Shown in pieces: positions 1 through 64,000 of a DNA stretch of 64,000 nt (positions within the stretch are counted from its first letter, which is position 1; each line of letters opens with the position of its first letter). The position numbers were made by a program, and so were the translations under genes. Location of the stretch: contig DAOUMV010000014.1 in NCBI GenBank assembly GCA_034408935.1, positions 32,564 through 96,563 of the forward strand, in the 5' to 3' direction. The notes under the pieces were generated by a model that saw nothing but the letters and a program-made list of their open reading frames with translations, searched no databases and was not told the origin of the DNA. The DNA is from Dehalococcoidia bacterium. Its GTDB lineage: Bacteria > Chloroflexota > Dehalococcoidia > SM23-28-2 > RBG-16-64-32.

Positions 1-1028
1 TGGATGATCTCCAGCAGCCGCTCCGGGCTCGACCTCGCCTCCAGGAGTTGCTGGAACGGGATGAGGCCCAGGCCGTCGGCGCACTCCGCCGCCAGCACCA
101 CCGCCCCGCCCAGGCGCACCCCTTGCGCCGCCACCGACAACCCCTTGAACGACTGGTACAGGTTAATATCGGCCGGGTAGCCAAGGTTGCTCGTCACCGC
201 GATGTCGAACTCGTGCGGAATGGGCCGCACGTAGGCCTTCTCGGCGAAAGCGATGCCGGCGTCGTGGGCGCCCTCCAGCGTTCCGGCGAACACGCCGGTG
301 ATCGCCTTGTTCTGATTCAGCGTCACGTTGAGAGTGAACGTGGGGTCGGTCTCCAGCGCCACCTCCCGTATCTCCCGGAAGATGGGGTTCTCCTTCACGC
401 TGCACCAAGTCGACTTGGGGTGGCCCACCATGGGACCGCTGTGGTTGGACATCACCGCATCAACCCCAGCGATGCCCGGAAGCACCGCCTTGCCGCCTCC
501 TGAGTACCCGGCGAAGATGTGGGGCTCCACGAAGCCGGTCAGGATCTTCACCTTCGCCTGCATGTAGTGGCGGTTGATGCTGACGCGGGCGCGGCGCTTG
601 TTGGTCATGAGGTAGGTGAGCCGGCCCGGGGCCTCCGGGTCATGTTGCACGATGCGGAAGCTCTCCACGACGTCTGCACCCAACATCGACCTCAGTTCGT
701 CCGGCGTGCTCACGCGGTGCATGCCCAGGGCGTTGATCAGGGTGATGGACCGATGGCCGATTCCGGCCTCGGCAAGCTCCTCCAGCAGAACCGGGATGAC
801 GATGTGGTTGGGCATGGGCCGCGTCACGTCGGAGAACACGATGGCTACGGTATCACCCGGCATCACGCGCTCTTGCAACGGGGCACAGCCGATGGGCCTG
901 CGCAGCGCCTCACGGACGGCGGCGACGGGGTCAGAAAGGGCCGGCACCTGCGCCGGCTCGAGGACGTGGGCATGGTTCGGCAGGTCTACCCGCAGACCAG
1001 TCCTGCCGTAGGCGAGTTCTACTTTCAT
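1..1028 (-). CDS. LarA-like (nickel-dependent lactate racemase / DUF2088 family) protein, 3' end outside window
   Basis: Minus-strand translation from ATG (revcomp of 1026-1028) reads MKVELAYGRTGLRVDLP...VTRPMPNHIVIPVLLEEL...HIFAGYSGGGKAVLPGIAG...NLYQSFKG. Order and motifs match the LarA N-terminal and central regions as recalled. The frame continues beyond position 1. The listed plus-strand ORFs 48-503 and 519-1097 are antisense artefacts. Confidence 0.65.
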   Translation of the reverse strand, partial: MKVELAYGRTGLRVDLPNHAHVLEPAQVPALSDPVAAVREALRRPIGCAPLQERVMPGDTVAIVFSDVTRPMPNHIVIPVLLEELAEAGIGHRSITLINALGMHRVSTPDELRSMLGADVVESFRIVQHDPEAPGRLTYLMTNKRRARVSINRHYMQAKVKILTGFVEPHIFAGYSGGGKAVLPGIAGVDAVMSNHSGPMVGHPKSTWCSVKENPIFREIREVALETDPTFTLNVTLNQNKAITGVFAGTLEGAHDAGIAFAEKAYVRPIPHEFDIAVTSNLGYPADINLYQSFKGLSVAAQGVRLGGAVVLAAECADGLGLIPFQQLLEARSSPERLLEII

Positions 1029-1190
1029 CCGCGATCCGTCAACGGCGGATGCTACAGGCAGCGCAGGTTCACTGTCAAGGCGCACGGTATAGAATGACGA
1101 CATGGCGCAGGAGCGGTCCGACGCGGCGGAGTATCTGACCGGGCAGGTGGTCTGCATCTAGGGCGACGCCCTGAGCCACATGCAGCCATC

Positions 1191-1895
1191 ATGAGTGAGC
1201 AGGTAATCATCGACCAGCGATTCAATGGGCCCCCAGAGTCGGGGCACGGAGGCTACGTATGCGGGGTCGTCGCCGGGCTCATCGGCGGCCCGGCCGAGGT
1301 CACCCTGCGCCGCCCGCCTCCTCTCGATCAGCCGCTTGAGGTCCAGCGGCTCGAGCACGACCGCGTCGCCCTGCGCGACGGCGAGACGGTCATCGTCGAG
1401 GGAGCCGCCGCCTCGGTGGAGATCGACGTACCGGAGCCGGTTAGCTTCGCGGACGCGGAGGCGGCCAGCACATCCTATATCGGGGCCCAGCAGCACGCGT
1501 TCCCCACCTGCTTCGGTTGCGGGCCGCGGCGCACCGAGGGTGACGGCCTTCGCATCTTCCCCGGGCGGGTCGAAGGGCGCGACATCGTTGCCGCCCCATG
1601 GATGCCGGACTCCACCCTGACCGACGAGAAGCGGACGGTGTGGCCGGAGTTCGTGTGGGCGGCCCTGGACTGCTCCGGGGGATGGGCGCTCCTCGCCCAG
1701 TTGCCCGAACGGCCGGTGGTGCTGGGCCGGCTCGCCGCAAAGCTCCTGGCGCCGGTTCGGGGCGAGGAGCGGTGCGTGGTCATTGGGTGGCCGCTCGGCG
1801 AGGATGGCCGCAAGCTCTACTCCGGCACGGCGCTGTTCTCCGAGGGCGGGGAGCTACGCGCCTTCGCCAGGGCCACCTGGGTCAGGCTGGCCTGA
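1191..1895 (+). CDS. hotdog-fold thioesterase-like protein
   Basis: 234-aa ORF. N-terminal NGPPESGHGGYVCGVVAGL motif is typical of PaaI/4HBT-type acyl-CoA thioesterases. Coding-like composition. Confidence 0.55.
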   Translation: MSEQVIIDQRFNGPPESGHGGYVCGVVAGLIGGPAEVTLRRPPPLDQPLEVQRLEHDRVALRDGETVIVEGAAASVEIDVPEPVSFADAEAASTSYIGAQQHAFPTCFGCGPRRTEGDGLRIFPGRVEGRDIVAAPWMPDSTLTDEKRTVWPEFVWAALDCSGGWALLAQLPERPVVLGRLAAKLLAPVRGEERCVVIGWPLGEDGRKLYSGTALFSEGGELRAFARATWVRLA

Positions 1896-1919
1896 CGCCA
1901 GACCATAACGCGGTAGGGC

Positions 1920-2345
1920 ATGAACACTGTCTGGGTCATCGCGATTGTGGGCTTCCTCGTCGGGTGTATCGGCCTTGGAGCAGCCGCGTGGTTCGCCCAG
2001 ACGGGCGGCCGTCTGGCCGCCTTAGGCGGACTGCGGCGAGGTGGCCCGGAGGAGCGCACCCTCGTCCGGCGGATACTCCGTCTGCCCGTGCGCTGCAAGC
2101 TGCGCCTGGCGTTGGCCCTCGTTCGGGACTCGCGCATCCATCTGGCTGTGCGGGCCATCCCGCCGGGCCTGATCCTCTACCTGGCGACGCCCATCGACGT
2201 GATACCGGACTTCATCCCCGTGCTGGGACACGTTGACGACGTGATCATCCTAGTCGTCGGCGTTGGGCTCCTTCTGCGATTCACGCCACGGGACGTTCTG
2301 GAGGAGCACGTCTCGCGGCTGGAGACGGGTGAAGCCAGCGTCTGA
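1920..2345 (+). CDS. DUF1232 (YkvA-like) small membrane protein
   Basis: 141 aa. N-terminal TM helix plus IDVIPDFIPVLGHVDD motif characteristic of DUF1232. Confidence 0.6.
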   Translation: MNTVWVIAIVGFLVGCIGLGAAAWFAQTGGRLAALGGLRRGGPEERTLVRRILRLPVRCKLRLALALVRDSRIHLAVRAIPPGLILYLATPIDVIPDFIPVLGHVDDVIILVVGVGLLLRFTPRDVLEEHVSRLETGEASV

Positions 2346-2353
2346 CTTAGCGG

Positions 2354-3622
2354 CTACTCGTGCGCCGACCAGTCGGGCGTCGTGCCCGTCACGCCTTCCC
2401 GCTCCAGCGTCGCGATCTCCTCCTGCGATAGCCCCAGCAGCTCCCCCAGTACGTAGCCGTTGTGCTCGCCAAAGGCCGGCGCGGGCAGCCGGATGTGCCC
2501 AGGCGACTCGCTCATGTGCCAGTGCGGCCCCTCCACCTCCCACACCCCCGCCACCGAATGCGATACGCTCTCGTAGAAGCCTCGTGCCCTCAGGTGCGGG
2601 TCGGCGAAGACTTCCGGCACGCTGAGCATCGGCGAGCAGGGCACCCCAGCCGCCTGCAGCGCCTCCGCCACATCGTCCTTCGTGCGCCCCCGCACCCAGT
2701 CGGAGATCAGTCCGTCCAGAGCGTCCTGATTGCGGTGTCGGCTCACCACGTCGGCGAAGCGCGCGTCCCCGGCCAGCTCCGGGTGGCCCACGGTCTTGCA
2801 CAGGGCGGCGAACTGGGCGTCGCCCTCGCAGGCGATCGCCACCCACTGATCGTCGGGCGGACGCCCGCCCGTCTGGGCGCCCGCACAGGGATAGCAGCCG
2901 TGGGGGGCCATTGACGAGTGCCGGTTGCCGCTGCGCGGCGGCTCGCGGCCCTGCATGGAGTAGCCCACGATGTGCTCGCCGATGACGTTGATGAGGTTCT
3001 CCCGCTGGGCCACCTCGACGTACTGGCCGCGGCCGGTGCGGCGGCGGTCCCACAACGCTAGCGCCACCGCCCCAGCGGCGGCGATGCCCGCTATCGGATC
3101 GCCGTAGCTGATGCCCGTCTTCTGGGACGGGCCGTCCTTGTACCCCGTGAGGTGGCAGAAACCGGATAGCTGCTCCGCGTTCGTCCCGTAGGCGATGAAG
3201 TCGCGCTCGGGGCCCGTCTTGCCGTGCCCCGGCATGGACACGACGATCACCTGCGGGTTTGCCCGCGCCAGGTCGTCATAGCTAAGGCCCAGGTTGTCCA
3301 TCACCTCCGCCCGGAAGTTCTCCATGACCACGTCGGAGATCTCAACCAGACGCAGGAACAGCTCGCGGCCCTTTTCCTGGGACAGGTCAAGCGCGCAGCC
3401 GTACTTGTTGCGGTTCAGGTGGTTGAAGTAGGGCGACTTGTCCCACACCCGCTCGACCGTGGGCGGCTGGCCCGTGAAGGAGCGGATGAAGTCCCAATTG
3501 CGGACGGCCTCCACCTTGATCACCTCGGCGCCCATGTCGGCCAGCAGTCGGGTAGCGTAGGGCCCGGCCCAGGCCATGGTCAGGTCAACAACCCGGACGC
3601 CGTGGAGAGGAAGGCGGAACAC
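2354..3622 (-). CDS. CoA-transferase family III (CaiB/BaiF) protein
   Basis: 422 aa. Begins LHGVRVVDLTMAWAGPYATRLLADMGAEVIKVE, the family-III CoA-transferase N-terminal signature. Full length is typical (~400 aa). Confidence 0.85.
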   Translation of the reverse strand: MFRLPLHGVRVVDLTMAWAGPYATRLLADMGAEVIKVEAVRNWDFIRSFTGQPPTVERVWDKSPYFNHLNRNKYGCALDLSQEKGRELFLRLVEISDVVMENFRAEVMDNLGLSYDDLARANPQVIVVSMPGHGKTGPERDFIAYGTNAEQLSGFCHLTGYKDGPSQKTGISYGDPIAGIAAAGAVALALWDRRRTGRGQYVEVAQRENLINVIGEHIVGYSMQGREPPRSGNRHSSMAPHGCYPCAGAQTGGRPPDDQWVAIACEGDAQFAALCKTVGHPELAGDARFADVVSRHRNQDALDGLISDWVRGRTKDDVAEALQAAGVPCSPMLSVPEVFADPHLRARGFYESVSHSVAGVWEVEGPHWHMSESPGHIRLPAPAFGEHNGYVLGELLGLSQEEIATLEREGVTGTTPDWSAHE

Positions 3623-3689
3623 CTAGCCTCCCCTCCTGGCCCCGCGCCTGAACCAGCAAGCCAGAGAGCCAGCAAACCAGTACTCGAGG

Positions 3690-3735
3690 TTTGCAGGTTT
3701 GTTGGTTTGTTGGTTTGTTGGTTCGTTGGTTTGCC
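3690..3735. repeat. tandem 8-bp repeat (TTGGTTTG)x~5 in the intergenic region between two CoA-transferase genes
   Basis: Sequence ggtttgttggtttgttggtttgttggttcgttggtttg read directly. It lies ~70-110 nt upstream of the 2354-3622 gene start on the minus strand. Confidence 0.6.
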
Positions 3736-3750
3736 TGCCTGTGCGAAGCA

Positions 3751-4743
3751 CTACGCCACCCCCGCTGCCCGCAGGCGCGCCAGCTCGCCGCCGCTCAGGC
3801 CCAGCTCCTCGCAGTACACCTCGCGGTTATGCTCCCCCAGCAGGGGAGCGCGCCCGGCCCTCCACTGAACCTCGCTCATGCGGAAGGGCGGGCCAGGGTA
3901 GGTCCGACGGCCCGCCACCGGGTGCTCCGCCTCCTGGAAGTAGCCGCGGGCCCGCAGTTGCTCCGACTCCAGCAGATCAGCCACGGTCTGCACGGAGGTG
4001 ATGGGCGCGTCGGTCGCGTCCACCATACTGGACAGGACGTTGCCGCCGCGCTTGGAGATGTCCCGCTTCAGGTACGCCCACCAGGGAAGGTACAGCTCCA
4101 GGGCGGAGGCCATGCACTCCTGTGCCGAGATGTCCACGTGCTGCGGCACCTCCGTGGCGTCCGCCTGGTGGGCAGCGACCGCCGCCGCCGCGAACGCCTG
4201 CAGCCCGGCCTGGTACTCCACCTGATAGCCCGCGTTGACCAGCGGCTCCCGATCCGGCTCCCCGGTGAGCGACATCTGGCCGCCGGAAGCGAACGACGTC
4301 AGGTTGGTCGCCCGCCAGCCCGCCTTGGGGCCGCTCTGACCGTAGGGGGTGATAGAGACCAAGACGATACGCCGCTTGATCGACTTCAGCGCCTCGAAGC
4401 CGAGCCCTATCGACTCCAGGTTGCCGGGCGGGAAGCTCTCAACGATAACGTTGGTGTCCTCCACCAGCCGACGGAACAACCGCTGCCCAGTCGGCTGAGA
4501 GATGTCGAGAGTGACGCTGCGTTTGTTCGTGCCCAGGTAGAGCCACAACGCCCCCGTCTCGCGGTGCGGCCGGTCGTCTGGGAAGGGGCCATGGCGCCGC
4601 GTGGGATCGCCAGACGGCGGCTCCACCTTGAGCACGTCCGCCCCGTAGTCGGCGAACAGCTTGCCGCAATAGCCGCCAGCCACGTTGTCGGAGAGGTCGA
4701 GGACGCGCAGCTCGGCCAGCGTGGACTCGGGTTCACCAGGCAT
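3751..4743 (-). CDS. CoA-transferase family III (CaiB/BaiF) protein, short form
   Basis: 330 aa. LRVLDLSDNVAGGYCGKLFADYGADVLKVEPP N-terminal signature. Shorter than typical; C-terminal region may be reduced. Confidence 0.8.
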   Translation of the reverse strand: MPGEPESTLAELRVLDLSDNVAGGYCGKLFADYGADVLKVEPPSGDPTRRHGPFPDDRPHRETGALWLYLGTNKRSVTLDISQPTGQRLFRRLVEDTNVIVESFPPGNLESIGLGFEALKSIKRRIVLVSITPYGQSGPKAGWRATNLTSFASGGQMSLTGEPDREPLVNAGYQVEYQAGLQAFAAAAVAAHQADATEVPQHVDISAQECMASALELYLPWWAYLKRDISKRGGNVLSSMVDATDAPITSVQTVADLLESEQLRARGYFQEAEHPVAGRRTYPGPPFRMSEVQWRAGRAPLLGEHNREVYCEELGLSGGELARLRAAGVA

Positions 4744-4780
4744 AGCGGCGTATATCGTAGGCGAAAGCGAGGGTGCGGCG

Positions 4781-5540
4781 CTAGATGTTGGAGTGGCCCT
4801 GGCCGCCGTCCACCACCACAGAGGCGCCCGTGACCCACGACGCCCGCGGCGACAGCAGGAAGACGACCACGTTGGCCACCTCCTCGGCGGTGCCGAACCG
4901 CCCCATCGGTATGTTCTCCGCTACGAAGCGTGCCATCCCTTCCGGGTCCTCCTGCTGGCGTCGCCACCAAGAGCCGCCGGGGTGGCTGATGGAGCCGGGA
5001 GCGACAGTGTTGACGCGGATGCGGTCCGGCGCCAGCCCCGTGGCCATCGCCTTGGCGTGGGAGATAAGGGCCGCCTTCATGGCGTTGTACCCCGGATGGC
5101 CGCCCGCCTCTCGGCCCCAGATGGAGGCGAGATGGACGACGGCGCCGCCACCGGCCTCCCGTAGGTGGGGCACGACCAGCCTGGTCAAGCGCGCCGCCGG
5201 CAGGAACAGCATCTGGAACGACTGCTCCCACACGGCGTCCTCATCGCCGGGGGCAGCAAAGTGGATGGAGTTCACGAGCGCATCGATGCGCCCGAAGCGA
5301 TCGATCGTTGCCTGCACGAGGCGCTCGGCGTCAGCGCCCTGCGTGAGGTCACAAGGGACGGCGAGGACCTGGGAGCCGGCGTCCTCCACCTCGGCTGCGG
5401 CCTGGCGGAGCGGTTCCTCGCCGCGGGCGGCCAGGACCACGTGGCAGCCCTCGACGGCGAGGGTAAGCGCGGTCGCTTTGCCGATGCCGCGGGAGGCCCC
5501 AGCGACTATCGCCACCTTGTCCTGCAGGCCCAGGTCCATG
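4781..5540 (-). CDS. SDR family oxidoreductase
   Basis: Start taken at MDLGLQDKVAIVAGASRGIGKA (TGxxxGIG Rossmann motif). The longer listed ORF adds an implausible R-rich N-terminus. NAMKAAL / YxxxK-like region present. Confidence 0.85.
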
Positions 5541-5689
5541 GCGGCTCTTATCTTAGGCAAAACGGGCTCAAAGGCAAAGGGGGCGCGCCTCCGCTGAGAC
5601 GCGCCCCCTGCCACAGACCACTGTGTCCGAGCCACCGCCGGAAGCGGGTTCACCTCCGCCGGTGGGAGGCAGCTCACATCGCCGGGGCC

Positions 5690-6964
5690 CTAGCGGGCGG
5701 CCATCCCCACGATCGGCTGGTTGAGAGTGATATTCCCCGTGGAGCCGTAGAAGACGGCATCGCCGAAGGCGAAAATGCCCCCGTCCGAGGCAACGAACCA
5801 GTAGCCGAGACCGGTTGGGTTAGCCGCCATCCCCACAACCGGCTGGTTCAGGACGATGTCCCCCGTGGAACCGAAGAAAGCGGCATCACCGAAAGCGAAG
5901 ATGCCCCCGTCCGAGGCCACCAGCCAGTAGCCGTTGCCGCTTGGCGTGGACGCCATCCCCACGATCGGCTGGTTCAGGGCAGTGGCGCCCGTGGAGCCGT
6001 AGAAGACGGCATCGCCAAAAGCGAATATGCCCCCGTCCGAGGCAACGAGCCAATAGCCGTTGCCGCTTGGGGTGGCGGCCATCCCCACAATCGGCTGATT
6101 GAGGGCGATGTTTCCCGTCGACCCGTGGAAGCCTGCATCGCCGAAAGCGAAGATGCCGCCGTCCGTGGCCACCAGCCAGTAGCCGTTGCCGCTTGGCGTG
6201 GCCGCCATCCCCACGATCGGCTGGTTCAGGACGATGTCCCCCGTGGAGCCGAAGAAGACAGCATCGCCGAAAGCGAAGATTCCCCCGTCGGAGGCCACGA
6301 GCCAGTAGCCGTTCCCGCTTGGCGTGGCCGCCATCCCCACAATCGGCTGGTTGAGGGCGATGGCGCCAGTGGAGCCGTGGAAGACGGCATCGCCGAAGGC
6401 GAAGATGCCCCCGTCCGAGGCCACCAGCCGGTAGCCAAGGCTGGGCTCCGGCGGGGCTACCCCCGGCAAGGGCGCGGGCGGGGGTATGAACGGAGGCGGT
6501 GGCGGAGGGGGCAGCGTGGGCACAACGGTCGTGGCCGTCCAGGTCAGCCCAGAAGAGTAGCATGGAGGCGCATATGGAGGAATCGCCCTCGCCGTGGCCC
6601 TGACACCGCCCTCAGCGCTGCCGGCTGTTGGGAACGAGCCGCCGAAAGACAGACCCCAAATCACAGTGCGGCTGAAACTGTTGTTGTCGATGCTCAAGGG
6701 CGGTGTAAATTGAACTCTCATCTCGCTGAACGTGCAAGTGTTGCCTGGGATGTCTGTGGCAGCGAAGCGGCTGATTCCCGATCCGTCAGCCGAAACGGTA
6801 AACTCGACCGTCCCGCCGCCGGAGTGAGTTCCCGTATAGGTAGCGCCGGCGATGACGTTGGCGTGGGCGCGCGGCGCGGTGTGGAGTGCGCCTGCGGCGA
6901 ACAGTAGCGTCGCCAGCGCCGTTAGCGCCACCAGGCTAAGCAGGGAAAAGCGCACCAATCGCAT
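5690..6964 (-). CDS. secreted protein with N-terminal domain, poly-Pro linker and 8 tandem ~41-aa repeats (GYWLVASDGGIFAFGDAxFxGSTGxIxLNQPIVGMAATPSGN); function unknown
   Basis: Start set at MRLVRFSLLSL (ATG at 6964) preceded by a perfect AAGGAGG SD. Signal-peptide-like N-terminus, PPPPPPPFIPPPAPLP linker, then highly regular repeats. The same repeat array is found in the 24864-27329 gene. Confidence 0.7.
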   Translation of the reverse strand: MRLVRFSLLSLVALTALATLLFAAGALHTAPRAHANVIAGATYTGTHSGGGTVEFTVSADGSGISRFAATDIPGNTCTFSEMRVQFTPPLSIDNNSFSRTVIWGLSFGGSFPTAGSAEGGVRATARAIPPYAPPCYSSGLTWTATTVVPTLPPPPPPPFIPPPAPLPGVAPPEPSLGYRLVASDGGIFAFGDAVFHGSTGAIALNQPIVGMAATPSGNGYWLVASDGGIFAFGDAVFFGSTGDIVLNQPIVGMAATPSGNGYWLVATDGGIFAFGDAGFHGSTGNIALNQPIVGMAATPSGNGYWLVASDGGIFAFGDAVFYGSTGATALNQPIVGMASTPSGNGYWLVASDGGIFAFGDAAFFGSTGDIVLNQPVVGMAANPTGLGYWFVASDGGIFAFGDAVFYGSTGNITLNQPIVGMAAR

Positions 6965-7144
6965 GTCCCCCTCCTTTCGGCACGATAGCGTGTCCATCAC
7001 AGCTATGTCAGCACTCTGAGGGGAGAAATCGGACTCATCACATGGCCCCCTCCCTCGTGTCCTTCAACCCGCGCCAAGGGGCTCACACGCTAGCACAACC
7101 TTCGCAAAGGTGTCAAGGGCGGCTGAAGCGCAGGCCCTGCCCCC

Positions 7145-7921
7145 CTACCCCGGCGGGCGGGGCGGCGGCGGCCGGTCCCCAGTGCGGTAGCGGCGCAGCC
7201 CCTCCGCCATCGCCGGGTCACCCAGGCTCGCCTCGTGGACGCGGCGCTCCAGGTCGAGCCCTTCTGGCACGGAGAGCGACAGCCCCTCGATGGCGGCCCG
7301 ACGGTCGTTTCGCAGGCTGACCTGCGGGTAGGTTGACATGGCAGCGGCCAGTTCGAGGGCTCGCTCCAGCGCCCCGCCCTTCGCCACCACCTCCTGCACC
7401 AGCCCCATGCACAGGGCGTGCCGCGCGTCGATCATCACCCCGGTCTCGATGAGGTACAGCGCGTTGCCCAGGCCCACGATGCGAGGCAGGCGCTGGGTGC
7501 CCCCGTCCAGCAGCGGCACGCCCCAGCGGCGGTTCAGCACCCCGAACTGGGCAGTCTCGTCCGCGATGCGGAAGTCGCACCAGCAGGCCAGCTCCAGTCC
7601 GCCAGCTAGGCAGTAGCCGTTGACGGCGGCGATGGTCGGCTTCTCTAGGTCGGTGATGCGAGAGAAGCCCATAGGGCCGGACTCCTGAACGCCGGGGCGG
7701 GCCATAAGGGTCTCACCGCGCTTCAGGTCCGCGCCGGCACAGAAGGCGACCTCGCCGGTGCCGGTGAGGATGAGCACGTCCACCGAATCGTCGCCGCGGA
7801 ACGCCTCGACAGCCTCGAATAGCAGCGCGGCCGTCTCGCCTTCGACAGCGTTGCGGGCCTCTGGCCGGTTGATGGTGACCACGAACGCCCGATCGCGGGT
7901 TTCGGTGAGGACGTTGGGCAT
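7145..7921 (-). CDS. enoyl-CoA hydratase/isomerase (crotonase) family protein
   Basis: 258 aa. AFVVTINRPEARNA...AFCAGADLK crotonase motifs. Confidence 0.85.
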   Translation of the reverse strand: MPNVLTETRDRAFVVTINRPEARNAVEGETAALLFEAVEAFRGDDSVDVLILTGTGEVAFCAGADLKRGETLMARPGVQESGPMGFSRITDLEKPTIAAVNGYCLAGGLELACWCDFRIADETAQFGVLNRRWGVPLLDGGTQRLPRIVGLGNALYLIETGVMIDARHALCMGLVQEVVAKGGALERALELAAAMSTYPQVSLRNDRRAAIEGLSLSVPEGLDLERRVHEASLGDPAMAEGLRRYRTGDRPPPPRPPG

Positions 7922-7979
7922 GACGGGCCTCCTTTCGACAGCGATGGGGACGGTCGCAGTCGTCGTCTATTCGGGCCGA

Positions 7980-8498
7980 CTACCTGGCGACGATGTCGTT
8001 CACGTGGCCCTGCACGTGCATCACGGCGATCAGATAGATGACGGTGGCCAGCGGCCCTTTGATTCCACCGGAAGACGTGATGGGCGTGGCGAGAAGCGCG
8101 TCGTCCGCCTGCTCGACGGCAGCGATGGTGGCGGCCCGGTTCGTCTGGAACTCCGCCAGCAAGTCCGCCACCGAAGCACCGGCTCGCTTCTCCACCTGAC
8201 GTTCGTTGTAGCTGCCGATGCCGCCACGCACGCTGCGGGTCGGCGGAGAACTCGACTTGGCACGGCTTTCGGTCGCTCCGGGGGACTCCCCCTGCTTCGG
8301 TATATCCAGAAGCCGCGGGTACGTCCACTCAAGCGACGCGATGTGCGCGAGGATTTCGCGGCCGTTCCAGCCGTTCTCGTAGCGTTCCCGCTCGAAGGCG
8401 TCGGCCGGGAGCCCGCTCAGCTTGTCGACAAGCTCCCGCTCGCCGGACAGCAGCGCTTCCAGAAGCTGCGTCTTGGACATCGGTGGTTGCTGCGTCAT
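7980..8498 (-). CDS. DinB/YfiT-like superfamily protein
   Basis: 172 aa. REILAHIASLEW... four-helix-bundle DinB-like pattern with a C-terminal His (HVQGH). Weak assignment. Confidence 0.5.
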   Translation of the reverse strand: MTQQPPMSKTQLLEALLSGERELVDKLSGLPADAFERERYENGWNGREILAHIASLEWTYPRLLDIPKQGESPGATESRAKSSSPPTRSVRGGIGSYNERQVEKRAGASVADLLAEFQTNRAATIAAVEQADDALLATPITSSGGIKGPLATVIYLIAVMHVQGHVNDIVAR

Positions 8499-8509
8499 GG
8501 CGATACCTC

Positions 8510-9448
8510 CTATTTGAACGCGGGGATCACCTCCCGCGAGAAGCGCAGGAGGCTATCGCGGTGGAAGCGAGGGAACTGGGCCACGATGATCTCCTGCGCC
8601 CCCGCGTCGACGAACCGCTGGACGCCGGCCTTGACCTCGTCCACGGAGCCCATGAGGACCGAGCGGCGGGCGTCCTCCTCGCTGCCGCCGCGCAAGGAGA
8701 CAAGCCCCTGCACGACGCGCTGCTGGAAGGCCGGGTCCTCGTTCAGGAACAGCAGCACCTGGATCGTTCGCCGGATGCTCGAATAGTCGCGGCCCGCCTC
8801 GCGGCAGTGCCGCTCCAGCACCTCGAACTTGTGCCGGACCTCCTCGGGCGTGCCAGTGACGTTGGCGGCGTCGGCGTACCTGGCGACGGTGCGCAGGGTG
8901 CGCCTCTCGCCCCCACCACCGACGACGATGGGTGGGTGTGGCTGCTGGACGCTGGGCGGGTTGTACGGCGGCCGGCCGAGCTGGTAGTAGCGACCCTGGA
9001 ACTTCGGCCTGTCTTGTGTCCAGAGCAGCCTGATCACCTGCACCGCCTCATCCAGTCGCTCCAGCCGCTCCCTGGTGGTGTAGAAGGGGATGGCGAACGC
9101 CTGGTGCTCGTAGATGTGCCAGGCACCGCCAAGGCCGAACTCCAACCGCCCGCCGGAGATATGGTCCACCGTTGTCGCCATCTTGGCCAGGACTGCGGGA
9201 TGACGATAAGTGTTGCCGCTCACTAGTATGCCCAAGCGCACGCGGGAGGTGGCCTGGGCCAGGGCGGCAAGGGCGGTCCAGCCCTCCATGCAGGGGCCCT
9301 CGGAACCGAAGGCGGAGCCCGTGCCGGTCACGAAATGGTCCATCAGCCAAAGGTGATCGAAGTTGGAGTCGCGGTCCAGCTCTTGCCAGAGGGACAGCAA
9401 CTCGTCCCAGGAGACGTCCGCTTGAGTGGCTGCCGCACCGAACTTCAT
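8510..9448 (-). CDS. LLM-class (luciferase-like) F420-dependent oxidoreductase
   Basis: 312 aa. FDHLWLMDHF...GILVSGNTYRHPAVLAKMATTVDHISGGRLEFGLGGAW is the classic LLM signature. GGAGGAG SD upstream. Confidence 0.85.
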   Translation of the reverse strand: MKFGAAATQADVSWDELLSLWQELDRDSNFDHLWLMDHFVTGTGSAFGSEGPCMEGWTALAALAQATSRVRLGILVSGNTYRHPAVLAKMATTVDHISGGRLEFGLGGAWHIYEHQAFAIPFYTTRERLERLDEAVQVIRLLWTQDRPKFQGRYYQLGRPPYNPPSVQQPHPPIVVGGGGERRTLRTVARYADAANVTGTPEEVRHKFEVLERHCREAGRDYSSIRRTIQVLLFLNEDPAFQQRVVQGLVSLRGGSEEDARRSVLMGSVDEVKAGVQRFVDAGAQEIIVAQFPRFHRDSLLRFSREVIPAFK

Positions 9449-9466
9449 ATCTCCTCCTTCCTGTCC

Positions 9467-10420
9467 TCAGCGGAACGCAGGGATGACTTCGTTGGAGAAG
9501 CGGACCAGGGCTTCGAGATCCCATGGCGGAAGCTGAGTCACGTAGATCTCCTGCACGCCGACATCGATCAACGCCTGGACTTGAGCCTTCGCCTCGTCCA
9601 CGGAGCCGAGGATGACGCAGCGGCGCGCCTCCTCCTCCGTTACTCCCCGAAGAGCCGTGAAGCCCTGGATAAACCGCTGGTGGACGGCGGTGTCCTCCGT
9701 GAGGAAGATGGCCTTCTGAACGGTGCGACGAATGGTGGAGGGATCGCGCCCTATCTCGCGGCAGTGTTGGTCCAGAACGTCAAACTTGTGGCGAACCTCT
9801 TCCGGGGAGGCGTGGTCGAAGGACACGTTGGCGATATCGGCATACTTGGCGACGGTCCGCAGGGTGCGCTTCTCCCCCGTGCCGCCGATGAGGATGGGCG
9901 GATGCGGTTTCTGGACGTTGGGCGGGTTATAGGGCGGCTGATCGAGCTGGTAGTAGCGGCCCTGGAACGTGGGCTGCGGCTGCGTCCACAGCAGCTTGAT
10001 CACCTGTACCGCTTCGTCCAGCCGCTCCAGGCGTTCGCGGACGCTGTAGAAGGGGATGGCAAAGGCCTGATGCTCGTACTCGTGCCAGGCACCGCCGATG
10101 CCGAACTCGAGCCGCCCGCCAGAGATGTGGTCAACCGTGGTGGCCATCTTGGCCAGGACAGCGGGATGACGGTAGGTATTGCCGGTGACGAGGACGCCGA
10201 GACGAACGCGGGAGGTCGCCTGGGCAACCGCCGCCAGGGTCGTCCAAGCCTCCAAGTAGGAGCCCTCGGACGCGAAGGCGGTGCCGAAGCCCGTGACGAA
10301 GTGGTCGGCCAACCAGAGCGAATCGAAGTTCGAATCCTCATCGATCCGCCGGCAGAGGGAGAGGTACTCGTCCCAGGACATCTGGCTCTGCGATACCTGC
10401 ACCCCGAACTTGATACCCAT
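9467..10420 (-). CDS. LLM-class F420-dependent oxidoreductase (tandem paralog)
   Basis: Start set at MGIKFGVQV (ATG 10418-10420) with a GGAGGA SD. ~70% identical to the neighbouring LLM protein. Confidence 0.85.
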   Translation of the reverse strand: MGIKFGVQVSQSQMSWDEYLSLCRRIDEDSNFDSLWLADHFVTGFGTAFASEGSYLEAWTTLAAVAQATSRVRLGVLVTGNTYRHPAVLAKMATTVDHISGGRLEFGIGGAWHEYEHQAFAIPFYSVRERLERLDEAVQVIKLLWTQPQPTFQGRYYQLDQPPYNPPNVQKPHPPILIGGTGEKRTLRTVAKYADIANVSFDHASPEEVRHKFDVLDQHCREIGRDPSTIRRTVQKAIFLTEDTAVHQRFIQGFTALRGVTEEEARRCVILGSVDEAKAQVQALIDVGVQEIYVTQLPPWDLEALVRFSNEVIPAFR

Positions 10421-10422
10421 CT

Positions 10423-11790
10423 CTATCCTCCGTTCCCTGGCCCGATGCCCAGCTGCTGCTTGTAGTCCGGCTCCAAGGCGGCCAGCGCGCCCATCCGAAG
10501 GAAGCTGGTCAGTGGCCACTGCACCATCGCCCGCACCACTTGCAGCGGGAAGGCGAACTCGGGCTTGTCGCCGATGACCTTCGCCTCCTGGAGTTCAGCC
10601 AGCTCCTCATCAGAGAGGCCCAGGAGGCCCTGGAGCACCTCCCGGTTGTGCTCGCCCAGCCTGGGGGCGCCGCCGCGGGCCCCGACCTCGAACGCCGAGA
10701 AGCGGGCGCCTAACTGCTTGGGCACGGGACGAGCCTCCCCCGCGCACTCTACCATATCGAAGTAGCCGCGGTGCCGTAGGTGAGGATCGAGGAGCACCTG
10801 CTTGGGGTTGAGCACGGCCGCGGCGGTGACGCCCGCACCCTGGAGCAGGCGCATCGCCTCTACGTGCTCCTGCTCTCGTGTCCAGGAGGTGATCAGTTCG
10901 TCCAGTTCGTCGTGGTGGCGGTGGCGGCTCAGCACGTCGGCGAAGCGCTCATCCTCCGCCCACTCCGGGTGGCCGACGGCGCCGCAGAACGCCCGCCATT
11001 CCCCGTCGTTCCGCACCGCCAGGACGAGCCAGTCGTCTTCGCCTCGACAAGGGTAGCAGCCTTGGGGAGCGAACCACGGGCTGCGGTTGCCGATGCGTTC
11101 CGGCTCGCGGTCATTGAGAGCGTACTCCATCAGCGCGTAGCCACCCATGGCGATCGCCGCCTCGTGCTGCGAGAGGTCGACGTACTGGCCCTTGCCGGTG
11201 CGCCGTCTGTGGTAGAGGGCAGCCAGCACCGCCCCCGCTCCCATGAGGCCGCAATAGGGGTCCGTGAAGGAGATGCCGGTACGCAGGGGCTCGCCGCCGC
11301 GATAGCCGGTGAAGGAGGAGATGCCCGAGGCGGCTTCCAGCCCCGTGCCGTAGGCGGAGTAGTCACGCCAGGGGCCACTCTGGCCGTAGCCGGAGAGCGA
11401 GATCATGATCAGGTCTGGCTTGATCTTGCGCAGCGACTCGTAGTCAAGGCCGTGCTGAGCCATGACGCGGGGGGTGAAGCTCTCAGCGACGACATCAGCG
11501 TGGGGAACGAGGCGCTTGAACAGCTCGACGGCTTGGGGCTCGTTGAAGTCCAGAGTGATCGATCTCTTGCCGGCGTTTCGGAAGAGGAAGTAACCCATCC
11601 GGTTCCAGAAATCGCCCTCGGCGTTGTTGTCGGCTATGACGAGCAGACGGATGTTGTCGATGTGCCTGATCCCCTCGATCTTGATGACCTCGGCCCCCAG
11701 GTCGCAGAGGATGCGGGTGCAGGTGGGCCCGGCGTACACCTGCGTCAGGTCGAGGACGCGGACGCCGGAGAGGGGAAGGCCAGGCCTCAC
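10423..11790 (-). CDS. CoA-transferase family III (CaiB/BaiF) protein
   Basis: 455 aa. VRVLDLTQVYAGPTCTRILCDLGAEVIKIE signature. Start overlaps the upstream gene's stop (11787-11790). Confidence 0.85.
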   Translation of the reverse strand: MRPGLPLSGVRVLDLTQVYAGPTCTRILCDLGAEVIKIEGIRHIDNIRLLVIADNNAEGDFWNRMGYFLFRNAGKRSITLDFNEPQAVELFKRLVPHADVVAESFTPRVMAQHGLDYESLRKIKPDLIMISLSGYGQSGPWRDYSAYGTGLEAASGISSFTGYRGGEPLRTGISFTDPYCGLMGAGAVLAALYHRRRTGKGQYVDLSQHEAAIAMGGYALMEYALNDREPERIGNRSPWFAPQGCYPCRGEDDWLVLAVRNDGEWRAFCGAVGHPEWAEDERFADVLSRHRHHDELDELITSWTREQEHVEAMRLLQGAGVTAAAVLNPKQVLLDPHLRHRGYFDMVECAGEARPVPKQLGARFSAFEVGARGGAPRLGEHNREVLQGLLGLSDEELAELQEAKVIGDKPEFAFPLQVVRAMVQWPLTSFLRMGALAALEPDYKQQLGIGPGNGG

Positions 11791-13022
11791 GTGATCCCCC
11801 GCTCGCGCAGGATGCGCGCCTCCTCCGGGTCGTAACCCAGCCCCAGCAGCACATCATGGGTGTGCTGCCCCAGGGTGGGCGCGGGCCCCCTGCGGAGCGG
11901 CGTCTCCGACATCCTGAAAGGCGCGCCCGCCACCCGGACGGGCCCCATCTCTGGCTCCTCCACCTCCTGGAAGAAGCCACGCTCCTTCAGGTGCTCGTTC
12001 TCCAGCAGGGTCTTGGGGTCTAGGACGGCGGCAAAGGGGATGCGCAGCTCCTGGGCACGGGTGAGGAGGTCCTGCCAGTCGTGCTCCAGGAGGTAAGGGC
12101 GCAGGATCTCCTCGAACTGGCGCCACCGGATGAGACGCATCCAGGGATTCTGGAACAGCGGATGCTGCTCCAGCTCCGGCTGCTCCAGAAGAACGGCGAT
12201 GCCCAGGGGAAAGCCGGTGGATCCGCCGACGACCACGACGTGGCCGTTGCGGCAGGGATAGATTTCCATCGGATAGATGGGGGCCTGGTGCCGGGAGTAG
12301 AAGCGCTTACGCACGGCGCCCATGAAGGAGTAGAGGGCGGTGTTGTACTCGTCGGCGCCGCCCAGCGCCTCCAGCATGGAGACATCGATATGCTGGCCGC
12401 CGCCCCGCTGCCGATGCTCCACACCAGCCAGCACGGCCACCCAGGCAGTGACCCCAGCGAAGTACTCTGCGGGCTCCCCGCCGGTGCACAGCGGCTCCCT
12501 TTCCGGGTCGCCGGTGACATACATGAGGCCGGACAGGGCCATGCAGGTTAGGGAGTTGCCCCGGAAGCCGCTGTAGGGCCCGGTCTGGCCGAAGGGCGTG
12601 ACCGAGCAGTAGATGAGATCCGGGAACTCGCCCTTCAGGTCGTCGTAGCCCAAACCCATGGAGGCGAGATAGCCTGGCGGATCGTTCTCCACGAGGATAT
12701 CCGCCTTGGCCAGCAGTTTGCGCAGAACGGTGCGGCCGCTTTCGGTCCTGATATCCAGGGTGACGCTCTTCTTGCCACCGTTGAGGTGGACGAACAGCCC
12801 CCCCTTGTCGTGGTGCGGGACATCGTCCGGGAACGGGCCCAGGGCGCGGGCGTTGTCTCCCTCGGGGGGCTCGACCTTGATCACCTCGGCGCCGCAGTCA
12901 GCCAGGAGCTTCGCACAATAGGGGCCAGCGATCCCCTGCGAGAGATCGATCACGCGCAGGTCGTTCAGGGCCAACTCGGGCCCTTCGGCCGGGTTCCCTG
13001 GCCGGGCAGGCAGGGCAGGCAA
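11787..13022 (-). CDS. CoA-transferase family III (CaiB/BaiF) protein
   Basis: 411 aa. LRVIDLSQGIAGPYCAKLLADCGAEVIKVEPP signature. Confidence 0.85.
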   Translation of the reverse strand: MPALPARPGNPAEGPELALNDLRVIDLSQGIAGPYCAKLLADCGAEVIKVEPPEGDNARALGPFPDDVPHHDKGGLFVHLNGGKKSVTLDIRTESGRTVLRKLLAKADILVENDPPGYLASMGLGYDDLKGEFPDLIYCSVTPFGQTGPYSGFRGNSLTCMALSGLMYVTGDPEREPLCTGGEPAEYFAGVTAWVAVLAGVEHRQRGGGQHIDVSMLEALGGADEYNTALYSFMGAVRKRFYSRHQAPIYPMEIYPCRNGHVVVVGGSTGFPLGIAVLLEQPELEQHPLFQNPWMRLIRWRQFEEILRPYLLEHDWQDLLTRAQELRIPFAAVLDPKTLLENEHLKERGFFQEVEEPEMGPVRVAGAPFRMSETPLRRGPAPTLGQHTHDVLLGLGYDPEEARILRERGIT

Positions 13023-13202
13023 GGGCGCTCCTTCGGCTGCTTGGCCGCAGTTCGGGGCGGATGATACAACAAGGCGGGAACGTGGAACAAGGAAGGGGGA
13101 CCAGAGCTGGCCCAGCCCTGACCTCGGAGTCAGAGCGAATCTCGTGTTGCGGGTTCCCTGTTCTTGTCCCCTCTGCTACAATGCGGCTCGCTGGAAACTC
13201 TC

Positions 13203-13970
13203 ATGCCCCTGCGAACCATCTCATTGGAGAAGCGCGGCCCCATCGCCTTTCTGACCCTGCGCCGGCCGGAGACGGAGAACGCCATCGACGGTGCCCTCCT
13301 CGCGGAGCTGGCCCAAGCCAGCGAAACGATCGAGGAGGACGATAAGGTACGCGTCGTCGTGCTCGCCGCCCAGGGCGACAACTTCTGCCGTGGCTGGGAC
13401 GCCGCCGTCCTGGCGGCAGAAGACCCTTCGGCGCTGCCTGCTCAGGGAGACCCCTTCTCCTCCCTGGCCGACCTCCCCCGGCCCGTCGTGTGCGCCATCC
13501 AGGGCGAAGCCCTGGGCGCCGGCCTGGAGCTGGCACTCGCCTGCGATCTTCGGGTGGCCGCCGAGGACGCCCGTCTGGGCCTGCCCGAGACCAAGCTGGG
13601 CCTCGTCCCCATGGGCGGCGGCACCCAGCGTCTCGCCCGCCTGGTGGGCCGCGGCAAGGCCCTGGAGATGATCCTCACCGGCGAGCCGGTGGACGCCCAG
13701 GAGGCGCTGCGCATCGGCCTCGTCAGCGCAATCGCTCCTCGCGACAAGCTGGCGGCCGAGGCCGAGGCCATCGCTGGCCGCATAGCGGAGCGCGGGCCCA
13801 TCGCCATCCGCTACGCCAAGGAGGCCGTGCGCCGTGGCCTGGAGATGCCTTTGGAGCAGGCCCTCCGCTACGAGACGGACCTCACCATCATCCTGCAGAC
13901 CACGGAAGACAGGGAGGAGGGCGTCCGCGCCTTCCTGGAGAAACGCGCACCGAAGTTCAAGGGCCGATAG
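13203..13970 (+). CDS. enoyl-CoA hydratase/isomerase family protein
   Basis: Start at MPLRTISLEKRGPIAFLTLRRPE. Crotonase fold motifs (NFCRGWD..., GGGTQRL). Confidence 0.85.
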   Translation: MPLRTISLEKRGPIAFLTLRRPETENAIDGALLAELAQASETIEEDDKVRVVVLAAQGDNFCRGWDAAVLAAEDPSALPAQGDPFSSLADLPRPVVCAIQGEALGAGLELALACDLRVAAEDARLGLPETKLGLVPMGGGTQRLARLVGRGKALEMILTGEPVDAQEALRIGLVSAIAPRDKLAAEAEAIAGRIAERGPIAIRYAKEAVRRGLEMPLEQALRYETDLTIILQTTEDREEGVRAFLEKRAPKFKGR

Positions 13971-13994
13971 TACTGGAGGAGGTGACCACCCTAG

Positions 13995-14255
13995 ATGCAG
14001 GTCGTTCTGGAGACGGATGAAGCCTGGTCGCTGATGTCGATCATCACCTCCTACGTCATCGACCACAGCGGCGTCTCGCAGGACGGCAAGGCGAATATCA
14101 GGCGCTGGCGCAGCGATCGCGCCGTGGGGACGGTGGAGATGGACGACCTGGCGACCGCCTTCAACGAGGCCCTGGGCACCTATTTGGACGAGAAGACCGC
14201 CCGCACGATCCGCCGTCGCGGCCGCTACATTTCGACCAAGGACACGTCCCAATGA
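13995..14255 (+). CDS. small hypothetical protein (paralog A of a tandem pair)
   Basis: 86 aa. Shares the pattern LExDEAWSLMSIIxSYVxD...S.D.KAxIRRWxSDR with the next ORF. Confidence 0.5.
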   Translation: MQVVLETDEAWSLMSIITSYVIDHSGVSQDGKANIRRWRSDRAVGTVEMDDLATAFNEALGTYLDEKTARTIRRRGRYISTKDTSQ

Positions 14256-14352
14256 TCCATCCATCCGTAGCTCAAGGCCCCTGCCTTGAGCGTGTTTGCG
14301 GGCACGGCTGGGGCTTCGCCCTACGGAACCAGACGATCAGAGGTGGCCGTCA

Positions 14353-14592
14353 ATGAGGCTGGAGCTGGAACCCGAAGAGGGCCGCGAGCTGCTGTCGCTG
14401 ATCGTCAACCGACTGGCCGAGGAAGCCGCGCTTTCGGACGAAGACAGGGCTGCGGTGAGGCGCTGGCACAGCGACCGGATGAAGGCCGGCTCCGACGGCA
14501 TGCAGGAGCTCACCGGAAAGATCAACGGCGATCTGGAGCGCGCCCTCCGGGACAAGGAGAAGAGCGCCGTCCAGAAACCCGACTGGCGGTGA
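14353..14592 (+). CDS. small hypothetical protein (paralog B of a tandem pair)
   Basis: Start set at MRLELEPEEGRELLSLIVNRLAEE (ATG 14353) with a GAGGTGG SD. Shares the LSLI...SDEDRAAVRRWHSDR pattern with 13995-14255. Confidence 0.5.
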   Translation: MRLELEPEEGRELLSLIVNRLAEEAALSDEDRAAVRRWHSDRMKAGSDGMQELTGKINGDLERALRDKEKSAVQKPDWR

Positions 14593-14611
14593 CGCGGGAC
14601 AGAGAACTCCA

Positions 14612-15391
14612 TTGTTCGAGACCCTCCTTTACGAGAAGACGGACGGTATCGCCTGGATAGTCCTCAACCGTCCGGACGTGCTCAACGCCATCAACATGCG
14701 CATGCGCGACGAGCTGTGGGAGCTGATACACGCCGTCCGCGACGACCCTGAGGTGCAGATCGCCATCTTCAAGGGCGCGGGCGAGCGGGCGTTCTCCGCC
14801 GGGGCGGACATCACCGAGTTCGGCACGGCGCCCTCCTACGTCGAGTCGCGGCGGGCCCGACGCCAGCGCGACCTGTGGGGCTTCATGCTCTCGATGGACA
14901 AGCCCCTCATAGCCGCCATCCACGGCTTAGCCCTCGGTGCCGGCGTCGAGCTCCCCCTGTGCTGTGACGTTCGCATCGCCAGCGAGGACGCCCGCCTGGG
15001 GTTGCCCGAGGTCAGCATCGGCTACATCCCCTCGGCCGGCGGCACCCAGACCCTGCCCCGCCACATCCCACCGGGGGTCGCTATGCACATGACCCTCACC
15101 GGCGACCCCATCGACGCTGCGACGGCCCTGCGCTACGGCCTCGTCCAGCGGGTAGTCCCCCGCCAGCGGCTGTACCAGGAGGCCGAGTCGCTGGCGCGCA
15201 CGCTCATGTCGCGGGGGCCGCTGGCGCTACGACTGGCCAAGCGGGCCGTGCTCGAGGGGCTGGACCTGCCCCTGGCGCAGGGGCTGGCCCTGGAGCGCCG
15301 CCTTGCCCGCCGCGCCCTGGCCAGCGCCGACGCTCAAGAAGGTATCGCCGCGGCCGCTGCTGGCCGCCAGCCGCGCTTCTCGGGCGCGTGA
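14612..15391 (+). CDS. enoyl-CoA hydratase/isomerase family protein
   Basis: 259 aa. IAWIVLNRPDVLNAIN...AFSAGADITEF crotonase motifs. Confidence 0.85.
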   Translation: MFETLLYEKTDGIAWIVLNRPDVLNAINMRMRDELWELIHAVRDDPEVQIAIFKGAGERAFSAGADITEFGTAPSYVESRRARRQRDLWGFMLSMDKPLIAAIHGLALGAGVELPLCCDVRIASEDARLGLPEVSIGYIPSAGGTQTLPRHIPPGVAMHMTLTGDPIDAATALRYGLVQRVVPRQRLYQEAESLARTLMSRGPLALRLAKRAVLEGLDLPLAQGLALERRLARRALASADAQEGIAAAAAGRQPRFSGA

Positions 15392-15416
15392 CCACGTAAC
15401 CAAAGGGAGGTAGAGG

Positions 15417-16979
15417 ATGAATACATCTGAGTTCCTGATGATCGCCGCCTCGGTGGTCCCGGACCGTCTCGCCATGGCCTGTGACGGCGACAGCCGCACC
15501 TTCGCCCAGCTCCAGGAGAGGGTGAACCGACTGGCCAACGCCCTTCAGTCGCTGGGCGTGGGCAAAGGCGACAAGGTAGCAGTCCTGGCCCTCAACTCCA
15601 TCCCCTACGTGGAGACCTACTACGCCTGCGCCAAGCTGGGCGCCGTCTTCGTCCCCCTCAACTATCGCGCCAAGAAGGAAGAGCTCTCCTACATGGTCAA
15701 TAACGCCGAGGCGAAGGTCATGTTTGTAGGGGAGCGCTACCTGGACCTCACCGCCGCCATCCGGCCTCAGTTCCAGACCGTGCAGCACTTCGTCTGCTAC
15801 GACGCCCACCCCGAGGACATGACCCCCTACGAGGATCTCCTGGCGCCCCACGAGCCGGAGGAGGTCTTCACCGACGTCGACGACACGGACGCCACGATCA
15901 TCCTCTACACCAGCGGCACCACGGCCAGGCCCAAGGGCGTCCTCCTCACCTACCTCAGCATGTCCGTGTACGTCACCAACACGGTGGAGCCTGCCAACCC
16001 GGAGGTCCACGACGTCACCCTCCTCTCCGTCCCCGTCTATCACGTGGCCGGTGCCACCGCCATCCTGTCGTCCGTATGGGGCGGACGCACCCTGGCTATC
16101 CTTCCCCAGTTCGAGCCTCAGGCCTGGCTGAAGGCCGTCCAGACCCATCGCGTCACCCATAGCTTCGTCGTGCCTACCATGCTCAAGCGAGTCATGGAGG
16201 AGCCGGACTTCGACAAGTACGACCTGATCTCGCTGCAGCTCATCGCCTATGGCGCCGCCCCCATGCCCTACGACGTCGTCACCAAGGCCATCGAGGTGTT
16301 CCAGTGCGGCCTCATGAACGCCTACGGGCAGACCGAGAGCACCTCCACCCTCACCTTCCTGGGCCCCGAAGACCATCAGATCCCCGACGGCCCCCCGGAG
16401 GAGCGCGAGAAGAAGCTCCACCGTCTCCGCTCCGTCGGCCGCGCCATGGAGGACGTCGTCGTCGCCATCGTCGACTCACAGGGCGAAGTCCTGCCGCCGG
16501 GCCAGGAGGGGGAGATCGTGGCCCAGGGGGCGCGCCTCATGTCCGGCTACCTCGGCCTGCACGACGAAACGGACGAGGCGATGCGCGGCGGCTGGCTCCA
16601 CACCGGCGACATCGGCTGGATGGACGACGACGGCTACATCTACATCACCGGCCGCACCAAGGACCTGATCATCCGCGGCGGCGAGAACATCGCCACGGGC
16701 GAGATCGAGGCCGTGCTGGAGCAGCACCCGGCGGTGGGTGAGGCGGCTGTCATCGGTGTTCCCGACGTCGAGTGGGGGGAGGAGGTGAAGGCTGTCATCG
16801 TGGCAGAGAGCGGAGACAAGCCCTCTACGGAGGAGCTGACGACCTTTGTCAAGGAGCGGCTGGCCAGCTATAAGGCGCCCAAGTACTACGCCTTCACGCA
16901 GGAGCTGCCCCGGAACTACCTGGGTAAGGTGCTGAAGACAGACCTGCGAAAGCAGTACGGGGAGGCCAAGGACGACTAG
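15417..16979 (+). CDS. AMP-dependent acyl-CoA synthetase/ligase (FadD-like)
   Basis: 520 aa. ILYTSGTTARPKGV AMP-binding motif, GEI...YGQTE, and C-terminal ...GKVLKTDLRKQY. SD AAAGGGAGG upstream. Confidence 0.9.
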   Translation: MNTSEFLMIAASVVPDRLAMACDGDSRTFAQLQERVNRLANALQSLGVGKGDKVAVLALNSIPYVETYYACAKLGAVFVPLNYRAKKEELSYMVNNAEAKVMFVGERYLDLTAAIRPQFQTVQHFVCYDAHPEDMTPYEDLLAPHEPEEVFTDVDDTDATIILYTSGTTARPKGVLLTYLSMSVYVTNTVEPANPEVHDVTLLSVPVYHVAGATAILSSVWGGRTLAILPQFEPQAWLKAVQTHRVTHSFVVPTMLKRVMEEPDFDKYDLISLQLIAYGAAPMPYDVVTKAIEVFQCGLMNAYGQTESTSTLTFLGPEDHQIPDGPPEEREKKLHRLRSVGRAMEDVVVAIVDSQGEVLPPGQEGEIVAQGARLMSGYLGLHDETDEAMRGGWLHTGDIGWMDDDGYIYITGRTKDLIIRGGENIATGEIEAVLEQHPAVGEAAVIGVPDVEWGEEVKAVIVAESGDKPSTEELTTFVKERLASYKAPKYYAFTQELPRNYLGKVLKTDLRKQYGEAKDD

Positions 16980-17160
16980 GCGGCGGCGCTCCCGCCAGCG
17001 CCGCCGAAAGGAGAGGCGGGACCGACCGGCCTCTGAGGAGCCTGCGGCGCCGCCCTCTCCGCCATCGGCTAAGCGCATTGAGGGGGCGCCTGGCGTCTCC
17101 TGGACGGGGCTGATCGGCGGCCTGCTGGGCTTCGCGCCCCTGGCCGCGATCGCCGCCGCG

Positions 17161-17424
17161 GTGCTAGCGGACCCGCCCGAGATCGGGCGGCCGTTCGCCG
17201 CCGTGCCCGCCCTGATGGCGGCCCTCTACCTGCCCGCGGTATGGGCCTCTGTGACTCGCACCGAGCGCCGCCAGTTGATCCTGAGAGTCAGCCTTTACGT
17301 TTCCCTGATGCTGGCTTTCGGCAGCAGCATCGGGTTCGGATTTATCATAATGATGGCGCTCGCTCCCGCGACGGTCCTTCTATGGCTGGCTTCAGGCGGG
17401 ACGAGGAGGGACGGCAAGCGCTAG
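17161..17424 (+). CDS. small hypothetical membrane protein (GTG start)
   Basis: 87-aa ORF with two hydrophobic segments. No SD seen. Low confidence. Confidence 0.25.
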   Translation: MLADPPEIGRPFAAVPALMAALYLPAVWASVTRTERRQLILRVSLYVSLMLAFGSSIGFGFIIMMALAPATVLLWLASGGTRRDGKR

Positions 17425-17675
17425 GCGGCGGCCACCTGGTCAGGGGCGAAGGGGAACTCCTCCACCACGTCCATGCGCTCGCACCAGGGCCTTACCGGTC
17501 GCTTGAAGCGGACCCACACGTCGCCCCTGGGGAAGGGCAGAACACGCGCCACACGACCTTCCCTGCCGGCGAAGTAGCGGCGACACCAGGAGGGCGCGTC
17601 CAGGATGCGTACCCGGTCGCCGGGGCGGACAGCACCGCTCATGGCATGAGACGTAGCTTCCATCGCCATCGTCAT
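17421..17675 (-). CDS. small hypothetical protein (84 aa)
   Basis: Start set at MTMAMEATSH (ATG 17675) preceded by GGGAGGGA. The longer ORF's N-terminus is R-rich and non-protein-like. C-terminus DRVRILDAPSWCRRYFAGREGRVARV looks KOW/SH3-like. Confidence 0.35.
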   Translation of the reverse strand: MTMAMEATSHAMSGAVRPGDRVRILDAPSWCRRYFAGREGRVARVLPFPRGDVWVRFKRPVRPWCERMDVVEEFPFAPDQVAAA

Positions 17676-18047
17676 CCTATTCCCTCCCTCTACGCTGCCT
17701 GTCGCAGCGCGCGCAGCAGCCGCAGCGGCATGGCCGGGGAGGCGCGCGGCTTGCCCTCGGAGGCCACCCGGCGGTGCTGCGGTTTCGCGCTCCCTGCGGC
17801 GGCCAGCCGGATGCGACTCATCTCCCGCTCGATCTCCTGGATCCTGGCTCGGCTCAACAGTTCGGCGTCCATTGCGACCCTCTGTGACTCGTCTTCCTTC
17901 CGTCACACCCTTCTTAGCAGGGGCTGAGCCACGCAATCTATGACCGGCATCACAATTCGGGCTTTTCCCGGCCGACCAGCCTTTTCGGAGGACGAGCCTA
18001 CCTGCCAGCAGGCTTCGGCGCGTTGGGGCAGCGCGCGAGGTGCGCCG

Positions 18048-18725
18048 CTACAGGGTGAGCTCGTACTCTCCCGAGCGCTCGCTATGCTCGTCGCGTAGAC
18101 GCTGGAAGCGGCGCCGGTAGGACGGCGCCTCGATGTCGCTGGCGGTGAGGATATAGCCGTCCTCCTGGTTGTCCGAGTAGTAACGGCGGCGCAGTCCCAC
18201 CTGCTCGAAGCCGTACTTCTTGTAGAGGCGAAGCGCCGCCGCGTTGGAGACGCGGCACTCTAGGGTCACCACCGACTGCCCCTCCCGCAGCGCCGTCTCG
18301 ATGGCGGCGATGAGCAGCAACTCGCCGACGCCCCGTCGGCGGTGGCTGTCCCGCACGGCGATGGTCACGACGTGGGCCTCGTCCGCCAGCAACCAGATGC
18401 CCACGAAGCCCACGACCAACTCCTGCCTCTCCTCCGGCGGCGGCAGCACCCCATCGCCGGAGAACACCTGACGTAGCCCGCCCAGAAAGCGGCCGAGACC
18501 GGTGCGCGCTGCGGCGGCAGCTACCGCCTGCCCGCCCTCTCCTGCCTCCGCCCGCCGCTCGACCGCCGCCAGGTAGCGCGCCAGGCGGTTGTGCTCCAGT
18601 TCCCGCTTGAACGCGGTGGCCGGCCACATGCTGGGGAACGACTGCTGCTCTACCTCCATCACCTGAGCGATGTCGCCCACCCACATGTGCCGTACTAGCT
18701 GCTGAACCGCGACGGTCTGCATCAT
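18048..18725 (-). CDS. GNAT N-acetyltransferase, RimI-like (ribosomal-protein-alanine acetyltransferase family)
   Basis: Start near MMQTVAVQQL. RRRGVGELLL...ECRVSNAAALRLYKKYGF GNAT motifs A/B. Has an insertion relative to canonical ~150-aa RimI. Confidence 0.7.
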   Translation of the reverse strand: MMQTVAVQQLVRHMWVGDIAQVMEVEQQSFPSMWPATAFKRELEHNRLARYLAAVERRAEAGEGGQAVAAAAARTGLGRFLGGLRQVFSGDGVLPPPEERQELVVGFVGIWLLADEAHVVTIAVRDSHRRRGVGELLLIAAIETALREGQSVVTLECRVSNAAALRLYKKYGFEQVGLRRRYYSDNQEDGYILTASDIEAPSYRRRFQRLRDEHSERSGEYELTL

Positions 18726-18855
18726 GACGGCGGCTATTCTAGCACAGAGGCCGCGCAAGCCCCAACAGCTCGCGGCACCTCTACCTGCGCCTTTACGTGA
18801 GCGTAAGACAAACCTAGAATGAGTATAGGCGGGCTGTTCCGCCCTTTCGCCTCCG

Positions 18856-20649
18856 ATGTACGCTTTACGACTGCTAACCTTCCTCCGCCCCTACACCAGG
18901 CGGGCGGCCTTGACGTTCTTCGCCGTCATCGGCGCCGCCGGCTTCGTCCTCGCCATCCCCCAACTCATCCGCTGGGCCATCAACTACGGCCTCGGCGCCA
19001 GGTTCGAAGGTGGGGAGATCATCACCGACGGCAACACCCAGACGCTGATTATCGCCTCCCTCGCTGTCATAGGCGCGGCCGCACTGCGAGGCGTCTTCAC
19101 CTTCCTCCAGACCTACCTCGGCGAGTGGGTCTCCCAGCGCGTCGCCTACGACGTGCGCAACCGCATCTACGACCGCCTCCAGCGCCTCTCCTACGCCTAC
19201 CACGACCGCCAGCAGACCGGCCAACTCATGTCCCGAGCCACCCAGGATGTCGAGGCCGTCCGCTGGTTCATCCACATGGGTGTCCTGCGAGCCGGATACA
19301 TCGTCCTCCTTCTCTCGGCCATCCTAGTCCTGATGGCGGTCACCAACTGGAAGCTCACCCTCGTCGCCTGGGCCTTCCTCCCCTTCATCGCCTGGCGATC
19401 TACCGTCATGGCCCTCAACCTGCGCCCCCTCTGGATGACTATACAGGAGGGCCTCGCCCGCCTCACCACCGTCCTCCAGGAGGCGCTGACCGGCGCCCGC
19501 GTCGTCAAGGCCTTCGCCCGGGAACGCTACGAAGGGCAAAAGTTCCGCCGTGAGGCCGAGGCCCTGTTCGCCGACTCCTACCGCTCCGGCCGCATCCAGG
19601 CCTTGAACTCCCCCATGATGACCGGCTTCTGGCTCGCCGCCATCGCCGCCACCCTCTGGTTCGGCGGCCGCGAGGTGGTCAACGGCAACCTCAACATCGG
19701 CGAGCTGACCTCCTTCCTCCTCTACCTCACTATCCTCAACATGCCGATGCGCATGCTGGGCTGGATCATCATGATAGCCTCCCGCGCCCAGGTGTCCGGC
19801 CAGCGCATCTTCGAGATCCTCGATGCCGAGTCGGCAGTCAAGGAGAAGCCCGACGCCGTCGAGCTCAAGGACGTTCGCGGTCACGTCCGCTTCCACGATG
19901 TCTCCTTCAGCTATGACTCCATCAGCCCCGTTCTCAGCCACGTAGACCTAGAGGCGAAGCCCGACCAGGTCATCGCCCTCATGGGGCCCACCGGCTCCGG
20001 CAAGACCACCATCGTCAACCTGATGCCCCGCTTCTACGACCTCACCGCAGGGAGCATCACCATCGATGACATCGACATCCGCGACGCCACCCTAGCCTCC
20101 CTGCGGCAGGCGATCGGCACCGTCCAGCAAGACGTGTTCCTGTTCTCCGCCACCATGCGCGACAACATCGCGTACGGTGCCGTCGGCGCCACCCAGGAGG
20201 AGGTCGAGGCCGCCGCCGAGGCCGCCCACGTTCACGACTTCATCGCCGCCCTCCCCGACGGCTACGACACCTGGGTCGGAGAGCGCGGGATCACCCTCTC
20301 CGGCGGCCAGAAGCAGCGCATCGCCATCGCCCGCACCCTCCTCAGGGACCCCCGCATCCTCATCCTCGACGACTCCACCTCCAGCGTGGACACTGAGACG
20401 GAATACCTCATCCAGCAGACTCTGGCCGAACTCATGAAGGGGCGCACCACCTTCGTCATCGCCCAGCGCCTGCGCACCGTTAAGATGGCCGACCAGATCC
20501 TCGTCCTCCGCGACGGGGAGATCGTCGAGCGTGGCAGCCACCAGCAGCTCCTGCGCAGGGGCGGCCTCTACCGCCAGATATACGACCTGGAGCTGCGCGA
20601 GCAAGAGGAGGCGCTGGAGCGGGCGCCAGTTGCGGCGGCGGGAGGATAG
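18856..20649 (+). CDS. ABC transporter ATP-binding/permease protein (type I exporter half-transporter)
   Basis: 597 aa. Six-TM N-terminal domain then Walker A GPTGSGKTT, LSGGQKQRIAIAR signature, and ILILDDSTS Walker B. Confidence 0.9.
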   Translation: MYALRLLTFLRPYTRRAALTFFAVIGAAGFVLAIPQLIRWAINYGLGARFEGGEIITDGNTQTLIIASLAVIGAAALRGVFTFLQTYLGEWVSQRVAYDVRNRIYDRLQRLSYAYHDRQQTGQLMSRATQDVEAVRWFIHMGVLRAGYIVLLLSAILVLMAVTNWKLTLVAWAFLPFIAWRSTVMALNLRPLWMTIQEGLARLTTVLQEALTGARVVKAFARERYEGQKFRREAEALFADSYRSGRIQALNSPMMTGFWLAAIAATLWFGGREVVNGNLNIGELTSFLLYLTILNMPMRMLGWIIMIASRAQVSGQRIFEILDAESAVKEKPDAVELKDVRGHVRFHDVSFSYDSISPVLSHVDLEAKPDQVIALMGPTGSGKTTIVNLMPRFYDLTAGSITIDDIDIRDATLASLRQAIGTVQQDVFLFSATMRDNIAYGAVGATQEEVEAAAEAAHVHDFIAALPDGYDTWVGERGITLSGGQKQRIAIARTLLRDPRILILDDSTSSVDTETEYLIQQTLAELMKGRTTFVIAQRLRTVKMADQILVLRDGEIVERGSHQQLLRRGGLYRQIYDLELREQEEALERAPVAAAGG

Positions 20650-20651
20650 CG

Positions 20652-22589
20652 ATGGCTTTCTGGGGCGGAGGCACCGCCGGCGGCTGGAGCCACACTCACT
20701 ATCCCAGCGGGAGAGGCCCCGGCGGCGCCCTCAAACGAAGCGCCGACGGCTGGGACGACGAGGAGTTGGGCCGGCTGTACGACCATTCCGTGATGGTGCG
20801 GCTGCTGCCCTACCTCAAGCCTTACCGCCGGCGCGTGGCCCTGGCCGTCCTCGGCATGCTGGTCTTCGCCGCCGCTACCAACAGCCAGCCCTTCCTCATC
20901 GGTCTCGCCATCGATAGGTTCCTGCCGACCGGGGATCTCGCCGGCCTCAACGCCGTGGGCGGCGCCCTCATCGCCCTCGCCCTCCTGGCCTGGGCCGGCC
21001 AGTCCCTCCAGCAGATGTCCACCGCCTACGTGGGCCACAATATCCTCCTCACCCTCCGCACCCAGATGTTCGATCACATCCAGAAGCTCTCCCTCGGCTT
21101 CCTGGACCGCAACGAGACGGGCCGCGTCATGTCCCGTGTCCAGAACGACGTCACCGTCCTCCAGGAGCTCCTCACCACCGGCCTCCTCACCATCTTCGCC
21201 GACTTCGCCGGTCTGGGGCTTGTCATCTTCTTCCTCTTCTACCAAGACGTCCAGTTGGCCCTCATCACCTTCACCGTGGTGCCCGCCCTCATACTGGGCA
21301 TGGCCCTCTGGCAGACCCGCGCCCGCCTCGCCTTCGTCCGCGCCCGCCAGGCCATAGCCGTCGTCAACGCCAACCTTCAGGAGAACGTCTCCGGCGTCCG
21401 TGTCGTCCAGAGCCTATCGCGGGAGCAAGAGAACATCCGCCGCTTCGACCAGGTGAACGCTGACAACTGGAGCGCCAACGTGCAGGCCGGCCGTCTCACC
21501 GCCGCAGTGATGCCCCTGGTGGAACTCCTAGTAGCCACCGCCACCGCCCTCGTCGTCATCTTCGGCGGCTTGCGAGTCCTGGACGGCTCCCTCGGTATCG
21601 GCGTCGTCATCGCCTTCGCACTCTACGTCCAGCGCTTCTTCGACCCCGTCCGCGACCTCGTCCTCCAGTACACGCAGCTTCAGCGGGCCATGGCCGGCGG
21701 TCAGCGCATCTTCGAGGTGCTGGACACCAAGCCCGAGATCGTGGACGCCCCCGATGCCCTGGACCTCCCCGATATCCGCGGCCAGGTCACCTTCGACCAC
21801 GTCCACTTCGAGTACGTTCCCGGCGTCGAGGTCCTGCACGACATCGACCTCAAAGTGCGCCCCGGCGAGACCGTCGCCATCGTCGGCCCCACCGGCGCCG
21901 GCAAGAGCACCCTCACCTCCCTCGTTGCCCGCTTCTACGACGTCACCACGGGCCGCCTCCTCATCGACGGCAGCGACGTCCGGCAGGTGAAGCGGGAATC
22001 GCTGGCGCGGCGGCTCGGCATCGTCCTCCAGGACCCCTTCCTCTTCTCCGGCAGCGTCCGCGAGAACATCCGCTACGGTCGCCTGGAAGCCAGAGACGAG
22101 GAGATCGTGGAGGCGGCGCGCGCCGTCGGCGCCCACGGCTTCATCAAGCGCCTGCCCCAAGGCTACGACACCGTCCTCCACGAGCGCGGCCAGAACCTCT
22201 CCCAGGGCCAGCGCCAGCTTATCGCCTTCGCCCGCGCCGTCCTGGCCGACCCCCGCATCCTCATCCTGGACGAGGCCACCGCGAACGTCGACACCCGCAC
22301 GGAGGTCGTGATCCAGCGCGCCCTCAAACGTCTGCTCAAAGGGCGCACCTCCTTCGTCATCGCCCACCGGTTGTCCACCGTCCGCGGGGCCAACCGCGTG
22401 GTGGTTCTGGACGAGGGCCGCGTCGCGGAGAGCGGCACTCACCGCCAACTGCTGGCGCGCGACGGCCTGTACGCCCGCCTCTACCGCATGACCTACGAGC
22501 AAACCCCTTCGACAGGCTCAGGGCAGGCACCCCCCGGCGACGATGGCCGTCGGGCTTTGCCCTCCCCCCGTCCGCTGCCCGCGGGCTAG
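20652..22589 (+). CDS. ABC transporter ATP-binding/permease protein (partner half-transporter)
   Basis: 645 aa. GPTGAGKST, LSQGQRQLIAFAR, ILILDEAT. Start uncertain; it may begin at the internal MVRLLPYLKPYRR. Immediately downstream of its partner, so a likely heterodimeric exporter. Confidence 0.85.
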   Translation: MAFWGGGTAGGWSHTHYPSGRGPGGALKRSADGWDDEELGRLYDHSVMVRLLPYLKPYRRRVALAVLGMLVFAAATNSQPFLIGLAIDRFLPTGDLAGLNAVGGALIALALLAWAGQSLQQMSTAYVGHNILLTLRTQMFDHIQKLSLGFLDRNETGRVMSRVQNDVTVLQELLTTGLLTIFADFAGLGLVIFFLFYQDVQLALITFTVVPALILGMALWQTRARLAFVRARQAIAVVNANLQENVSGVRVVQSLSREQENIRRFDQVNADNWSANVQAGRLTAAVMPLVELLVATATALVVIFGGLRVLDGSLGIGVVIAFALYVQRFFDPVRDLVLQYTQLQRAMAGGQRIFEVLDTKPEIVDAPDALDLPDIRGQVTFDHVHFEYVPGVEVLHDIDLKVRPGETVAIVGPTGAGKSTLTSLVARFYDVTTGRLLIDGSDVRQVKRESLARRLGIVLQDPFLFSGSVRENIRYGRLEARDEEIVEAARAVGAHGFIKRLPQGYDTVLHERGQNLSQGQRQLIAFARAVLADPRILILDEATANVDTRTEVVIQRALKRLLKGRTSFVIAHRLSTVRGANRVVVLDEGRVAESGTHRQLLARDGLYARLYRMTYEQTPSTGSGQAPPGDDGRRALPSPRPLPAG

Positions 22590-22630
22590 GGGGACTGGGC
22601 ATCTCCACTTGGCAAAGCCCTGATTCCCTT

Positions 22631-22678
22631 TCGGATTCCGAAAAAGCGCTTGACGCAATACGGAAGATTCCGTAGACT
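22631..22678 (+). promoter_or_regulatory. sigma70-like promoter (TTGACG-17-TAGACT) with two CGGAnnTTCCG-type palindromes
   Basis: AT-richer island before the 22752 gene. -35 ttgacg 22650-22655, -10 tagact 22673-22678. Palindromes tcggattccga (22631-22641) and cggaagattccg (22661-22672, inside the spacer) are candidate operator sites. Confidence 0.4.
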
Positions 22679-22751
22679 TTTAGATTACACCCCCTAGTCT
22701 CCGCGTGGAATTTATTTCGTATCAGCGAATCTTAAGCCAAGGGAGGACAAC

Positions 22752-23555
22752 ATGCGTAAGCTCACAATAGCGGCGTTACCGGTCGTGGCCGTCCTCGCCA
22801 TCGCCCTGATGATGAGCGGCGGCTTGTCATCGACAGCGCATGCTGCGACTTCGTGCGTCCCAGTCTATGAAGGATGGGTCTGCCTCACCCTGGAGCCGGA
22901 CACCGCCTCCAACCCCGTGGGAACGGACCACACCGTCACGGCGACCCTCACGGGGGGTCCTAGCGAGGCCGAACAGTACGCCTACCTGGATCAGTACATC
23001 GACTTCTCGGTTATGGCCGGCCCCAATGTCGGCGCCATGGAAACGTGTGACCCGGCTGACTGCAAAACGAATGGCGAGGGCAAGGTGACCTTCACCTACA
23101 CAGACGCCGCTGGCGTCGTCGGCGTCTCCGACATAATCCTGGGCTGTCACACCCCGCTGGACTTTGCGACCGGCCAGCTTTCGGTGAGAGAGATACCGGA
23201 GATCTGCGTCGAAGTCCAGAAGGACTGGTTTGAGCCCACGCCTACGCCCACACCCACACCCACATCCACTCCGACGCCGACACCGACACTGACACCCACC
23301 CCCACACCCCCACCCCCACCTGCAGCGACGCCCACGCCCACGCCTACAACCACTCCGGTCGTTCTGCCTGCGGTGCAAACACCCACGCCGACGCCCACGT
23401 CCACGCCCACTCCCGCGGTACTGCCAGTGACCGGCGGCGCGCCCTCCGACGGCAGCTCCAGCGGCCTGACCTGGCTGGCCACCATCGCCGGCGCCATCGC
23501 GGTCATGAGCGCTGGCGGCCTCTGGTTCGCCCACCAGCGAAGGCGCGTCCGATAG
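22752..23555 (+). CDS. LPXTG-anchored cell-surface protein with bacterial Ig-like (Big_1-like) domain and PT-rich linker
   Basis: Signal peptide MRKLTIAALPVVAVLAIALMM...AHA. Big-like TDHTVTATLTGG...VTFTYTD region. (TP)n linker. C-terminal LPVTGG + hydrophobic segment + RRRVR is a sortase sorting signal. SD AAGGGAGG. Confidence 0.75.
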   Translation: MRKLTIAALPVVAVLAIALMMSGGLSSTAHAATSCVPVYEGWVCLTLEPDTASNPVGTDHTVTATLTGGPSEAEQYAYLDQYIDFSVMAGPNVGAMETCDPADCKTNGEGKVTFTYTDAAGVVGVSDIILGCHTPLDFATGQLSVREIPEICVEVQKDWFEPTPTPTPTPTSTPTPTPTLTPTPTPPPPPAATPTPTPTTTPVVLPAVQTPTPTPTSTPTPAVLPVTGGAPSDGSSSGLTWLATIAGAIAVMSAGGLWFAHQRRRVR

Positions 23556-23576
23556 CCTTACTGCCTCGAACCCCAA

Positions 23577-23614
23577 GAGGGGGGACGGCCTGAGCCGTCC
23601 CCCCTCTCGTTTTT
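23577..23614 (+). terminator. rho-independent terminator
   Basis: gaggggggacggcc-tgag-ccgtcccccctc 12-bp GC stem followed by tctcgttttt. Confidence 0.6.
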
Positions 23615-23767
23615 CCGATAGGCGAGGCGCGCAGCCAGCCGTGCCCTCCCCACGTCCGCTACTAGCCAGCGACGACCACTGGGTGGCCCCTGCCAAGGCT
23701 TCGCTCACCAACAGCACAGCCACACCTGTTTTCCCCTCGCTCGGCTGAGTTCTCCCGCAGCACCCCC

Positions 23768-23826
23768 TTGACACAGACCCTCCGGTGGTGTAAATACATA
23801 TTAATCTGTAACAAGTGCCTTGTTAC
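23768..23826 (+). promoter_or_regulatory. sigma70-like promoter (TTGACA-17-TAAATA) followed by 8-bp perfect inverted repeat GTAACAAG-tgc-CTTGTTAC in the leader
   Basis: Read directly. The IR at 23808-23826 sits between the predicted TSS and the SD of the 23847 gene. Confidence 0.4.
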
Positions 23827-23846
23827 TACCAATAGGAAGGTCATCA

Positions 23847-24671
23847 ATGTTTCCTGCTCTAAAATTCCCTGCGTTTGCCGGGCTAGGCCTGTTGGCCGCT
23901 GTCCTGGCCGTCGGCCTGGTGATCAGCGGCACCGCTCACGCCGGGATATCTGACCCGCACTGCGTCAACCCGGATATCGAAGTGTGCATCGTCCTGCACC
24001 CGGAGACCGACTCCAACGAAGTGGGTACCAACCACACCGCCACCGCCACCGTCACCGGGGCCGCAGCGGGCACGCAGGTCACCTTCGAGGTCACCAATGG
24101 GCCCAACTTGGGGGACACCGGCACGGGCGCCATCGACGCCAGCGGTCAGGCCACCTTCACCTACACCGGCGACGGCGGCGCCGGCACCGACACCATCCAG
24201 GCCTGCGTCCCGGTACCCGCTCCTGCACCTACACCGACACCCACGTCTACACCTACGGCCACGCCTACAGGTACAGCCACACCCACGCCTACAGCCACGC
24301 CCACGCCTACAGCCACGCCCACGCCCACGCCTACGGCCACACCCACGCCTACACCGACGCCCACGCCTACACCCACGCCTACCGAAATGCCTCAGTTTTC
24401 TCGGCTACCAATAGCGCCCGGGGAGGCAGCAGTAGCAGCGATAGGAGATCTGCCAGGGGCGGCGCAAGCCCAGCAGCCAGCGCAGGCACAGGAAGAGGTC
24501 TGCGACACGGCCATCAAGGTCTGGACGCCGGCCACTCTCCCGGTGACCGGCGGCGCGCCCTCTGACGGCAGCTCCAGCGGCCTGACCTGGCTGGCTACCA
24601 TCGCCGGCGCCATCGCGGTCATGAGCGCTAGCGGCCTCTGGTTCGCCCACCAGCGAAGACACGTCCGATAG
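23847..24671 (+). CDS. LPXTG-anchored cell-surface protein, paralog (Big_1-like domain + long PT linker)
   Basis: Start set at MFPALKFPAFAGLGLLAAVLAV (ATG 23847, SD AGGAAGG). VTFEVTNGPN...ATFTYTGDG Big-like domain. (TPTP)n linker. The C-terminal 45 aa incl. LPVTGG...RRHVR is nearly identical to the first paralog at DNA level. Confidence 0.75.
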   Translation: MFPALKFPAFAGLGLLAAVLAVGLVISGTAHAGISDPHCVNPDIEVCIVLHPETDSNEVGTNHTATATVTGAAAGTQVTFEVTNGPNLGDTGTGAIDASGQATFTYTGDGGAGTDTIQACVPVPAPAPTPTPTSTPTATPTGTATPTPTATPTPTATPTPTPTATPTPTPTPTPTPTPTEMPQFSRLPIAPGEAAVAAIGDLPGAAQAQQPAQAQEEVCDTAIKVWTPATLPVTGGAPSDGSSSGLTWLATIAGAIAVMSASGLWFAHQRRHVR

Positions 24672-24692
24672 CCTTACCGCCTCGAACCTCAA

Positions 24693-24728
24693 GAGAGGGA
24701 CGGCCTGAGCCGTCCCCCCTCTCGTTTT
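24693..24728 (+). terminator. rho-independent terminator (duplicate of 23577-23614)
   Basis: gagggacggcctgagccgtcccccctctcgtttt. The same 3' cassette (last ~130 nt of CDS plus terminator) is duplicated behind both LPXTG genes. Confidence 0.55.
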
Positions 24729-24863
24729 CCAGATACGGGAGTCGCCCGGCGCGCCGCCCCCTTCCGGAGACGGCTGTTAGGCTTCCCTCCATCGAGCCCT
24801 TGACAGAACGCCAATGTATGTTGTAGAAGGTGCGCGGCGCCTATCCCACGCAAGGGGCGGGAG

Positions 24864-27329
24864 ATGAAGAATCCCTTCACGAGACCGGTCGCTGGCCCCC
24901 TCCTACTGCTCGCCGCCTCCCTGGCGACGTTGGCGATCGTGGCCCTTGCCGTCGGCCTGGCCACCGTCCGCGCCCATACCAGCGGCCCCAGCGCTTCCGG
25001 CTACGTCTGGGTGGACAACAACGCGCCCGACCCCGTCATCACCTTCGACTGGGTGGACGCTACCGGCGGGACGGCGGTGGTGAACTTCGTCGACGACCAG
25101 GGCAGCCCCAACGACGACGACGGTACGGTGACGTTGCCCCTGCCCTTCACTTTCAGCTTCTTCGGCACTGACTACACGGAGCTGGACATCGGCACCAACG
25201 GCCTCCTCAGCTTCGACATCGGCAACGCCTGCAACCGTCAATATAACTGGAACCACTTCCCCATCCCACACGACGACGCCGACTGCATCGCCGACGGCTG
25301 GGGCGGCAACCCCCTCATCGCCTCCTGGTTCGACGACCTCAACCCCGGTGAGTGCGGCGACATCTACTACGACACCATCGGCAGCGCTCCCAACCGCAGG
25401 TTCGTCGTCCAGTTCCACGACGTCTGCCACTTCCACTCCCAACCCGGCGAAGGCGTCACCTTCGAGACCATCCTCTTCGAGGGCTCCAGCGACATCAAGG
25501 TTCAGTACCTGGACGCCTTCTTCGGCACCGGCACTTCGGACATCCAGGAGGGGAACTACGGCGGCACGGCCACCACAGGGATCAGCCTGGACGGCTCCGC
25601 CGGCCTCCAGTACTCCTACAACGCCCCCGCCCTCACCGATGGCTTGGCCGTCCTCTTCACCACCCAGCAGCCTACAGCCTCGCGCACACCCACTCCCACG
25701 TCTACGCCTGCAGCGGTGCCCACACCGACGCCCACCGCTTCGCCGACGCCGATGGCCACGCCGACGCCCACCGTCCTGCCGGCGATAGCCGCGCCGGAGC
25801 CCAGCCTTGGCTACTGGCTCGCCGCCTCAGACGGCGGCACTTTCGCCTTCGGGGATGCCCTCTTCTTCGGCTCCACGGGCGCCATCTCCCTCAACCAGCC
25901 GGTCGTAGGCATGGCAGCCACCCCGAGTGGCAACGGCTACTGGCTCGTCGCCTCTGACGGGGGCATCTTCACCTTCGGCGACGCCGCTTTCCACGGTTCC
26001 ACGGGGAACATCCCCCTCAACCAGCCCATCGTCAGCATGGCCGCTACCCCAACCGGCAACGGCTACTGGCTCGTCGCCTCCGATGGCGGCATCTTCACCT
26101 ACGGCGATGCCGCTTTCCACGGCTCCACGGGCGCCATCGCCCTCAACCAGCCGATAGTGGGCATGGCAGCCACCCCAAGCGGCAACGGCTACTGGCTGGA
26201 GGCCTCCGACGGCGGCATCTTCACCTACGGCGATGCCGGCTTCTTCGGCTCCACGGGGGACATCCCCATCAACGCGCCCATCGTCGGTATGGCGGCCACC
26301 CCAACCGGCAACGGCTACTGGCTCGTCGCCTCTGACGGGGGCATCTTCGCTTTCGGCGATGCCGGCTTCCACGGCTCCACGGGCAACATCCCCCTCAACC
26401 AGCCCATCGTGGGGATGGCCGCCACCCTAAGCGGCAACGGCTACTGGCTCGTCGCCTCTGACGGGGGCATCTTCACCTACGGCGATGTCGGTTTCTTCGG
26501 CTCCACGGGCAACATTCCCCTCAACCAGCCGATAGTGGGCATGGCGGCCACCCCGAGCGGCAACGGCTACTGGCTGGTGGCCTCCGACGGGGGCATCTTC
26601 TCTGCAGCTGCTCCTGAACCCGGCGGCACAATCTGGAGGCCAGCCTTGAACACAAGCTGGCAATGGCAGCTTACGGGGACTTTGGACACCTCAGTCGACG
26701 TCGAGATGTACGACATAGACCTATTCGACAACGATGCAAGCGTGGTCGCTTCTCTCCACGCTCAAGGCCGCAGGGTCGTCTGCTACATTAGCGCAGGCTC
26801 TTGGGAGGATTGGCGACCCGACGCAGATCAATTCCCTGGATCGGTCAAGGGCAGAAGCAACGGCTGGCCCGGCGAGAGGTGGCTGGACATACGGCGGCTG
26901 GACATCCTCGGGCCAATCATGGAGGCACGGATGGACCTGTGCGCGCAAAAGGGCTTCGACGGCGTCGAGTTTGACAACGTGGACGGGTACAGCGGCAACA
27001 CCGGCTTTCCACTGACATACCAGGACCAGCTCACCTACAACAGATGGCTAGCTGGGGCAGCCCACGCGCGAGGCCTCTCCGTGGGTTTGAAGAACGATGT
27101 GGAGCAGGTGGTCGACCTGCTGCCGTTCTTCGACTGGGCGCTGAGCGAAGAGTGCTTCTCGTACAACGAGTGCAATGCTCTATTGCCCTTCATCCAGGCA
27201 GGGAAGGCCGTATTCGTGGTTGAGTACGATCTCTCAACCAGCCAGTTCTGTCCCCAGGCGAACGCCATGAATTTCAACGCGATGCGAAAGCACCTCGATC
27301 TGGACGCCTATCGAGAGCCGTGCAGGTAG
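24864..27329 (+). CDS. secreted multidomain protein: unknown N-terminal domain + PT linker + 7 x ~41-aa repeats (GYWLVASDGGIFxFGDAxFxGSTG...) + C-terminal GH114 (endo-alpha-1,4-polygalactosaminidase-like) domain
   Basis: SD AAGGGGCGGGAG. Signal peptide. The C-terminal ~230 aa read DIDLFD...RVVCYISAGSWEDWRPDADQFP...WPGERWLDIRR...GFDGVEFDNVDGY, matching the GH114/TIM-barrel (PelA-hydrolase/Ega3-like) family as recalled. The repeat array is the same family as in 5690-6964. Confidence 0.75.
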   Translation: MKNPFTRPVAGPLLLLAASLATLAIVALAVGLATVRAHTSGPSASGYVWVDNNAPDPVITFDWVDATGGTAVVNFVDDQGSPNDDDGTVTLPLPFTFSFFGTDYTELDIGTNGLLSFDIGNACNRQYNWNHFPIPHDDADCIADGWGGNPLIASWFDDLNPGECGDIYYDTIGSAPNRRFVVQFHDVCHFHSQPGEGVTFETILFEGSSDIKVQYLDAFFGTGTSDIQEGNYGGTATTGISLDGSAGLQYSYNAPALTDGLAVLFTTQQPTASRTPTPTSTPAAVPTPTPTASPTPMATPTPTVLPAIAAPEPSLGYWLAASDGGTFAFGDALFFGSTGAISLNQPVVGMAATPSGNGYWLVASDGGIFTFGDAAFHGSTGNIPLNQPIVSMAATPTGNGYWLVASDGGIFTYGDAAFHGSTGAIALNQPIVGMAATPSGNGYWLEASDGGIFTYGDAGFFGSTGDIPINAPIVGMAATPTGNGYWLVASDGGIFAFGDAGFHGSTGNIPLNQPIVGMAATLSGNGYWLVASDGGIFTYGDVGFFGSTGNIPLNQPIVGMAATPSGNGYWLVASDGGIFSAAAPEPGGTIWRPALNTSWQWQLTGTLDTSVDVEMYDIDLFDNDASVVASLHAQGRRVVCYISAGSWEDWRPDADQFPGSVKGRSNGWPGERWLDIRRLDILGPIMEARMDLCAQKGFDGVEFDNVDGYSGNTGFPLTYQDQLTYNRWLAGAAHARGLSVGLKNDVEQVVDLLPFFDWALSEECFSYNECNALLPFIQAGKAVFVVEYDLSTSQFCPQANAMNFNAMRKHLDLDAYREPCR

Positions 27330-27516
27330 TCGATTAGACGCAGACGTACCAGACGTCGAGAATCAGGGAGCAGTGAGTCGCGGGCCACCACGTCCGCACC
27401 TGAGGCGAATGGTTGGCACCCACCGGCGGCGAACCTAGTTCCGGCGCTGGCACGCCATCCCGCCCTTGCCGTACACTAGACGCGTCGAGCGTCCCGAGCA
27501 GGCAGGGAGGTTCCCC

Positions 27517-27975
27517 ATGGACGAGCCCCGCTTCGAGCTGCTCTACGACATGAAGGTCGATCTGGAGCCGCCCCAGATGATCGGCCAGACGCCCCAGGGC
27601 AACCGCCAGGTCTTCTACGTCCGCTCCGGCACCTTCGAGGGGCCGCGCATCAAGGGCGAGGTACTCCCCGGCGGCGGCGACTGGTTTCTCCTCCGCCCCG
27701 ATTACGTTGGCGAGCTTGACGTCCGCGGCACCCTTAAGACCAACGACGGCGCTCTCATCTACGTCACCTACCGGGGAATATTCTCCGCTTCCCAGGAGGC
27801 GTGGGAGGAGATCTACAACGGCGAGCCAGTGGACCGCGACAGATACTACTTCTACACCGCCCCCGTCTTCCAGACCAGCGCGTCCGATTACCTCTGGCTG
27901 AACCGGCTCCTGGCTGTCGGCATCGGCTCTCCCGTCCCCGGCGGCGTCTCCTATCGCGTCTTCGCCCTCGTATAG
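27517..27975 (+). CDS. DUF3237 family protein
   Basis: Start MDEPRFELLYDMKVDLEPPQMIGQTPQGNRQVFYVRSGTFEGPRIKGEVLPGGGDWFLLRPD follows the DUF3237 pattern. SD GGGAGG. Confidence 0.6.
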   Translation: MDEPRFELLYDMKVDLEPPQMIGQTPQGNRQVFYVRSGTFEGPRIKGEVLPGGGDWFLLRPDYVGELDVRGTLKTNDGALIYVTYRGIFSASQEAWEEIYNGEPVDRDRYYFYTAPVFQTSASDYLWLNRLLAVGIGSPVPGGVSYRVFALV

Positions 27976-28043
27976 CGCAGGCCAGACCGCTGGGCGGGCC
28001 TCAATTCGGTAGGACACGCTTGAGGCTGCCCCCAACAGCGCTC

Positions 28044-28499
28044 TCACAGATCCAGCGAGTAGCCGTAGTGCGTGCGCTTCCAACCCAGCCGGCTGTAGAA
28101 GCGGTGCGCCCCCGTTCGGGCCAGGTTGGACGTGAGGGTCAACTTGTAGCACCCCGCCTCCCGGGCCACCTCGGCCGCTGCCCGCATCAGGGCGGCGCCA
28201 ACACCCCTGCGGCGGTACGCGGGGTCCACCACCACCGCCTCCACCACCGCCGAGCGTGACAGGCTGCGGCCGATGTGCCGCAGCACCATCACGTGCGCCG
28301 AACCCACGAGCCGACCCCCGTCCTCGGCGACCAGCAACCGCTGGTCTCCGTCGGCCAGGATCACCTCGTACAGCGCGCGGATGTCGCGCTCGCCGGCGTG
28401 GCCGCGGCCCCGGTACATGCTCTCGTCCATCTGGTCCAGCAACCGCAGCAGGGCCGCGAAATCGTCCGTCTTGGCTTCGCGTACCCTCATCAATGGCAT
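28044..28499 (-). CDS. GNAT family N-acetyltransferase
   Basis: 151 aa. VVVDPAYRRRGVGAALMRAA...GCYKLTLTS motif A/B. Confidence 0.75.
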   Translation of the reverse strand: MPLMRVREAKTDDFAALLRLLDQMDESMYRGRGHAGERDIRALYEVILADGDQRLLVAEDGGRLVGSAHVMVLRHIGRSLSRSAVVEAVVVDPAYRRRGVGAALMRAAAEVAREAGCYKLTLTSNLARTGAHRFYSRLGWKRTHYGYSLDL

Positions 28500-28592
28500 G
28501 CGCGCAGGGCGGGGTCAGGCTTGCGGCTCCATGGCGCCACTATTCTACGCCATCCGCGCTCTCGCCGCGTAGGGCCTCCTCCGCCCTCCACA

Positions 28593-29480
28593 CTACACCT
28601 CCGCCGGCGCCCCAGGGGGACGCTCCACGCTCCCACGCAGCGTCAGCGCCCCTACCCCACCCAGGACCAGCGCCACCCCGGCCCACTGCGCGGCGGAGAG
28701 GTGCTCGGCGAATATCAGTAACCCCCATAGTACGGTGGCCATGGGCTGGAGCAGCAACATGACCGACGTCTCCAGCGCCGGCAGGCGGGGCAGCGCTGTG
28801 GCTATCAGCAGCCAGCCGCCAACCTGGGCCACCATCGCCAACGCCAGCAGCCAGCCGTGCGCGGGCCAGGTGATGGCGAAGCTGAAATCCGGGTCCGCCG
28901 CCCCCGACAGGAGCGAGCCGATCGCCGCTCCGATGGTCGCGTCCAGGAGCGGCCCCGCGGCCGGGGCCAGCTCTCGGTTGGAGGCCCGGAACACCAGCAG
29001 GAAGCCAGTGTACGCGAGCCCGGCAACCACCCCCAACGCCGCTCCGGTAACGGGATCGTCCCCGAAGGCGTCCTCGCGACCCAGCCCCGAGATGAGCACC
29101 ACTCCGCCGAAGACGACCGGGATGGTGACAAACGCCAGCCCCGTGGGACGCTCTCGGTAGATCACCCAGGCGGCCAGGCCCACGAAGACCACCTGGGTGT
29201 TGGCGAGCACCGTGGCCAGCCCCGCGCCGATCAGGTCGATGGAGCGGTGCCAGACGGCCAGGTCCAGGGCAAGGAAGAGCCCGGCTCCCGCGGCCATCCA
29301 GCGGAGGTTCGCAGCACGCCGGTCTCGGCGCCGGACCGCCATCCAGAGCAGGAACAGCACCGGCACCGCGTAGGCGGTGCGGAAGAAGGCCGCAGTAGAG
29401 GGCGATACGTCTGCCTGCTTGACGAAGATCGCCGAGAAGGAGATGCCCAGGATCCCCAAAAGGGCGAACAGACGAGTCAT
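28593..29480 (-). CDS. DMT-superfamily (EamA-like) transporter
   Basis: 295 aa with ~10 hydrophobic helices. Two EamA-like halves. Confidence 0.8.
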   Translation of the reverse strand: MTRLFALLGILGISFSAIFVKQADVSPSTAAFFRTAYAVPVLFLLWMAVRRRDRRAANLRWMAAGAGLFLALDLAVWHRSIDLIGAGLATVLANTQVVFVGLAAWVIYRERPTGLAFVTIPVVFGGVVLISGLGREDAFGDDPVTGAALGVVAGLAYTGFLLVFRASNRELAPAAGPLLDATIGAAIGSLLSGAADPDFSFAITWPAHGWLLALAMVAQVGGWLLIATALPRLPALETSVMLLLQPMATVLWGLLIFAEHLSAAQWAGVALVLGGVGALTLRGSVERPPGAPAEV

Positions 29481-29581
29481 GCCGCCGCGCAGGCGATGGC
29501 CACCGCCCCCGAACTCACAAGCCCGACCAGGGGCGACCTACCCTACCGTCCACAACTGCGCAGGCTGCATGCACGGCTCCA

Positions 29582-30931
29582 TCACTCCTGCCACCTGACC
29601 TCGTGCAGCCGTACCGGCTTCTCGAAGCCCTTGAGGGTAGCCTCGCCCTTATCGGCGAAGGCGAAGCCCTTGCCAGCAGCAAGCTGCTGGACGACATCGG
29701 AGACGAGAATCTGTCCCGGCTCAGCGTGGTCGCAGATGCGCTTGGCCAGGTTCACGGCGGTGCCGAAGAGGTCGGCCTCCTCAGCGACGGGCTCGCCCGC
29801 GTTCATCCCGATGCGCACTCTGAGTGGCATGTCGCCTTGTTCGGCGATGGCCCGCTGGACGGCGACAGCGCACTCGATCGCCCGTGAGGCAGAGGGGAAG
29901 GACGCCATGATGCCGTCGCCGGTATGCTTGGTCTCGCTCCCGCCCTGAGCCTTGAGCGCCTCGCGAACGATGCTGTCGTGGGCGCGGCGGAGTTCCTGGG
30001 CCTTGGCGTCACCGAGGCGCTCAGTGAGGGCAGTCGAGGACTCCATGTCGGTGAAGAGGATAGTGGCGAGGCCGGACGGGACGGGTTCAGCGCGCACTTG
30101 AGATTCAGCCTCCATCAGGAAACCGTTGATGGCATCCAGCAAAGGCTTAGTGTCGCCCCACCAGGGCACATGAACGTCGCCTTCTAGTGGCTCAAGCCGG
30201 GCATCGGGAATGAGGGCGGTCATCTCGCGAGCCACGTCGAATGGGCAAAGAATGTCACCTCGGCGGTGGACCACGAGCGTGGGAGCTTGCACCTCCTCCA
30301 GCACGGACGTGACATCCTGTCCGTAGTTGGCATCCATCCAAGTAACGGCGTTCTCCGCGGAAGCCGCCTCCCGCTGCAACTTCGTCAGGAAGGCCACCTG
30401 GGCGGGGTCCCCCGACGGCGCGAAGACTGAGGATATGGCCGCGGACCCGGCGCCCCATGCGGCGCGGACGAGTGCCTTAAAGGGTTCATAAACTTCCGGC
30501 CGGGGGGCCCAGCGATGGTACGATCCATAAAGAACCAGGCGGGAGACACGCTCAGGGTGGCGGGTCGCGTAGACGAGGATCGTGGGACCGCCTTCGGAGA
30601 TACCCATTAAGGCGACCCGTTCTACTGCAAGCGCATCGACCACCGCCTCAAGGTCCCGCAGCTGGCCTTCCATCGAGAGGTCCGGAGCATCCCAGTCGCT
30701 CAGCCCCGTTCCACGCTTGTCCAATCGGACCAACAGGCGCGGCTCGGCGAGCCCCTGCCAGAATGCCCGCGTGTCCGCGTAATCCCACTCGACCTGGAGA
30801 TGGCTCACCCAGCCATGAGCCACCACTAGCGGCGGCCCCTTGCCTGCCGTAGCGTAGGCGATTCGCACACCGTCGGAAGTGGTGCAGAAGCGAATTTGCT
30901 GCTCCATCGGGATGCTCTCCTGGCGGAGCAA
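29582..30931 (-). CDS. alpha/beta-hydrolase domain fused to class III adenylate/guanylate cyclase domain
   Basis: N-terminus VVAHGWVSHL...GISEGG (nucleophile elbow GxSxG). C-terminus ILFTDMESSTALTERLGD...GDGIMASF...RVRIGMNAGEPV...DLFGTAVNLAKRI are class III cyclase catalytic motifs. Alternative start at MEQQIRF (30907). Confidence 0.8.
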   Translation of the reverse strand: MLRQESIPMEQQIRFCTTSDGVRIAYATAGKGPPLVVAHGWVSHLQVEWDYADTRAFWQGLAEPRLLVRLDKRGTGLSDWDAPDLSMEGQLRDLEAVVDALAVERVALMGISEGGPTILVYATRHPERVSRLVLYGSYHRWAPRPEVYEPFKALVRAAWGAGSAAISSVFAPSGDPAQVAFLTKLQREAASAENAVTWMDANYGQDVTSVLEEVQAPTLVVHRRGDILCPFDVAREMTALIPDARLEPLEGDVHVPWWGDTKPLLDAINGFLMEAESQVRAEPVPSGLATILFTDMESSTALTERLGDAKAQELRRAHDSIVREALKAQGGSETKHTGDGIMASFPSASRAIECAVAVQRAIAEQGDMPLRVRIGMNAGEPVAEEADLFGTAVNLAKRICDHAEPGQILVSDVVQQLAAGKGFAFADKGEATLKGFEKPVRLHEVRWQE

Positions 30932-30942
30932 GCATAGCGCTG

Positions 30943-30983
30943 AAGGGGGCAGCCGTCAAAGGCGGGCCAGATAGCTGCCAGAA
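30943..30983 (-). promoter_or_regulatory. 41-bp promoter element copy A (minus strand: gcctTTGACGgctgccccccttcagcgcTATGCTtgctccgc)
   Basis: Contains -35 TTGACG and -10 TATGCT with an 18-nt spacer, 12-20 nt upstream of the cyclase start with SD AGGAGAG. A near-identical copy is at 32890-32931. Confidence 0.4.
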
Positions 30984-31136
30984 GGTCGCCGAGCGCATGA
31001 AGGAGCCAGGAACAGCCCCTGCCCGTTTAAGGTGACAGATAGGGGAGAGGATGTCTGTAACGCCTTTGGTTGACTGTTGTTATTCAGGTAGAGCCACCGC
31101 TAGGGCCACCGCGCCAGGACGTTCGGAGGTTATAGG

Positions 31137-31421
31137 ATGCCCAGCTTGCCAAATTACCGGCCGCCAAGAATGCGCTTGCACGTCATTCTGCTCGAGGTGA
31201 GCGCCCTCATCTTGGGCCTCTCGGCGATTGCACTTTCCCGGCAGTCTACGGCGGTATGGCTGGTGGGCGTCATATTGGTCATGCTCCACACCCTTCTCTT
31301 CTACCGCCTCGGGAAGATGTCCGGACGTCTCGCCGGTGAGGGATCGCGAGACTTCTTCCGCGGCTTCAAACAGGGGCTGATGGGACGACCGGATTTCGAC
31401 AGTCAGTCCGGCAGCGGCTAG
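31137..31421 (+). CDS. small hypothetical membrane protein
   Basis: 94-aa ORF with two hydrophobic helices in an otherwise intergenic gap. No clear SD. Confidence 0.2.
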   Translation: MPSLPNYRPPRMRLHVILLEVSALILGLSAIALSRQSTAVWLVGVILVMLHTLLFYRLGKMSGRLAGEGSRDFFRGFKQGLMGRPDFDSQSGSG

Positions 31422-31564
31422 CCATGCCCACCTCGTGGACGCTATCGGGCTAGCATCGGAGCCGCCCGACTAGCGCCGCTGCCTCAACACGAATAGCTTC
31501 GTCATGCCGGGTCACCCCCGATCTGGCGCCCAGATGAGCCCGATCACCAGACCGAGGGTCAGTG

Positions 31565-32836
31565 TCACACGAAGTAGTGACTGTGCGCTTCGTCGATGGT
31601 GGAGGCAGTGAGAACTCTCTCGCCTCCCTGGTAGCGGGCGGCATCAGCTATCGCTTCGACGAAGTCGCGGGGGTAGCAACCACGCATCTCACGGATTCCC
31701 TCACCGAAGTACTTGTCCATGAGATAGATGGCGGCCTCCTCGTCGTAGGACACGTCGTTTCGCTCACACTCGCGCTTCATTATCTCCAGGAACATGGGGG
31801 CATCCGGCCCTGGAATCTTCACCTTGTAGCGAATCCTTCGCAGGAACGCATCGTCCGCCAACTGCGTCGGGGGTAGGTTGGACACGAAGACGGGGATCAC
31901 GTCGAAAGGAACCTCGAACCTGGCGCCACTGTGGAGCGACAGGTTGTCGGTCTGTCTTTCCAGCGGAACAACCCATCGGTTCAGCAGATAGGCCGCATCC
32001 AGGCGCTGACGCCCGAAATCGTCGATGATGAGGACGCCGCCATTGGCCTTCATCTGTATGGGCGCCTCATAGGTCTTGTGCACCTGGTCCAGCATGAGTT
32101 CCAGGTGATTGGCGGCGAGCTCCCCCGCGGCGAACACCGCAGGGCGCCTGATGACGACCCAACGTCGATCAGGCATCCCTCGTCCTCCTGACTTGCCGCT
32201 ATCCGCGCCATCGCCATCGACTGCTTCGTGAGTGGACGGGTCATATAGTTGAATCGTCTCCCGCATCACCTCGACGGCGTACGGGATCAGGATATGGCCG
32301 GACATCGCCCCTCCCAGCCCCTCGGCCGCGCTGGTCTTGCCGTTCCCGGAGGCACCGTACAGCAATGTGGCTCGCTTCGAGCTGACCGCTTGCCCAATGA
32401 GATCCAGCGTGCGCTGCGAAAAAACCAGGTGAGACAGACTCTCCTCAATCTCCTGCCGCGAAAGCTCCACGTCGTGAACCGTCTGTTTTCGTACCTGCTC
32501 GATGTAGGCCGCCACCGGCACGGGCGCCGGGCCAACGTAGCCGCTCATCGCCAGTGCTGCCGCCGCTCGCTCTATTCCCTTCGAGGTGAGGGAAATCCGT
32601 AGCGTCGCTACAGTGCGTCCCGTTCCCCCCAACACTTCGCAGAGACGTTCCCTCTGCAGGAATTCCAGTAGCTCCGTCGTGGCGTTTAGGGACAAGGCGA
32701 GGCGCTTGGCGATTTCGGCCCCGTCGATGTTGCTGGCGAAGTACAGCGTCTTCAAGGCGAGATCGGCAAGAACGCCCGTGTCGAGCCCCGTCGCAGCAAC
32801 CGTACCGGGAGCCGTAGGTCGTTTAATGTTAGTCAT
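31565..32836 (-). CDS. AAA+ family ATPase, function unknown
   Basis: Start set at MTNIKRPTAP (SD AAAGGAG). Walker A LLYGASGNGKTSAAEGL, Walker B-like VLIIDDFGRQR. ~150-aa N-terminal region of unknown type. No confident subfamily. Confidence 0.55.
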   Translation of the reverse strand: MTNIKRPTAPGTVAATGLDTGVLADLALKTLYFASNIDGAEIAKRLALSLNATTELLEFLQRERLCEVLGGTGRTVATLRISLTSKGIERAAAALAMSGYVGPAPVPVAAYIEQVRKQTVHDVELSRQEIEESLSHLVFSQRTLDLIGQAVSSKRATLLYGASGNGKTSAAEGLGGAMSGHILIPYAVEVMRETIQLYDPSTHEAVDGDGADSGKSGGRGMPDRRWVVIRRPAVFAAGELAANHLELMLDQVHKTYEAPIQMKANGGVLIIDDFGRQRLDAAYLLNRWVVPLERQTDNLSLHSGARFEVPFDVIPVFVSNLPPTQLADDAFLRRIRYKVKIPGPDAPMFLEIMKRECERNDVSYDEEAAIYLMDKYFGEGIREMRGCYPRDFVEAIADAARYQGGERVLTASTIDEAHSHYFV

Positions 32837-32889
32837 GACAGACTCCTTTGGCACCAGTTCGTGCAGGCACTCCCCAGATGCCCCTACCA

Positions 32890-32931
32890 GCGGAGCAAGC
32901 ATAGCGCTGAAGGGGGCACCCGTCAAAGGCA
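32890..32931 (-). promoter_or_regulatory. 41-bp promoter element copy B (1 mismatch to copy A)
   Basis: agcggagcaagcatagcgctgaagggggcacccgtcaaaggc, located 54-95 nt upstream of the ATPase start. Confidence 0.4.
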
Positions 32932-33106
32932 TCGAACGCTGATCGGGCGAGGACATCCGTGCCCGTCATATCGATCGCCATTTGCACGCTGGGGTGGGGC
33001 GGCCACATCCTAAGAGCCTATCCGATTCAGGCGGACGAAATCTCAGGCGCGGGTGGGCAGGACGAACCACCTGACGGTGGGACCATGAGGGCCCAGCTTC
33101 GAGCCC

Positions 33107-33493
33107 TCACACCACCGCCACCGCCTCGATCTCCACCAGCATCGCCGACTCCGCCAGGCCGCTCACCTCCACCATGCTGGCCGCGGGCTTCACCTCAGCG
33201 AACACCTCAGCGTGGGCGCGGGCCGCCTCCTCCCAACGCCTCATGTCCGTGAGGTAGATCCGCGTCCGCACCACGTCTCGCATCGTGGCGCCCGCCTCCT
33301 CCAGCGCCCGCTCGATGTTGCGCAGGGTCTGCCGCGCCTGGGCGTAGACGTCGCCCTCACCCACCAGCTTGCCGTCGTCGCCCCAGGCGACGGTGCCCGA
33401 GACGTAGACGGTGTCACCCACGCGGACGGCGCGGGAAAAGCCGATTACGTCCTCGTACGGGCTGTTCGAGGAGACACGCCGACGCTCTGCCAT
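33107..33493 (-). CDS. RidA/YjgF family (reactive intermediate deaminase) protein
   Basis: 128 aa. VYVSGTVAW...GDVYAQARQTLRNIERALEEAGATMRDVVRTRIYLTDM...MVEVSGLAESAMLVEIEAVA is the canonical RidA pattern. Confidence 0.85.
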   Translation of the reverse strand: MAERRRVSSNSPYEDVIGFSRAVRVGDTVYVSGTVAWGDDGKLVGEGDVYAQARQTLRNIERALEEAGATMRDVVRTRIYLTDMRRWEEAARAHAEVFAEVKPAASMVEVSGLAESAMLVEIEAVAVV

Positions 33494-33508
33494 CGCGGTT
33501 CCCCCTAC

Positions 33509-34123
33509 CTATCGCTGGTAGCTGCCCACAAGCTGCGCTTCGCCAAGGATGCGGCCCTCCATGGCGTCAACAACGTCCTGCTTCGACGCTCCTGGGTCCA
33601 ACTCAAGGAGGCCGTCGAGGGCGTAGAGGGAGAATCGATATCGGTGAGGGCCATCTGGCGGCGGACAAGGGCCACCGTAGCCGATATCGCCAAAGTCGTT
33701 CTTGCCCTGAAGCCCGCCGCTCTCCGGCCGCTCCGTTTTCGCCACCCCCGCGGGCAGGCCCTCGGTGGCCGCCGGGAGGTTGTACAGCACCCAGTGCGTG
33801 AAGCTGTCCCCGGGGGCATCCGGATCATCCACTATAAGGGCGTACGATTGGGTGTCCTGAGGAGCCTCACTCCAGGAGAGGGCGGGCGAGGTGTCATCCC
33901 CGTCGCAGGTGAAAGGAGGCGGGACCGCCTCATCGGGGCCGAAGGCATCGCTGCTCAGTGAGAAGGCCACGACCCAACCCGCCGGTGTCTCCGTGACGGA
34001 AGGCGACTCCGAGGGCGTCTCGGCCCCATCGCCACAGGCCGCGATCAGGAGTCCTACCGCGAGCCAACCGCAAAGGAACCACCTGATCGCTGCCGCTGTC
34101 ACCCGGTCCCGATGTCTGCCCAT
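33509..34123 (-). CDS. YbhB/YbcL (PEBP/Raf-kinase-inhibitor-like) family lipoprotein
   Basis: Lipobox LIAAC. FTCDGDDTSPALSW...LIVDDPDAP...HWVLYNL...GYGGPCPPPDGPHRYRFSLYALD are PEBP motifs. Confidence 0.7.
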   Translation of the reverse strand: MGRHRDRVTAAAIRWFLCGWLAVGLLIAACGDGAETPSESPSVTETPAGWVVAFSLSSDAFGPDEAVPPPFTCDGDDTSPALSWSEAPQDTQSYALIVDDPDAPGDSFTHWVLYNLPAATEGLPAGVAKTERPESGGLQGKNDFGDIGYGGPCPPPDGPHRYRFSLYALDGLLELDPGASKQDVVDAMEGRILGEAQLVGSYQR

Positions 34124-34128
34124 TGGTG

Positions 34129-35160
34129 CTACTCCCATAGCCCCTTCTGGAGCTGCTGCGGCACCTCCAGCCCCAGGTGCCCGTAGGCATGGCGCGTCGC
34201 CACCCGCCCCCGGGGCGTGCGCTGGAGAAACCCCACCTGCATCAGGTACGGCTCGTACACGTCCATGATGGTGTCCGCCTCCTCCGAGATGGAGGCGGCG
34301 ATCGTCTCGATGCCCACGGGCCCCCCATCGAACTTCTCGATGATCGTGTGCAGCACCTTGTGGTCCACCTCGTCCAGCCCCATCTCGTCCACATCCAGGC
34401 GGGCCAGCGCCTCCCGGGCCACCTCCGGCGTGATCACGCCCTCCGCCCGCACCTGCGCGTAGTCCCGCACCCGACGCAGCAGCCGGTTGGCCACGCGCGG
34501 CGTGCCCCGCGACCGCCGAGCGATCTCGCCCGCGCCCTCACCCTCGATCGGGATGCCGAGTATCGCGGCGCTCCGCGCCACGATGGCGGCGATCGCCTCC
34601 TGGTCGTAGAAGTCCAAGCGGTAGACAGCCCCGAAGCGGTCCCGAAGCGGCGGGCTCAGCATCGCGTAGCGCGTGGTCGCCCCGATGAACGTGAAGCGCG
34701 GCACCGACAGGCGGACGCTGCGGGCGCCCGGCCCCCGCCCCAGCACGATGTCCAACGCGAAGTCCTCCATCGCCGGGTACAGCACCTCCTCCGCCGCCCG
34801 CGGCAGCCGGTGCACCTCATCGATGAACAGCACGTCGTGCTCCTGGAGGTTCGTGAGGATCGCCGCCAGGTCCCCCGCCCGCTCGATCGCAGGACCCGAC
34901 GTCACCCGGATAGACACCGACATCTCGTGGGCGACGATGTGGGCCAGCGTCGTCTTGCCCAGCCCCGGCGGCCCGTACAGTAGCAGGTGATCCAGCGCCT
35001 CCTGACGTTGCTGGGCTGCGGCGATGCCGATGCTCAGGTTGTCCTTCAGTTTCTCCTGACCGATGAACTCCTCCAGCCGACGCGGCCGCAGGGTAGTGTC
35101 CAGCGCCAGGTCGTCCTCTTGGAGCTTCCCGGAGGTGATCCGCGTCTCCGCGCTGTCCAT
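34129..35160 (-). CDS. ruvB: Holliday junction branch migration DNA helicase RuvB
   Basis: 343 aa. [19 protein letters not shown]...[22 protein letters not shown]...[10 protein letters not shown], full-length collinear with RuvB. Confidence 0.95.
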
Positions 35161-35302
35161 ATCTGATTCGAATAGTTGTGCTGTTTTTCGCCCATTATAG
35201 CCCCCCAGGGGGGCTTGTCAAACCCCGCGTCTCGGTTATAATCTCTCAGAACGGCATATCTTTTACATTCTTCGTGCGCCCCTACACCACGGAGGAGACG
35301 AT

Positions 35303-35512
35303 ATGCAAAACCCTGCGCGCGACGGTCACATCGAGCTGCCGCTGGAGATCCTCCCCCAAGACGTCGAGTTGTATCACCTCTGCCCGTCCTGCGGGAACCG
35401 CTATCTCCAAAGCATCAGCATTCAGGAGCTGATCGACCGCATACAGGAAGGAAACCTGGTGGACCGCGTTCAAGGCGACATCGCGGAGGCCCCTGCGCGG
35501 CGTGACGACTGA
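35303..35512 (+). CDS. small hypothetical protein with CPSC motif
   Basis: 69 aa. Strong SD GGAGGAG 7 nt upstream of the ATG. Confidence 0.4.
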   Translation: MQNPARDGHIELPLEILPQDVELYHLCPSCGNRYLQSISIQELIDRIQEGNLVDRVQGDIAEAPARRDD

Positions 35513-35523
35513 CCCGCCCCCGC

Positions 35524-37500
35524 TCACACCCCTCCCAGGCTCAGCCGCTGCTCGTACAACGAGCGCATGCCTGTGGCGCCGTGCCTGCCGGCAGGCAGGT
35601 AGCAAAGCTCGATCCCAAGCACCCGTCGCCTCTCCCCGCTGAGGCCGGCGCCCCCGTCCGTCACCTCGATCACGTCGTACAGCTCCTGGCCGCAGTTCAC
35701 CGGCACCGCGATCTCCCCGTCCGCCGCAGCCAGCGCCGCCTTGCGAAGCACCGCATCGCCCCGGTCCTCCGCCTGCCCCACGCTCGTCAGGTTCAGGTCG
35801 TGCACCTGCACCAGACGGTCGTACACGGCCTCCACCCCGGGCCAGTCCAGCCGTTCCGCGAACACCTCGTCGCCGAACACCTGCGCCCGGTTCGGCTCGA
35901 CCGCGCCCGCCCGATAGCGCCCGCGCAGGAGGGCGTGCTCCGCGCCGTAGGCGTAGGCGGCTGACTCCGCGGCCAGCGGCTCCTTGAGGAACGCGAACTC
36001 GCCCTGCAGGTAGACCACGTCCGGCAAGAACGCCAGCAGCCGACCCACCGCCGTCAGCCCCGACTCCCCCGGGTGCACCGTGAACGCCGGGTACAGGTTT
36101 GCCGATTCGCTGCTGCCCCCCGCCGACGAGAACTCCAGCCCGGCCCGCGCGAACAGGAACCGCAGGATCCCGAACACGTTCCTCTCCCCGGCCGCCCAGG
36201 CGTACTGCCGTCGCGCCCGCCAAGCCGCCAACAGCCCCCAGCCGTCGCTGCCGTGCAGGACGACCGCCGCCTGTCCGCCCCCGGAGACCAGCTCCACGCC
36301 GTCCACCCAGTAGGCGGGCCCGTACGACGCCTGCGGGCCGCTGCCCGTCACGTAGCCCGGGCTCACGCGCACCTCCGTGCCCGCTTTCAGCAGCGACAAC
36401 TCGGTGTAGCGGCCGTCGTCGTTGCGCAGAACCAGCCGCAGCCGCGCGCCGACCGGGCGCTCCTCCGCGGCCGCCTCCAGCACGTCCGCCGTCACGTCCA
36501 GCGGCTCCGTGTCCAGAGCCGCTGTCCACACCCCCGACGGCGCCGAAAGCCACAGCGCCGCCCCGCTATGCGCCACCGCCAGACCGTACTCGCACCCGAA
36601 GTCGAACGGCACTGGCTCCCGCCACAGGTTGTCCGCGTACGCCGCCGTCGCCGGCGAGTAGCTATGGTAGGGCCGTGAGTACGCCTGCGTCCCTGTGTAC
36701 TTCTCGACGAACGTCAGGCGGAAGGTGTCGGGCCGGCCCAGGAACGGGGCCCGGAATCCCACCGACGACCCGCTGCTCGCACGCATCACCTCCGATAGGG
36801 ACGACCACGCGCCCACCGGCTGCGAGAAACCGTCACCGTAGATCGTCGTCCACACGAAGCCGTTGCCGTCCGCATCTCCACCCGCTACCACTACGTTGTA
36901 GTCGGCGGCGTAGTGGCAGGCCAGGCCACTGACGGCGGCGACCGTGTTGCTCCAGGCCGTCACGCTCCCCCAGCTTCCGCTGCTGCGCTTCACCGCGTAC
37001 ACCGTCCCGTCGACCGAGTACACCAGCACCGCGTCCCCGTTCGACTTCACGTCGGCGGCCAGCCACGTGACGTCGCCCACGGCCGACACCACCGTCACCG
37101 GCGATCCCAGGGACGCCCCGTGGTCGCTGCTCTCCCGCGCCTTAACGTCCCGGCCGTTCGTGTCCACGTAGAACAGGAGCACGCTCGACCCCTCGCTGCA
37201 CAGCGCCACGTCCGCGTCGGCGACCGCCCCCAGGTCCGTCCACGACGAGAAGTCGCTAGTCGGCCCGGGATCCGTCACCCGCTGGTAGTACAGTCGACCA
37301 GAGGCGACCCGCGCCCGCAGCAGCGACCCATCCGAAGGCATCGTCGCCGCGTGGTACCCGTCCGGCTCCGACCCGTTGTACAGCCGCTCGAACCCCAGGC
37401 GCGCTATGCCGCCGATGCAGTCGGCGACGGTGACCCTGAGGTAGGGGACGGCGGAGGTGCTGCGCTGGGCGGCCAGCAGCTCCGGCGACAGGCTGCGCAT
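35524..37500 (-). CDS. large hypothetical protein (658 aa), no recognisable family
   Basis: Long ORF with protein-like composition. No signal peptide. Ser/Gly-rich beta-rich segments. No motif recognised. Confidence 0.55.
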   Translation of the reverse strand: MRSLSPELLAAQRSTSAVPYLRVTVADCIGGIARLGFERLYNGSEPDGYHAATMPSDGSLLRARVASGRLYYQRVTDPGPTSDFSSWTDLGAVADADVALCSEGSSVLLFYVDTNGRDVKARESSDHGASLGSPVTVVSAVGDVTWLAADVKSNGDAVLVYSVDGTVYAVKRSSGSWGSVTAWSNTVAAVSGLACHYAADYNVVVAGGDADGNGFVWTTIYGDGFSQPVGAWSSLSEVMRASSGSSVGFRAPFLGRPDTFRLTFVEKYTGTQAYSRPYHSYSPATAAYADNLWREPVPFDFGCEYGLAVAHSGAALWLSAPSGVWTAALDTEPLDVTADVLEAAAEERPVGARLRLVLRNDDGRYTELSLLKAGTEVRVSPGYVTGSGPQASYGPAYWVDGVELVSGGGQAAVVLHGSDGWGLLAAWRARRQYAWAAGERNVFGILRFLFARAGLEFSSAGGSSESANLYPAFTVHPGESGLTAVGRLLAFLPDVVYLQGEFAFLKEPLAAESAAYAYGAEHALLRGRYRAGAVEPNRAQVFGDEVFAERLDWPGVEAVYDRLVQVHDLNLTSVGQAEDRGDAVLRKAALAAADGEIAVPVNCGQELYDVIEVTDGGAGLSGERRRVLGIELCYLPAGRHGATGMRSLYEQRLSLGGV

Positions 37501-37734
37501 AGCGACCGCATCCTACGCCCCGCGCCGCGCTATCTGTAAGGGGAGAGTGGCAGACCGCGCTTCCCCCTCCCGTAGGTCGAGGCCCCAGCCTCGACCGTCC
37601 CTTCCCGCTCAGGGCGAGCGGGCGTCTACGGCGTGTAGCCCGTATTCAACGTCAGCGGCACTGCCCTCGTGATCTCGTCAATGCGTACGCCCATCGTCCG
37701 CGTGATCCCTACGGGATCAGCAGCGCGTCAGGCT

Positions 37735-37935
37735 TCAGCCGGCGCCTGCCGACGGTGTCGCGGGCTCCAACGCCGATGAGCTACCGCCACCCAGCGCGAA
37801 GGTTGAGACGGCCCGCTCCGCCTCGTGCTCCTGGCAACGCGGGCAGTCCACCTTGGACTCCCCCGTGGAGATGCTGCGCACGAGCTTCTCGAAGCGGTGG
37901 CCGCATGCGGAACAGACGTATTCGTAGATAGGCAT
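37735..37935 (-). CDS. FmdB-family zinc-ribbon protein
   Basis: [18 protein letters not shown]...CPRC, the canonical FmdB N-terminus with two CxxC pairs. Confidence 0.7.
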
Positions 37936-38034
37936 CCTGCGACTAGCATACCCCTCAGGGGTATGCTAGTCAACTGCCGCCCTCAACTTCTTCGGCCACA
38001 GGCTGCGCATAGCGACGGCATCCGGCCCCAGCGC

Positions 38035-39951
38035 CTACTCGCAGCCCGCCCCGAACACCGGCGGCAGCACCGGGAACACGTCCCCCAGGTTGATTAGGCC
38101 GTCCGGTGATAGATCCGCCCGCGGGCTCCAGTCGGCAATGCCATCACCATTCGTGTCGGGGTTCGACGGACTGGAGCCGAAGTACGGCGGGAGCACGCTA
38201 AACAGGTCCGCGAGGTTGATGATCTGGTTATCGTCAAAGTCCGCAGGCCACTTGTCATCCCCCTCATCACCAGGGTTCGCCGTGTCCGCACAGGGGTCCG
38301 CTGGGTCCGTACCGATTACGCCCTCGTCCGTGTCCGTGAACCCGTCGCCGTCGCTGTCGCCGCAGGGGCCGCCAACCACCACCTCGCCGCTCAGCACAGT
38401 GTTCGCCGCGAGCTCAGCGTACCCCGAAGCGGTCCCGGCAACCAGCATGAGGTCCACGTAGCCGTCCTGGCCGCCTAGCGTACTGGGGATGAGGAGCGGG
38501 CTCGTGCCGGTGCCCACAGCCGTCACTGTGATCCTCGCCAGCACGCCGTCCCCGCTCTCGTGGTTGTCCGGGGGAGGTGGGGAGATCGTTCCGTCTGCGG
38601 CCACAAACGTTGCCGAGTTTGGGTTCCACTGCGTGTCGCTATTGGAGAGGAAGCCAGCACCGCCTCTGCTGTCGATGCGAGAGAGGATGGTCACATCGTC
38701 CGGTGGCGTCGAACCGGCCGCGTCGACGTCGATGAAGTCCCAAGAATCCTCATCGATCATGGTATCCAAATCATTGTCAATGAAGTCGACGGGGTCCTCG
38801 TCGATTAGCGTGTCCCCGTCATCGTCAATGCCGATCTGTATCACGGCTGGGTCGTAGTCGATATCGATCTGGTAGCCCTTAATCCTGTCAGCGGGGTCGA
38901 CCCCCTTGATGACGAGATCGAAGGTGTGGGTGTCACCGACAGCGGCGATCTCTCCGCAGTTCTCGATCGTGCCGACGGTGCTGTCGTCGTTGCCCGTGGT
39001 GTCCATGTCGATCGCCACCAGATCGACAGTGCTGAGCGGAGGCGTGGGCGTGGGCGTAGACGTAGGCGTAGTGGGCGTAGGCGTAGGTGTAGGCGTCGGT
39101 GCGGGCGTAGCCGTAGGCGTGGGCGCCGGTGTGGGCGTAGGCGTCGGCGTAGGGGTAGGCGGCGGTGGCGTGGGGACCACGCACGGCTCGCCCACGGACA
39201 CGGCGCCGATCTGCACGGCGTTCACCGGAACGGGCAGGTGCTTCAGTGGCCCGTCTCCAGCCATGAGCATGAGGTCAACGAAGCCATCCTGGCCCCCGGA
39301 GGGCCCGGGAACGATGAGGCCGCTCGTGCCGGTGCCCACGGCCGTCACCGTGATCCTTGCCAGCACCCCCTCACCGCTCTCGTGGTTGTCCGGGGGAGGT
39401 GGGGAGATCGTTAGGTCTGCGGCCACAAACGTTGCCGAGTTTGGGTTCCACTGCGTGTCGCTAATGGAGATGAAGCCAGCACCGCCTCTGCTGTCGATGC
39501 GAGACAGGATGGTCACATCGTCCGGTGGCGTCGAACCGGCCGCGTCGACGTCGATGAAGTCCCAGGGGTCCTCGTCGATCTGGGTGTCCCCGTCATCGTC
39601 GATGGAGTAGGGGTCGACGGGGTCCTCGTCAAACAACGTGTCGCCGTCATCGTCGATGCCGATGCGTATCACGCTCGGGTCGTAGTCGATATCGATCTGG
39701 TATCCAGCGATCTTGTCGACAGGGTCCACGCCCTTGACCACGAGGTCAAACGTATGGGTCTCGCCGACTGTGGACATCTCGTAGCACTGCTCTATCGTGC
39801 CCACCGTGCTGTCGTCGTTGCCCGTGATGTCCATGTCGATGGCCACCAAGTCGATGGCGCCGGGCAAGGCGGCAGTTGAGCGGATCGAAAGCAGCCCAGC
39901 AAACATTGCCAGCGCCGCCAGGCCGGTCAGCAGAAGTCCTGTGTATCGCAT
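38035..39951 (-). CDS. secreted surface protein P1: two tandem cohesin-like modules (each with acidic DDDGD Ca-binding insert) + PT linker + TSP3-like repeat + C-terminal dockerin-like Cys-terminated module
   Basis: MRYTGLLLTGLAALAMF signal peptide. Two copies of VDLVAIDMDTTGNDDSTVGTIE.C...THTFDLV.KGVDP.D.I.GYQIDIDYDP.VI.I...GVLARITVTAVGTGTS (cohesin-like strand pattern). C-terminal DFDDNQIINLADLFSVLPPYFGSS...DTNGDGIADWS...PDGLINLGDVFPVLPPVFGAGCE. Confidence 0.75.
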   Translation of the reverse strand: MRYTGLLLTGLAALAMFAGLLSIRSTAALPGAIDLVAIDMDITGNDDSTVGTIEQCYEMSTVGETHTFDLVVKGVDPVDKIAGYQIDIDYDPSVIRIGIDDDGDTLFDEDPVDPYSIDDDGDTQIDEDPWDFIDVDAAGSTPPDDVTILSRIDSRGGAGFISISDTQWNPNSATFVAADLTISPPPPDNHESGEGVLARITVTAVGTGTSGLIVPGPSGGQDGFVDLMLMAGDGPLKHLPVPVNAVQIGAVSVGEPCVVPTPPPPTPTPTPTPTPAPTPTATPAPTPTPTPTPTTPTSTPTPTPPLSTVDLVAIDMDTTGNDDSTVGTIENCGEIAAVGDTHTFDLVIKGVDPADRIKGYQIDIDYDPAVIQIGIDDDGDTLIDEDPVDFIDNDLDTMIDEDSWDFIDVDAAGSTPPDDVTILSRIDSRGGAGFLSNSDTQWNPNSATFVAADGTISPPPPDNHESGDGVLARITVTAVGTGTSPLLIPSTLGGQDGYVDLMLVAGTASGYAELAANTVLSGEVVVGGPCGDSDGDGFTDTDEGVIGTDPADPCADTANPGDEGDDKWPADFDDNQIINLADLFSVLPPYFGSSPSNPDTNGDGIADWSPRADLSPDGLINLGDVFPVLPPVFGAGCE

Positions 39952-39970
39952 ACTCTACCCCCTATGCGGG

Positions 39971-42196
39971 CTACTCGCAGCTTGAGCCGAACACCGGCGG
40001 CAGCAACGGGAACACGTCACCGAGGTTGATGAAGCCGTCCGGGACCAGGTCTCTCCGAGGGCTCCAGTCAGGGATGGTATCACCATTCGTATCGGGCACG
40101 TCTGGGCTTGAGCCGAAGTGCGGCGGGAGCACGTTGAACAGGTCGCCGAGGTTGATCAGCGTGCTCATGTCGAAGTCCGACGGCCAGGCGTCGTCCGTCG
40201 GGTCATCGGGGCAGTTGTCCACAGGGTCCGTGCCGACCAATACCTCGACGCCATCGGCGAACCCGTCGTAGTCGCCGTCGCCCTCCAGCCCCAGCACTGA
40301 GACCTTCCCCGCCACGCCGGGGTTGCTCAGGTGTGTGACGTATGCGCGGTTGATCTCGGGGTTGACCGCAATGCCTTCCGCTTGGGGATCGAGGGTGATG
40401 GCGGACGTCACGGTACTGGTCGCCCCATCAATAACCTTGAGCACGCCCGGGCCGGTGGCAGGCCCGTCGGTCACGTAGATGCGATTAGCGGCGGAGTCAA
40501 CGCCGATACCCTGGACAAAGCCCCCACTGGGCTGGTTTGTATCCATCGGCAGAACGGCCAGGACCTCCTCGCTGTCGCCGTCGACCACGGATACGCTCCC
40601 CTGTTCGTACACGTCGGTGGCCACACCGGCCACATAGATGCGATCGGTCAGGGGATTCACGGCCACGGCGGCGGGGTACAGGCCCGAATCCAGAGGGATT
40701 GTTGAGATCACACTGTTAGTGGCACCGTCGATCACTGACATCGAGTCGTCCGCCGCGTTGGCAACGTAGACGCGGCCGGTGATCGAGTTCACGTCGATTC
40801 CGGTCGGGAACCCCCCCACCGCGATCGTGGCCAGCACCGCGCCGGTGCTGCCGTCAACAGCCGCCACGACGTTGTCCACGATACTGGTCGCGTAGACACG
40901 GTCCGTCTCGCTGTTCACGGCTAGGCCAATACCCGCCAGGAAGCTCAGCCCCAGCGGAATAGTGTCGATCACCGCGTATGTAGCTCCGTCTATCACCGAG
41001 AGCGAAGTGGGTGGAAGGCCGTTTCCCACGTAGATACGGTTGGTGCTGGTGTTCACGGCGATGCTCTGCGGCCCGTCCGCCACAGCGATGGTGGTGATGA
41101 CGTCATGAGTTACGCTGTCGATAACCGAGACCGTGTCATCGTGGTAGTTCGCCACGTAGATGCGGTCGTCTTCGGGGTTGACCGCCGCGCCCATGGGCCC
41201 GGCACCCACATCTATCACGTCGATGAGCTGTGGTGGCATCGGCGTCGCCGTTGGCGTGGGTGTGGGCTCCGTGGGCGTAGGTGTGGGCTCCGTGGGCGTA
41301 GGTGTCGGCGTTGGCGTAGGTGTCGGCGTCGTCGTGGGTGTGGGAGTCGGAGTCGGGGTCGGGGTAACGGTAGGTGCCGGAGTCGGGGTCGGACTTGGGG
41401 CGGGTCCCGGGGTGGGCGTGGGAGTGGGCGCGGTGACGACGCACGGCTCGCCCACGGACACGGCGCCGACCTGCACTGTGCTCACCGGAACGGGCGTCCC
41501 CTCCAGTGGCCCATCTCCTGCGATCAGCATGAGGTTAACGAAGCCGTCGTAACCCCCGGACGGCCCCGGAACGATGAGGCCGCTGGTGCCGGTGCCCACG
41601 GCCTCGATGGTGATCCTGGCCAGCACGCCGTCACCGGACTCGTGGTTGGCTGGGGCGGGCGGCGTATTCGTGGCATCGGCGGCCGTGGGCGTGATCGAGC
41701 CGTCGCTATCCGGCATGGGGTCGGCGATGTGGGTTATGGGCACGAAGTCACCGCCGCCGCTGCTGTCTATGCGGGAGAGGATCGTGACGTTGTCGGGTGG
41801 GGTCGAACCCGCGGCGTCAACGTCGAGAACCGAGATGATCTTGATCACGCTCGGGTCGTAATCGATATCGACCTGATAGCCCTTGATCTTGTCGACGGGG
41901 TCGATCCCCTTGACAACGAGGTCAAACGTATGGGTCTCGCCCACTGTCGACATCTCGTGGCACTGCTCTATCGTGCCCACCGTGCTGTCGTCGTTGCCCA
42001 CCGTGTCCATGTCGATGGCGACGAGGGTCACGTCTCCGGGACCGGCCCGGGCGACATCACGTTCACCAAGCAGCGTCGTGAGGCCGAGCACGGTGACCGC
42101 TAGCAGGACGCCCATGAGGAGGGAAGCGAGCACTACTCGTCTCGCGGGGCGGTTCACTACCCCCGACCCCAGCAGCAGCATCCGCAAATATCGCAT
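39971..42196 (-). CDS. secreted surface protein P2: cohesin-like module + PT linker + YVTN-type beta-propeller repeats + TSP3-like repeat + C-terminal dockerin-like module
   Basis: Start set at MRYLRMLLLGSG (M14 of the listed ORF, by analogy with P1 and P3). One cohesin-like module. Repeats of RIYVANYHDDTVSVIDSVTHDVITTIAV type (YVTN family). C-terminal DFDMSTLINLGDLFNVLPPHFGSS...DTNGDTIPDWS...PDGFINLGDVFPLLPPVFGSSCE. Confidence 0.75.
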   Translation of the reverse strand: MRYLRMLLLGSGVVNRPARRVVLASLLMGVLLAVTVLGLTTLLGERDVARAGPGDVTLVAIDMDTVGNDDSTVGTIEQCHEMSTVGETHTFDLVVKGIDPVDKIKGYQVDIDYDPSVIKIISVLDVDAAGSTPPDNVTILSRIDSSGGGDFVPITHIADPMPDSDGSITPTAADATNTPPAPANHESGDGVLARITIEAVGTGTSGLIVPGPSGGYDGFVNLMLIAGDGPLEGTPVPVSTVQVGAVSVGEPCVVTAPTPTPTPGPAPSPTPTPAPTVTPTPTPTPTPTTTPTPTPTPTPTPTEPTPTPTEPTPTPTATPMPPQLIDVIDVGAGPMGAAVNPEDDRIYVANYHDDTVSVIDSVTHDVITTIAVADGPQSIAVNTSTNRIYVGNGLPPTSLSVIDGATYAVIDTIPLGLSFLAGIGLAVNSETDRVYATSIVDNVVAAVDGSTGAVLATIAVGGFPTGIDVNSITGRVYVANAADDSMSVIDGATNSVISTIPLDSGLYPAAVAVNPLTDRIYVAGVATDVYEQGSVSVVDGDSEEVLAVLPMDTNQPSGGFVQGIGVDSAANRIYVTDGPATGPGVLKVIDGATSTVTSAITLDPQAEGIAVNPEINRAYVTHLSNPGVAGKVSVLGLEGDGDYDGFADGVEVLVGTDPVDNCPDDPTDDAWPSDFDMSTLINLGDLFNVLPPHFGSSPDVPDTNGDTIPDWSPRRDLVPDGFINLGDVFPLLPPVFGSSCE

Positions 42197-42292
42197 GGCA
42201 AACCCCCTTGGAAGCGCCCTTCCGGGCGCCCTCATTGTACGCCCCTGCTATGGGCTGTCAAGCGCCGCTCTCAACTTCTCCGGCCCCAGTGC

Positions 42293-44014
42293 CTACGGCG
42301 TGCAGCTTGAGCCGAACGTCGGCGGCAGCACCATGAACACGTCCCCCAGGTTGATGAAGCCGTCCGGCGCCAGGTCTCGCCGGACACTCCAGTCGATGAC
42401 GCCGTCACCATTCGTGTCGGGGTTCGATGGACTGGAGCCGAAGTACGGCGGGAGGACGTTGAACAGATCCCCGAGGTCGATCAGAGTGCTCATGTCGAAG
42501 TCGCACGGCCAGGCGTCGTCCATCTGGTCATCCGGGCAGTTGTCCACAGGGTCAGTGCCGATGTACGTCTCCGCGTAGTCGTCGTACCAGTCGCCATCGC
42601 AATCCCGGATACCCGGGCATGGGTCGCAGACATCGCCCAGGTTATCACCATCGCCGTCCTCCTGATCCGGATTGACAGCGCCCGGACAGTTGTCGATGTG
42701 ATCCAGGAAGCCGTCGCAGTCCGCGTCAAGCCGGCAGTGCTCGTAAGCCCCCATGTCACAGGCAGCGCTGCCGTTCCCGTCACCATCGACGGGCCGGGCG
42801 ATCCCTCTCTGATCCGCGGCGGGACAGCACGTGTCGTCTCCAGCGTCTATCGCGGGACTGCCCGCCAGGAGAGCGTGGGTCCTGGTAGAACCACCGTTGT
42901 CCTCAAGCGGGCCCATCTGCGGATCCACGTTGCTGAGATCGCCCGTCGCGGTGAAGCCACAGGAACCGTCGCTGTCCAGGTTGTGCCCCTGCGACCAGAC
43001 AACGCCGTCGCAATCGCCTCCCGACGGGTTGGCGCCCACGATGGTATTCTTGGCCATCACGGAGCTGTATGTGGTGTTGTGGATTCCTCCCCCTGCCTGA
43101 CCGGCCGTATTGTCGCTGACCGTCGTGTTCGTGATCGTCAGGTAGGCCGGCACAGCCGGGTCGCACGGGACCTCGGGAGGGCAGAACAACGCTAGGGCCT
43201 GATTGCCGATGCCGCCGCCGTAGGCTCCCGCGTCGGTGGCCGCGTTGCCGCTGACCGTGACATTGGTGAGCGTCACCGCGCCACCCAGGTTGCGGATGCC
43301 GCCGCCGATGCCGTTCGCGCCGGTGACGGTGTTACCGCTGACGGTAGTGTCCACCATCTCAACGTCGCCCAGTCGGTTGTAGACGCCGCCGCCGCCCCCC
43401 CACTCTCCGCCAACCGTGTTGTTGCTCACGGTACTGCTGCCCACCGTCAGCGTCCCGCGGTTCGCTATGCCGCCGCCGCTACCGCCCAACCAGACGACAG
43501 GGTCGTCAGCCGCGTTCCCGCTGACGCTAACGAGGGTGAGCGTGAGCGCTCCGAAGTTGAGGATGCCGCCGCCGTCGCCCACGGTGCGGCCGCCCTGCAC
43601 GGTCACGCCGGTGATCTCCGCCGCGACGGACCCCGTCACGGAAAAGACGCGGTCAATCCCGCCGCCGTCAATGACCGTAGTGTCCGCACCGGCGCCCGTC
43701 ACCGTCAGGTCGTCGGTGATGTCCAGATCGCCGGTGGCTGCGCCACCTTCTGGTACCCCGGTGATACTCAGAGCGTAGATACCAGCCGGAAGGGTGATCG
43801 TATCCGCGCCGGCGTAGGCGTTCGCCTCCTGGATGGCCGCCCGCAGCGTACAATTGCCAGCGCCGTCATCGCAGGCGCCGTCGCCGGGAATCGCATCCAC
43901 GGCATCAGCGGTCGAGTCTACTGTGAACGTTGACGCGTAGGCGTCGTGGCCCCCGCCGACTAGCAGTGTCCCCGCTGCCAGCAGCCCCAACAGGGAAAAT
44001 CGTAAGTATCGCAT
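42293..44014 (-). CDS. secreted surface protein P3: CSLREA-type N-terminal motif + right-handed beta-helix (Gly-rich) repeats + Cys-rich TSP3-like Ca-binding repeats + C-terminal dockerin-like module
   Basis: Start set at MRYLRFSLLGLLAAG. FTVDSTADAVDAIPGDGACDDGAGNCTLRAAIQEANA (CSLREA motif). GGGI/NxxxV beta-helix repeats. DxDxDGxxD Cys-rich repeats. C-terminal DFDMSTLIDLGDLFNVLPPYFGSS...DTNGDGVIDWS...PDGFINLGDVFMVLPPTFGSSCTP. Confidence 0.75.
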   Translation of the reverse strand: MRYLRFSLLGLLAAGTLLVGGGHDAYASTFTVDSTADAVDAIPGDGACDDGAGNCTLRAAIQEANAYAGADTITLPAGIYALSITGVPEGGAATGDLDITDDLTVTGAGADTTVIDGGGIDRVFSVTGSVAAEITGVTVQGGRTVGDGGGILNFGALTLTLVSVSGNAADDPVVWLGGSGGGIANRGTLTVGSSTVSNNTVGGEWGGGGGVYNRLGDVEMVDTTVSGNTVTGANGIGGGIRNLGGAVTLTNVTVSGNAATDAGAYGGGIGNQALALFCPPEVPCDPAVPAYLTITNTTVSDNTAGQAGGGIHNTTYSSVMAKNTIVGANPSGGDCDGVVWSQGHNLDSDGSCGFTATGDLSNVDPQMGPLEDNGGSTRTHALLAGSPAIDAGDDTCCPAADQRGIARPVDGDGNGSAACDMGAYEHCRLDADCDGFLDHIDNCPGAVNPDQEDGDGDNLGDVCDPCPGIRDCDGDWYDDYAETYIGTDPVDNCPDDQMDDAWPCDFDMSTLIDLGDLFNVLPPYFGSSPSNPDTNGDGVIDWSVRRDLAPDGFINLGDVFMVLPPTFGSSCTP

Positions 44015-44164
44015 GCCCGCCCCTCCAGGCGCTTCCATTGTACGCCCCTCTTATGGGCTGTCAAGCGCCTTTCCGGTGCCCCCTGACACATCCCCCTTAC
44101 AGGTGCAGAACGCGCGTTCTAGCATGGGTCACAGTCAAATCCCACTCAAGGAGGTTCCCGCCCC

Positions 44165-45052
44165 ATGGCCCTCACCCTCGCAGAAGCAGCAAAGCTCTCC
44201 AACGACGTCCTCCTTATCGGCGTCATCGAGACCATCATCAAGGACTCACCCATCCTCCAGCGCATGCCCTTCATCGAGATCGTCGGCAACGGCCTCACCT
44301 ACAACCGCGAGGCCACCGCTCCCTCCGCCGGCTTCTTCGACGTCGGCGACACCTGGACCGAGTCCACGCCCACCTTCACCCAGCAGACCGTCACCCTCAA
44401 GATCATGGGCGGCGACGCTGACATCGACAACTTCCTCATCGCCACCCGCTCCAACCTCCAGGACCTCCAGTCCGCCGTCGTCCAGCTCAAGGCCAAGGCC
44501 GTCCAGCAGCTCTTCGAACAGACCTTCATCACCGGCGACGCCACCACCAACCCCAAGGAGTTCGACGGCCTGGACGAGCTCACCGACCCCTCGCAGGAGC
44601 TCTCGATGGGGGCCAACGGCGGCTCCCTAACCCTCGACAAGCTGGACGAGCTCATCGACACCGTCAAAGGCGGCAAGCCCAGCCTCTTCCTCATGAGCCG
44701 GCGCTCCCGGCGCATCCTCAACAAACTCGCCCGCACCGCCGGCTCCTTCCTGGAGACCGACCGCGACGAGTTCGGTCAGATGCTCCAGTTCTACGACGGC
44801 ATCCCCATCGGCGTCTCCGACTACATCGCCGACGACCAGACCCAGGGCACCAGCAGCGACTGCTCCACCATCTACACCTTCCAGATGGGCGAAGGCGCCC
44901 TGGTGGGCCTCACAGCCCCCGGCGGCCTGCAGGTGGAGCGCGTCGGCTCCTTGGAGAGCAAGGACGCCAGCCGCACCCGCATCAAGTGGTACGCGTCGCT
45001 GGCCCTGTTCAACGCCGTCAAGCTGGCCCGCCTCATCGGAGTACGCCCGTAG
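44165..45052 (+). CDS. phage major-capsid-like protein (putative HK97-fold), family not pinned down
   Basis: 295 aa. MALTLAEAAKLSNDVLLIGVIETIIKDSPILQRMPFIEIVGNGLTYNRE... Size, amphipathic N-terminus and neighbours (connector-like gene downstream, strong hairpin right after the stop) suggest a capsid subunit. Assignment from memory only. Confidence 0.45.
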   Translation: MALTLAEAAKLSNDVLLIGVIETIIKDSPILQRMPFIEIVGNGLTYNREATAPSAGFFDVGDTWTESTPTFTQQTVTLKIMGGDADIDNFLIATRSNLQDLQSAVVQLKAKAVQQLFEQTFITGDATTNPKEFDGLDELTDPSQELSMGANGGSLTLDKLDELIDTVKGGKPSLFLMSRRSRRILNKLARTAGSFLETDRDEFGQMLQFYDGIPIGVSDYIADDQTQGTSSDCSTIYTFQMGEGALVGLTAPGGLQVERVGSLESKDASRTRIKWYASLALFNAVKLARLIGVRP

Positions 45053-45063
45053 TCGGCTGGGCT

Positions 45064-45139
45064 TGGGCCGGCCCGACCCATTCGTCCTGAGCCTGCCCTG
45101 AGCTTGTCGAAGGGCCTGTCGAAGGATCGGGCCGGCCCA
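45064..45139 (+). terminator. large stem-loop (13-bp perfect IR tgggccggcccga...tcgggccggccca) followed by a second small hairpin cagggc-tgaa-gccctg
   Basis: Read directly. Placement immediately after the capsid-like gene resembles attenuating terminators after phage MCP genes. No U-tract, so function uncertain. Confidence 0.4.
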
Positions 45140-45202
45140 GAGCAGGGCTGAAGCCCTGCAACTACGGGCCCCGGCGCCGGCACGAGGCTCAGAGGAGAAG
45201 CT

Positions 45203-45775
45203 GTGACCGTCCTCAAGAAGGCCATCATCAAGTCCTACGCCGCCGCCGAGCACAAGGCGACGGTGCAGATCGCCGGCTCCCTCGGCGTCTGGCTGGACGG
45301 CATCCGCGTGGCTACCGACATCCCCGCCGCCGACGTCGTCGCCGGCCGTCAATGCACCGTCCTCTTCCTCGATCCGTCCAACCAGGACGACGCCGTCGTC
45401 ATCACCATCCAGGGCGCTCTGCCCAGCGCTGGTGCCGGCTCCAGCCACGCCCCCATCGGCGCGTGCTACCCAGGCGTCCTATCCGTCTCCACCCCCAACG
45501 CCGTCGCCCCCCAGGTCCCCTACCGAGGCGCCGCCTTTACCATCGACAAGCTCTACTGCCGCCTCGCCGTCGCCCCCCAGCTCCAGGACGCCAAGGTCAA
45601 GATATGGCGCAACGGCACCAGCATGGGCGAAGTCACCATCACCAAGAGCACCAAGGCCGGCGAGCTCGACGTCAACGTCCCCGTCTCCAGCGGCGACTAC
45701 TTCGAGGCCGAGATCACCCAGACCGGCATAACCCCCAACGAAGGCTCCGACCTCGTATGGCTATGCGTTCCCTGA
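45203..45775 (+). CDS. hypothetical protein (phage-structural neighbourhood)
   Basis: 190 aa. GTG start preceded by AGGAGAAG. No motif recognised. Confidence 0.45.
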   Translation: MTVLKKAIIKSYAAAEHKATVQIAGSLGVWLDGIRVATDIPAADVVAGRQCTVLFLDPSNQDDAVVITIQGALPSAGAGSSHAPIGACYPGVLSVSTPNAVAPQVPYRGAAFTIDKLYCRLAVAPQLQDAKVKIWRNGTSMGEVTITKSTKAGELDVNVPVSSGDYFEAEITQTGITPNEGSDLVWLCVP

Positions 45776-46260
45776 CCCTGCGCGAGGCCACCGACGCTGA
45801 CCTCCGCCCCTTCCACGCCCTCGCCATCAAGGTCTGGAGCCAGCTCGGCGTCGCCTTCGACCCTGACTTCGCCCGCTTCCGCCGCATCCGTGACGGCCGC
45901 CACCGCATCGTCGTCCTCTGGCAGGACGACCAGCTCGTCGCCGCCCTCGTCGCCATCCCCATCGCCACCGACCGAGGCCCCGGCTTCGAGATCAAAGCCT
46001 TCGTCGTCGACCAGGACCTCCAAGACAAGACTACCCTCCTCGACGCCCTCAGCCTCTACGCCATGAACATCGCCCTCGCCGAGGGCCGCACCATCGTCGT
46101 CAGCCACCGTCCCCGCCGCATCGCCGGCACCGTCTACGGCCGCGACAAGCTCGGCATGGACACCACCCGGGGCGACGACGCATACATCCACCAGATCGGC
46201 TACGCCCCCGACATGATGGCCCGCATCTTCCAGCGGCACCCCGAATGGCAATTACCCTAG
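45757..46260 (+). CDS. hypothetical protein (phage-structural neighbourhood)
   Basis: Start set at MAMRSLTLREATDADLRPF within the listed longer ORF, whose N-terminal 135 aa are R/H/P-rich nonsense. Overlaps the upstream gene by 19 nt. Confidence 0.4.
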   Translation: MAMRSLTLREATDADLRPFHALAIKVWSQLGVAFDPDFARFRRIRDGRHRIVVLWQDDQLVAALVAIPIATDRGPGFEIKAFVVDQDLQDKTTLLDALSLYAMNIALAEGRTIVVSHRPRRIAGTVYGRDKLGMDTTRGDDAYIHQIGYAPDMMARIFQRHPEWQLP

Positions 46261-47126
46261 TCCACGACTGCGACGTGGAGCGCCGCGCCAGCCCCACCGC
46301 CCTCAACGGCGACTGGCGCGACTGCTACCTCGAAGAACTCGGCGCCAACAACACCCACGACGGCACGCAGATCGCCGCCGGCATCCAGAACGTCGCTGGC
46401 AAGAACTACAACGAGCGCAGGGCCCTGCTCCTCTTCAACCTCACCAAGTTCATCCCCGCCGGTGCCACCATCACCACCGCCGTCTGGCACTTCTACGTCC
46501 TCTCCACCACAACCACCGGCTTCATGACCTTCACCGCCTACCGCATCCGCCGCCACGACTGGAAGGAGGACGAGGCCACCTGGAACGCCTTCAAGGAACC
46601 CTGGGACTCCGGCGACGCCGAGAGTGGGGGCAACAACACGCTCACCGACACCGACAAGTCCTGGACCACCGACGAATGGAAGAACATGTGGGTCCGCATC
46701 ACCGCCGGCACCGGTGCCGGGCAGTTCCGCACCGTCACCGGAAACAACGGCACTACCCTCACCGTAACCCCCAACTGGGCCACCAACCCCGACAGCACCA
46801 GCCTCTACGTCGTCGGCCAGCTCTGGCAAGGCGCCGGCGCCTCCAACACCGCCCAGGACCGCGACCAGTCCGTCTCCGCTGCCCTCGGCCCGCTGAACAC
46901 CACCGGCTGGAAGGCCAAGACCGTCACCGCCCTCGTCACCGACGCCTGGAGCAACCGCAGCGGCATCTGCACCTTCATCGTCGAGCGCACTGACACCCTC
47001 ACCACCACCGTCGGCGAAGCCTACATCGACGCCAAGAACGCCTATCCCTACGCCCCCGAGCGCGTCCACCACCTGCGCGTCACCTACGCCCTCGACGGCA
47101 AGACGTTCCAGGTCATGGTCCGCTAG
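46245..47126 (+). CDS. hypothetical protein (phage-structural neighbourhood), Thr/Asn-rich
   Basis: 293 aa. Overlaps the previous stop. No motif recognised. Confidence 0.45.
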   Translation: MAITLVHDCDVERRASPTALNGDWRDCYLEELGANNTHDGTQIAAGIQNVAGKNYNERRALLLFNLTKFIPAGATITTAVWHFYVLSTTTTGFMTFTAYRIRRHDWKEDEATWNAFKEPWDSGDAESGGNNTLTDTDKSWTTDEWKNMWVRITAGTGAGQFRTVTGNNGTTLTVTPNWATNPDSTSLYVVGQLWQGAGASNTAQDRDQSVSAALGPLNTTGWKAKTVTALVTDAWSNRSGICTFIVERTDTLTTTVGEAYIDAKNAYPYAPERVHHLRVTYALDGKTFQVMVR

Positions 47127-47367
47127 CACGACACATGCCTGCATTGAGCGAAATGAAATGATCGGTCCACTCGCCACCGCCCACGCCCACCTCGCGGCCG
47201 TTGTGATCAGGCCACCACCCAGACCGATCTCACGCTCGCCCAGCGAGCCGTCGTGCCCTATTCCAGCCCAGTGAGACCGGCCTGTTCGGGAGTCCTGGAC
47301 AGCGTTGCGCCGGAGGCACATCAGCCTCCAGCTCAACGGGACAAGTCAAGAACGAAGGGAATAAGAG

Positions 47368-48003
47368 ATGAACCTAAGTGACATGCGCGACCGCCTGCGC
47401 AAGGACCTGCACGACGAGGATGCTGCCAACCAGCGCTGGACAGATGCTGAGCTGGACCGCCACATCGGGCGCGCCGTCCGCGAATTCAGCCTCTCGGTGC
47501 CGCTGGAGACGAAGGCCACCCTCAGCGCTACCGCCGATAGCCGTGACCTATCTGTCGCCGGACTTGCCGATCTGGTGGCCATCGAGGCGGTGGAGTACCC
47601 GGTGGGCAACTACCCGCCCTCCTACGTGCCCTTCTCCGTCTGGCTCTCCACCCTCACCATGCTCATCGACTCGCCCCCCGACGCCGTCGAGGATGTCGAT
47701 GTCTACTACACCAAGCTCCATACCCTGGACGCGACGACATCGACGCTGCCCGCGCGGTTCGAGGACGTAGTAGCGACGGGAGCCGCCGCCTACGCCGCCC
47801 TGGAGTGGGCTTCCTTCGCGACCAACCGGGTGAACGTAGGCGGGCAGGACGTCTGGCGCGACTACCTGACGTGGGGCCAACAGCGGCTGGCAGAGTTCCA
47901 GCGGGCGCTGGCCCGCCACGGCCGCCGCAACACCGTCCGCGTGCGGCAGCTCTACCGCGCGGCCACCACGCCCGTGGACCAGTCGACGGTCACGGGGCCG
48001 TAG
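47368..48003 (+). CDS. phage head-tail connector/adaptor-like protein
   Basis: MNLSDMRDRLRKDLHDEDAANQRWTDAELDRHIGRAVREFS. The N-terminus resembles gp6-type connector proteins (hxLEExKxHLRID..DD motif). SD GAAGGGAAT. Confidence 0.4.
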   Translation: MNLSDMRDRLRKDLHDEDAANQRWTDAELDRHIGRAVREFSLSVPLETKATLSATADSRDLSVAGLADLVAIEAVEYPVGNYPPSYVPFSVWLSTLTMLIDSPPDAVEDVDVYYTKLHTLDATTSTLPARFEDVVATGAAAYAALEWASFATNRVNVGGQDVWRDYLTWGQQRLAEFQRALARHGRRNTVRVRQLYRAATTPVDQSTVTGP

Positions 48004-48008
48004 TAGGT

Positions 48009-48428
48009 CTAAGTGGCGGGGAGGGCGCCCAGTTGCTCCATCATCGACGCGGTGTCCGTGACGCCCCAGTGCTCGGCTAGCTTGCCGGCGGCGAAGCGGA
48101 CGATGTCGATCGTGGGTACGTTCACCCTCTTGCCAGTAGCGGCGATTCCGGCGAACTCGCCCTGATGAGTGCCGGTCATGGTGGCGCGCGCCACCACCTT
48201 GTCCCGCTCAGCGATGAGGTCGTCTACGTTCATGCGTAGGTCGGGAAAGCCGGTGCGTAGCAACGAGAAGAACTGCTTGACGCCCTCGCGACCGGTGGCG
48301 AGGCCGGGAAACGCCTCGTGATCGACGAAGTCCGGCGAGGCGAGTTCGTCGATCGCGTTCAGGTTGCCGCCGTTCACGACCTCGTCGTAGAAGCGTCGCA
48401 TCAGGGCCTTGTTCTGTTCGACGGACAT
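48009..48428 (-). CDS. SnoaL-like/ester-cyclase (NTF2-fold) protein
   Basis: Start MSVEQNKALMRRFYDEVVNGGNLNAIDELASPDFVDHE, the ester-cyclase N-terminal pattern. SD GAGGGAGG. Confidence 0.65.
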   Translation of the reverse strand: MSVEQNKALMRRFYDEVVNGGNLNAIDELASPDFVDHEAFPGLATGREGVKQFFSLLRTGFPDLRMNVDDLIAERDKVVARATMTGTHQGEFAGIAATGKRVNVPTIDIVRFAAGKLAEHWGVTDTASMMEQLGALPAT

Positions 48429-48454
48429 CGAGCCTCCCTCGACTGGATTCGAGG

Positions 48455-50527
48455 TTAAGAGCCTTCTTCGCCGGGCGGCTCGGCCGTCGCCGCCGGCGCC
48501 GGCCCGCTGTAGGCCACCGACATGTCCAGCAGCTCCGCCAGGTCGAGTACCTGCATCTCGCGCTCCGCCGCTTGTGGCACCGCGCCCACGCCGTCCTCGA
48601 ACATCTGCATGCAGAAGGGGCAGGCCACGGCGATGATGTCCGCGCCGGTCTCCGCCGCCTCCTCCGTCCGCGCCTGGTTGATGCGCTGGCCGCGGCTCTC
48701 CTCCATCCATGCGTGGAAGCCGCCGGCCCCGCAACAGAACCCCTCCTTCCTCCGGCGCGTCATCTCCTGCGCCTTCGCTCCCGTAGAAGCGAGGACACTG
48801 CGCGGCTCCTCCGTGATGTCGTTGTGGCGCGCCAGATAGCAGGGGTCATGATATGTAGCGATCTTCCCCGATAGACCGTTCCCAGACTGGGTCCTCAGCT
48901 TCCCCTCGGCCACGAGCCGCTGCAGTAGCACCGAGTGGTGGGTCACCTCGTAGTTGCCGTCCAGCTGCGGGTACTCGTGCTTCATGGTGTTGAAGCAGTG
49001 CGGGCACATGGTGATGAGCTTGTGCACGCCCTTGGCCTTGAACACCTCAATGTTGGCCTGAGCCTGCATCTGGAACAGGTACTCGTTTCCCGAGCGGCGC
49101 GCCGGGTCGCCGGAGCACCCCTCCTCGTTGCCCAGCACGCCAAAGCTGACGCCCGCCTCCAGTAGCAGCCGCGCCGTGGCCTTGGTCACCTTGACGTTGC
49201 GCTCCTGGAGGGCGCCGGTGCAGCCCACCCACAGCAAGTACTCCTGGCTGCCGTCAAACACGGGAACCTCCGTCCCTTCCGCCGCCATCTCCTCCATCCA
49301 CGTGGTGCGGGTGAGCTGCGTCCCCCGCCAGGGGTGGCCCCTCTGCTCTAGCTGCGTCAGGGTGGCCTGCGCCGTCTCCGGCATGTTCGATTCCTCCATC
49401 ACCAGGTAGCGGCGCATGTCGATGATGGTGGGCACGTGCTCGATGAACACCGGGCACTCGTACATGCACGCCCCACACGTTACGCAGTCCCATATCGGCT
49501 CGAAGCCGACGCCCTCGATCAGCGGCGTCGGCTGCTCCGGCCGGTGAGTCGTGGGCGACAGGCGCGGCACCTGCTCCTCCAGGAGGTGGCGGATGTCTGA
49601 GATGACCTCCTTCGGCGAGAGCAGCTTGCCGGTGATGTTGGCCGGGCAGGCGGCGGTGCAGCGGCCGCACTCCGTGCACGTGTAGGAGTCCAGCATCTGC
49701 TTCCAGGTGAACGCCTCCAGCTTGCCCGCCCCGAAGCTCTCCGCCGTCTCGAAGTCCTTGATGGGCCGGAGGATGCCGGTGGGCTCGAGGCGGCGGAAGA
49801 AGACGTTGAACGCGATGGTGAGGACGTGGGAGTGCTTGGAGTACGGCAGGTAGACCAGGAATACCAGGAAGGTCACAAGATGCGAGTACCACCAGGCGAC
49901 ATGGAACAGCTCCATTCCCTGGCCGGTGAAGCCGATCTCATCCCACAGCTCCGCGAAACCATAGGCCACGAACGACGCCCACTCGTGGTTGGGGCGATCG
50001 AGGGCGATCTCCGCGCTGTTAGCGAATACGTCGGTCACCATCATCCAGGCGATCAGACCTAGGAGGATCCAGCCGTCGATGTTCAGGGTCATCCGCTGCG
50101 GCCGCCAGATGAGGCGCTGCCATGCCGCCATGAGGACCCCAACGATGACGAGCACGTTGAAGGCGTCCATCACCGGTCGCCAGCCTACGGTGTAGATGTC
50201 GCCGAGGGCACTCTCCAGACTGATGTCCTCGTGGATACCGTTGAGCAGGAAGTTCAGGGTGCGCACCTGGAGGACAAGAAAGCCCCAGAAGATGAGGAGA
50301 TGCAGGGTACCGGAGTACCAGTACTTGGGCCGCGCTATCCGGGCGTTGCCCAGCACAAAGGGGATGAGGCCCAGGGCCCGCCGGATCGGCTCGCCGAAGC
50401 GGTTGATCCACTGGCCCCGCGTGAGCCAGTGGAATCGTATCCCCGTCGAATAGATGAAGAAGGCTATGAAGCCGAAGAAAGTGATCGCGTAGAAGAGGTT
50501 GCCCGGGAACTCGGTGGATGGTGCCAT
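48455..50527 (-). CDS. membrane-bound Fe-S oxidoreductase: NarI-like heme-b membrane domain fused to 4Fe-4S ferredoxin + two CCG (HdrD/GlpC-like) domains
   Basis: Start set at MAPSTEFPGN (SD GAGGGGTG). 5 TM helices at the N-terminus. CTECGRCTAACP and CVTCGACMYECP ferredoxin motifs. Two C-terminal Cys-rich CCG-like regions (CPHCFNTM..., CCGAGG...CPFCMQM). Confidence 0.8.
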   Translation of the reverse strand: MAPSTEFPGNLFYAITFFGFIAFFIYSTGIRFHWLTRGQWINRFGEPIRRALGLIPFVLGNARIARPKYWYSGTLHLLIFWGFLVLQVRTLNFLLNGIHEDISLESALGDIYTVGWRPVMDAFNVLVIVGVLMAAWQRLIWRPQRMTLNIDGWILLGLIAWMMVTDVFANSAEIALDRPNHEWASFVAYGFAELWDEIGFTGQGMELFHVAWWYSHLVTFLVFLVYLPYSKHSHVLTIAFNVFFRRLEPTGILRPIKDFETAESFGAGKLEAFTWKQMLDSYTCTECGRCTAACPANITGKLLSPKEVISDIRHLLEEQVPRLSPTTHRPEQPTPLIEGVGFEPIWDCVTCGACMYECPVFIEHVPTIIDMRRYLVMEESNMPETAQATLTQLEQRGHPWRGTQLTRTTWMEEMAAEGTEVPVFDGSQEYLLWVGCTGALQERNVKVTKATARLLLEAGVSFGVLGNEEGCSGDPARRSGNEYLFQMQAQANIEVFKAKGVHKLITMCPHCFNTMKHEYPQLDGNYEVTHHSVLLQRLVAEGKLRTQSGNGLSGKIATYHDPCYLARHNDITEEPRSVLASTGAKAQEMTRRRKEGFCCGAGGFHAWMEESRGQRINQARTEEAAETGADIIAVACPFCMQMFEDGVGAVPQAAEREMQVLDLAELLDMSVAYSGPAPAATAEPPGEEGS

Positions 50528-50681
50528 GTCACCCCTCGATTTGCATGGGGCCCGCTTCCTAAACTCGCGACCCAATGATAGCGGCGAGCCTATCGACGGT
50601 CAAACGAAAGGCGGGCCTGGCTGCAGGCCCTCCGGTCACTGTAGTATGGTATACGCACCCCGGATGCTGTGGAGGTGGCGC

Positions 50682-51896
50682 ATGTCTATGCCTCTGGCCA
50701 TCGAAGGTGGCACGCCGGTACGGCAAAAGCCTTTCCCATCTTGGCCAATCCACGATGAGCAGGAGGTACGGGCCGTCCGCGAAGTGCTCGAAAGCGGGAA
50801 CTGGGGGGGCTTCCCATCGCCCGACCGGGCCGCTCAGTTCGCCCAAGCATTCGCCTCCTATCACACCGCACGCTACGGCATCTGCACTACCAGCGGCACG
50901 ACAGCGCTCCAGGTCGCCCTGAAAGCGGCCAGCGTCGGGCCCGGCGACGAGGTGATCGTCCCTGCTCTCACCTTCATGGCGACAGCGGCCGCTGCCCTGT
51001 ACATCGGCGCCGTCCCCGTCTTCGTTGATATCGATCCCGACACGTGGTGCCTCGACCCGGATGAGCTTGAGAAGACAGCCTCCGAGCGGACGAGGGCCGT
51101 TGTCCCCGTCCATCTCGGCTCTCGCATGGCCGATATGGACCGAATCATGGCGCTGGCGCGGAGACACGGAATCCCGGTGATCGAGGATTGCGCCCACATG
51201 CACGGCGGCTTCTGGCGAGACAAAGGCGCCGGCTCTATCGGCGACTTGGGCTGCTTCAGCTTTCAGAGCACGAAGCTCATGACCGCCGGGGAGGGGGGCA
51301 TAACCCTGACCAGCGACGAGGGGTTGGAGGAGCGCTGCCAGTCCTACATCAACTGCGGTCGCGTAAGGCCTAGCGATCGGCATGTCTCACCGCAGGAAAT
51401 CCTCGGCTGGAACCTCCGCACGACGGAGCTTCAGGCAGCCATTCTCCTCGTCCACCTCAAGCGGCTGCCGCAGCAGGTGAAGGTGCGGGCGGAGAATGCG
51501 CGCTACCTCACTGACCGCCTGGGGGAGATTGAGGGCGTCGCAACCCTCAAGGAGGACGAGCGGATGACGGTCCGGTCGGGATACGGGTTCTACTTCAAGT
51601 ACTGCCCGGAGGTCTGTGGCAACGTCCCCCGCGATACATTCGTCGCGGCCCTCCAAGCGGAAGGTATCCCTGCCTCCGGCGCTTTCTACGAGCCGGTGTA
51701 CAGGAGCCCCCTGTTCGGCTGGCGCGACGCGCCGATCCAAGTGGACTATAGCGAAACCCACTGCCCGGTGGCTGAGCGCGCCGCCTATATGGAGAGCGTC
51801 TGGCTTCCTCACGAGCTCTTCCTGGGCACCCGTCAGGAGATGGACGACATCGCCGCCGCGATCGAGAAGGTGACGGCGGCGTGGCGGGTTGAGTAG
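50682..51896 (+). CDS. DegT/DnrJ/EryC1/StrS-family PLP-dependent (sugar) aminotransferase
   Basis: Start MSMPLAIEGG (SD GGAGGTGG). ...CTTSGTTALQVAL...DCAHMHGG...FSFQSTKLMTAGEGG (the K in STKL is the PLP lysine). Confidence 0.85.
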   Translation: MSMPLAIEGGTPVRQKPFPSWPIHDEQEVRAVREVLESGNWGGFPSPDRAAQFAQAFASYHTARYGICTTSGTTALQVALKAASVGPGDEVIVPALTFMATAAAALYIGAVPVFVDIDPDTWCLDPDELEKTASERTRAVVPVHLGSRMADMDRIMALARRHGIPVIEDCAHMHGGFWRDKGAGSIGDLGCFSFQSTKLMTAGEGGITLTSDEGLEERCQSYINCGRVRPSDRHVSPQEILGWNLRTTELQAAILLVHLKRLPQQVKVRAENARYLTDRLGEIEGVATLKEDERMTVRSGYGFYFKYCPEVCGNVPRDTFVAALQAEGIPASGAFYEPVYRSPLFGWRDAPIQVDYSETHCPVAERAAYMESVWLPHELFLGTRQEMDDIAAAIEKVTAAWRVE

Positions 51897-52083
51897 CGCC
51901 CGGGCTCCTATCCCCGTCGGCATCAACCGAAGGGATCCGGAGGGAGGGTCTCCCCTTCGACGGCGCACAACAGGCGAAGGTACCGATTGACACGTGGGGA
52001 TTGATGCGCCATGCCCGGAGCTTGGTCCTGCCTGACGACCGCCGGTGACCCCCACCACCACGACCGACTATAATCAACCCGCC

Positions 52084-53310
52084 ATGGCCATCGACATCCG
52101 CCCCGTAGCCGAGGAAGATCTCGGCCGCGCCCACTTCATCATGGCCTATTCCTTCACCTCCGACCGCTCCCATGAGGCCCGCGAGCGGCTGAAGCATGTG
52201 GAGGCTATGGGCCCCACCATCGCCCTGTACGAGGACGGCCAGATGGCGGCCTGCCTCCGCATCCTCCCCCTCCGCATGTTGATCCACGGTGCCTCCATCC
52301 CCCTCGCCGGCGTCTCCAGCGTCGCATGCCTCCCCGAACACCGCCGCAAGGGCTACGCCGGCCAGCTCCTGCAACACGCACTCGCCCTCATGAGAGAGCA
52401 GGGCCAACCGCTGTCATCCCTGTGGACCCCGCACCCAACCCTCTACCGCCGCTACGGCTGGATGATCGCCTCCAGCGCCCTCCGCTACTCGTTCGATCCT
52501 AAGGACATCGCTCCGGCCAATCCCGCCCCGCCCGAAGGCTCCGCCTACCGCGTCACCGAAGAAGACTGGCCCACTGTCGCCGGGGTGTACAGGCGATTCG
52601 CCGCGCCCCGCAACGGCTACCTGGATCGCGACGAGCAATGGTGGAAGGAGGCGTTCTTCCGCCGCCTGTACGACGAGAAGCGCCGCCCAAACGACGTGGC
52701 CGTGTGGGCGGACGGGAAAGGCCAGCCCCGCGGCTACCTGGCGTACTTCAGCGCCCGCGAGCACCGCTTGGCCGGCCCACCCAGCGACAGCCTAGCCCTC
52801 CAGGAGTTTGTCGCGTTGGACAGCGCCGCCTATCTTGGGCTCCTTCGCTATCTCCTCGCCCACGACCTGGCCGAGGAGATCGCCTGGTTCGGTCCCATCG
52901 ACGAGCCGTTCATCGCCGCCATCGACGAGCCTGGGAGGGTCAAGCGGGCGCACCACTACGGCTTCATGCTGCGCATCGTCGACCTGGAGAAGGCTATCGC
53001 CGCGCGGCCGCCTTCCGCGGAGACCCTTGAAGGCTCCTTCACCGTCCACATCGCCGATCCGTCCGCGCCCTGGAACCGGGACCTCTGGCGCATCGGGTGC
53101 TCCGATGGACGGCTGGCGGCCTCCAAGGCGGACGGCACTCCCGACCTCTCCACGGACGCTGCCGCCTTCGCCGCCATGTACAACGGCTTCCTCCGGCCCA
53201 GCGAGGCCGCCCGCTCCGGTCTGGCCGAGGTCAGCGACCCCAAGGCCGCCGCCCTCGCCGACCGCATACTGGCGGCAGACTATCCGCCGTACTCATCTGA
53301 GTTCTTCTAG
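52084..53310 (+). CDS. Eis-like GNAT acetyltransferase with C-terminal SCP2-like domain
   Basis: Start MAIDIRPVAEEDLGRAHFIMAYSF...PEHRRKGYAGQLLQHAL (GNAT) plus a ~150-aa C-terminal region as in Eis-family proteins. An upstream GTG at 52045 is also possible. Confidence 0.65.
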   Translation: MAIDIRPVAEEDLGRAHFIMAYSFTSDRSHEARERLKHVEAMGPTIALYEDGQMAACLRILPLRMLIHGASIPLAGVSSVACLPEHRRKGYAGQLLQHALALMREQGQPLSSLWTPHPTLYRRYGWMIASSALRYSFDPKDIAPANPAPPEGSAYRVTEEDWPTVAGVYRRFAAPRNGYLDRDEQWWKEAFFRRLYDEKRRPNDVAVWADGKGQPRGYLAYFSAREHRLAGPPSDSLALQEFVALDSAAYLGLLRYLLAHDLAEEIAWFGPIDEPFIAAIDEPGRVKRAHHYGFMLRIVDLEKAIAARPPSAETLEGSFTVHIADPSAPWNRDLWRIGCSDGRLAASKADGTPDLSTDAAAFAAMYNGFLRPSEAARSGLAEVSDPKAAALADRILAADYPPYSSEFF

Positions 53311-53373
53311 ACGAAGTGCGAGCGGTCCGCGCGTTTGCGTTTCGTTCCGGCCCTGCGGTAGTCTGACAGGGCG

Positions 53374-53682
53374 ATGGCTTCCCCCCGAGAGAAACTGCAA
53401 GGTCGGCTGGAGGTGCTGGCGGGTCTGCGCGGCCGCGGTCCCGTCTCCTACGACTACGGCCAGTGGGTGGACGGGACGCATCGCCTCCTAGTTACCCTTT
53501 TCGGAGAGGAGTCGCCCCAGACCGGGGGATTCCTGGAGGTGGTAGGTGAAGGCGCGGAAGCCCGCGGCTGGGGCCTGCCTCTAGCGCCGGGAAACCCCTG
53601 GGGCATGCAGGCCCGTCTGGATCGCGCTGAGGACTACCTGCGGGACGTGCTCGCCTCTGTAGGAGAGAAGTCCAAAGCTTAG
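53374..53682 (+). CDS. hypothetical protein
   Basis: 102-aa ORF. Weak evidence. Confidence 0.3.
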   Translation: MASPREKLQGRLEVLAGLRGRGPVSYDYGQWVDGTHRLLVTLFGEESPQTGGFLEVVGEGAEARGWGLPLAPGNPWGMQARLDRAEDYLRDVLASVGEKSKA

Positions 53683-54374
53683 GTGGGGGCCGCCTTAGCC
53701 CGCGCCGCCGCCACTACCAGCTCCGCTCCCACCTCATAGGTGAGGTGCGAGGTCTCCAGCGTGATGTCGTACAGCGTCGGGTCGTTCACGTCCACCTTCC
53801 AGAACTTCCGGTAGAACGCGAGTCGCGCCCGATCGCTGTCCTGGGTCCGCCGCGCCGCTTCCTCCTGCGATATCCCGTCGCGGTCGGCGAGGCGCTCGAT
53901 GCGCAGCTCCTGAGGGGCGAGGGTCAGGACATGCAGCGCCCCCGGCAGGTCGCGCAGGATCATCTGGCTACCTCGCCCTAGCACCACGACATCCCCTCGC
54001 TCACCCAGATCGCGGATGATCGCCGTCACCGTCTTCATGTAGAGGGAGTCGCTGACCTGCGGCTCTTCGCGCTCCACGGCCATCTCCGCGTAGGTGCGGC
54101 CTAGCAGGACCTCCAGCCCGCTGGCGCCGGTCAAGGGGTCGCCCGCGGCGGCGGAGCGCTCCAGGAAGCCCCGAAGGACCGAGGCCAGACGCTCGCCCAG
54201 GCTGGAGCAGCGCTCGTCGTGGCAGGCCACGACGTCCACGGGGACACCAAGGCGCCTAGCGGCGTCGACCAGGAGTTGCTGGTCGACGTAGTCGGTTCCA
54301 AGCAGGGATGCCACGGCCCGCCCGATCTCGCGGGCGCCGCTGGCGATCGTCCCGGACATGGTCACTACCGGCAT
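53679..54374 (-). CDS. cytidylate-kinase-like family protein (P-loop NTPase)
   Basis: Start MPVVTMSGTIASGAREIGRAV (SD GGAGGAGGAG). Pattern resembles the cytidylate kinase-like family. Confidence 0.55.
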   Translation of the reverse strand: MPVVTMSGTIASGAREIGRAVASLLGTDYVDQQLLVDAARRLGVPVDVVACHDERCSSLGERLASVLRGFLERSAAAGDPLTGASGLEVLLGRTYAEMAVEREEPQVSDSLYMKTVTAIIRDLGERGDVVVLGRGSQMILRDLPGALHVLTLAPQELRIERLADRDGISQEEAARRTQDSDRARLAFYRKFWKVDVNDPTLYDITLETSHLTYEVGAELVVAAARAKAAPT

Positions 54375-54502
54375 CTCTGCTCCTCCTCCACCCTCCCAAC
54401 TGCGCCTCCAGCCGCGCCCCCAGAGGCGCCACCAGTATACAGCCCACTGCCGCCCTGTCAAGAGGACGGCTGGGAAGCCCATTCGGTTACAATTGGGCTG
54501 CC

Positions 54503-55312
54503 ATGAGTAGTAATGACACGCGGGAAGAGGCGTACCGCCTGCCTCTCTCCTACATCCTCCGCTTCATCGTGGCTGTGCTCCTGGGAAGGAAGCGCGACCT
54601 GGGGCGCGATGCCAGGGGCACACTAATGACGGCCAGGCCCAAACCCAAGGTCTTGGACGACCACCACGTCCCTTCGGAGGGGCCGTTCGTGTTCGTGGCC
54701 AACCACTACGAACGGCCCGGCCTGAAGGTCTGGTGGGGCGGCATGCTGGCCACCACCGCCATCTACGAGCGGCGGCAGAGCCAGCGCACGCTGCGCTGGC
54801 TCATGACCAGCGAATGGTACGGTTTCCGCCTTGGCGGGGTCGTCCCGGTGCCGACATGGCTCGTGCGCTGGCTGTTCCGCCGCATCGCCAACGTCTACGG
54901 CCTCGTCATCGTACCCCGCTCTCCCGAGCAGCGGGTGGGCCGCGCCGCCGCCATGCGCGCCATCATGGAGGTGACGAAGAGGCAGGGCGACCCGATAGGC
55001 CTGTACCCGGAGGGCATGGGTCGCGAGGTTCTGATCGAAGCGATGCCCGGCACCGGCCTGTTCCTCAACTCACTCAGCAGGCGGGGCATCCCCCTCCTGC
55101 CCTGCGGCATCTATGAGGAGGAGAGCATCCTCACCGCCCGCTTTGGCCCACCGTTCTTCGTCGATCTGCCCGACACCGCCGCCAAGGAGGAGCGAGACCG
55201 CGTGGCGCGGGAGCAGGTGATGGCGCGTATCGGCCGTCTGCTGCCCCGGCCCATGTGGGGCCCCTACATCCTGGCCGTCGAGGAGCTGCTGGCCCGCAGA
55301 CCGGTGGCCTAG
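54503..55312 (+). CDS. putative lysophospholipid acyltransferase-family protein
   Basis: Start MSSNDTREEAYRLPLSYILRF...FVFVANHYERPG...LYPEGMGRE resembles the NHx4D / xPEGx acyltransferase blocks, though with H-Y-E-R spacing. Confidence 0.5.
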   Translation: MSSNDTREEAYRLPLSYILRFIVAVLLGRKRDLGRDARGTLMTARPKPKVLDDHHVPSEGPFVFVANHYERPGLKVWWGGMLATTAIYERRQSQRTLRWLMTSEWYGFRLGGVVPVPTWLVRWLFRRIANVYGLVIVPRSPEQRVGRAAAMRAIMEVTKRQGDPIGLYPEGMGREVLIEAMPGTGLFLNSLSRRGIPLLPCGIYEEESILTARFGPPFFVDLPDTAAKEERDRVAREQVMARIGRLLPRPMWGPYILAVEELLARRPVA

Positions 55313-56313
55313 CCGGCCTCCTCCGGCACCGCCTCAGTCGCTTCGGGCTCGCCCGGCGCCTCGGTCGCCTCAGCCTCCCCCGGTGCCTCGGTCGCCTCGG
55401 CCTCCGGGATCACCGTTGCCCCTTCCTGTGGGGTTACCTCCGCCTCCTCGGGCCCGAATTGGATTGCGACAACGTCGCCATGCTGGGGGATGTAGTCGCT
55501 CCAGTCGTTCATCTTCACGCCGTTGACCGACACCTGGAGCATCGCCTCAGAGCCATCGTCGCACGTGTCTCCGTTCCTATACTCCTTGCGGCTGCCGGGC
55601 ATGCGCATCTCCGTCTGCGTCAGCTTGCCGCCCCCGTACTCGAACCACTTCACCAGGCGAGCGCCCTTGCCTTCCTCGGACGCTATCCGAGGTTGGAGGT
55701 AGATGACGCCGTCGCCGTTGGTGGTGACACCGCCCACCCAGCCGTCGAAAGGGGCCTGGGTCTGGCCGCAGATCTCAACGGAGTAGGTGGCCTGCCAGCT
55801 GTCCCCGATGTGGGGTGGGGGGCCCTCGCCCCACGGCTCGATGAACAGAACCGCCAGGATGCCAAAGACCACGGCGATGATAAACGCCACCGGGACCCAG
55901 GGCGGCAGGTGCAGGCTCCGGACACGCCGCCAGGTTTGCCCCAACGTTTGCCTGGGCATCGGCTGCTCACGATAGGTTCGGGTCCGGCCCCGGCGCCAGA
56001 AACTGAGGGGCGAGACGTCCGCAGGCGTTGCGGCGGTCGGCCGCTCTTCGCGGCCTTGCTCTCGGCGCTCGCGCGCCTTCTCCTCCTTGCGGCGGCCGCG
56101 GCGCCCAAAGCGAAACCGCGGCCGCGAGGGCAGCACCCCCGGCGCCTCGCTCTCCTCCGCTACCTCGGGCTGCCCCTCCTCCTGCCTCTTCTCTGGAACC
56201 CCGGCTGGGAGATCTCCGCCGCCACGGCCACGGCGACGGCCCCGTCTCCTCCTTCTCCGTCCTTCTGCCAAACTAGACTCTCCTTTTGTCTCCCTCAACC
56301 AGCAGGCCGACAT
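55309..56313 (-). CDS. hypothetical membrane-anchored protein with Arg/Gly-rich N-terminus and C-terminal EATEAPGE tandem repeats
   Basis: 334-aa ORF. One TM helix (VAFIIAVVFGILAVLFI). C-terminal three copies of ATEAPGE(A/P)E encoded by 24-nt DNA repeats (55330-55400). Start uncertain. Confidence 0.4.
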   Translation of the reverse strand: MSACWLRETKGESSLAEGRRRRRRGRRRGRGGGDLPAGVPEKRQEEGQPEVAEESEAPGVLPSRPRFRFGRRGRRKEEKARERREQGREERPTAATPADVSPLSFWRRGRTRTYREQPMPRQTLGQTWRRVRSLHLPPWVPVAFIIAVVFGILAVLFIEPWGEGPPPHIGDSWQATYSVEICGQTQAPFDGWVGGVTTNGDGVIYLQPRIASEEGKGARLVKWFEYGGGKLTQTEMRMPGSRKEYRNGDTCDDGSEAMLQVSVNGVKMNDWSDYIPQHGDVVAIQFGPEEAEVTPQEGATVIPEAEATEAPGEAEATEAPGEPEATEAVPEEAG

Positions 56314-56719
56314 CTCGCGCCCGGTAGTGTTCGTCCAACTTCACCTGATGGCCCCGGCACCTCAGCCCTTCTGCCACGAAATCCGTGAGGCACGTCGGTT
56401 CGTCGCTGCCTAAGGCGATACGCAAAGTCTGCTTCGATCCGAAAGAAGGGCTAGAGTGATCCTATCGCAATTATAGGGGCGCAGTCTGACTCTTGCCAAA
56501 CTTCCGCCCTTCGTTGCGCGAGACCTCCCGGCCGCCCCGCGTCCACCACCGTGCCAGATTGCCGCCGCGCCCGTCCGGCCGCTCCCGGCAGCACTGTCGG
56601 CGCCAACGTTAGCTGTATGTCAGAGTTGACAGCTCCGGCTGGCTGACCGTTGACACCGCCTCAGCCTGAGGAGTCTAATGTAGGATGGCCACGACGGAAG
56701 CACCGCAAGGAGCGAGAAC

Positions 56720-57154
56720 ATGGGAGTCAGTGAGAGCATCGACCGCCTGTTTATGACGCTCATCGAACGTCAGGAGTCCACCTTCGACGCCATCAGGTCG
56801 GCCAACGAGCGCTACCACCGGTTCACCCGCAGCATCCTCGAAGCTTCCCGCCAGGGCGCCCGCGAATGGACGAATGTGGCCCGAGGCTGGGCGCAGCGCC
56901 CCACCGACATCGTCGGGCTATATGAGTCTATCTCCGAGGCCGTGGCCAACGACCAGGCCCGGCAGCTCGCCCTGTGGCAGGAAGCCCTGGAGGACCTGGC
57001 GGACTCCCAGCGGGACGGCCGCGAGGTGATGCGTGGGGGCATCGGCCGGATGCGCGAGGCGGTGGAGGCCGTTCAGGAAAACGTCCCCTCGTTCCTGCGC
57101 GAGCGCGTCTCCGCTCTCCGTCGGGACGAGAAGGAGCCCGTCGCCAAGACCTAG
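56720..57154 (+). CDS. hypothetical protein (phasin-like helical protein)
   Basis: 144 aa, all-helical composition. SD AAGGAG 8 nt upstream. Confidence 0.45.
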   Translation: MGVSESIDRLFMTLIERQESTFDAIRSANERYHRFTRSILEASRQGAREWTNVARGWAQRPTDIVGLYESISEAVANDQARQLALWQEALEDLADSQRDGREVMRGGIGRMREAVEAVQENVPSFLRERVSALRRDEKEPVAKT

Positions 57155-57432
57155 CGACAGACCCCGCAACGGCGCCATGTAGCAGGTTGACGTGCGCCGC
57201 CGCTGTGTTCTCCCAGTCCCCGTTCTGACTGCAGCGGGCCGTGTAGCCTAGCTGGAGCTTCCTGCCCGCCTCCAACTCCCTGAGGGTGAACTGCAGCCCG
57301 AAGTCGCTGATGTCCTCGTGCTGGTGACCATCCACGGAGCCGGTCGCCCAGCGGCTCTCATGGGCAGCGCGGCCGCCGTGGTCGCTGGAGAGTCGAATTG
57401 CTGTCACCAGTACAGACATTATTGTGAAATAC

Positions 57433-57475
57433 TTGTCAAAGCCCTTGACAGGTCACTGCAGGTGTGATAATTAGT
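57433..57475 (+). promoter_or_regulatory. AT-rich promoter island (TTGTCA/TTGACA boxes; extended -10 TGTGATAAT/TAATTA) ~380 nt upstream of the TasA-like gene
   Basis: cttgtcaaagcccttgacaggtcactgcaggtgtgataattag, the only AT-rich stretch in >5 kb. May also serve a divergent transcript. Confidence 0.35.
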
Positions 57476-57850
57476 AGTCTGCTTACGTTATGTCTTGAGC
57501 CGCCGACCGAGACGAGGTGGTGGGGGATCACTCGGTCTCGGAGGTGGAGTGTCGGCGACGGCTTGTCGCCGATTTTCATTTTGCAGGAGGGGGCGCTGAC
57601 CAGACCCTAGCCGAGAGAAATACAGCCCCGCACGGCCGAAACCATGCGGGGCAGGCAGCAGGACGCCGCGTTACCAGAGCCCTCTGCCGTCTCCGATTCT
57701 AATACAGGGTCGGCTCCACGGCAACGGGGCCGGCCCTGTTGGTTTTAGGCCGTGCGGGGCACCACCCGACAGGAGGTGATGCCTATTGCACGGGCGATTC
57801 GGTTTGTAGCGACGAATGCGGCGAACGATTAGCACAAAGGGAGATGGAGA

Positions 57851-58810
57851 ATGAAGCGAAGGATACTCATGAGCCTGCTGGTGATCGGCACCGTGGCGGC
57901 TGTGATCGCCGGGGCGACCACAGCCTACTTTAGCGATACCGAGAGCGCCACCGGCACACTTTCCGCTGGCACAATCGACATCAGGGTAGATGGCCAGAAT
58001 CCCTGGCAAGGCACGTTCCAAATGGCCGATCTTAAGCCCAGTGAGACTGGCCTAATAAACTTCACCATCCGGAACCTCAGTGCCAACCCGGTGGTCGTGT
58101 GGAAGCACATCGGCAACGTTCAGACCAGCGGCGGGGAGCATCCAGAGTCTGAATTTGCCGAGGACCCCAACGACACGATCAACCACATCCACACGGTCAC
58201 AAATTATGACCTGAAGGTGGACAGCACAGTCATTTTCGCCGACGAAGATGGCCTGTCGGTTAACGACATCCGAAGCATGTGGATGCCTCTGGGCACGATA
58301 CCGCCCGGTGGCACTCTCGATGTGGAGCAGAGCTACCACATGCGCGGGGAGGACACCGGCAACTGGGCCCAGGGCGATGTCATGACCTTCGACATCGACC
58401 TGTACGCTGAGCAGGAACTCGGTACTGGACCAGGGCAGCTGTCGCGCAAGCTCTTCCTGGATGACAAGACGGGGGAGCCTGACTGGCACTTCATCGCAAA
58501 CGGCACTTGGGGGCTTCTCAAGTGGGATGCGGCCGGCAACTACAGCTTTGCTGCCCAGGGCCTTACGCCGGGTACCGGCTACACGCTGATTCACTACCCT
58601 GAACCGCAGACAACTTGGCCGTGGCCTGTGAACGCCATTGCCAGCGGGACAAGCGACGCTGGTGGCAAGCTTTCCTTGTCTGGCACGCTGCCGGCGGTGT
58701 CGTCCGGCAAGATTTGGCTCGTTCTCACGAACGACATTGTCGGTGTCTCACTTAGCGGTTGGACCCCGGCTCAGTACCTGTTCGAGTCCCATCTGGTCAA
58801 CATCCCGTAG
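57851..58810 (+). CDS. TasA/camelysin (CalY, peptidase M73)-family protein with SipW-cognate signal peptide
   Basis: MKRRILMSLLVIGTVAAVIAGATTAYFSDTESATGTLSAGTIDI. The AYFSDTE + TGT pattern is the SipW-cognate class signal. SD AAAGGGAGATGGAG. Followed by a SipW gene. Confidence 0.7.
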   Translation: MKRRILMSLLVIGTVAAVIAGATTAYFSDTESATGTLSAGTIDIRVDGQNPWQGTFQMADLKPSETGLINFTIRNLSANPVVVWKHIGNVQTSGGEHPESEFAEDPNDTINHIHTVTNYDLKVDSTVIFADEDGLSVNDIRSMWMPLGTIPPGGTLDVEQSYHMRGEDTGNWAQGDVMTFDIDLYAEQELGTGPGQLSRKLFLDDKTGEPDWHFIANGTWGLLKWDAAGNYSFAAQGLTPGTGYTLIHYPEPQTTWPWPVNAIASGTSDAGGKLSLSGTLPAVSSGKIWLVLTNDIVGVSLSGWTPAQYLFESHLVNIP

Positions 58811-58910
58811 CCCTGGGCGAGGAGGCGACCCAGCAGAAGCAATAGTGGTGTGCGTGGTGGGGGTTCGCTCTGCCTCCGCCACGCGCATCGCCCGCGGTGT
58901 TATCGATGGC

Positions 58911-59471
58911 ATGTCTACTTCCGCGTTCAAACGGCTGATTCGCGTACTGGGGCTGCTCGTCAACGTAGCTGTGACGCTGGCGTTGATCGGCGTCATCCTG
59001 TTCTTTGTGCTGCCCCGCCTTCTCCACTGGGACCTACAGGTGGTCCTCAGCGGCAGTATGGAGCCCGCCCTGCCCGTGGGCTCGGCCATCTTGGTCCGTC
59101 CAGTAGACCCCCAAGCGGTGTCTGCGGGCGATATCATCACGTATCGCCAGCAAGGTTCTCCCAGCTTCGTCACTCACCGCGTGGTGGAGGTCGAGCGCCA
59201 GGGCCCGGCCCTTGGCTTCCGCACCAAGGGAGACGCCAACGAGGATCCCGATAGCTACACGGTGCCAGCCGAGAACGTGGAGGGTCGGGTCTGGGTGGAC
59301 ATTCCATACCTGGGCTATGTGGCCCAGCACGTGCGCGGCTCCTGGGGCTTCCTGCTGTTGGTCGGGGTGCCTGGGGCTATCATCATCGCCGGTGAGGTGT
59401 GGAACATCGTCAGCGTGCTCAGGAAAGGGAAGTCCGGGCAGCTGGACACCCGTCCGGGGAGGGACTCGTGA
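58911..59471 (+). CDS. sipW: signal peptidase I, SipW type (S26B, archaeal/ER-type)
   Basis: N-terminal TM then VVLSGSMEPALPVGSAILV...HRVVEV...KGDAN; S26B SipW pattern with Ser (SGSMEP) and downstream His. Confidence 0.75.
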   Translation: MSTSAFKRLIRVLGLLVNVAVTLALIGVILFFVLPRLLHWDLQVVLSGSMEPALPVGSAILVRPVDPQAVSAGDIITYRQQGSPSFVTHRVVEVERQGPALGFRTKGDANEDPDSYTVPAENVEGRVWVDIPYLGYVAQHVRGSWGFLLLVGVPGAIIIAGEVWNIVSVLRKGKSGQLDTRPGRDS

Positions 59472-60525
59472 GGCCGCACGCCTTGCTCGTGGGGGGTCTC
59501 TTGCTGCTGGTCGCTCTTGCCGTCCTCGTCCTGCCTCGCATCGGCGGCATCTACGGCGTATTCTCGGACACGGAAACGGCAGAGGTCTCCCTCAGGGTGG
59601 CTAGCTCCTTTCCGCCAGCAGAGTGCGGCGGGATGGAGTTCGACAACACGATAACGGGAACGAGCGGGGGCGATAAACTCACAGGCACCAGCGGAAGCGA
59701 CCTCATCTTCGGCCTCGGCGGCAACGACAGGATCAGAGGCCTCGCCGGCGACGACTGCATCGTCGGCGGTGATGGCGACGACAAGATATATGGCGGCAAG
59801 GGCGACGATACCATCGACGGCGGCCCCGGCAGAGACAAGATTTACGGCGGCCTCGGTGACGATACCATCGTTGGCGGCCCCGGCGACGACAAGATATATG
59901 GCGGCCACGGCGACGATGTCATCGACGGCGGGCCCGGCAGCGACAAGTGCAGGGGCGGCTTCGGTGCCGACACGATCACCAACTGTGAGCGGCCCTCTTG
60001 CCCTTGGGGCCTCAGGGCCCAGTTCCACCACTCCGTGCCCACGGTGGACCTGACCTGGCAGGCCGTAGCCGATTCCCTCTACTACAACATATATCGTGGA
60101 ACTGCCAGCGGCGGGCCCTACGAAGGGATCGGCAGCTCCCCCAGACCGTCATATCAGGACGTCAACATAGTCGAAGGGGCAACCTACTACTACGTGGCCA
60201 CGGCTGTGGACGGCGATGAGTTCGAGAGCGGGCCAAGCAACGAGGCGCAAGTAGTGACCCTGGTGGCCGCGCCTTGGGCGGAGCCGACGCCGGCTCCTGA
60301 GCCCACAGGAACACCAGAGCCTATGCCAACGCCAACGCCAGAACCTGCGCCGAACGCTGAGCCCACCGCGACGCCGGTACCAACGCCAGCTCCGGAGCCA
60401 ACTCCAACGCCAACACCGACGCCGAGCCCGGAGCCCACCCCCACGCCGGACGGAACCGCGACGCCACAGTCCACACCTACGCCCGCGGCAGAGCCGACCA
60501 CTACGCCTGAGCCTACACCCGTGCC

Positions 60526-60529
<4 letters not shown>
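59468..60529 (+). CDS. secreted protein with SipW-cognate signal peptide, RTX-like Ca-binding GG.G.D repeats, FN3 domain and PT-rich tail
   Basis: GTG start overlapping the sipW stop (GTGA). IYGVFSDTETAEVSL SipW-class signal. Repeats GGDGDDKIYGGKGDDTIDGGPGRD. DLTWQAVADSLYYNIYRG...YYYVATAVD (FN3-like). (PTPEP)n tail. Confidence 0.7.
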
Positions 60530-62982
<2,453 letters not shown>

Positions 62983-63146
62983 GTCAGATCACCTCAGTCT
63001 GGGAGTTTGTTTGGCATTTTAGCGTTTTGCGGGCTGTTCTCGTCTTGCCATCCCTGGCGAGAACGGCGGTTGGCCCCGCCCCAGATTCCTTCGCGGCAGA
63101 CGCTGGTTCCCCGCACGAGCGTGGTCGCCGCTCAGAATAACAAGGG

Positions 63147-63193
63147 ACGCCTTCCGTGAACCTGTCTTGTCGCGTCATCTAACTTCACCTCGA
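63147..63193 (-). pseudogene. duplicated fragment of the clpC 5' end (SD + first 10 codons)
   Basis: ccttccgtgaacctgtcttgtcgcgtcatctaacttcacctc matches clpC start region 62953-62999 (2 mismatches in the first 29 bp). It encodes MTRQDRFTEG vs ClpC MMRQDRFTEG. A third partial copy of the SD-start segment is at 63310-63345. Confidence 0.4.
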
Positions 63194-63346
63194 TACCATC
63201 TGTCATTCTGAGCGCAGCGAAGAATCTGGGGTGGGGCTGCGTTGCTCGACCGCCATGCTGTGCGCCCGCCCCACCAGACCCTTCGCTTCGCTCAGGGTGA
63301 CAGCTTCGCCGCATCATCTCACTTCACCTCACGCATTCCGTTGTCC

Positions 63347-64000
63347 TTAGGTGCGACAGGCCTCAGCCTGTAGCGTACCCGTTCGCATTCCGTTTCTCAC
63401 CAGTACCACCCAATACACCCCGCCTCCCTCTGGCCTCTCTTCCAGCGATAGGACCTCGAACCCTCCCAGCAGCCTCCCTCGCAGCTCCTCCTCCGTCGTG
63501 TAGTGGTGAACCAGCGCCTTGTCGCCCACCGTGTCATGCGGCCTGATGTAGGTGTTGGGCTCCAGTCGCTCGGCGACACCATCTTCCGCCTCCCGACGTG
63601 ACAGCTCGCAGGCACCGTGGCTGGTGGAGGCGAACGTCGCGAGCAGGTAGCCACCCGGCTCCAGCTTGTCGTGGATGCCCTGAAGCGTGCGCAGAATCCC
63701 ATCCACGGTGGCGTGATAGACCACGTCCCAGGCGATGACGGCGTCCAGCGAGCCGTCATCGGCGGGGATGTCAGTCATGTCGGACAGCGTGACCTGGGCG
63801 GCCAGCCCCGCCTGGCGAAGCCGCTGCCGACACTCGCTGACGGCGGCCGGAGAGATGTCCGAGGCCGAGGCGTCGAGGCCCTCGGCGGCCAGGAACAGGA
63901 GATGCCGGCCCAGGCCGCAGCCGAGATCGTGGACGCGGCGCCGCCCTTCCCCCTTGAGACGGGCGACCAGGTCCACGACGGCCGACTCCGGCGGGCGCGT
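63347..64000 (-). CDS. class I SAM-dependent methyltransferase (N-terminus beyond window end)
   Basis: VHDLGCGLGRHLLFLAAEG (motif I) ...LDAVIAWDVVYH...LEPGGYLL. The frame is open to position 64000. Confidence 0.65.
   Translation of the reverse strand, partial: TRPPESAVVDLVARLKGEGRRRVHDLGCGLGRHLLFLAAEGLDASASDISPAAVSECRQRLRQAGLAAQVTLSDMTDIPADDGSLDAVIAWDVVYHATVDGILRTLQGIHDKLEPGGYLLATFASTSHGACELSRREAEDGVAERLEPNTYIRPHDTVGDKALVHHYTTEEELRGRLLGGFEVLSLEERPEGGGVYWVVLVRNGMRTGTLQAEACRT

Follow-up and report, generated by a model that had tools for sequence, protein, structure and literature searches.

In the 64,000-nucleotide stretch of Dehalococcoidia bacterium DNA analysed here (the window), two genes on opposite strands encode multidomain proteins with the same kind of tandem repeat array (Table 1). 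The open reading frame of gene 1 spans positions 5690-7000 on the minus strand. The ATG at 6964 is the actual start codon; the Shine-Dalgarno sequence GAAAGGAGG lies 6 nt before it, so the coordinates given for gene 1 in a preliminary description of this DNA are right; gene 2 was likewise found as described there. The N-terminus of the gene 1 product (MRLVRFSLLSLVALTALATLLFAAGALHTAPRAHA) resembles a signal peptide as judged by eye. Pfam and PDB sequence searches gave no match for the N-terminal domain, whose homologues (45-58% identity) carry other modules in place of the array, namely dockerin-like repeats (P0432), PASTA domains (P0448, PF03793) or a Lys-rich tail (P0434).

Table 1. Features of the two array genes; positions are those of the window.
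Feature	Position	Strand	Description or basis
Gene 1 CDS, 424 aa	5690..6964	-	signal peptide, small N-terminal domain, Pro-rich linker, six-unit repeat array
Gene 1 N-terminal domain, aa 36-148	6521..6859	-	outside known families searched
Gene 1 Pro-rich linker PTLPPPPPPPFIPPPAPLPGVAPPEPSL	6437..6520	-	from translation
Array 1, six 42-aa units, the last of 38 aa	5693..6436	-	TRF, unit HMM, AF2 model, unit coordinates
Gene 2 CDS, 821 aa	24864..27329	+	signal peptide or anchor, NIDO-like domain, Thr/Pro linker, array, GH114
Gene 2 N-terminal domain, aa 38-269, NIDO-like	24975..25670	+	homologues
Gene 2 Thr/Pro-rich linker	25671..25808	+	ends in APEPSL, a junction motif common to gene 1
Array 2, six full 42-aa units and the 13-residue stub GYWLVASDGGIFS	25809..26603	+	TRF, unit HMM
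GH114 domain, aa 598-814, Ega3-like	26655..27305	+	PF03537
Predicted nucleophile D704	26973-26975	+	alignment to Ega3 D189
Predicted acid/base E762	27147-27149	+	alignment to Ega3 E247

The gene 2 product is 100% identical to entry P0121 of our protein collection. Its N-terminal domain likewise had no match in Pfam and PDB sequence searches. Homologues of this domain are 50-73% identical, several of them from Dehalococcoidia MAGs, and end in a T/P linker followed by an LPXTG motif (LPETGG in P0380, LPDTGA in P0404); a distant match, P0433, carries a NIDO domain (PF06119). The C-terminus had been assigned to GH114, and PF03537 matches it with an E-value of 1.7e-88 (296.2 bits, with the cut-off at 27, over profile positions 1-228 of 231); only the accession named before, PF03659, has to be replaced. 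Residues 590-790 match the Ega3 entries 6oj1 and 6ojb in the PDB (E 1e-59). D189 and E247 are the verified catalytic residues of Ega3 (PMC12054363), and in a phmmer alignment to 6oj1 they stand opposite D704 (EFDNVDGY) and E762 (LSEEC), with an offset of 41 that fits both. The collinear homologue P0122 has the same C-terminal stub as gene 2, followed by its GH114 domain. Gene 2 would encode a surface-tethered endo-alpha-1,4-galactosaminidase built from a NIDO-like head, a T/P linker, an anchor propeller and GH114, a candidate surface-bound degrader of cationic GalN-rich biofilm polysaccharide.

Regarding the genomic surroundings, no galactosaminogalactan or Pel locus was seen near gene 2. The neighbours of the array genes in the window code for SDR, enoyl-CoA hydratase, luciferase-like oxidoreductases, ABC exporters and an EamA transporter; because these are unrelated metabolic genes, the context gives no functional help. 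A functional operon link was considered and dropped, the P0122 locus also having no EPS locus nearby. The window holds no tRNA or Rfam families, and ClpC has just 61% identity to an Anaerolineales locus. A cohesin-domain protein is encoded at 38035-39951.

At the DNA level TRF reports a period of 126 nt in both genes, counting 5.9 copies between 5696 and 6436 and 6.3 between 25809 and 26600 (scores 1027-1213). A single-unit HMM detects every unit at E 1e-26 to 1e-31 and no further copies elsewhere in the window. The two genes do contain tandem repeats of the consensus described previously; we write it as GYWLVASDGGIFAFGDAxFxGSxGxxxLNxPIVGMAATPxGx. The unit has 42 instead of ~41 residues, and where seven to eight units per gene had been counted, gene 1 has six and gene 2 has six and a partial one of 13 residues. 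The arrays are inverted relative to each other, as reported, and lie 19.4 kb apart (~18 kb in the earlier estimate). Their DNA is not near-identical, as had been supposed: pairwise unit identity is 78-90%, and the longest exact match between array 1 and array 2 is 29 nt. The mean unit identity is 78% within genes and 78% between genes (all pairs, counting the divergent and incomplete seventh unit in gene 2). Equal identity within and between genes, together with so short a longest match, leaves recent concerted evolution unsupported, and we reject this earlier suggestion, as well as recent gene conversion between the arrays.

Fold of the array and its relation to known repeats

Array 1 was modelled with AF2 using a 60-sequence alignment (model mb6c3c90c2f2a). 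The model is a closed six-bladed beta-propeller with a pLDDT of 96.6 and a pTM of 0.91; a single-sequence run on the whole gene 1 product reached a pLDDT of 41.6 and was unusable. DSSP assigns 18 regularly spaced strands to the array model (6 x 3), i.e. three strands per blade, with the conserved GDAxFxGS segment at the outer fourth-strand position not called as a strand. As modelled, a blade is made up of strand A (IVGMAA), strand B (GYWLVA), strand C (IFAFG) and the outer GDAxFxGS segment. In array 1 strand B (GYRLVA) comes first and strand A (IVGMAA) last, the latter closing blade 1, and this layout is also the commonest among the homologues; in gene 1 the C-terminal A strand would thereby join the N-terminal B-C-D strands to close the ring. 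A Foldseek search with the array model, proposed in the preliminary description, yielded 1433 PDB matches at E<=1e-3, of which the 50 listed are without exception propellers or complexes containing one, with a probability of 1.0 to WD40/YVTN propellers. Among 379 homologues the arrays comprise about six units, or about twelve in double arrays. As modelled for array 1, the 42-residue repeat is a closed six-bladed propeller, which upholds the propeller proposed earlier and corrects its blade number from seven or eight to six; array 2, with its 6.3 units, may have six blades or seven.

Family-wide, over 75% of units have the consensus residue at 26 of 41 positions, and inter-blade identity amounts to 72% within proteins and 65% between proteins. 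All blades are equally conserved across the family, for which six equivalent sites are a better fit than recent amplification.

No family matched the repeat above threshold in Pfam, NCBIfam and PDB sequence searches, in agreement with the preliminary description. WD40, Kelch, NHL, YVTN, SBBP, PQQ and LDL-receptor YWTD repeats were not among the 25 most-matched families (60 alignment members, E<=1), and Kelch_6 appeared with one match (E 0.13) among 57 two-unit segments. The RCC1-like resemblance that had been discounted does exist in weak form. Whole proteins had no match to RCC1-like Pfam models at E<=1; below threshold, Pfam RCC1_2 was found in two of 60 array-alignment members and in six of 57 two-unit segments (best E 9.5e-4), and the best PDB matches of the repeat profile are RCC1-like (HERC2 with E 1.5e-3, HERC1 with 0.028, then RPGR and RCC1). 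A divergent RCC1/BLIP-II-type propeller that inhibits or regulates wall enzymes, in the way BLIP-II acts on beta-lactamases, and does not serve as an anchor would be in line with these matches, with the three DSSP strands per blade and with a homologue, P0143, fused to a class A beta-lactamase-type domain (PF13354). However, every RCC1 signal stays below the curated thresholds, the propeller has six blades, not seven, each of 42 rather than 51-68 aa, and dozens of unrelated enzymes are not expected to carry an inhibitor in cis, so that we regard this explanation as very improbable.

Distribution and partner domains

The repeat occurs in at least 19,626 protein clusters at 50% identity, mainly from Acidimicrobiia genomes assembled from metagenomes. 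The Acidimicrobiia are an abundant but poorly cultured lineage of soil and water. This very large family, with dozens of different partner domains, is absent from the curated family libraries searched here, and the rarity implied by the preliminary description does not apply. Our literature search found nothing relevant on the motif, on Acidimicrobiia propellers or on propeller-type endolysin binding domains, and a survey of highly repetitive propellers (PMC9218822) makes no mention of it in the sections consulted. Many members bear the JGI/COG name 'ribosomal protein L24e'. The L24e matches are sub-threshold and cover 16-17 residues of the DGxxFxF hairpin (PF01246/NF034186, 22 bits where the cut-off is 27 and 23 bits where it is 73), and we rejected this identity, since the array model is a propeller and not the zinc-ribbon L24e fold. 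With some 20,000 clusters (50% identity) that have no curated model and are systematically unnamed or misnamed, defining the family would improve the annotation of thousands of Acidimicrobiia exoproteins.

Precomputed Pfam assignments for the 120 best hits list NlpC/P60 (38), CAP (23), CHAP (4) and YkuD (3) as partners, and also M23, VanY and PG_binding_1. Longer array proteins add Amidase_2 with SpoIID, S8 and sedolisin proteases, GH43, GH26, GH114 and PQQ and TolB-like propellers, and phosphoesterase is on the list as well. All partner domains are extracytoplasmic, and the commonest are peptidoglycan enzymes (NlpC/P60, CHAP, YkuD, M23, Amidase_2). In NlpC/P60 fusions the array is N-terminal, a place held by LysM repeats in Bacillus LytE, LytF and CwlS. 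Where the window proteins have the array, head-domain homologues of gene 2 have LPXTG and those of gene 1 PASTA or dockerin-like modules. This comparative evidence favours the cell-surface-binding propeller put forward earlier, and we assign a probability of about 0.6 to the array being a non-covalent cell-wall-targeting propeller that would bind a ligand of the wall. Its suggested tie to the GH114 substrates Pel and galactosaminogalactan is incidental, given a module with dozens of partners in so many clusters.

Some partners count against an anchor: GH43, GH26, phosphoesterase and PQQ-type propellers have no obvious need for wall contact, and for these a general role in carbohydrate binding or protein docking fits equally well. 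The array could be a lectin-like, CBM-like module for external polysaccharides (poly-galactosamine, xylan/arabinan, mannan) and not an anchor to the cell's own wall, a reading close to the alternative offered in the preliminary description. Fusions to GH114 (P0121-P0123), GH43 (at least 10 of 120), GH26 and other glycosidases speak for it, the equal conservation of the six blades suits multivalent sugar binding, and six-bladed lectins such as AAL and RSL exist as precedents. However, the commonest partners (peptidoglycan peptidases/amidases, CAP and proteases) share no common polysaccharide substrate; the array is 55-77% identical whichever enzyme it is joined to, which argues for one common ligand; and the phage endolysins described below act on the host wall from within. 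We therefore consider a lectin of this kind unlikely.

Phage copies and a probable role at the cell wall

Six IMG/VR contigs encode proteins of 220-320 aa in which the repeat is C-terminal. Five of the six viral proteins have an N-terminal endolysin domain, and the sixth (L092) has no family match. Amidase_2 (PF01510) scores above threshold in L095 (2e-21), L096 (5e-15) and L098 (6e-8), and PHROG endolysin families are matched by L095 and L096 and also by L085 and L093, the last two being weak assignments (E ~1e-5). L085 is flanked by tail-collar, neck and tape-measure genes. The amidase of L095 shares 35-38% identity with endolysins from phages of Cutibacterium, Mycobacterium, Rhodococcus and Gordonia; the C-terminal parts of those endolysins are different. 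A PDB sequence search with the phage protein L097 gave no match. In the Amidase_2 endolysins the repeat occupies the usual, C-terminal site of the cell-wall-binding domain. The phage copies contain exactly two (L085, L098) or three (L092, L093, L095, L096) complete blades, both divisors of six, and by this numerology they may assemble into six-blade oligomers.

The propeller could also be a platform for protein-protein docking or oligomerisation, be it a surface scaffold or S-layer attachment in the manner of cohesin and dockerin, or multimerisation. Such a function would agree with the self-association implied by the two- and three-blade phage versions, with WD40-type propellers, the best structural matches, mostly binding proteins, with the dockerin-like repeats at the array's place in one gene 1 head homologue and with the cohesin-domain protein in the window. 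Protein-binding propellers, however, normally have divergent blades, and here six are held to one consensus; no conserved partner gene adjoins the array genes in the loci inspected, and C-terminal modules of endolysins are as a rule wall-binding. We judge docking to be quite unlikely, somewhat more so than the lectin-like module.

Returning to the cell-wall-targeting propeller, the family most likely tethers enzymes, phage lysins included, to the bacterial cell wall. The propeller would have no catalytic function; as a portable unit it would keep secreted proteins non-covalently attached to the wall of the producer or the target. Six equivalent sites would probably be available on it to a repetitive polymer of the wall, be it peptidoglycan or a secondary wall glycopolymer. 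Gene 1 would then encode a small surface protein consisting of an unknown head domain, a Pro-rich linker and the anchor propeller. A wall anchor would show how these bacteria display hydrolases, offer a handle on their unknown wall polymer, and add a new domain with which to target engineered lysins or label uncultured cells.

A wider proposal, which we put forward tentatively and think somewhat doubtful as a whole, is that the Acidimicrobiia as a class rely on the GYW-DGG propeller as their general non-covalent anchor at the surface, with spill-over to other monoderms, as a counterpart of SLH in Bacillota and CWB2 in clostridia. Six identical sites would serve a lineage-specific wall polymer, and phages would have copied the module both as self-assembling two- or three-blade endolysin fragments and as full arrays in large, possibly tail, proteins. 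If so, cell-wall-binding domains would gain a new structural class, and oligomeric propellers a natural series. The coexisting 2-, 3-, 6- and 12-blade versions are a natural test bed for the origin of propellers from blade fragments.

Comparison with known systems

With RCC1-like and BLIP-II repeats (PF00415, PF13540) the array shares the succession of hydrophobic strand, G, aromatic strand, DG, xVFxFG and G-rich loop, and they are its best, though marginal, profile matches. Three strands per blade are reported for BLIP-II, and three clear ones are seen in the array model. In contrast, blade number and length differ as given above, all repeat scores fall under the Pfam gathering thresholds, and kinship is putative. 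WD40/YVTN propellers (the designer protein WRAP-T, 7bid, and the archaeal S-layer YVTN protein 1l0q) are the top Foldseek matches and have the same toroidal shape, but with TMq 0.5-0.64, 8-18% identity and seven blades, and the repeat has no GH/WD or YVTN motif.

Ega3 of Aspergillus fumigatus, a GH114 endo-alpha-1,4-galactosaminidase, resembles the gene 2 product in its GH114 domain with conserved nucleophile Asp and acid/base Glu. It is extracellular and surface-tethered, as predicted for gene 2, and its tether is a membrane anchor; in contrast to Ega3 the gene 2 product is bacterial and has two extra domains, the NIDO-like head and the propeller.

RSL from Ralstonia, BambL from Burkholderia and the single-chain AAL are six-bladed rings of near-identical blades with one site per blade or interface. 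In RSL and BambL the ring consists of three two-blade chains, as we propose for the two-blade phage tails, whose oligomeric ring is so far only inferred. All three lectins bind fucose, and no sequence relationship to the repeat was detected.

Compared with wall-binding modules (LysM, SH3b, PG_binding_1, CW_binding_1/2, SLH, PASTA) the array has no sequence similarity, and its predicted closed six-bladed propeller differs from an SH3 barrel, the beta-alpha-alpha-beta unit of LysM or a solenoid. Like them it belongs to secreted proteins, where it precedes or follows catalytic domains of many kinds, above all peptidoglycan hydrolases; it is C-terminal in phage endolysins, and it swaps with LPXTG, PASTA and dockerin-like modules. 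It is also repetitive, as these modules are, and therefore potentially multivalent.

Repeat unit and arrangement in the window

TRF gave a period of 126 nt in both arrays of the repeat, with 5.9 copies in gene 1 and 6.3 in gene 2 (see table), and a single-unit HMM detected every unit at E values of 1e-26 to 1e-31. The unit therefore comprises 42 aa and is present six times in each array, where the preliminary description had counted 7-8 units of about 41 aa. Scanning the window with the single-unit HMM yielded no copies beyond the two arrays. DNA identity between units is 78-90%, at the same level within and between the genes, and the longest exact match common to both arrays is 29 nt, so that neither the near-identical repeat DNA nor the concerted evolution proposed earlier is supported. 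The arrays are indeed inverted, at a distance of 19.4 kb and not ~18 kb. A three-unit super-period of 378 nt slightly outscored 126 nt in both arrays (86-87% vs 83-85% matches). This hints that the six-blade array derived from two copies of one three-blade block, and three-blade versions of the repeat occur in phage endolysins.

The coordinates first proposed for gene 1 (5690-6964) hold, since its real start is the ATG preceded by GAAAGGAGG. Its signal-peptide-like N-terminus was assigned by eye. The N-terminal head domain had no Pfam or PDB match in gene 1 and no Pfam match in gene 2, and the genes flanking both are metabolic and transport genes unrelated to either.

Table. Features of the window
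Feature	Position	Strand	Description
Gene 1 ORF	5690-7000	minus	ATG at 6964; 424 aa: signal-peptide-like N-terminus, 113-aa head domain, Pro-rich linker, six tandem units
Super-period, gene 1	5696-6436		378 nt
Luciferase-like monooxygenases	8510-9448, 9467-10519	minus	paralogue pair
Family III CoA-transferases	10423-11790, 11787-13022	minus	paralogue pair
Upstream ORF	23820-24671	plus	LPVTG at 24537-24551
Gene 2	24864-27329	plus	821 aa: hydrophobic N-terminus, 230-aa head domain, Thr/Pro linker, six units and stub GYWLVASDGGIFS, GH114
Super-period, gene 2	25809-26600		378 nt
Hydrolase-cyclase fusion	29582-30931	minus	alpha/beta-hydrolase domain (PF00561), adenylate/guanylate cyclase catalytic domain (PF00211)
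Large ORF	31565-32956	minus	no Pfam match
Large ORF	35524-37500	minus	no Pfam match
Large ORF	38035-39951	minus	cohesin domain PF00963 (E 2e-8), TSP3 repeat
Large ORF	39971-42235	minus	weak NHL/YNCE propeller matches
Large ORF	42293-44038	minus	no Pfam match
ClpC	60526-62982		

Predicted fold and relation to known families

From a single sequence AlphaFold2 reached a pLDDT of 41.6; with a 60-sequence alignment (A1) the gene 1 array was modelled at pLDDT 96.6 and pTM 0.91. DSSP assigned 18 strands to this model in strict period, six times IVGMAA (A), GYWLVA (B) and IFAFG (C), and the conserved GDAxFxGS segment occupies the position expected for an outer fourth strand (D). With B-C-(D) at the start of the chain and an A strand at its end, the C-terminus would complete blade 1, the 'velcro' closure usual for propellers. 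Foldseek against the PDB returned generic propellers only (WD40, a designer seven-blade protein and an archaeal YVTN S-layer domain; TMq 0.5-0.64, identity 8-18%). Based on the model, we have high confidence in a six-bladed propeller fold. Arrays in 379 homologues consist of about 6 units (about 12 where double), most commonly in the layout of gene 1 with B first and A last. The gene 2 array may form a six-blade ring with a spare hairpin, as P0122, a collinear homologue with 63% identity over 493 aa, is without the first B-C hairpin yet keeps the terminal stub.

No Pfam propeller family matched either window protein or the 60 members of A1, and NCBIfam and PDB sequence searches with the array proteins were empty, which bears out the initial view that the repeat lies outside the propeller families named there. 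Recurring sub-threshold Pfam matches to Ribosomal_L24e (41 of the 60 A1 members) and to one SH3 model, and a sub-threshold NCBIfam match to NF034186 (E 5.6e-5), are due to the DGxxFxF hairpin, repeated six times; this similarity accounts for the JGI/COG label 'ribosomal protein L24E' on many array proteins, a systematic mis-annotation. When two consecutive units were used as a profile (A2), the best PDB matches were HERC2 (E 1.5e-3) and HERC1 (0.028), followed by RPGR and RCC1, and RCC1-like domains made up 7 of 14 matches. Similarly, RCC1_2 was the most frequent weak Pfam match in two-unit segments (6/57, best E 9.5e-4). This RCC1-like signal appears consistent yet marginal; the family may have branched off the RCC1/BLIP-II superfamily as a short six-bladed form, but its blades differ in number and length and its scores stay below that family's thresholds. 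With both this likeness and these differences in view, we consider a BLIP-II-like regulator highly improbable.

Evidence for a probable cell-wall-targeting module

The best-supported reading of the repeat, to which we assign a probability of about 0.6 from sequence comparison, is a six-bladed, non-covalent cell-wall-targeting module, probably six-valent. Searching 1.84 billion cluster representatives with the array, phmmer matched 19,626 proteins at E≤1e-3, of which 9,775 also passed E≤1e-30. When each species was represented by one genome, more than 589 loci were found, the best 80 of which stem almost all from MAGs of Acidimicrobiia or Actinomycetota, with several loci per genome. At 26 of 41 positions, over 75% of 539 units share the consensus residue, and blades are 72% identical inside one protein vs 65% between proteins; this family-wide conservation argues that selection on every blade, rather than recent amplification, maintains blade symmetry.

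Precomputed Pfam domains were tallied for the best 120 array matches, giving NlpC/P60 (38), CAP (23), CHAP (4), YkuD (3), PG_binding_1 and GH43 (2 each), M23 and VanY (1 each) and about 40 proteins without a Pfam domain. Longer array proteins among the matches listed carry PQQ-type propellers (at least 14), TolB-like or PD40 domains (at least 11), GH43 (at least 10), sedolisin and S8 proteases, CHAP and YkuD, Amidase_2 with SpoIID, GH26, one beta-lactamase-type domain, one phosphoesterase, and GH114 in three clusters including the gene 2 product itself (P0121). About 60% of the arrays lie at the C-terminus and about 27% at the N-terminus behind a signal peptide. NlpC/P60 fusions have it at the N-terminus, like the LysM repeats of Bacillus LytE, LytF and CwlS.

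IMG/VR scans located the repeat on 12 distinct viral contigs (15 loci). One scan added just three loci overlapping the endolysin of the first phage, plus L090, where the match falls outside the repeat; no ORF with the repeat was found at L099 and L100, and the repeat-containing frame of L094 was not recovered. On six viral contigs (L085, L092, L093, L095, L096 and L098) the repeat forms the C-terminal end of 220-320-aa proteins. An N-terminal Amidase_2 domain was above the Pfam threshold in L095 (2e-21), L096 (5e-15) and L098 (6e-8), the former two also matching many PHROG endolysin families; L085 and L093 weakly matched the endolysin family phrog_1493 (~1e-5), and the N-terminal part of L092 matched no Pfam or PHROG family. 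Neighbours of L085 are a tail-collar fibre, a neck and a tape-measure gene. Annotated endolysins of Cutibacterium, Mycobacterium, Rhodococcus and Gordonia phages share 35-38% identity with the L095 amidase domain but lack the repeat. In these uncultured phages the repeat is therefore, by its domain order, in the slot where endolysins of phages infecting Gram-positive hosts carry their cell-wall-binding domains.

Exactly two complete blades in L085 and L098, and exactly three in L092, L093, L095 and L096, could be read from the phage sequences, all in A-B-C-D register and with no velcro overlap. Since two and three both divide six, this suggests trimeric and dimeric six-blade rings, respectively, the former being the arrangement of the two-blade lectins RSL and BambL. 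Such assembly would also agree with a platform for protein docking or oligomerisation; set beside the endolysin slot, this reading is distinctly unlikely. Two phage proteins of 1044 aa (L091, 2540-5671) and 769 aa (L097, 3218-5524) carry about 12 and about 6 units in the middle, between common N- and C-terminal regions without Pfam, PHROG or PDB match, and may be tail or receptor-binding proteins using the same propeller. The sole match among 50,697 phage records, in the GenBank phage Caudovirales GX15bay from mangrove soil (MK557849.1, 42901-46815), is a 1304-aa protein annotated as 'glycoside hydrolase family 25' that adjoins a minor tail protein; its array copy is divergent (34.5% identity over 94% of the query).

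Regarding the window proteins, wall targeting is also in line with the head domains. Homologues of the gene 2 head domain (50-73% identical, several in Dehalococcoidia MAGs) combine a signal peptide and the same domain with a T/P linker and an LPXTG sortase signal (LPETGG in P0380, LPDTGA in P0404), and a distant relative carries Pfam NIDO. The gene 1 head domain occurs with dockerin-like repeats (P0432), a PASTA domain (PF03793, P0448) or a Lys-rich tail (P0434). Given these parts in the relatives, the array occupies the place of covalent or non-covalent surface-attachment modules. Gene 1 would then encode a small wall-attached protein carrying a head domain without family match.

The C-terminal domain of gene 2 is GH114, as had been predicted, the matched model being PF03537 (E 1.7e-88) instead of PF03659. 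It aligns with Aspergillus Ega3 (6oj1/6ojb, E 1e-59), whose verified nucleophile D189 and acid/base E247 (PMC12054363) correspond to D704 and E762. Array-GH114 fusions without the N-terminal domain are also found in P0122 and P0123 (60-63% identity); the P0122 locus looks actinobacterial in context and has no exopolysaccharide genes in its vicinity. A CBM-like lectin for external polysaccharides is an unlikely reading. As a wall-targeted enzyme, the gene 2 product would act as an endo-alpha-1,4-galactosaminidase attached to the wall, with GalN-rich polymers near the cell surface as predicted targets.

Genomic context and comparison with known systems

Immediately upstream of gene 2, an ORF encodes a signal peptide, a small domain, a long Thr/Pro linker and LPVTG, then a hydrophobic segment and a basic tail, the plan of P0380 and P0404. 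Its product is a probable sortase substrate, which indicates that the organism is a monoderm with a sortase system. Taxonomic signals within the window point in different directions: the closest matches are Acidimicrobiia MAGs for the arrays, Dehalococcoidia MAG proteins for both head domains, and Anaerolineales (66-68%) and an actinobacterial fusion for the GH114 domain. ClpC shares just 61% identity with a ClpC fragment from Anaerolineales. The arrays may have been transferred between phyla.

Several large minus-strand ORFs in succession (31565-44038) encode probable secreted proteins, and another ORF encodes a hydrolase-cyclase fusion (see table). Adjacent paralogue pairs (8510-13022), together with SDR and enoyl-CoA hydratase genes adjoining gene 1, recall the paralogue expansions reported for SAR202-type Chloroflexota.

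In Pfam, NCBIfam and the literature searched, the repeat sequence family, the use of a propeller as wall-binding module of endolysins or exoenzymes, and the 2/3/6/12-blade series appear undescribed; already known are the propeller fold itself and, in general, the concept of wall-binding domains as modules.

Follow-up and report, generated by a model that had tools for sequence, protein, structure and literature searches.

Organization of the gene cluster

The P1 gene. The window analyzed here, a stretch of 64,000 nucleotides, includes a cluster of three minus-strand genes that we call P1, P2 and P3. The P1 ORF (38035..39951, minus strand) codes for 638 amino acids, and its product is identical to a database protein (P0009). 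The protein begins with a signal peptide (MRY...), followed by a cohesin-fold domain, a Pro/Thr linker, a second cohesin-fold domain and a C-terminal module that appears to combine a TSP3 repeat with a dockerin. The first cohesin-fold domain (39175..39864, minus strand; approximately residues 30-259) carries an acidic insertion and is bracketed by Cys56 and Cys257, and the second (38356..39036, minus strand; approximately residues 306-532) is bracketed by Cys332 and Cys530. P1 matches the Pfam Cohesin model with E = 2.2e-8 and a score of 34.8 bits (cutoff 24.1), and its best-matching stretch, residues 336-494, lies in the second domain. The first domain is homologous to the cohesin domain of P2, which we modelled.

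The P2 gene. The P2 ORF (39971..42235, minus strand) codes for 754 amino acids. The product carries an N-terminal hydrophobic segment, a cohesin-fold domain (41435..42040, minus strand; residues 66-267) bracketed by Cys92 and Cys265, a Pro/Thr linker, a YVTN beta-propeller (TIGR02276, E = 6e-32) and a C-terminal module. The AF2 model of the cohesin domain has a pLDDT of 87.8 and a pTM of 0.87, and all of its top 50 Foldseek matches in the PDB are cohesins (best E = 3.5e-8).

The P3 gene. The P3 ORF (42293..44038, minus strand) codes for 581 amino acids, with a probable start at the MRYLRF sequence at 44014; from this start onward, P3 has the same sequence as a database protein (P0007). The protein is composed of a signal peptide, a CSLREA N-terminal domain, a beta-helix region, a choice-of-anchor Q domain as named by NCBI (NF041518, E = 3.4e-25), TSP3 repeats and a C-terminal module. 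P3 also matches TIGR04214.

A sequence-only reading of this DNA had noted a shared, atypical N-terminus beginning with MRY and had linked it to the C-terminal module. The MRY sequence is indeed present in all three proteins. It forms the first codons of P1, and in the longest ORFs of P2 (where it begins at codon 14) and P3 it lies 13 and 8 codons downstream of the first codon, respectively. However, it is not coupled to the module, and an MRY start occurs in just 13 of approximately 94 full-length representatives of the module family. The MRY N-terminus is an ordinary signal-peptide n-region. The same reading had mentioned LPXTG and PEP-CTERM proteins in the window. Two LPVTG proteins are present (22752-23555 and 23820-24671), but a simple scan of the window found no PEP-CTERM proteins. 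The LPVTG signals look unlike the LPPxFG sequence of the module, whose resemblance to LPXTG is only superficial. LPPxFG is repeated inside a domain and is accompanied by neither a transmembrane (TM) helix nor a basic tail.

The shared C-terminal module

The C-termini of the three proteins are ...VLPPVFGAGCE (P1), ...LLPPVFGSSCE (P2) and ...VLPPTFGSSCTP (P3), which follow the general form LPPxFGxxC plus one or two residues. That all three minus-strand ORFs share Cys-terminated ends was therefore correctly recognized, and each of the regions highlighted earlier (38035-38250, 39971-40190 and 42293-42510) spans the final ~71 codons and the stop codon. The last 100-105 residues of P1, P2 and P3 are 69-75% identical in pairwise comparisons, a likeness that is far above chance. 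As also noted before, neither a hydrophobic segment nor a basic tail follows the terminal Cys in P1, P2 or P3.

The module begins about 35 residues upstream of the regions originally considered, at a TSP3-like DxDGFxDxxExxxGTDPxDxC sequence. The P1 module (38038..38352, minus strand; residues 534-638) consists in order of the TSP3-like repeat, Cys554, a WP motif, two dockerin-type calcium-loop repeats each ending in LPPxFG, Cys637 and a final Glu. Cys554 (codon 38290..38292, minus strand) occupies module position 21, which is invariant, and Cys637 (codon 38041..38043, minus strand) occupies position 99 and is the 'terminal' Cys. The P2 module (39974..40273, minus strand; residues 655-754) carries the corresponding Cys675 (40211-40213) and Cys753 (39977-39979). 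The P3 module (42296..42598, minus strand; residues 481-581) carries Cys501 (42536-42538) and Cys579 (42302-42304) as well as an additional Cys512 within a WPC motif.

The LPPxFGSS stretch had been described as a tail located after the dockerin-like segments. Instead, the repeat pattern indicates that it is the C-terminal half of each dockerin-type calcium-loop repeat, with a bacterial TSP3 repeat preceding both. This explains why two copies are found per module (P1 residues 587-594 and 629-636), of which only the second is followed by Cys.

Identification of the module as a divergent dockerin

Across 148 family modules aligned with hmmalign, the predicted calcium ligands are highly conserved. 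In loop 1, D33 is found in 148 of 148 modules, D/N35 in 130, N/D37 in 129, N/D41 in 143 and D44 in 147. In loop 2, the corresponding counts are 140 for D75, 139 for D/N79, 139 for N/D83 and 147 for D86. A Trp-Pro pair is conserved just before loop 1 (W30, 142/148; P31, 145/148). Both tandem F-hand segments thus present D/N ligands at loop positions 1, 3, 5, 9 and 12, as do the two tandem ~22-residue F-hand repeats of type I dockerins (PF00404).

Database comparisons point in the same direction. The best match of the family profile in the PDB is a dockerin (2y3n_B, E = 3.9e-4), and the next dockerins are 8ajy_B and 2b59_B. Pfam Dockerin_1 matches 29 of 95 family members (E<=1e-3; best E = 1.3e-41). 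This match sits on the module in all ten members that were checked, nine of which exceed the gathering cutoff of 22.9 bits, and in most of these ten TSP3_bac covers the first 20 module residues. However, the P1, P2 and P3 modules themselves yield no Dockerin_1 match (E<=10), and Pfam and NCBIfam scans with the three single sequences return only TSP3_bac and one sub-threshold dockerin_GC match. An AF2 model of the P2 module (pLDDT 86.7) has a short helix after each loop, shorter than the helices of canonical dockerins. In a Foldseek comparison of this model with the PDB, dockerins account for seven of the top eight matches (rmsd 2.5-3.6 Å over 54-67 columns), although these are weak matches, the best at E = 0.076 and none reaching 1e-3.

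On this evidence, the module is best described as a divergent type-I-like dockerin fused to a TSP3 repeat, rather than as a tag that follows a dockerin. It departs from type I dockerins in several respects. A conserved LPPxFG shortens the helix behind each loop, the dockerin part is preceded by a fused TSP3 repeat, and two invariant cysteines enclose the whole. Between their two repeats, the copies in P1-P3 also have an additional DTNGDG loop. The module shows no connection with cellulose degradation.

A related entry in NCBIfam is NF041540 ('GC-type dockerin domain-anchored protein'). It describes a C-terminal domain of dockerin type that has a Gly-Cys terminus and is designated an anchor by NCBI. 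Over nearly its full length (2-67 of 67, up to ...AGC), this model aligns with the P1 module, but with E = 0.031 and 14.7 bits against a cutoff of 29. The P2 and P3 modules do not match NF041540, and just 2 of 95 family members do so at E<=1e-3. The module is a separate subfamily outside the coverage of the NF041540 model. No paper on a 'GC-type dockerin' was retrieved in a literature search. Our verdict is that the module is an uncurated variant of a known domain type, the dockerin. A large dockerin subfamily escapes the curated models Pfam Dockerin_1 and NCBIfam dockerin_GC, and therefore proteins that carry the module are annotated as hypothetical.

Distribution of the module and the sorting-signal hypothesis

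An exhaustive profile search with the P1-P3 tails, which had been suggested as a way to find other proteins with the same ending, identified the module in 1,228 representative proteins (E<=1e-3), including 221 at E<=1e-10. The exhaustive search was needed to recover the family, as a word-indexed homolog search with one module returned only six fragments. A profile search of genome contigs located the module in four short MAG contigs, all from a single study, and no relatives were found in viral contigs. The module is thus widespread, mostly C-terminal, and its Cys is invariant. Approximately three quarters of the copies (about 78%) are located at most 12 residues from the C-terminus, and in the 127 near-terminal copies the Cys is followed by zero to two residues, mostly TP, T or similar. 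This strong bias to the extreme C-terminus fits a terminal function, but does not require one. The Cys is nonetheless retained in the 36 copies that have an internal, N-terminal or tandem location, 17 proteins have at least two copies, and in internal tandem copies the next domain starts directly after the Cys.

These data bear on the earlier proposal that LPPxFGSSC represents not a dockerin but a new class of C-terminal sorting signal, in which the Cys might be lipidated, cross-linked to the S-layer or cell wall, or cleaved by an enzyme in a manner resembling MYXO-CTERM. MYXO-CTERM-type signals comprise a short motif, a TM helix and an Arg cluster, and are cleaved by CPBP-type myxosortases (10.1101/2023.06.07.544157; PMC11980579). 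Like them, the module places an invariant Cys close to the C-terminal end of secreted surface proteins, and the choice-of-anchor Q domain of P3 and the replacement of TM or LPXTG anchors by the module on homologous cohesin proteins (see below) could also be read as signs of a sorting function. However, the likeness to MYXO-CTERM does not extend further. The module appears to be a folded domain of 100 amino acids whose last residue is the Cys, rather than a short motif that includes it. The TM helix and Arg cluster that define Cys-containing tripartite signals are both missing, and the existence of internal copies indicates that a C-terminal position is not obligatory. The placement of LPPxFGSS within a duplicated dockerin repeat, and a second Cys that is as invariant as the terminal one, also speak against a sorting tag.

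A sorting signal might be expected to travel with a dedicated protease or transferase, as the sequence-only reading anticipated. We examined gene neighborhoods at 17 module loci, most on short contigs, and found no recurrent enzyme of either kind among 43 neighboring proteins. Two longer contigs (L006 and L007) are full of frameshifts and are uninformative on partner genes. A sortase gene does lie within a few kb of module genes at two of the 17 loci (L001 and L017), but we rejected sortase as a partner because this association is not recurrent and because the window contains no homolog of either sortase. The sorting-signal idea is largely refuted by the internal copies, and we now regard it as very improbable.

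A conserved cysteine pair and a putative disulfide clasp

The Cys at module position 21, after the TSP3 repeat, is found in 148 of 148 aligned modules, and the terminal Cys at position 99, located 78 residues downstream of this invariant partner, is found in 143 of 148. Additional cysteines also tend to come in twos. Cys56/81 and Cys57/80 are present only as pairs, every Cys in P1 and P2 is one of two that flank a domain, and 78 of 94 family members have an even whole-protein Cys count (p = 6e-11). A Cys at module position 2 was also considered as evidence for pairing within the module and was set aside, as it seems to pair with the Cys of an NCP motif further upstream. The two invariant Cys residues and the even counts therefore favor a structural disulfide over a free Cys available for lipidation or cleavage. 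Thus, we infer that Cys21 and Cys99 form an intradomain disulfide.

Such a bond might be a covalent version of the dockerin 'clasp', an intramolecular contact between the N- and C-terminal ends that stabilizes the calcium-bound fold (Slutzki et al. 2013, PMC3821032). The clasps described in that report are non-covalent stacking contacts, and disulfides or cysteines are not mentioned there. The clasp proposed here would differ in being a disulfide and in including the TSP3 repeat, whereas the conserved Trp-Pro before loop 1 is common to both.

Alternatively, the terminal Cys might form an intermolecular disulfide with a cohesin or a second module, thereby covalently locking the docked complex or driving multimerization. 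Its position at an exposed chain end would suit such a role, and every cohesin domain in this cluster also carries conserved Cys. Nevertheless, there is one conserved Cys pair per domain, so that intradomain pairing, together with the even counts, accounts for all of these residues, and in internal tandem copies the Cys is not at a free end. Consequently, we give the intermolecular bond very little weight and favor the intradomain clasp.

Candidate cohesin partners and possible modes of anchoring

Type I dockerins are usually C-terminal domains on diverse secreted enzymes, with cohesin-fold domains encoded alongside. The same arrangement is found here, where a single three-gene cluster encodes three cohesins (two in P1 and one in P2) together with three modules. 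Elsewhere, module genes adjoin cohesin genes in the L010 and L027 loci, and the L002 locus encodes a module protein that contains a cohesin-like region. Twelve of 95 module proteins themselves contain a cohesin. The module most likely plugs into the cohesin domains of its own cluster.

A different view is that the module is a calcium-dependent adhesion or matrix-binding domain for a cell-wall polymer, an exopolysaccharide or some other non-cohesin ligand, and that the cohesins are unrelated passengers. TSP3 and EF-hand repeats do occur in matrix proteins, and for many non-cellulosomal dockerins a cohesin partner is not known. Moreover, a cohesin is present in just 12 of 95 module proteins, and one locus (L008) has five anchored cohesin genes with no module gene within 15 kb. 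The module is also carried by many unrelated passengers, including S8, M23 and M10 peptidases, CAP and GSDH, but dockerins on diverse enzymes are precisely the pattern of cellulosomes. Given this and the gene associations described above, an adhesion domain of this kind seems unlikely, though less so than a sorting signal or an intermolecular bond, and docking onto cohesins remains our preferred reading.

Cohesin proteins also offer a view of how the module might be used. Among homologous ~300-amino-acid proteins with a single cohesin, 13 end in a TM helix and an RRRR tail (one with LPPTG) and five end in the module. In related cohesin proteins (in L008, and P0226), LPxTG-like motifs precede a TM helix with a basic tail. 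A precedent for LPXTG/sortase anchoring of a cohesin-bearing protein is ScaE of Ruminococcus flavefaciens (PMC3821032). Because cohesin proteins end in either the module or a TM/LPXTG anchor, an anchoring role for the module, as originally suggested, is plausible, but it would be achieved by docking.

A model for module function

We consider it probable that the Cys tail is the end of a ~100-amino-acid, disulfide-clasped dockerin domain that docks onto the cohesins of the cluster, and not a cleaved or lipidated tag. The module would be an extracellular unit composed of a bacterial TSP3 calcium-binding repeat and a divergent type-I-like dockerin with two F-hand repeats, and LPPxFG would terminate the short helix behind each of them. 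Once exported by Sec, the domain would fold around Ca2+, and a disulfide between the Cys after the TSP3 repeat and the Cys at the very end would tie its two ends together. The folded module would then dock non-covalently onto the two cohesin domains of P1 and the one of P2. With three cohesins in the three-gene cluster, P1, the beta-propeller protein P2 and the beta-helix protein P3 could therefore form a surface complex. In related organisms, homologous cohesin proteins have LPXTG or TM tails as their tethers.

One feature of the cluster sits uneasily with docking. A cohesin and a module on the same protein would self-associate if they are cognate. Cellulosomal scaffoldins usually avoid such self-association.

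A broader reading, which we offer only tentatively and consider doubtful, treats self-association as a function. Many carriers have both a cohesin and the module and therefore could polymerize head-to-tail into a surface lattice. According to this proposal, the module would represent an uncurated subfamily of disulfide-clasped TSP3-dockerins, interchangeable with LPXTG or TM anchors, that builds a self-assembling surface lattice. The subfamily would comprise approximately 1,200 clusters at 50% identity, distributed among high-GC Chloroflexota-like lineages and a low-GC CPR-like genome. In the present lineage, the P1-P3 cassette would have structural genes from a prophage remnant on either side.

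Our findings remove a false lead, in that there is no new Cys-based sorting pathway here. If the Cys pair indeed forms a disulfide clasp, the module would be a natural example of covalent dockerin stabilization, which might be of interest for the engineering of cohesin-dockerin scaffolds. Furthermore, the exchange of the module for LPXTG or TM anchors on the same cohesin proteins provides a testable model of non-cellulosomal surface display in uncultured bacteria.

Three adjacent secreted proteins share a cysteine-terminated module

The tail shared by P1, P2 and P3, which are secreted proteins encoded by adjacent minus-strand ORFs, is a new and uncurated form of a known kind of domain, the dockerin. 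As the sequence-only reading described, all three have a Cys-ended C-terminus: P1 (38035-39951, 638 aa) ends in ...VLPPVFGAGCE, P2 (39971-42235, 754 aa) in ...LLPPVFGSSCE, and P3 (42293-44038, 581 aa) in ...VLPPTFGSSCTP. Their final 100-105 residues are 69-75% identical in pairwise comparisons, with no hydrophobic or basic stretch downstream of the terminal Cys, and a six-frame HMM scan of the window revealed no module outside P1-P3. The shared end was thus correctly recognized, but the range first given for it was too short, because the conserved unit starts about 35 residues further upstream. There the module begins with a bacterial TSP3-type repeat, DxDGFxDxxExxxGTDPxDxC (Pfam TSP3_bac, E values of 1.7e-4 to 0.1 in P1-P3), which is closed by a second conserved Cys (C554 in P1, C675 in P2, C501 in P3). 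LPPxFGSS had also been taken for a tail following dockerin-like segments. Instead, the motif is present twice per module as part of a duplicated unit, D-F-D-x-N-x-x-I-N-L-x-D-L-F-x-V-L-P-P-x-F-G-S-S, and a Cys follows the second copy only.

The longest ORFs for P3 and P2 start 8 and 13 codons, respectively, upstream of an MRY sequence (alternative starts 44014 and 42196). The MRY codon is the likelier true start, at least for P3, since the database protein P0007 begins at MRYLRF and is identical to P3 from there on, and 13 family representatives begin with MRY. Another database protein, P0009, is identical to P1.

The module is a divergent dockerin

Column counts from 148 complete module copies aligned to the profile indicate strong conservation. 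Cys21 is found in 148/148 copies and Cys99 in 143/148; in the other five, the alignment is gapped around a WGxTC variant. Between these cysteines are a WP motif (W30 in 142 copies, P31 in 145) and two loops. The conserved positions are D33 (148), D/N35 (130), N/D37 (129), N/D41 (143) and D44 (147) in loop 1, and D75 (140), D/N79 (139), N/D83 (139) and D86 (147) in loop 2. Ligand spacing in both loops is 1-3-5-9-12, as in EF-hand/dockerin F-hands. P1-P3 and about one sixth of the family carry an extra EF-hand-like loop, PDTNGDGIxDWS, between the two repeats (approximately 38119-38142, 40055-40078 and 42380-42403, one per module), and this loop may be a third Ca site.

The best PDB sequence matches of the family profile are dockerins (2y3n_B, E 3.9e-4; 8ajy_B; 2b59_B). 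Among 95 full-length members, Pfam matches include Dockerin_1 in 29 (best E 1.3e-41), TSP3_bac in 34, TSP_3 in 30 and Cohesin in 12. In ten checked members, the Dockerin_1 match sits on the F-hand part of the module, exceeding the 22.9-bit cutoff in nine, and TSP3_bac covers the first ~20 module residues in most. In an AF2 model of the P2 module (pLDDT 86.7, pTM 0.69, from a 46-sequence alignment), each loop is followed by a short helix. Dockerins make up seven of the model's top eight Foldseek PDB matches (3kcp_A, 2b59_B, 4wi0_B, 5g5d_B, 5m0y_B, 2ozn_B and 5k39_B), although all seven match weakly, with E 0.076-3.5 and an rmsd of 2.5-3.6 A across 54-67 columns.

The modules of P1-P3 do not match Dockerin_1. 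NCBIfam NF041540 ('GC-type dockerin') matches 2/95 family members; it aligns with the P1 module over its full length but below threshold (14.7 bits, cutoff 29), and does not match the P2 and P3 modules. Taken together, these results mark the module as a divergent dockerin subfamily outside the curated models. Its closest known counterparts are the type I dockerins of non-cellulosomal cohesin-dockerin systems and, in concept, the NCBI GC-type dockerin domain.

Distribution of the module

A word-indexed search with one module as query recovered six metagenomic fragments only, each with 1-2 residues behind its final Cys. When 1.84 billion representative proteins were searched exhaustively with HMMER, a profile built from 9 sequences matched 1,228 of them at E<=1e-3, 221 at E<=1e-10 and 16 at E<=1e-30. 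Among the 149 best representatives, 127 copies are C-terminal (<=12 residues from the protein end), most commonly with TP (44) or T (22) beyond the Cys, and 17 proteins have at least two copies. A further 36 copies are internal, some of them in tandem arrays (P0053, P0044, P0058 and P0120). All carriers have a signal peptide or N-terminal anchor.

In locus L022 (5670-8288), the module ends an 872-aa protein encoded on a low-GC (43%) 846-kb contig. The N-terminal anchor of this protein is CPR-like, and GYWLVASDGGIF repeats are present as well. As similar N-termini occur in several family representatives, the module spans distant lineages. A 436-aa secreted protein in the window (5690-7000, minus strand), which has no Pfam match, carries GYWFVASDGGIFAFGDAxFYGS repeats that recur in the L022 protein and in module-bearing P0080. 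In locus L013, an alpha/beta-hydrolase-adenylate/guanylate cyclase fusion (3471-4817) adjoins a module gene. The window encodes a fusion protein of this type too (29582-30931, minus strand), and the two N-termini look alike by eye, a hint of partial synteny between related organisms.

Evaluation of a sorting-signal function

The conserved end had been proposed to be a new, MYXO-CTERM-like class of C-terminal sorting signal. However, the module also occurs mid-chain and N-terminally, right behind the signal peptide in P0010, P0013, P0029, P0104 and P0145, and so it cannot be such a signal of the sortase, exosortase or myxosortase kind. All 36 internal copies among the 149 best representatives keep the Cys. 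MYXO-CTERM, JDVT-, Synerg- and CGP-CTERM signals consist of a short invariant-Cys motif, a TM segment and an Arg cluster, and such Cys-containing signals are cut by CPBP-type myxosortases (bioRxiv 10.1101/2023.06.07.544157; PMC11980579). The module shares only the invariant Cys with them, and has no TM segment or Arg cluster.

When Pfam domains were tallied for 43 proteins encoded in the neighbourhood of module genes at 17 loci, no protease or transferase recurred, a weak negative given the short contigs. Sortases (two), PD40 (three) and FG-GAP (three) were encountered, and no homologs of the module-neighbour sortases of loci L001 and L017 were found in the window.

Near-identical LPVTG + TM + HQRRR sortase signals are shared by two small secreted paralogs that contain Pro/Thr linkers (22752-23555 and 23820-24671, plus strand). 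The PEP-CTERM protein mentioned in the sequence-only reading did not appear in a simple scan of the window. A further secreted-protein cluster (57851-60529, plus strand) codes for a camelysin/TasA-like protein at 57851-58810, a weak S26/SipW-like signal peptidase at 58638-59471 and, at 59399-60529, an RTX-repeat protein whose Pro/Thr tail is long.

The terminal cysteine is predicted to form a disulfide

Whether a copy is terminal or internal, its terminal Cys is accompanied by an equally invariant one 78 residues upstream. Each Cys of P1 (C56/C257, C332/C530, C554/C637) and of P2 (C92/C265, C675/C753) belongs to a domain-bracketing pair. Occasional extra intramodule cysteines appear as pairs only (56+81, 57+80), and the whole-protein Cys count is even in 78/94 full-length representatives (binomial p = 6e-11). 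The simplest reading is that an intradomain disulfide would join the C-terminal end of the module to its TSP3/linker end. A known stabilising feature of cellulosomal dockerins is the 'intramolecular clasp', in which the two termini interact non-covalently (Slutzki et al. 2013, PMC3821032), and the predicted Cys21-Cys99 link would be a covalent version. This disulfide may offset helices shortened by the LPP motif.

The gene cluster resides in a prophage remnant

The P1-P3 cluster lies within a prophage remnant. On the plus strand are genes for a major head protein (44165-45052; phrog_212, E 2.5e-73), p190 (45203-45775), a CBM96-like protein (46245-47126) and an SU10-type adaptor (47368-48003). 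Directly after P1, on the minus strand, is the gene for a 658-aa phage protein (35524-37500) with 34 IMG/VR relatives, most matching over nearly the full length. No portal or terminase was seen. The order capsid, adaptor, 658-aa protein is collinear in viral contigs but split over both sides and strands in the window, which implies insertion and inversion here. The 34 viral contigs carry no module or cohesin gene. In two metagenome contigs (L016:298-4391 and L020:243-4352), a close homolog of the 658-aa protein comes immediately after a module-bearing protein of ~940 aa, matching the adjacency of P1 and 35524-37500.

Cohesins, cargo and anchoring

P1 scores above the Pfam Cohesin cutoff (34.8 versus 24.1 bits). 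The homologous domain of P2, modelled with AF2 (pLDDT 87.8, pTM 0.87), matches solved cohesins at a best E of 3.5e-8; each of the top 50 matches is a cohesin, among them non-cellulosomal 2xdh from Archaeoglobus. Three cohesins are therefore encoded alongside three dockerin-type modules in this cluster of three genes. Both P1 cohesins (39175-39864 and 38356-39036) contain a ~45-residue highly acidic insertion, IGIDDDGDTLFDEDPVD...DEDPWDFIDVD, that the P2 cohesin (41435-42040) lacks. A conserved Cys pair brackets each of these domains; in the cohesin alignment, C28 is invariant and C201 nearly so.

Passenger domains include a YVTN beta-propeller in P2 and a CSLREA/beta-helix/choice-of-anchor-Q region in P3. 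Across the family, passengers are secreted enzymes of many kinds (S8, M23 and M10 peptidases, beta-helix, GSDH, CAP), a variety that fits the pattern expected of dockerin-borne cargo. Module genes cluster together in three loci (L006, L007, L021) and adjoin cohesin genes in two (L010, L027), and the module protein of L002 itself has a cohesin-like region.

At the end of a 276-kb contig (L008:1-8800), five of seven tandem secreted-protein genes code for cohesin-like domains that are homologs of the P1 and P2 cohesins. All seven proteins have a TM/basic tail, some with LPRTG or LPPTG, and no dockerin-type module gene is present within 15 kb.

Most proteins homologous to the P2 cohesin have a single cohesin and a length of ~300 aa. 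Of 23, thirteen end in a TM helix and RRRR tail (preceded by LPPTG in one) and five in the Cys-terminated module, and the remainder are truncated or end otherwise. Because homologous cohesin proteins end either in the module or in a TM/RRRR tail, the anchoring part of the original proposal is supported, but its processing mechanism is not. It is plausible, then, that the module anchors proteins by docking rather than by processing.

Follow-up and report, generated by a model that had tools for sequence, protein, structure and literature searches.

Five open reading frames on the plus strand occupy positions 44165-48003 of the window, by which we mean the whole 64 kb stretch of DNA that was analysed. 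All five were confirmed, and an independent gene caller arrived at identical calls (295, 190, 167, 293 and 211 aa) in another assembly of this genome (L135). The original prediction of a tightly packed block is borne out: the second and third genes (g2 and g3) overlap by 19 nt, and g3 and g4 by 16 nt. A gap of 241 nt precedes the last gene. The claim of native composition holds as well, since GC3 of the five genes (0.87-0.94) and regional GC (0.645-0.685) are like those of the rest of the window.

The first gene (44165..45052, plus strand) encodes a major capsid protein (MCP) of 295 aa, with HK97 fold of the epsilon15 gp7 type. Its capsid-like nature, suspected earlier, was confirmed by matches to phrog_212 (E=2.5e-73), Pfam GP7 (33 bits, cutoff 27), Pfam Phage_capsid (31.7 bits, cutoff 24.2) and the NCBIfam equivalog model MCP_gp7_epsi_15 (201.5 bits, cutoff 75); no encapsulin family was matched in the profile searches. 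There are 5791 homologues, and the best 120 of these are all 295 aa long and 86-100% identical. Within the whole set, the MCP gene shows the highest conservation and the strongest codon bias; its dN/dS is 0.14-0.3. The last gene (47368..48003, plus strand) encodes a head-tail adaptor of 211 aa; the connector-like N-terminus noticed before turned out to belong to a full-length match to Pfam SU10_adaptor (39.1 bits, cutoff 27). The adaptor adjoins MCP in 33 related loci and its dN/dS is 0.14-0.25.

The three genes between them form a presumed fibre cassette. The product of g2 (45203..45775, plus strand; 190 aa) is a predicted short fibre or knob protein. In the AF2 model, residues 1-75 fold into a five-stranded beta-barrel anchor domain, followed by a Gly-rich linker and by a C1q/TNF-like jelly-roll head at residues 85-190 (pLDDT 91; Foldseek matches are C1q/TNF-like). 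The anchor domain recurs as the N-terminus of the c5 fibres and as the stand-alone 70-aa c9 protein (c9 HMM, E=1.6e-22). Representative homologues of g2 number 351 and, among the matches listed, most share the N-domain only, with variable C-termini. The g3 product (45757..46260, plus strand; 167 aa) is weakly GNAT-like, with sub-threshold matches to Acetyltransf_9 (E=0.007) and phrog_1249 (E=0.024); its gene has GC3 of 0.92 and dN/dS of 0.73, and the syntenic L003 homologue is 56% identical. The g4 product (46245..47126, plus strand; 293 aa), a predicted carbohydrate-binding, fibre-associated protein, matches Pfam CBM96 (27.4 bits, cutoff 26). Its residues 122-190 are 55-57% identical to part of a 479-aa protein of an IMG/VR phage contig (L123), whose gene adjoins a tail-fibre gene, and the same segment is matched in L127, L129 and L133. 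For g4 compared with L003, dN/dS is 0.80. Judged from these sequences, the presumed cassette is fast-evolving and modular; its dN/dS range of 0.64-0.80 could reflect relaxed constraint rather than diversification.

A promoter-operator module, recognised by its position weight matrix (PWM) score and an exact box, precedes MCP (44083..44127, plus strand). It consists of an upstream element TGACACATCCCCC, a -35-like TTACAG (44097-44102), a palindromic box AGAACGCGCGTTCT (44107-44120) and a -10-like TAGCAT (44120-44125); a ribosome-binding site GGAGG follows at 44150-44154. The site scores 48.8 bits on the matrix, which was built from related loci, against a shuffle maximum of 5.4, and its exact GAAC-N4-GTTC is the sole occurrence in 64 kb.

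GC-rich stable stem-loops (45064..45159, plus strand) lie just 3´ of the MCP stop codon. The 13-bp perfect inverted repeat pointed out in the original prediction is the core of 16-nt arms with 94% match (45064-45079 and 45124-45139), and a second hairpin follows at about 45142-45159. The repeat exceeds chance expectation: when MCP genes of the window and related loci were scored, 44% of 79 MCP genes had a perfect stem of 10 bp or more in the 100 nt past the stop codon, compared with 5% of 721 other genes (p ~1e-18). It is the structure that is conserved across loci, not the sequence. The stem-loops probably act as a partial terminator or as a 3´ stabilizer of mRNA, giving a high ratio of capsid to downstream products.

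Neighbourhood and the full gene set

Another gene, c3 (35524..37500, minus strand), encodes a predicted tail-tip (nozzle- or hub-like) protein of 658 aa and is displaced 6.6 kb upstream in the lineage of the window. In L002, L017, L020-24, L031 and other loci it lies directly 3´ of the adaptor gene. Its own upstream/-35 element TGCCACTCTCCCCTTACAG (37534..37552, minus strand) matches that of the MCP promoter, without the GAAC/GTTC box; these two are the only matches to the upstream element in the window, where 0.25 are expected. Because of the shared element and the adaptor neighbour in relatives, we assign c3 to the same system. Its 735 homologues are about 652 aa long and contain no Pfam domain. 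An AF2 model of moderate confidence (pLDDT 68, TM-scores 0.2-0.35) has a beta-propeller at its N-terminus, and the C-terminal half is similar to the hub protein gp44 of Mu and to '43 kDa tail protein'.

Next to c3 lies the host gene ruvB (34129..35160, minus strand; Pfam RuvB_N, AAA_lid_4 and RuvB_C), which is a marker of the conserved chromosomal position of the system and no component of it. The three surface-protein genes that separate c3 from the capsid gene are insertions specific to this lineage. The suggestion that the whole 35-48 kb region is one accessory island therefore stands in part: c3 at 35524-37500 is indeed part of the system, but the region is ancestral and ruvB-linked, not horizontally acquired.

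As claimed before, no terminase, portal or integrase is in view within 64 kb; Pfam searches on 45 gene products and purpose-built family HMMs also revealed no protease, and ARAGORN found no tRNA. Replication genes and recognised lysis enzymes are likewise absent from the window, and family HMMs detected neither c8, c25 nor a scaffold gene there. This genome must carry its packaging, portal and scaffold genes outside the window. The absence of portal and terminase is local only, since relatives have both, at a distance of 2-9 kb upstream or in another conserved locus.

The full set in relatives comprises, in its recurring gene order, TerS-like protein, TerL, HTH protein, portal, coiled-coil scaffold, MCP, one or more fibres, adaptor, tail-tip protein (655 aa) and a small beta-barrel protein (70 aa), of which the window holds the MCP-to-adaptor operon and c3. 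Host genes, encoding for instance a polysaccharide deacetylase or a GGDEF cyclase, sit among those of the set, and in some relatives the set is divided between two conserved loci. Genome RBG_16_64_32 has a window-like layout with MCP 91% identical, and its TerL and portal genes reside on a separate contig between HIT and luciferase-like genes; the TerL/portal locus of L138 has the same two flanks, followed by rnpA-yidC. Portals of the relatives match Pfam SPP1_portal (72.7 bits) and phrog_64 (E=1.8e-31). In nine TerL sequences, 52-58% identical, Walker A (ARQxGKNE), Walker B (LLExDE), YGTxW and the nuclease D/D/HDD residues are all invariant. In lower-GC relatives the cluster is compact (about 10 kb), and roughly half of the more distant loci show no more than scaffold and MCP within 10 kb. 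Integrase, replication genes and recognised lysis enzymes were seen neither in the 10-kb flanks of higher-identity loci nor in the Pfam-annotated 20-kb loci. For the system as a whole, the analysis found no prohead protease, tail tube or tape measure and no lysis enzyme that could be recognised, and the particle may therefore be incomplete or use unknown parts.

About 48 sites of the promoter module occur in related loci, 5´ of the MCP, scaffold, TerL, HTH-portal and c3 operons, nearly always in the orientation of the cluster genes. Each cluster operon bears one conserved promoter with a LexA-type box. By motif identity, we take GAAC-N4-GTTC to be the LexA box of Gram-positive bacteria and Dehalococcoides. 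One such site is found 5´ of ruvB in L031 and, together with the motif identity, it makes the box a candidate LexA (SOS) operator. Alternatively, the box could be bound by the HTH protein of the cluster itself.

Relatives of MCP are present in 285 species-representative genomes; the best 80 of these are 70-94% identical and about 295 aa long, and they come nearly all from Dehalococcoidia/Chloroflexota, complete chromosomes included. RuvB is encoded within 10 kb of MCP in 11 loci. The host flanks of L001 equal those of the window (RuvB, RidA and EamA on one side, CCG Fe-S protein and Eis-like GNAT on the other), and identities between the two are 89.8% for MCP, 86% for RuvB, 79% for CCG and 75.5% for EamA. 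Pairwise identities of MCP and RuvB are correlated (r=0.917, Mantel p ~2e-4), although transfer of the entire region as one unit would produce the same pattern, because RuvB is physically linked to MCP. Mean pairwise identity is higher for MCP (0.79) than for RuvB (0.75). The cluster-bearing contigs range in GC from 0.45 to 0.73. Among cultured phages the closest MCP is 41% identical; the nearest ones, with about 40% identity, come from siphoviruses with genomes of about 56 kb, among them Clostridium phage FA70, Pseudomonas phage Ab18 and Xanthomonas phage Xp15. All IMG/VR matches with 60% identity or more are fragments of 4-13 kb.

A candidate particle system and its rivals

We consider it probable that the five genes are the capsid-fibre-adaptor operon of a domesticated, phage-derived particle system, vertically inherited in Dehalococcoidia (Chloroflexota). 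In our best reading, the system would be SOS-wired, DNA-packaging, short-tailed and GTA- or PBSX-like, and it is a candidate for a new gene-transfer-agent-like system; we found no literature description of it. Among the three readings originally offered, the evidence favours the GTA-like element.

A possible mechanism is as follows. The LexA-type box between -35 and -10 would be a LexA (SOS) operator, and DNA damage would therefore de-repress all cluster operons together, with the HTH protein as a possible activator at the upstream element. The hairpin after MCP would yield more capsid protein relative to the downstream products. Scaffold, portal and MCP might then assemble an epsilon15-like head to be filled with DNA by TerL, and the adaptor, the c3 tail-tip protein and the beta-barrel plug would form a short tail. 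The g2 protein might dock through the shared beta-barrel domain and, together with g4, could recognise cell-surface carbohydrate by means of swappable tips. Most likely, such particles would carry host DNA, as in a gene transfer agent or PBSX.

The domesticated particle might instead be a killer particle, a bacteriocin-like weapon or another, PBSX-like non-transfer device, which we regard as unlikely. SOS-induced cells would lyse, and the particles would adsorb to competitors via variable fibres and damage them. The presence of a LexA-type box on every operon is reminiscent of defective prophages and bacteriocins that are SOS-induced, the fibre cassette evolves fast and is modular, and the minimal tail offers no obvious conduit for DNA delivery. 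The catalytically intact TerL and the portal nevertheless argue for selection on DNA packaging; known DNA-independent killer particles, such as tailocins, have lost their heads, and no toxin or lysis module was identified.

Quite improbable, in our opinion, is a still-mobile small temperate phage or capsid-forming, cf-PICI-like satellite that repeatedly integrates near ruvB, so that the wide distribution would reflect infection and not inheritance. It would fit the classification of many copies as viral by IMG/VR, the compact cluster of the lower-GC relatives, the element's own HTH regulator and promoter, and locus L111 (MCP 50% identical), where a tyrosine recombinase and DUF5131 lie upstream. 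It does not fit the mobility, replication and lysis functions and tRNA missing from the window and from the Pfam-annotated loci, the interleaved host genes or the division into two separately conserved loci. The co-divergence with RuvB (r=0.92), the even higher conservation of MCP, the GC span of the contigs and the distance to the closest cultured phage (41% identity) also speak against it.

We find it very improbable that MCP was co-opted, with the scaffold only, as an encapsulin-like compartment or other non-DNA shell. The many distant loci that show no more than scaffold and MCP within 10 kb and the prominence of MCP in conservation and codon bias might suggest so. Yet no cargo-type gene recurs next to it, the MCP is of the epsilon15 phage type, and adaptor, portal and intact TerL are conserved under the same promoter; the co-regulated portal, TerL, scaffold and adaptor of the relatives contradict the HK97-fold nanocompartment proposed earlier.

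A functionless, decaying prophage remnant persisting by chance, also among the earlier proposals, deserves hardly any credence: the partial head module with c8, c25 and scaffold missing locally, the gap before the adaptor gene and the high dN/dS of g2-g4 would suit it, but the ORFs are intact and of the same length across hundreds of species, purifying selection on MCP and adaptor is strong (MCP exceeding RuvB in conservation), synteny is lineage-wide, and the regulatory module and the post-MCP hairpin are conserved.

Comparison with known systems

The RcGTA-type gene transfer agents of Alphaproteobacteria are classified as Rhodogtaviriformidae (defined in PMC9662315). As in RcGTA, phage-derived head and tail genes appear, here from the genes alone, to be chromosomally fixed, vertically inherited and under purifying selection; an integrase/replication module is missing, the 'genome' is spread over several loci, control signals are of cellular type and the fibre or spike is variable. 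The system described here differs in phylum (Chloroflexota), in its epsilon15 gp7-type MCP and in a putative tail of short adaptor and tail-tip protein; genes for a tail tube or a tape measure are missing. Control of RcGTA runs through CtrA, GafA and quorum sensing, whereas here each operon has a LexA-type box.

PBSX-like defective prophages of Bacillus form SOS-induced particles that package host DNA. Like them, the Chloroflexota system is a conserved chromosomal resident, apparently damage-inducible, with head and packaging genes. PBSX, however, occurs in a single genus and forms one contiguous, myovirus-like element (about 28 kb) that has lysis genes and a contractile tail, whereas the Chloroflexota system is dispersed, has a putative short tail and is spread over a bacterial class.

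Two podophages are similar in individual parts: the MCP passes MCP_gp7_epsi_15, the model of the gp7 capsid of Salmonella phage epsilon15, and the adaptor passes Pfam SU10_adaptor, named after E. coli phage SU10. The order portal-scaffold-MCP-adaptor-large tail-tip protein is podovirus-like too, but both phages are autonomous and have the complete machinery for replication, lysis and the tail. Finally, capsid-forming phage-inducible chromosomal islands (cf-PICIs) are small elements that also have their own capsid, portal, adaptor and packaging genes without a full phage. They are mobile, carry int, alpA and rep genes and depend on tails of helper phages; the present system, in contrast, lacks integrase and replication genes, has host genes between its own and appears to descend vertically.

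The five-gene operon and the descent of its capsid gene

The first gene of the operon (44165-45052, +) encodes, judged by family profiles, an HK97-fold phage major capsid protein (MCP) of the epsilon15 gp7 type. Its matches are full-length and lie above curated cutoffs: 201.5 bits to NCBIfam NF045672 (MCP_gp7_epsi_15; cutoff 75), 33 bits to Pfam PF20911 (GP7; cutoff 27) and 31.7 bits to PF05065 (Phage_capsid; cutoff 24.2), together with phrog_212 at E=2.5e-73 across aa 1-293. The product of the last gene (47368-48003, +) matches Pfam SU10_adaptor (PF24175) end to end with 39.1 bits (cutoff 27), aa 1-190 being aligned to positions 1-191 of the 194-position profile. Between them lie g2 (45203-45775, +), with no match among Pfam and phrog families, g3 (45757-46260, +), with sub-threshold GNAT matches only, and g4 (46245-47126, +), which barely passes the cutoff of CBM96 (27.4 bits vs 26). 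All five open reading frames were confirmed, with overlaps of 19 nt between g2 and g3 and of 16 nt between g3 and g4, and an independent gene caller gives five identical calls (295, 190, 167, 293 and 211 aa) in a second assembly of the same genome (L135, GCA_964417775.1). Composition is native, GC3 of the five genes being 0.87-0.94 in a window of uniform GC content of about 0.66. The otherwise overlapping operon is interrupted by a 241-nt non-coding gap (47127-47367) before the adaptor gene, where relatives encode a coiled-coil protein of 80-96 aa (c8); a search of the gap for a c8 remnant and for a promoter motif detected neither.

The inverted repeat pointed out directly after the capsid gene (45064-45139) is real; on folding it gives a long GC-rich stem, with a second hairpin behind it. 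Among 79 MCP genes, 44% have a perfect stem (10 bp or longer) no more than 100 nt beyond the stop codon, compared to 5% of 721 other genes, and the median post-stop folding energy is -46.6 vs -35.3 kcal/mol (p=6e-13). The hairpin is conserved as a feature, not as a sequence.

A Pfam run on 45 gene products from the whole 64 kb found nothing outside the five genes but CoA-transferases, enoyl-CoA hydratases, luciferase-like oxidoreductases, ABC exporters, a GH114 protein, RidA, RuvB, three large surface proteins, a SnoaL-like protein, a CCG/Fe-S protein, a DegT aminotransferase, an Eis-like GNAT and a ClpB-like ATPase. Neither an integrase nor a tRNA nor an Rfam family is present in the window, and terminase large subunit (TerL), portal, scaffold, c8 and a further recurrent family, c25, are absent from it; TerL and portal of this very genome were not located. 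Because reading frames, family matches, inverted repeat, Pfam survey and the lack of tRNA and Rfam families all agree, the original prediction was correct as a description: a capsid-like and a connector-like gene at the ends of five packed plus-strand genes of native composition, with no integrase, terminase or portal in view. Elsewhere in the window, 2354-16979 is a dense paralogous catabolic block unrelated to the particle system, with four family III CoA-transferases, three enoyl-CoA hydratases, two luciferase-like monooxygenases, one short-chain dehydrogenase and one AMP-dependent ligase.

A protein search with the MCP returned 5791 homologues, the best 120 of which are all exactly 295 aa long and 86-100% identical, several of them on contigs of 77-276 kb. 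Relatives are encoded in 285 GTDB representatives (one genome per species). The best 80 of these include five complete chromosomes and are nearly all labelled Dehalococcoidia or other Chloroflexota, with MCPs 70-94% identical. The best MCPs of cultured phages (Clostridium phage FA70, the Pseudomonas Ab18 group, Xanthomonas Xp15) reach only 41% identity, and IMG/VR matches of at least 60% identity are all fragments of 4-13 kb. By this distribution the capsid gene belongs to the conserved chromosomal genes of the lineage as a whole. One contig with a typical cluster and an MCP 80% identical (L019, MEYC01000092.1) carries the label 'Candidatus Aminicenantes bacterium RBG_16_66_30'; mis-binning of a Chloroflexota contig is the probable cause, rather than transfer to another phylum. 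The window and L135 are identical over 19.8 kb except for 13 substitutions, 4 of them amino-acid changing, and all 13 are confined to 168 bp of the central capsid gene (44590-44757; L135 10426-10593). Either the assembler mixed strains in this most conserved gene, or a short tract was recombined.

In a 276-kb JGI contig (L001) the cluster is flanked as in the window, by RuvB, RidA and EamA on one side and, on the opposite side, by CCG Fe-S protein and Eis-like GNAT. Identity between the two is 89.8% for MCP, 87.5% for RidA, 86% for RuvB, 79% for CCG and 75.5% for EamA. Across the 11 loci with both genes, pairwise identities of MCP and RuvB (means 0.79 and 0.75) are correlated with r=0.917 (Mantel p ~2e-4), a co-divergence that is not independent of regional co-transfer because RuvB is physically linked to the cluster. 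Values of dN/dS are 0.14-0.3 for MCP, 0.14-0.25 for the adaptor and, in closer comparisons, 0.12-0.18 for RuvB. The dS of MCP is mostly below that of its neighbours (adaptor, ruvB), about half in the closest comparisons, which together with its GC3 of 0.94 suggests strong codon selection, very high expression or another constraint on the mRNA.

Gene set and promoter-operator of related loci

Genes were called in the related loci and their proteins clustered, both by rough procedures of our own, and HMMs of recurrent families were built and mapped back. The recurring order is c23, c11, c18, c12, c2, MCP, c25, c5, c8, adaptor, c3 and c9, with c25, c5 and c8 each in some loci only and ruvB often 4-10 kb beyond c9. 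We assign c23 (~130 aa) as TerS-like by position, c11 as TerL, c18 as an HTH protein, c12 as portal, c2 as a coiled-coil scaffold and c5 as a fibre; c3 has ~655 aa and c9 has 70 aa. The portal assignment is solid at the profile level (SPP1_portal 72.7 bits, phrog_64 E=1.8e-31). For TerL the family models are weak (Terminase_6C 21.5 bits vs cutoff 22.6; phrog_5909 E=7e-4), and Walker A (ARQxGKNE), Walker B (LLExDE), YGTxW and the nuclease D/D/HDD residues are invariant in 9 sequences 52-58% identical. Tail tube, prohead protease and recognised lysis enzymes were not detected in the system. Directly 3´ of the portal lies a gene for a protein of 72-83 aa (L002 2059-2277, L010 7365-7616, L137 6517-6735, L138 11386-11619), which has no family match and is hydrophobic in L002, the one copy read; it is possibly a holin-like release factor.

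In many genomes host genes are interleaved with the cluster, for example a polysaccharide deacetylase and a BNR protein in locus L002 or a GGDEF cyclase in L031. Relatives of lower GC content (0.45-0.58, MCP 50-66% identical) carry a compact cluster of ~10 kb, so that cluster-bearing contigs span GC 0.45-0.73. In the sublineage of the window the system is split: c3 (35524-37500, -) and ruvB (34129-35160, -) lie upstream of MCP, likewise in L001, L012 and L016. In RBG_16_64_32, which has a window-like layout and an MCP 91% identical, TerL and portal are on another contig, between HIT and luciferase-like genes. The same flanks surround the packaging module in L138, followed there by rnpA-yidD-yidC-jag. 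The separated TerL-HTH-portal module has a conserved neighbourhood of its own (L137 1-8233; L138 3210-18465), in L138 close to those four genes and thus near the replication origin region. Among the relatives whose flanks were examined, L111 is the most distant (MCP 50% identical, GC 0.54); a tyrosine recombinase and a DUF5131 protein are encoded just upstream of its TerS-like and TerL genes (167-2791). This locus may represent the mobile ancestor type or a still-mobile cousin of the domesticated system.

The dispersed genes have a promoter in common. In the window the palindrome AGAACGCGCGTTCT (44107-44120, between TTACAG and TAGCAT), the sole exact GAAC-N4-GTTC in 64 kb, is found 46 nt 5´ of the MCP start. 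Related loci carry intergenic extended boxes, AGAAC-N4-GTTCTA, immediately 5´ of MCP, scaffold, TerL/c54 or HTH-portal genes; exact boxes that lack the extension fall mostly within unrelated coding sequence and look like chance occurrences. Alignment of the sites gives a complete promoter, TGACAC-N3-CCCCTTGAC(A/G)-N6-7-AGAAC-N4-GTTC-TAT(C/T)CT, in which the box occupies the spacer between -35 and -10 and directly adjoins the -10 element. With a PWM derived from this alignment, ~48 sites were found in relatives, nearly all oriented with the cluster genes and almost all preceding cluster operons, including c3 in locus L022. The MCP promoter of the window (44083-44127) scores 48.8 bits, compared to a maximum of 5.4 in shuffles. 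The window copy of c3 is preceded by the same upstream/-35 element (37534-37552, -) without the box, and these two are the only matches of the element in the window, where 0.25 are expected. In locus L015 a copy of the promoter-operator, ~4 kb from the capsid gene, stands 5´ of an uncharacterised 157-aa gene followed by an ECF-type sigma-70 factor gene (5803-7365); in some genomes these two genes may add a further regulator to the regulon.

Which protein binds the box? The palindrome overlaps the promoter and corresponds to the LexA box of Gram-positive bacteria and Dehalococcoides, reportedly described by Fernandez de Henestrosa and colleagues in J Bacteriol in 2002. When the exact boxes outside the cluster were checked for known SOS genes, one stood 57 nt upstream of ruvB in L031 and another at a ComM-like gene in locus L071. 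Because of the motif and the ruvB site, we lean slightly towards LexA, over the HTH protein of the cluster, as the predicted binder. For the HTH protein, the upstream element may be the site of action instead.

Putative tail-tip protein and fibre cassette, and the surface genes

The c3 protein has 735 homologues of ~652 aa and no Pfam domain. Its AF2 model (pLDDT 68) contains a confident N-terminal beta-propeller, and Foldseek retrieves lectin and sialidase propellers, the Mu gp44 baseplate hub (1wru, E=2.5e-6), a viral 'tail protein', a '43 kDa tail protein', a T6SS component and minor tail proteins. With moderate confidence, the fold match being weak, we propose that c3 is a nozzle- or hub-like tail-tip protein. 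PDB sequence profile searches with the alignments of c3 and of the g2 N-domain gave nothing meaningful.

The model of g2 (AF2, pLDDT 91) begins with a 5-stranded beta-barrel (aa 1-70), which a Gly-rich linker connects to a jelly roll. For the latter, Foldseek finds trimeric C1q/TNF heads as the nearest structures (weak, E ~1e-4, TM 0.3-0.44) and also a weak resemblance to phage fibre and spike knobs, namely the lambda central fibre, fibres of Agrobacterium phage 7-7-1 and the phi812 spike. The N-domain of g2 is shared with the N-terminus of the c5 fibre and with c9, a stand-alone version encoded after c3 (c9 HMM E=1.6e-22). Cluster representatives matching g2 number 351; most of the 150 listed, with 100-800 aa and unrelated C-termini, have only the N-domain in common. 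The C-domain in turn occurs on other proteins too. By its domain architecture g2 appears as a classic receptor-binding protein design, an anchor with a swappable tip. Compared to locus L003, whose MCP is 97% identical, the g2 C-domain, g3 and g4 are just 56-58% identical, with dN/dS of 0.64-0.80. A segment of g4 (aa 122-190) also occurs in a protein of 479 aa whose gene neighbours a tail-fibre gene on real phage contigs of IMG/VR.

Between the c3 and capsid genes lie genes of three large secreted or surface proteins (38035-44038, -): one of 638 aa with a cohesin domain and a TSP3 repeat, one of 754 aa with an NHL/beta-propeller, and a Gly-rich one of 581 aa without Pfam match. They have internal paralogous segments in common (79-89% nucleotide identity), and homologues of the 581-aa protein occur near the capsid gene in L015 and L017 as well. 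The suggestion that these genes and the capsid block form one accessory island has to be abandoned for the three of them, given their opposite orientation, a sigma-70-like promoter of their own and only scattered near-cluster homologues elsewhere.

Nature of the system

We suggest that the five genes fit into a domesticated, vertically inherited phage-derived particle system. An ordinary, intact prophage is rejected because integrase, replication genes and recognised lysis enzymes are lacking in the window and in the Pfam-annotated loci, host genes are interleaved, the loci are split and conserved, and the capsid gene co-diverges with RuvB; around the five genes, across 64 kb, we found only host metabolic, repair and surface genes. 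The same reasons apply to a capsid-forming PICI or satellite, since the window, L001, L002 and L135 are without integrase, alpA-type regulator and replication or primase genes, and of the PICI-type genes a tyrosine recombinase occurs solely in the distant L111 (MCP 50% identical). A decayed prophage remnant, which the original prediction also considered, is contradicted by selection on the genes, their shared regulon and the intact catalytic motifs of TerL. An HK97-fold nanocompartment does not fit either, because portal, TerL, scaffold and adaptor genes are syntenic and co-regulated with MCP in relatives; further, the MCP has no encapsulin family match and no recurrent adjacent cargo gene was seen in related loci.

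[quoted passage not shown] For the present system, vertical transmission is indicated by synteny with ruvB and host genes, by co-divergence with the (linked) RuvB at r=0.917 and by the lack of integrase and tRNA. Of the parts of a tailed particle, genes for MCP, scaffold, portal, TerL, adaptor and a tail-tip-like protein are present in the lineage, and no tail tube genes were found. Bearing indirectly on packaging, the gene set occupies two or more separate loci in the lineage of the window, so that no single headful could carry all of it. A hint of host-controlled induction is the LexA-type box between -35 and -10 of every operon, recognised by motif only. Formation of particles, packaging of host DNA and induction in a subpopulation are what we infer from these genes.

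A possible scenario would then run as follows. An SOS trigger would start particle production, short-tailed particles of epsilon15 type would package host DNA with the conserved TerL, and they would deliver it to relatives chosen via the rapidly swapping fibre tips. We put this forward tentatively: an independent, class-wide GTA-like viriform of Chloroflexota, SOS-triggered, packaging and delivering host DNA and equipped with swappable fibre tips, is possible, if on the doubtful side.

Searchable literature yielded nothing relevant on GTAs or domesticated capsids in Chloroflexi, Dehalococcoidia or Tepidiforma, and no description of the present system. To our knowledge, only few independently domesticated phage-particle systems exist (RcGTA, BaGTA, VSH-1, Dd1, VTA and PBSX-like elements), and in each case a phenotype of a cultured organism led to the discovery. 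In the present case the sequence by itself indicates a system kept class-wide in mostly uncultured bacteria of soil, groundwater and sludge, its capsid gene more conserved than ruvB and its gene set scattered among host genes, yet united by one promoter-operator. It presents a clean case for the study of how a phage becomes dismantled and rewired into a host regulon. If particles are produced, they would constitute a major unrecognised route of DNA exchange or antagonism in Chloroflexota, and virome surveys would be confounded, because IMG/VR already files many of the copies as viruses.

If the GTA-like reading is true, this viriform would be the first of its kind beyond Proteobacteria, spirochaetes and archaea, and also the first whose dispersed operons all carry a LexA-type operator. 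Taken together, PBSX-like particles and the GTAs (PMC9662315) are among the closest functional analogues of the Chloroflexota system, and vertical transmission is common to it and the GTAs.
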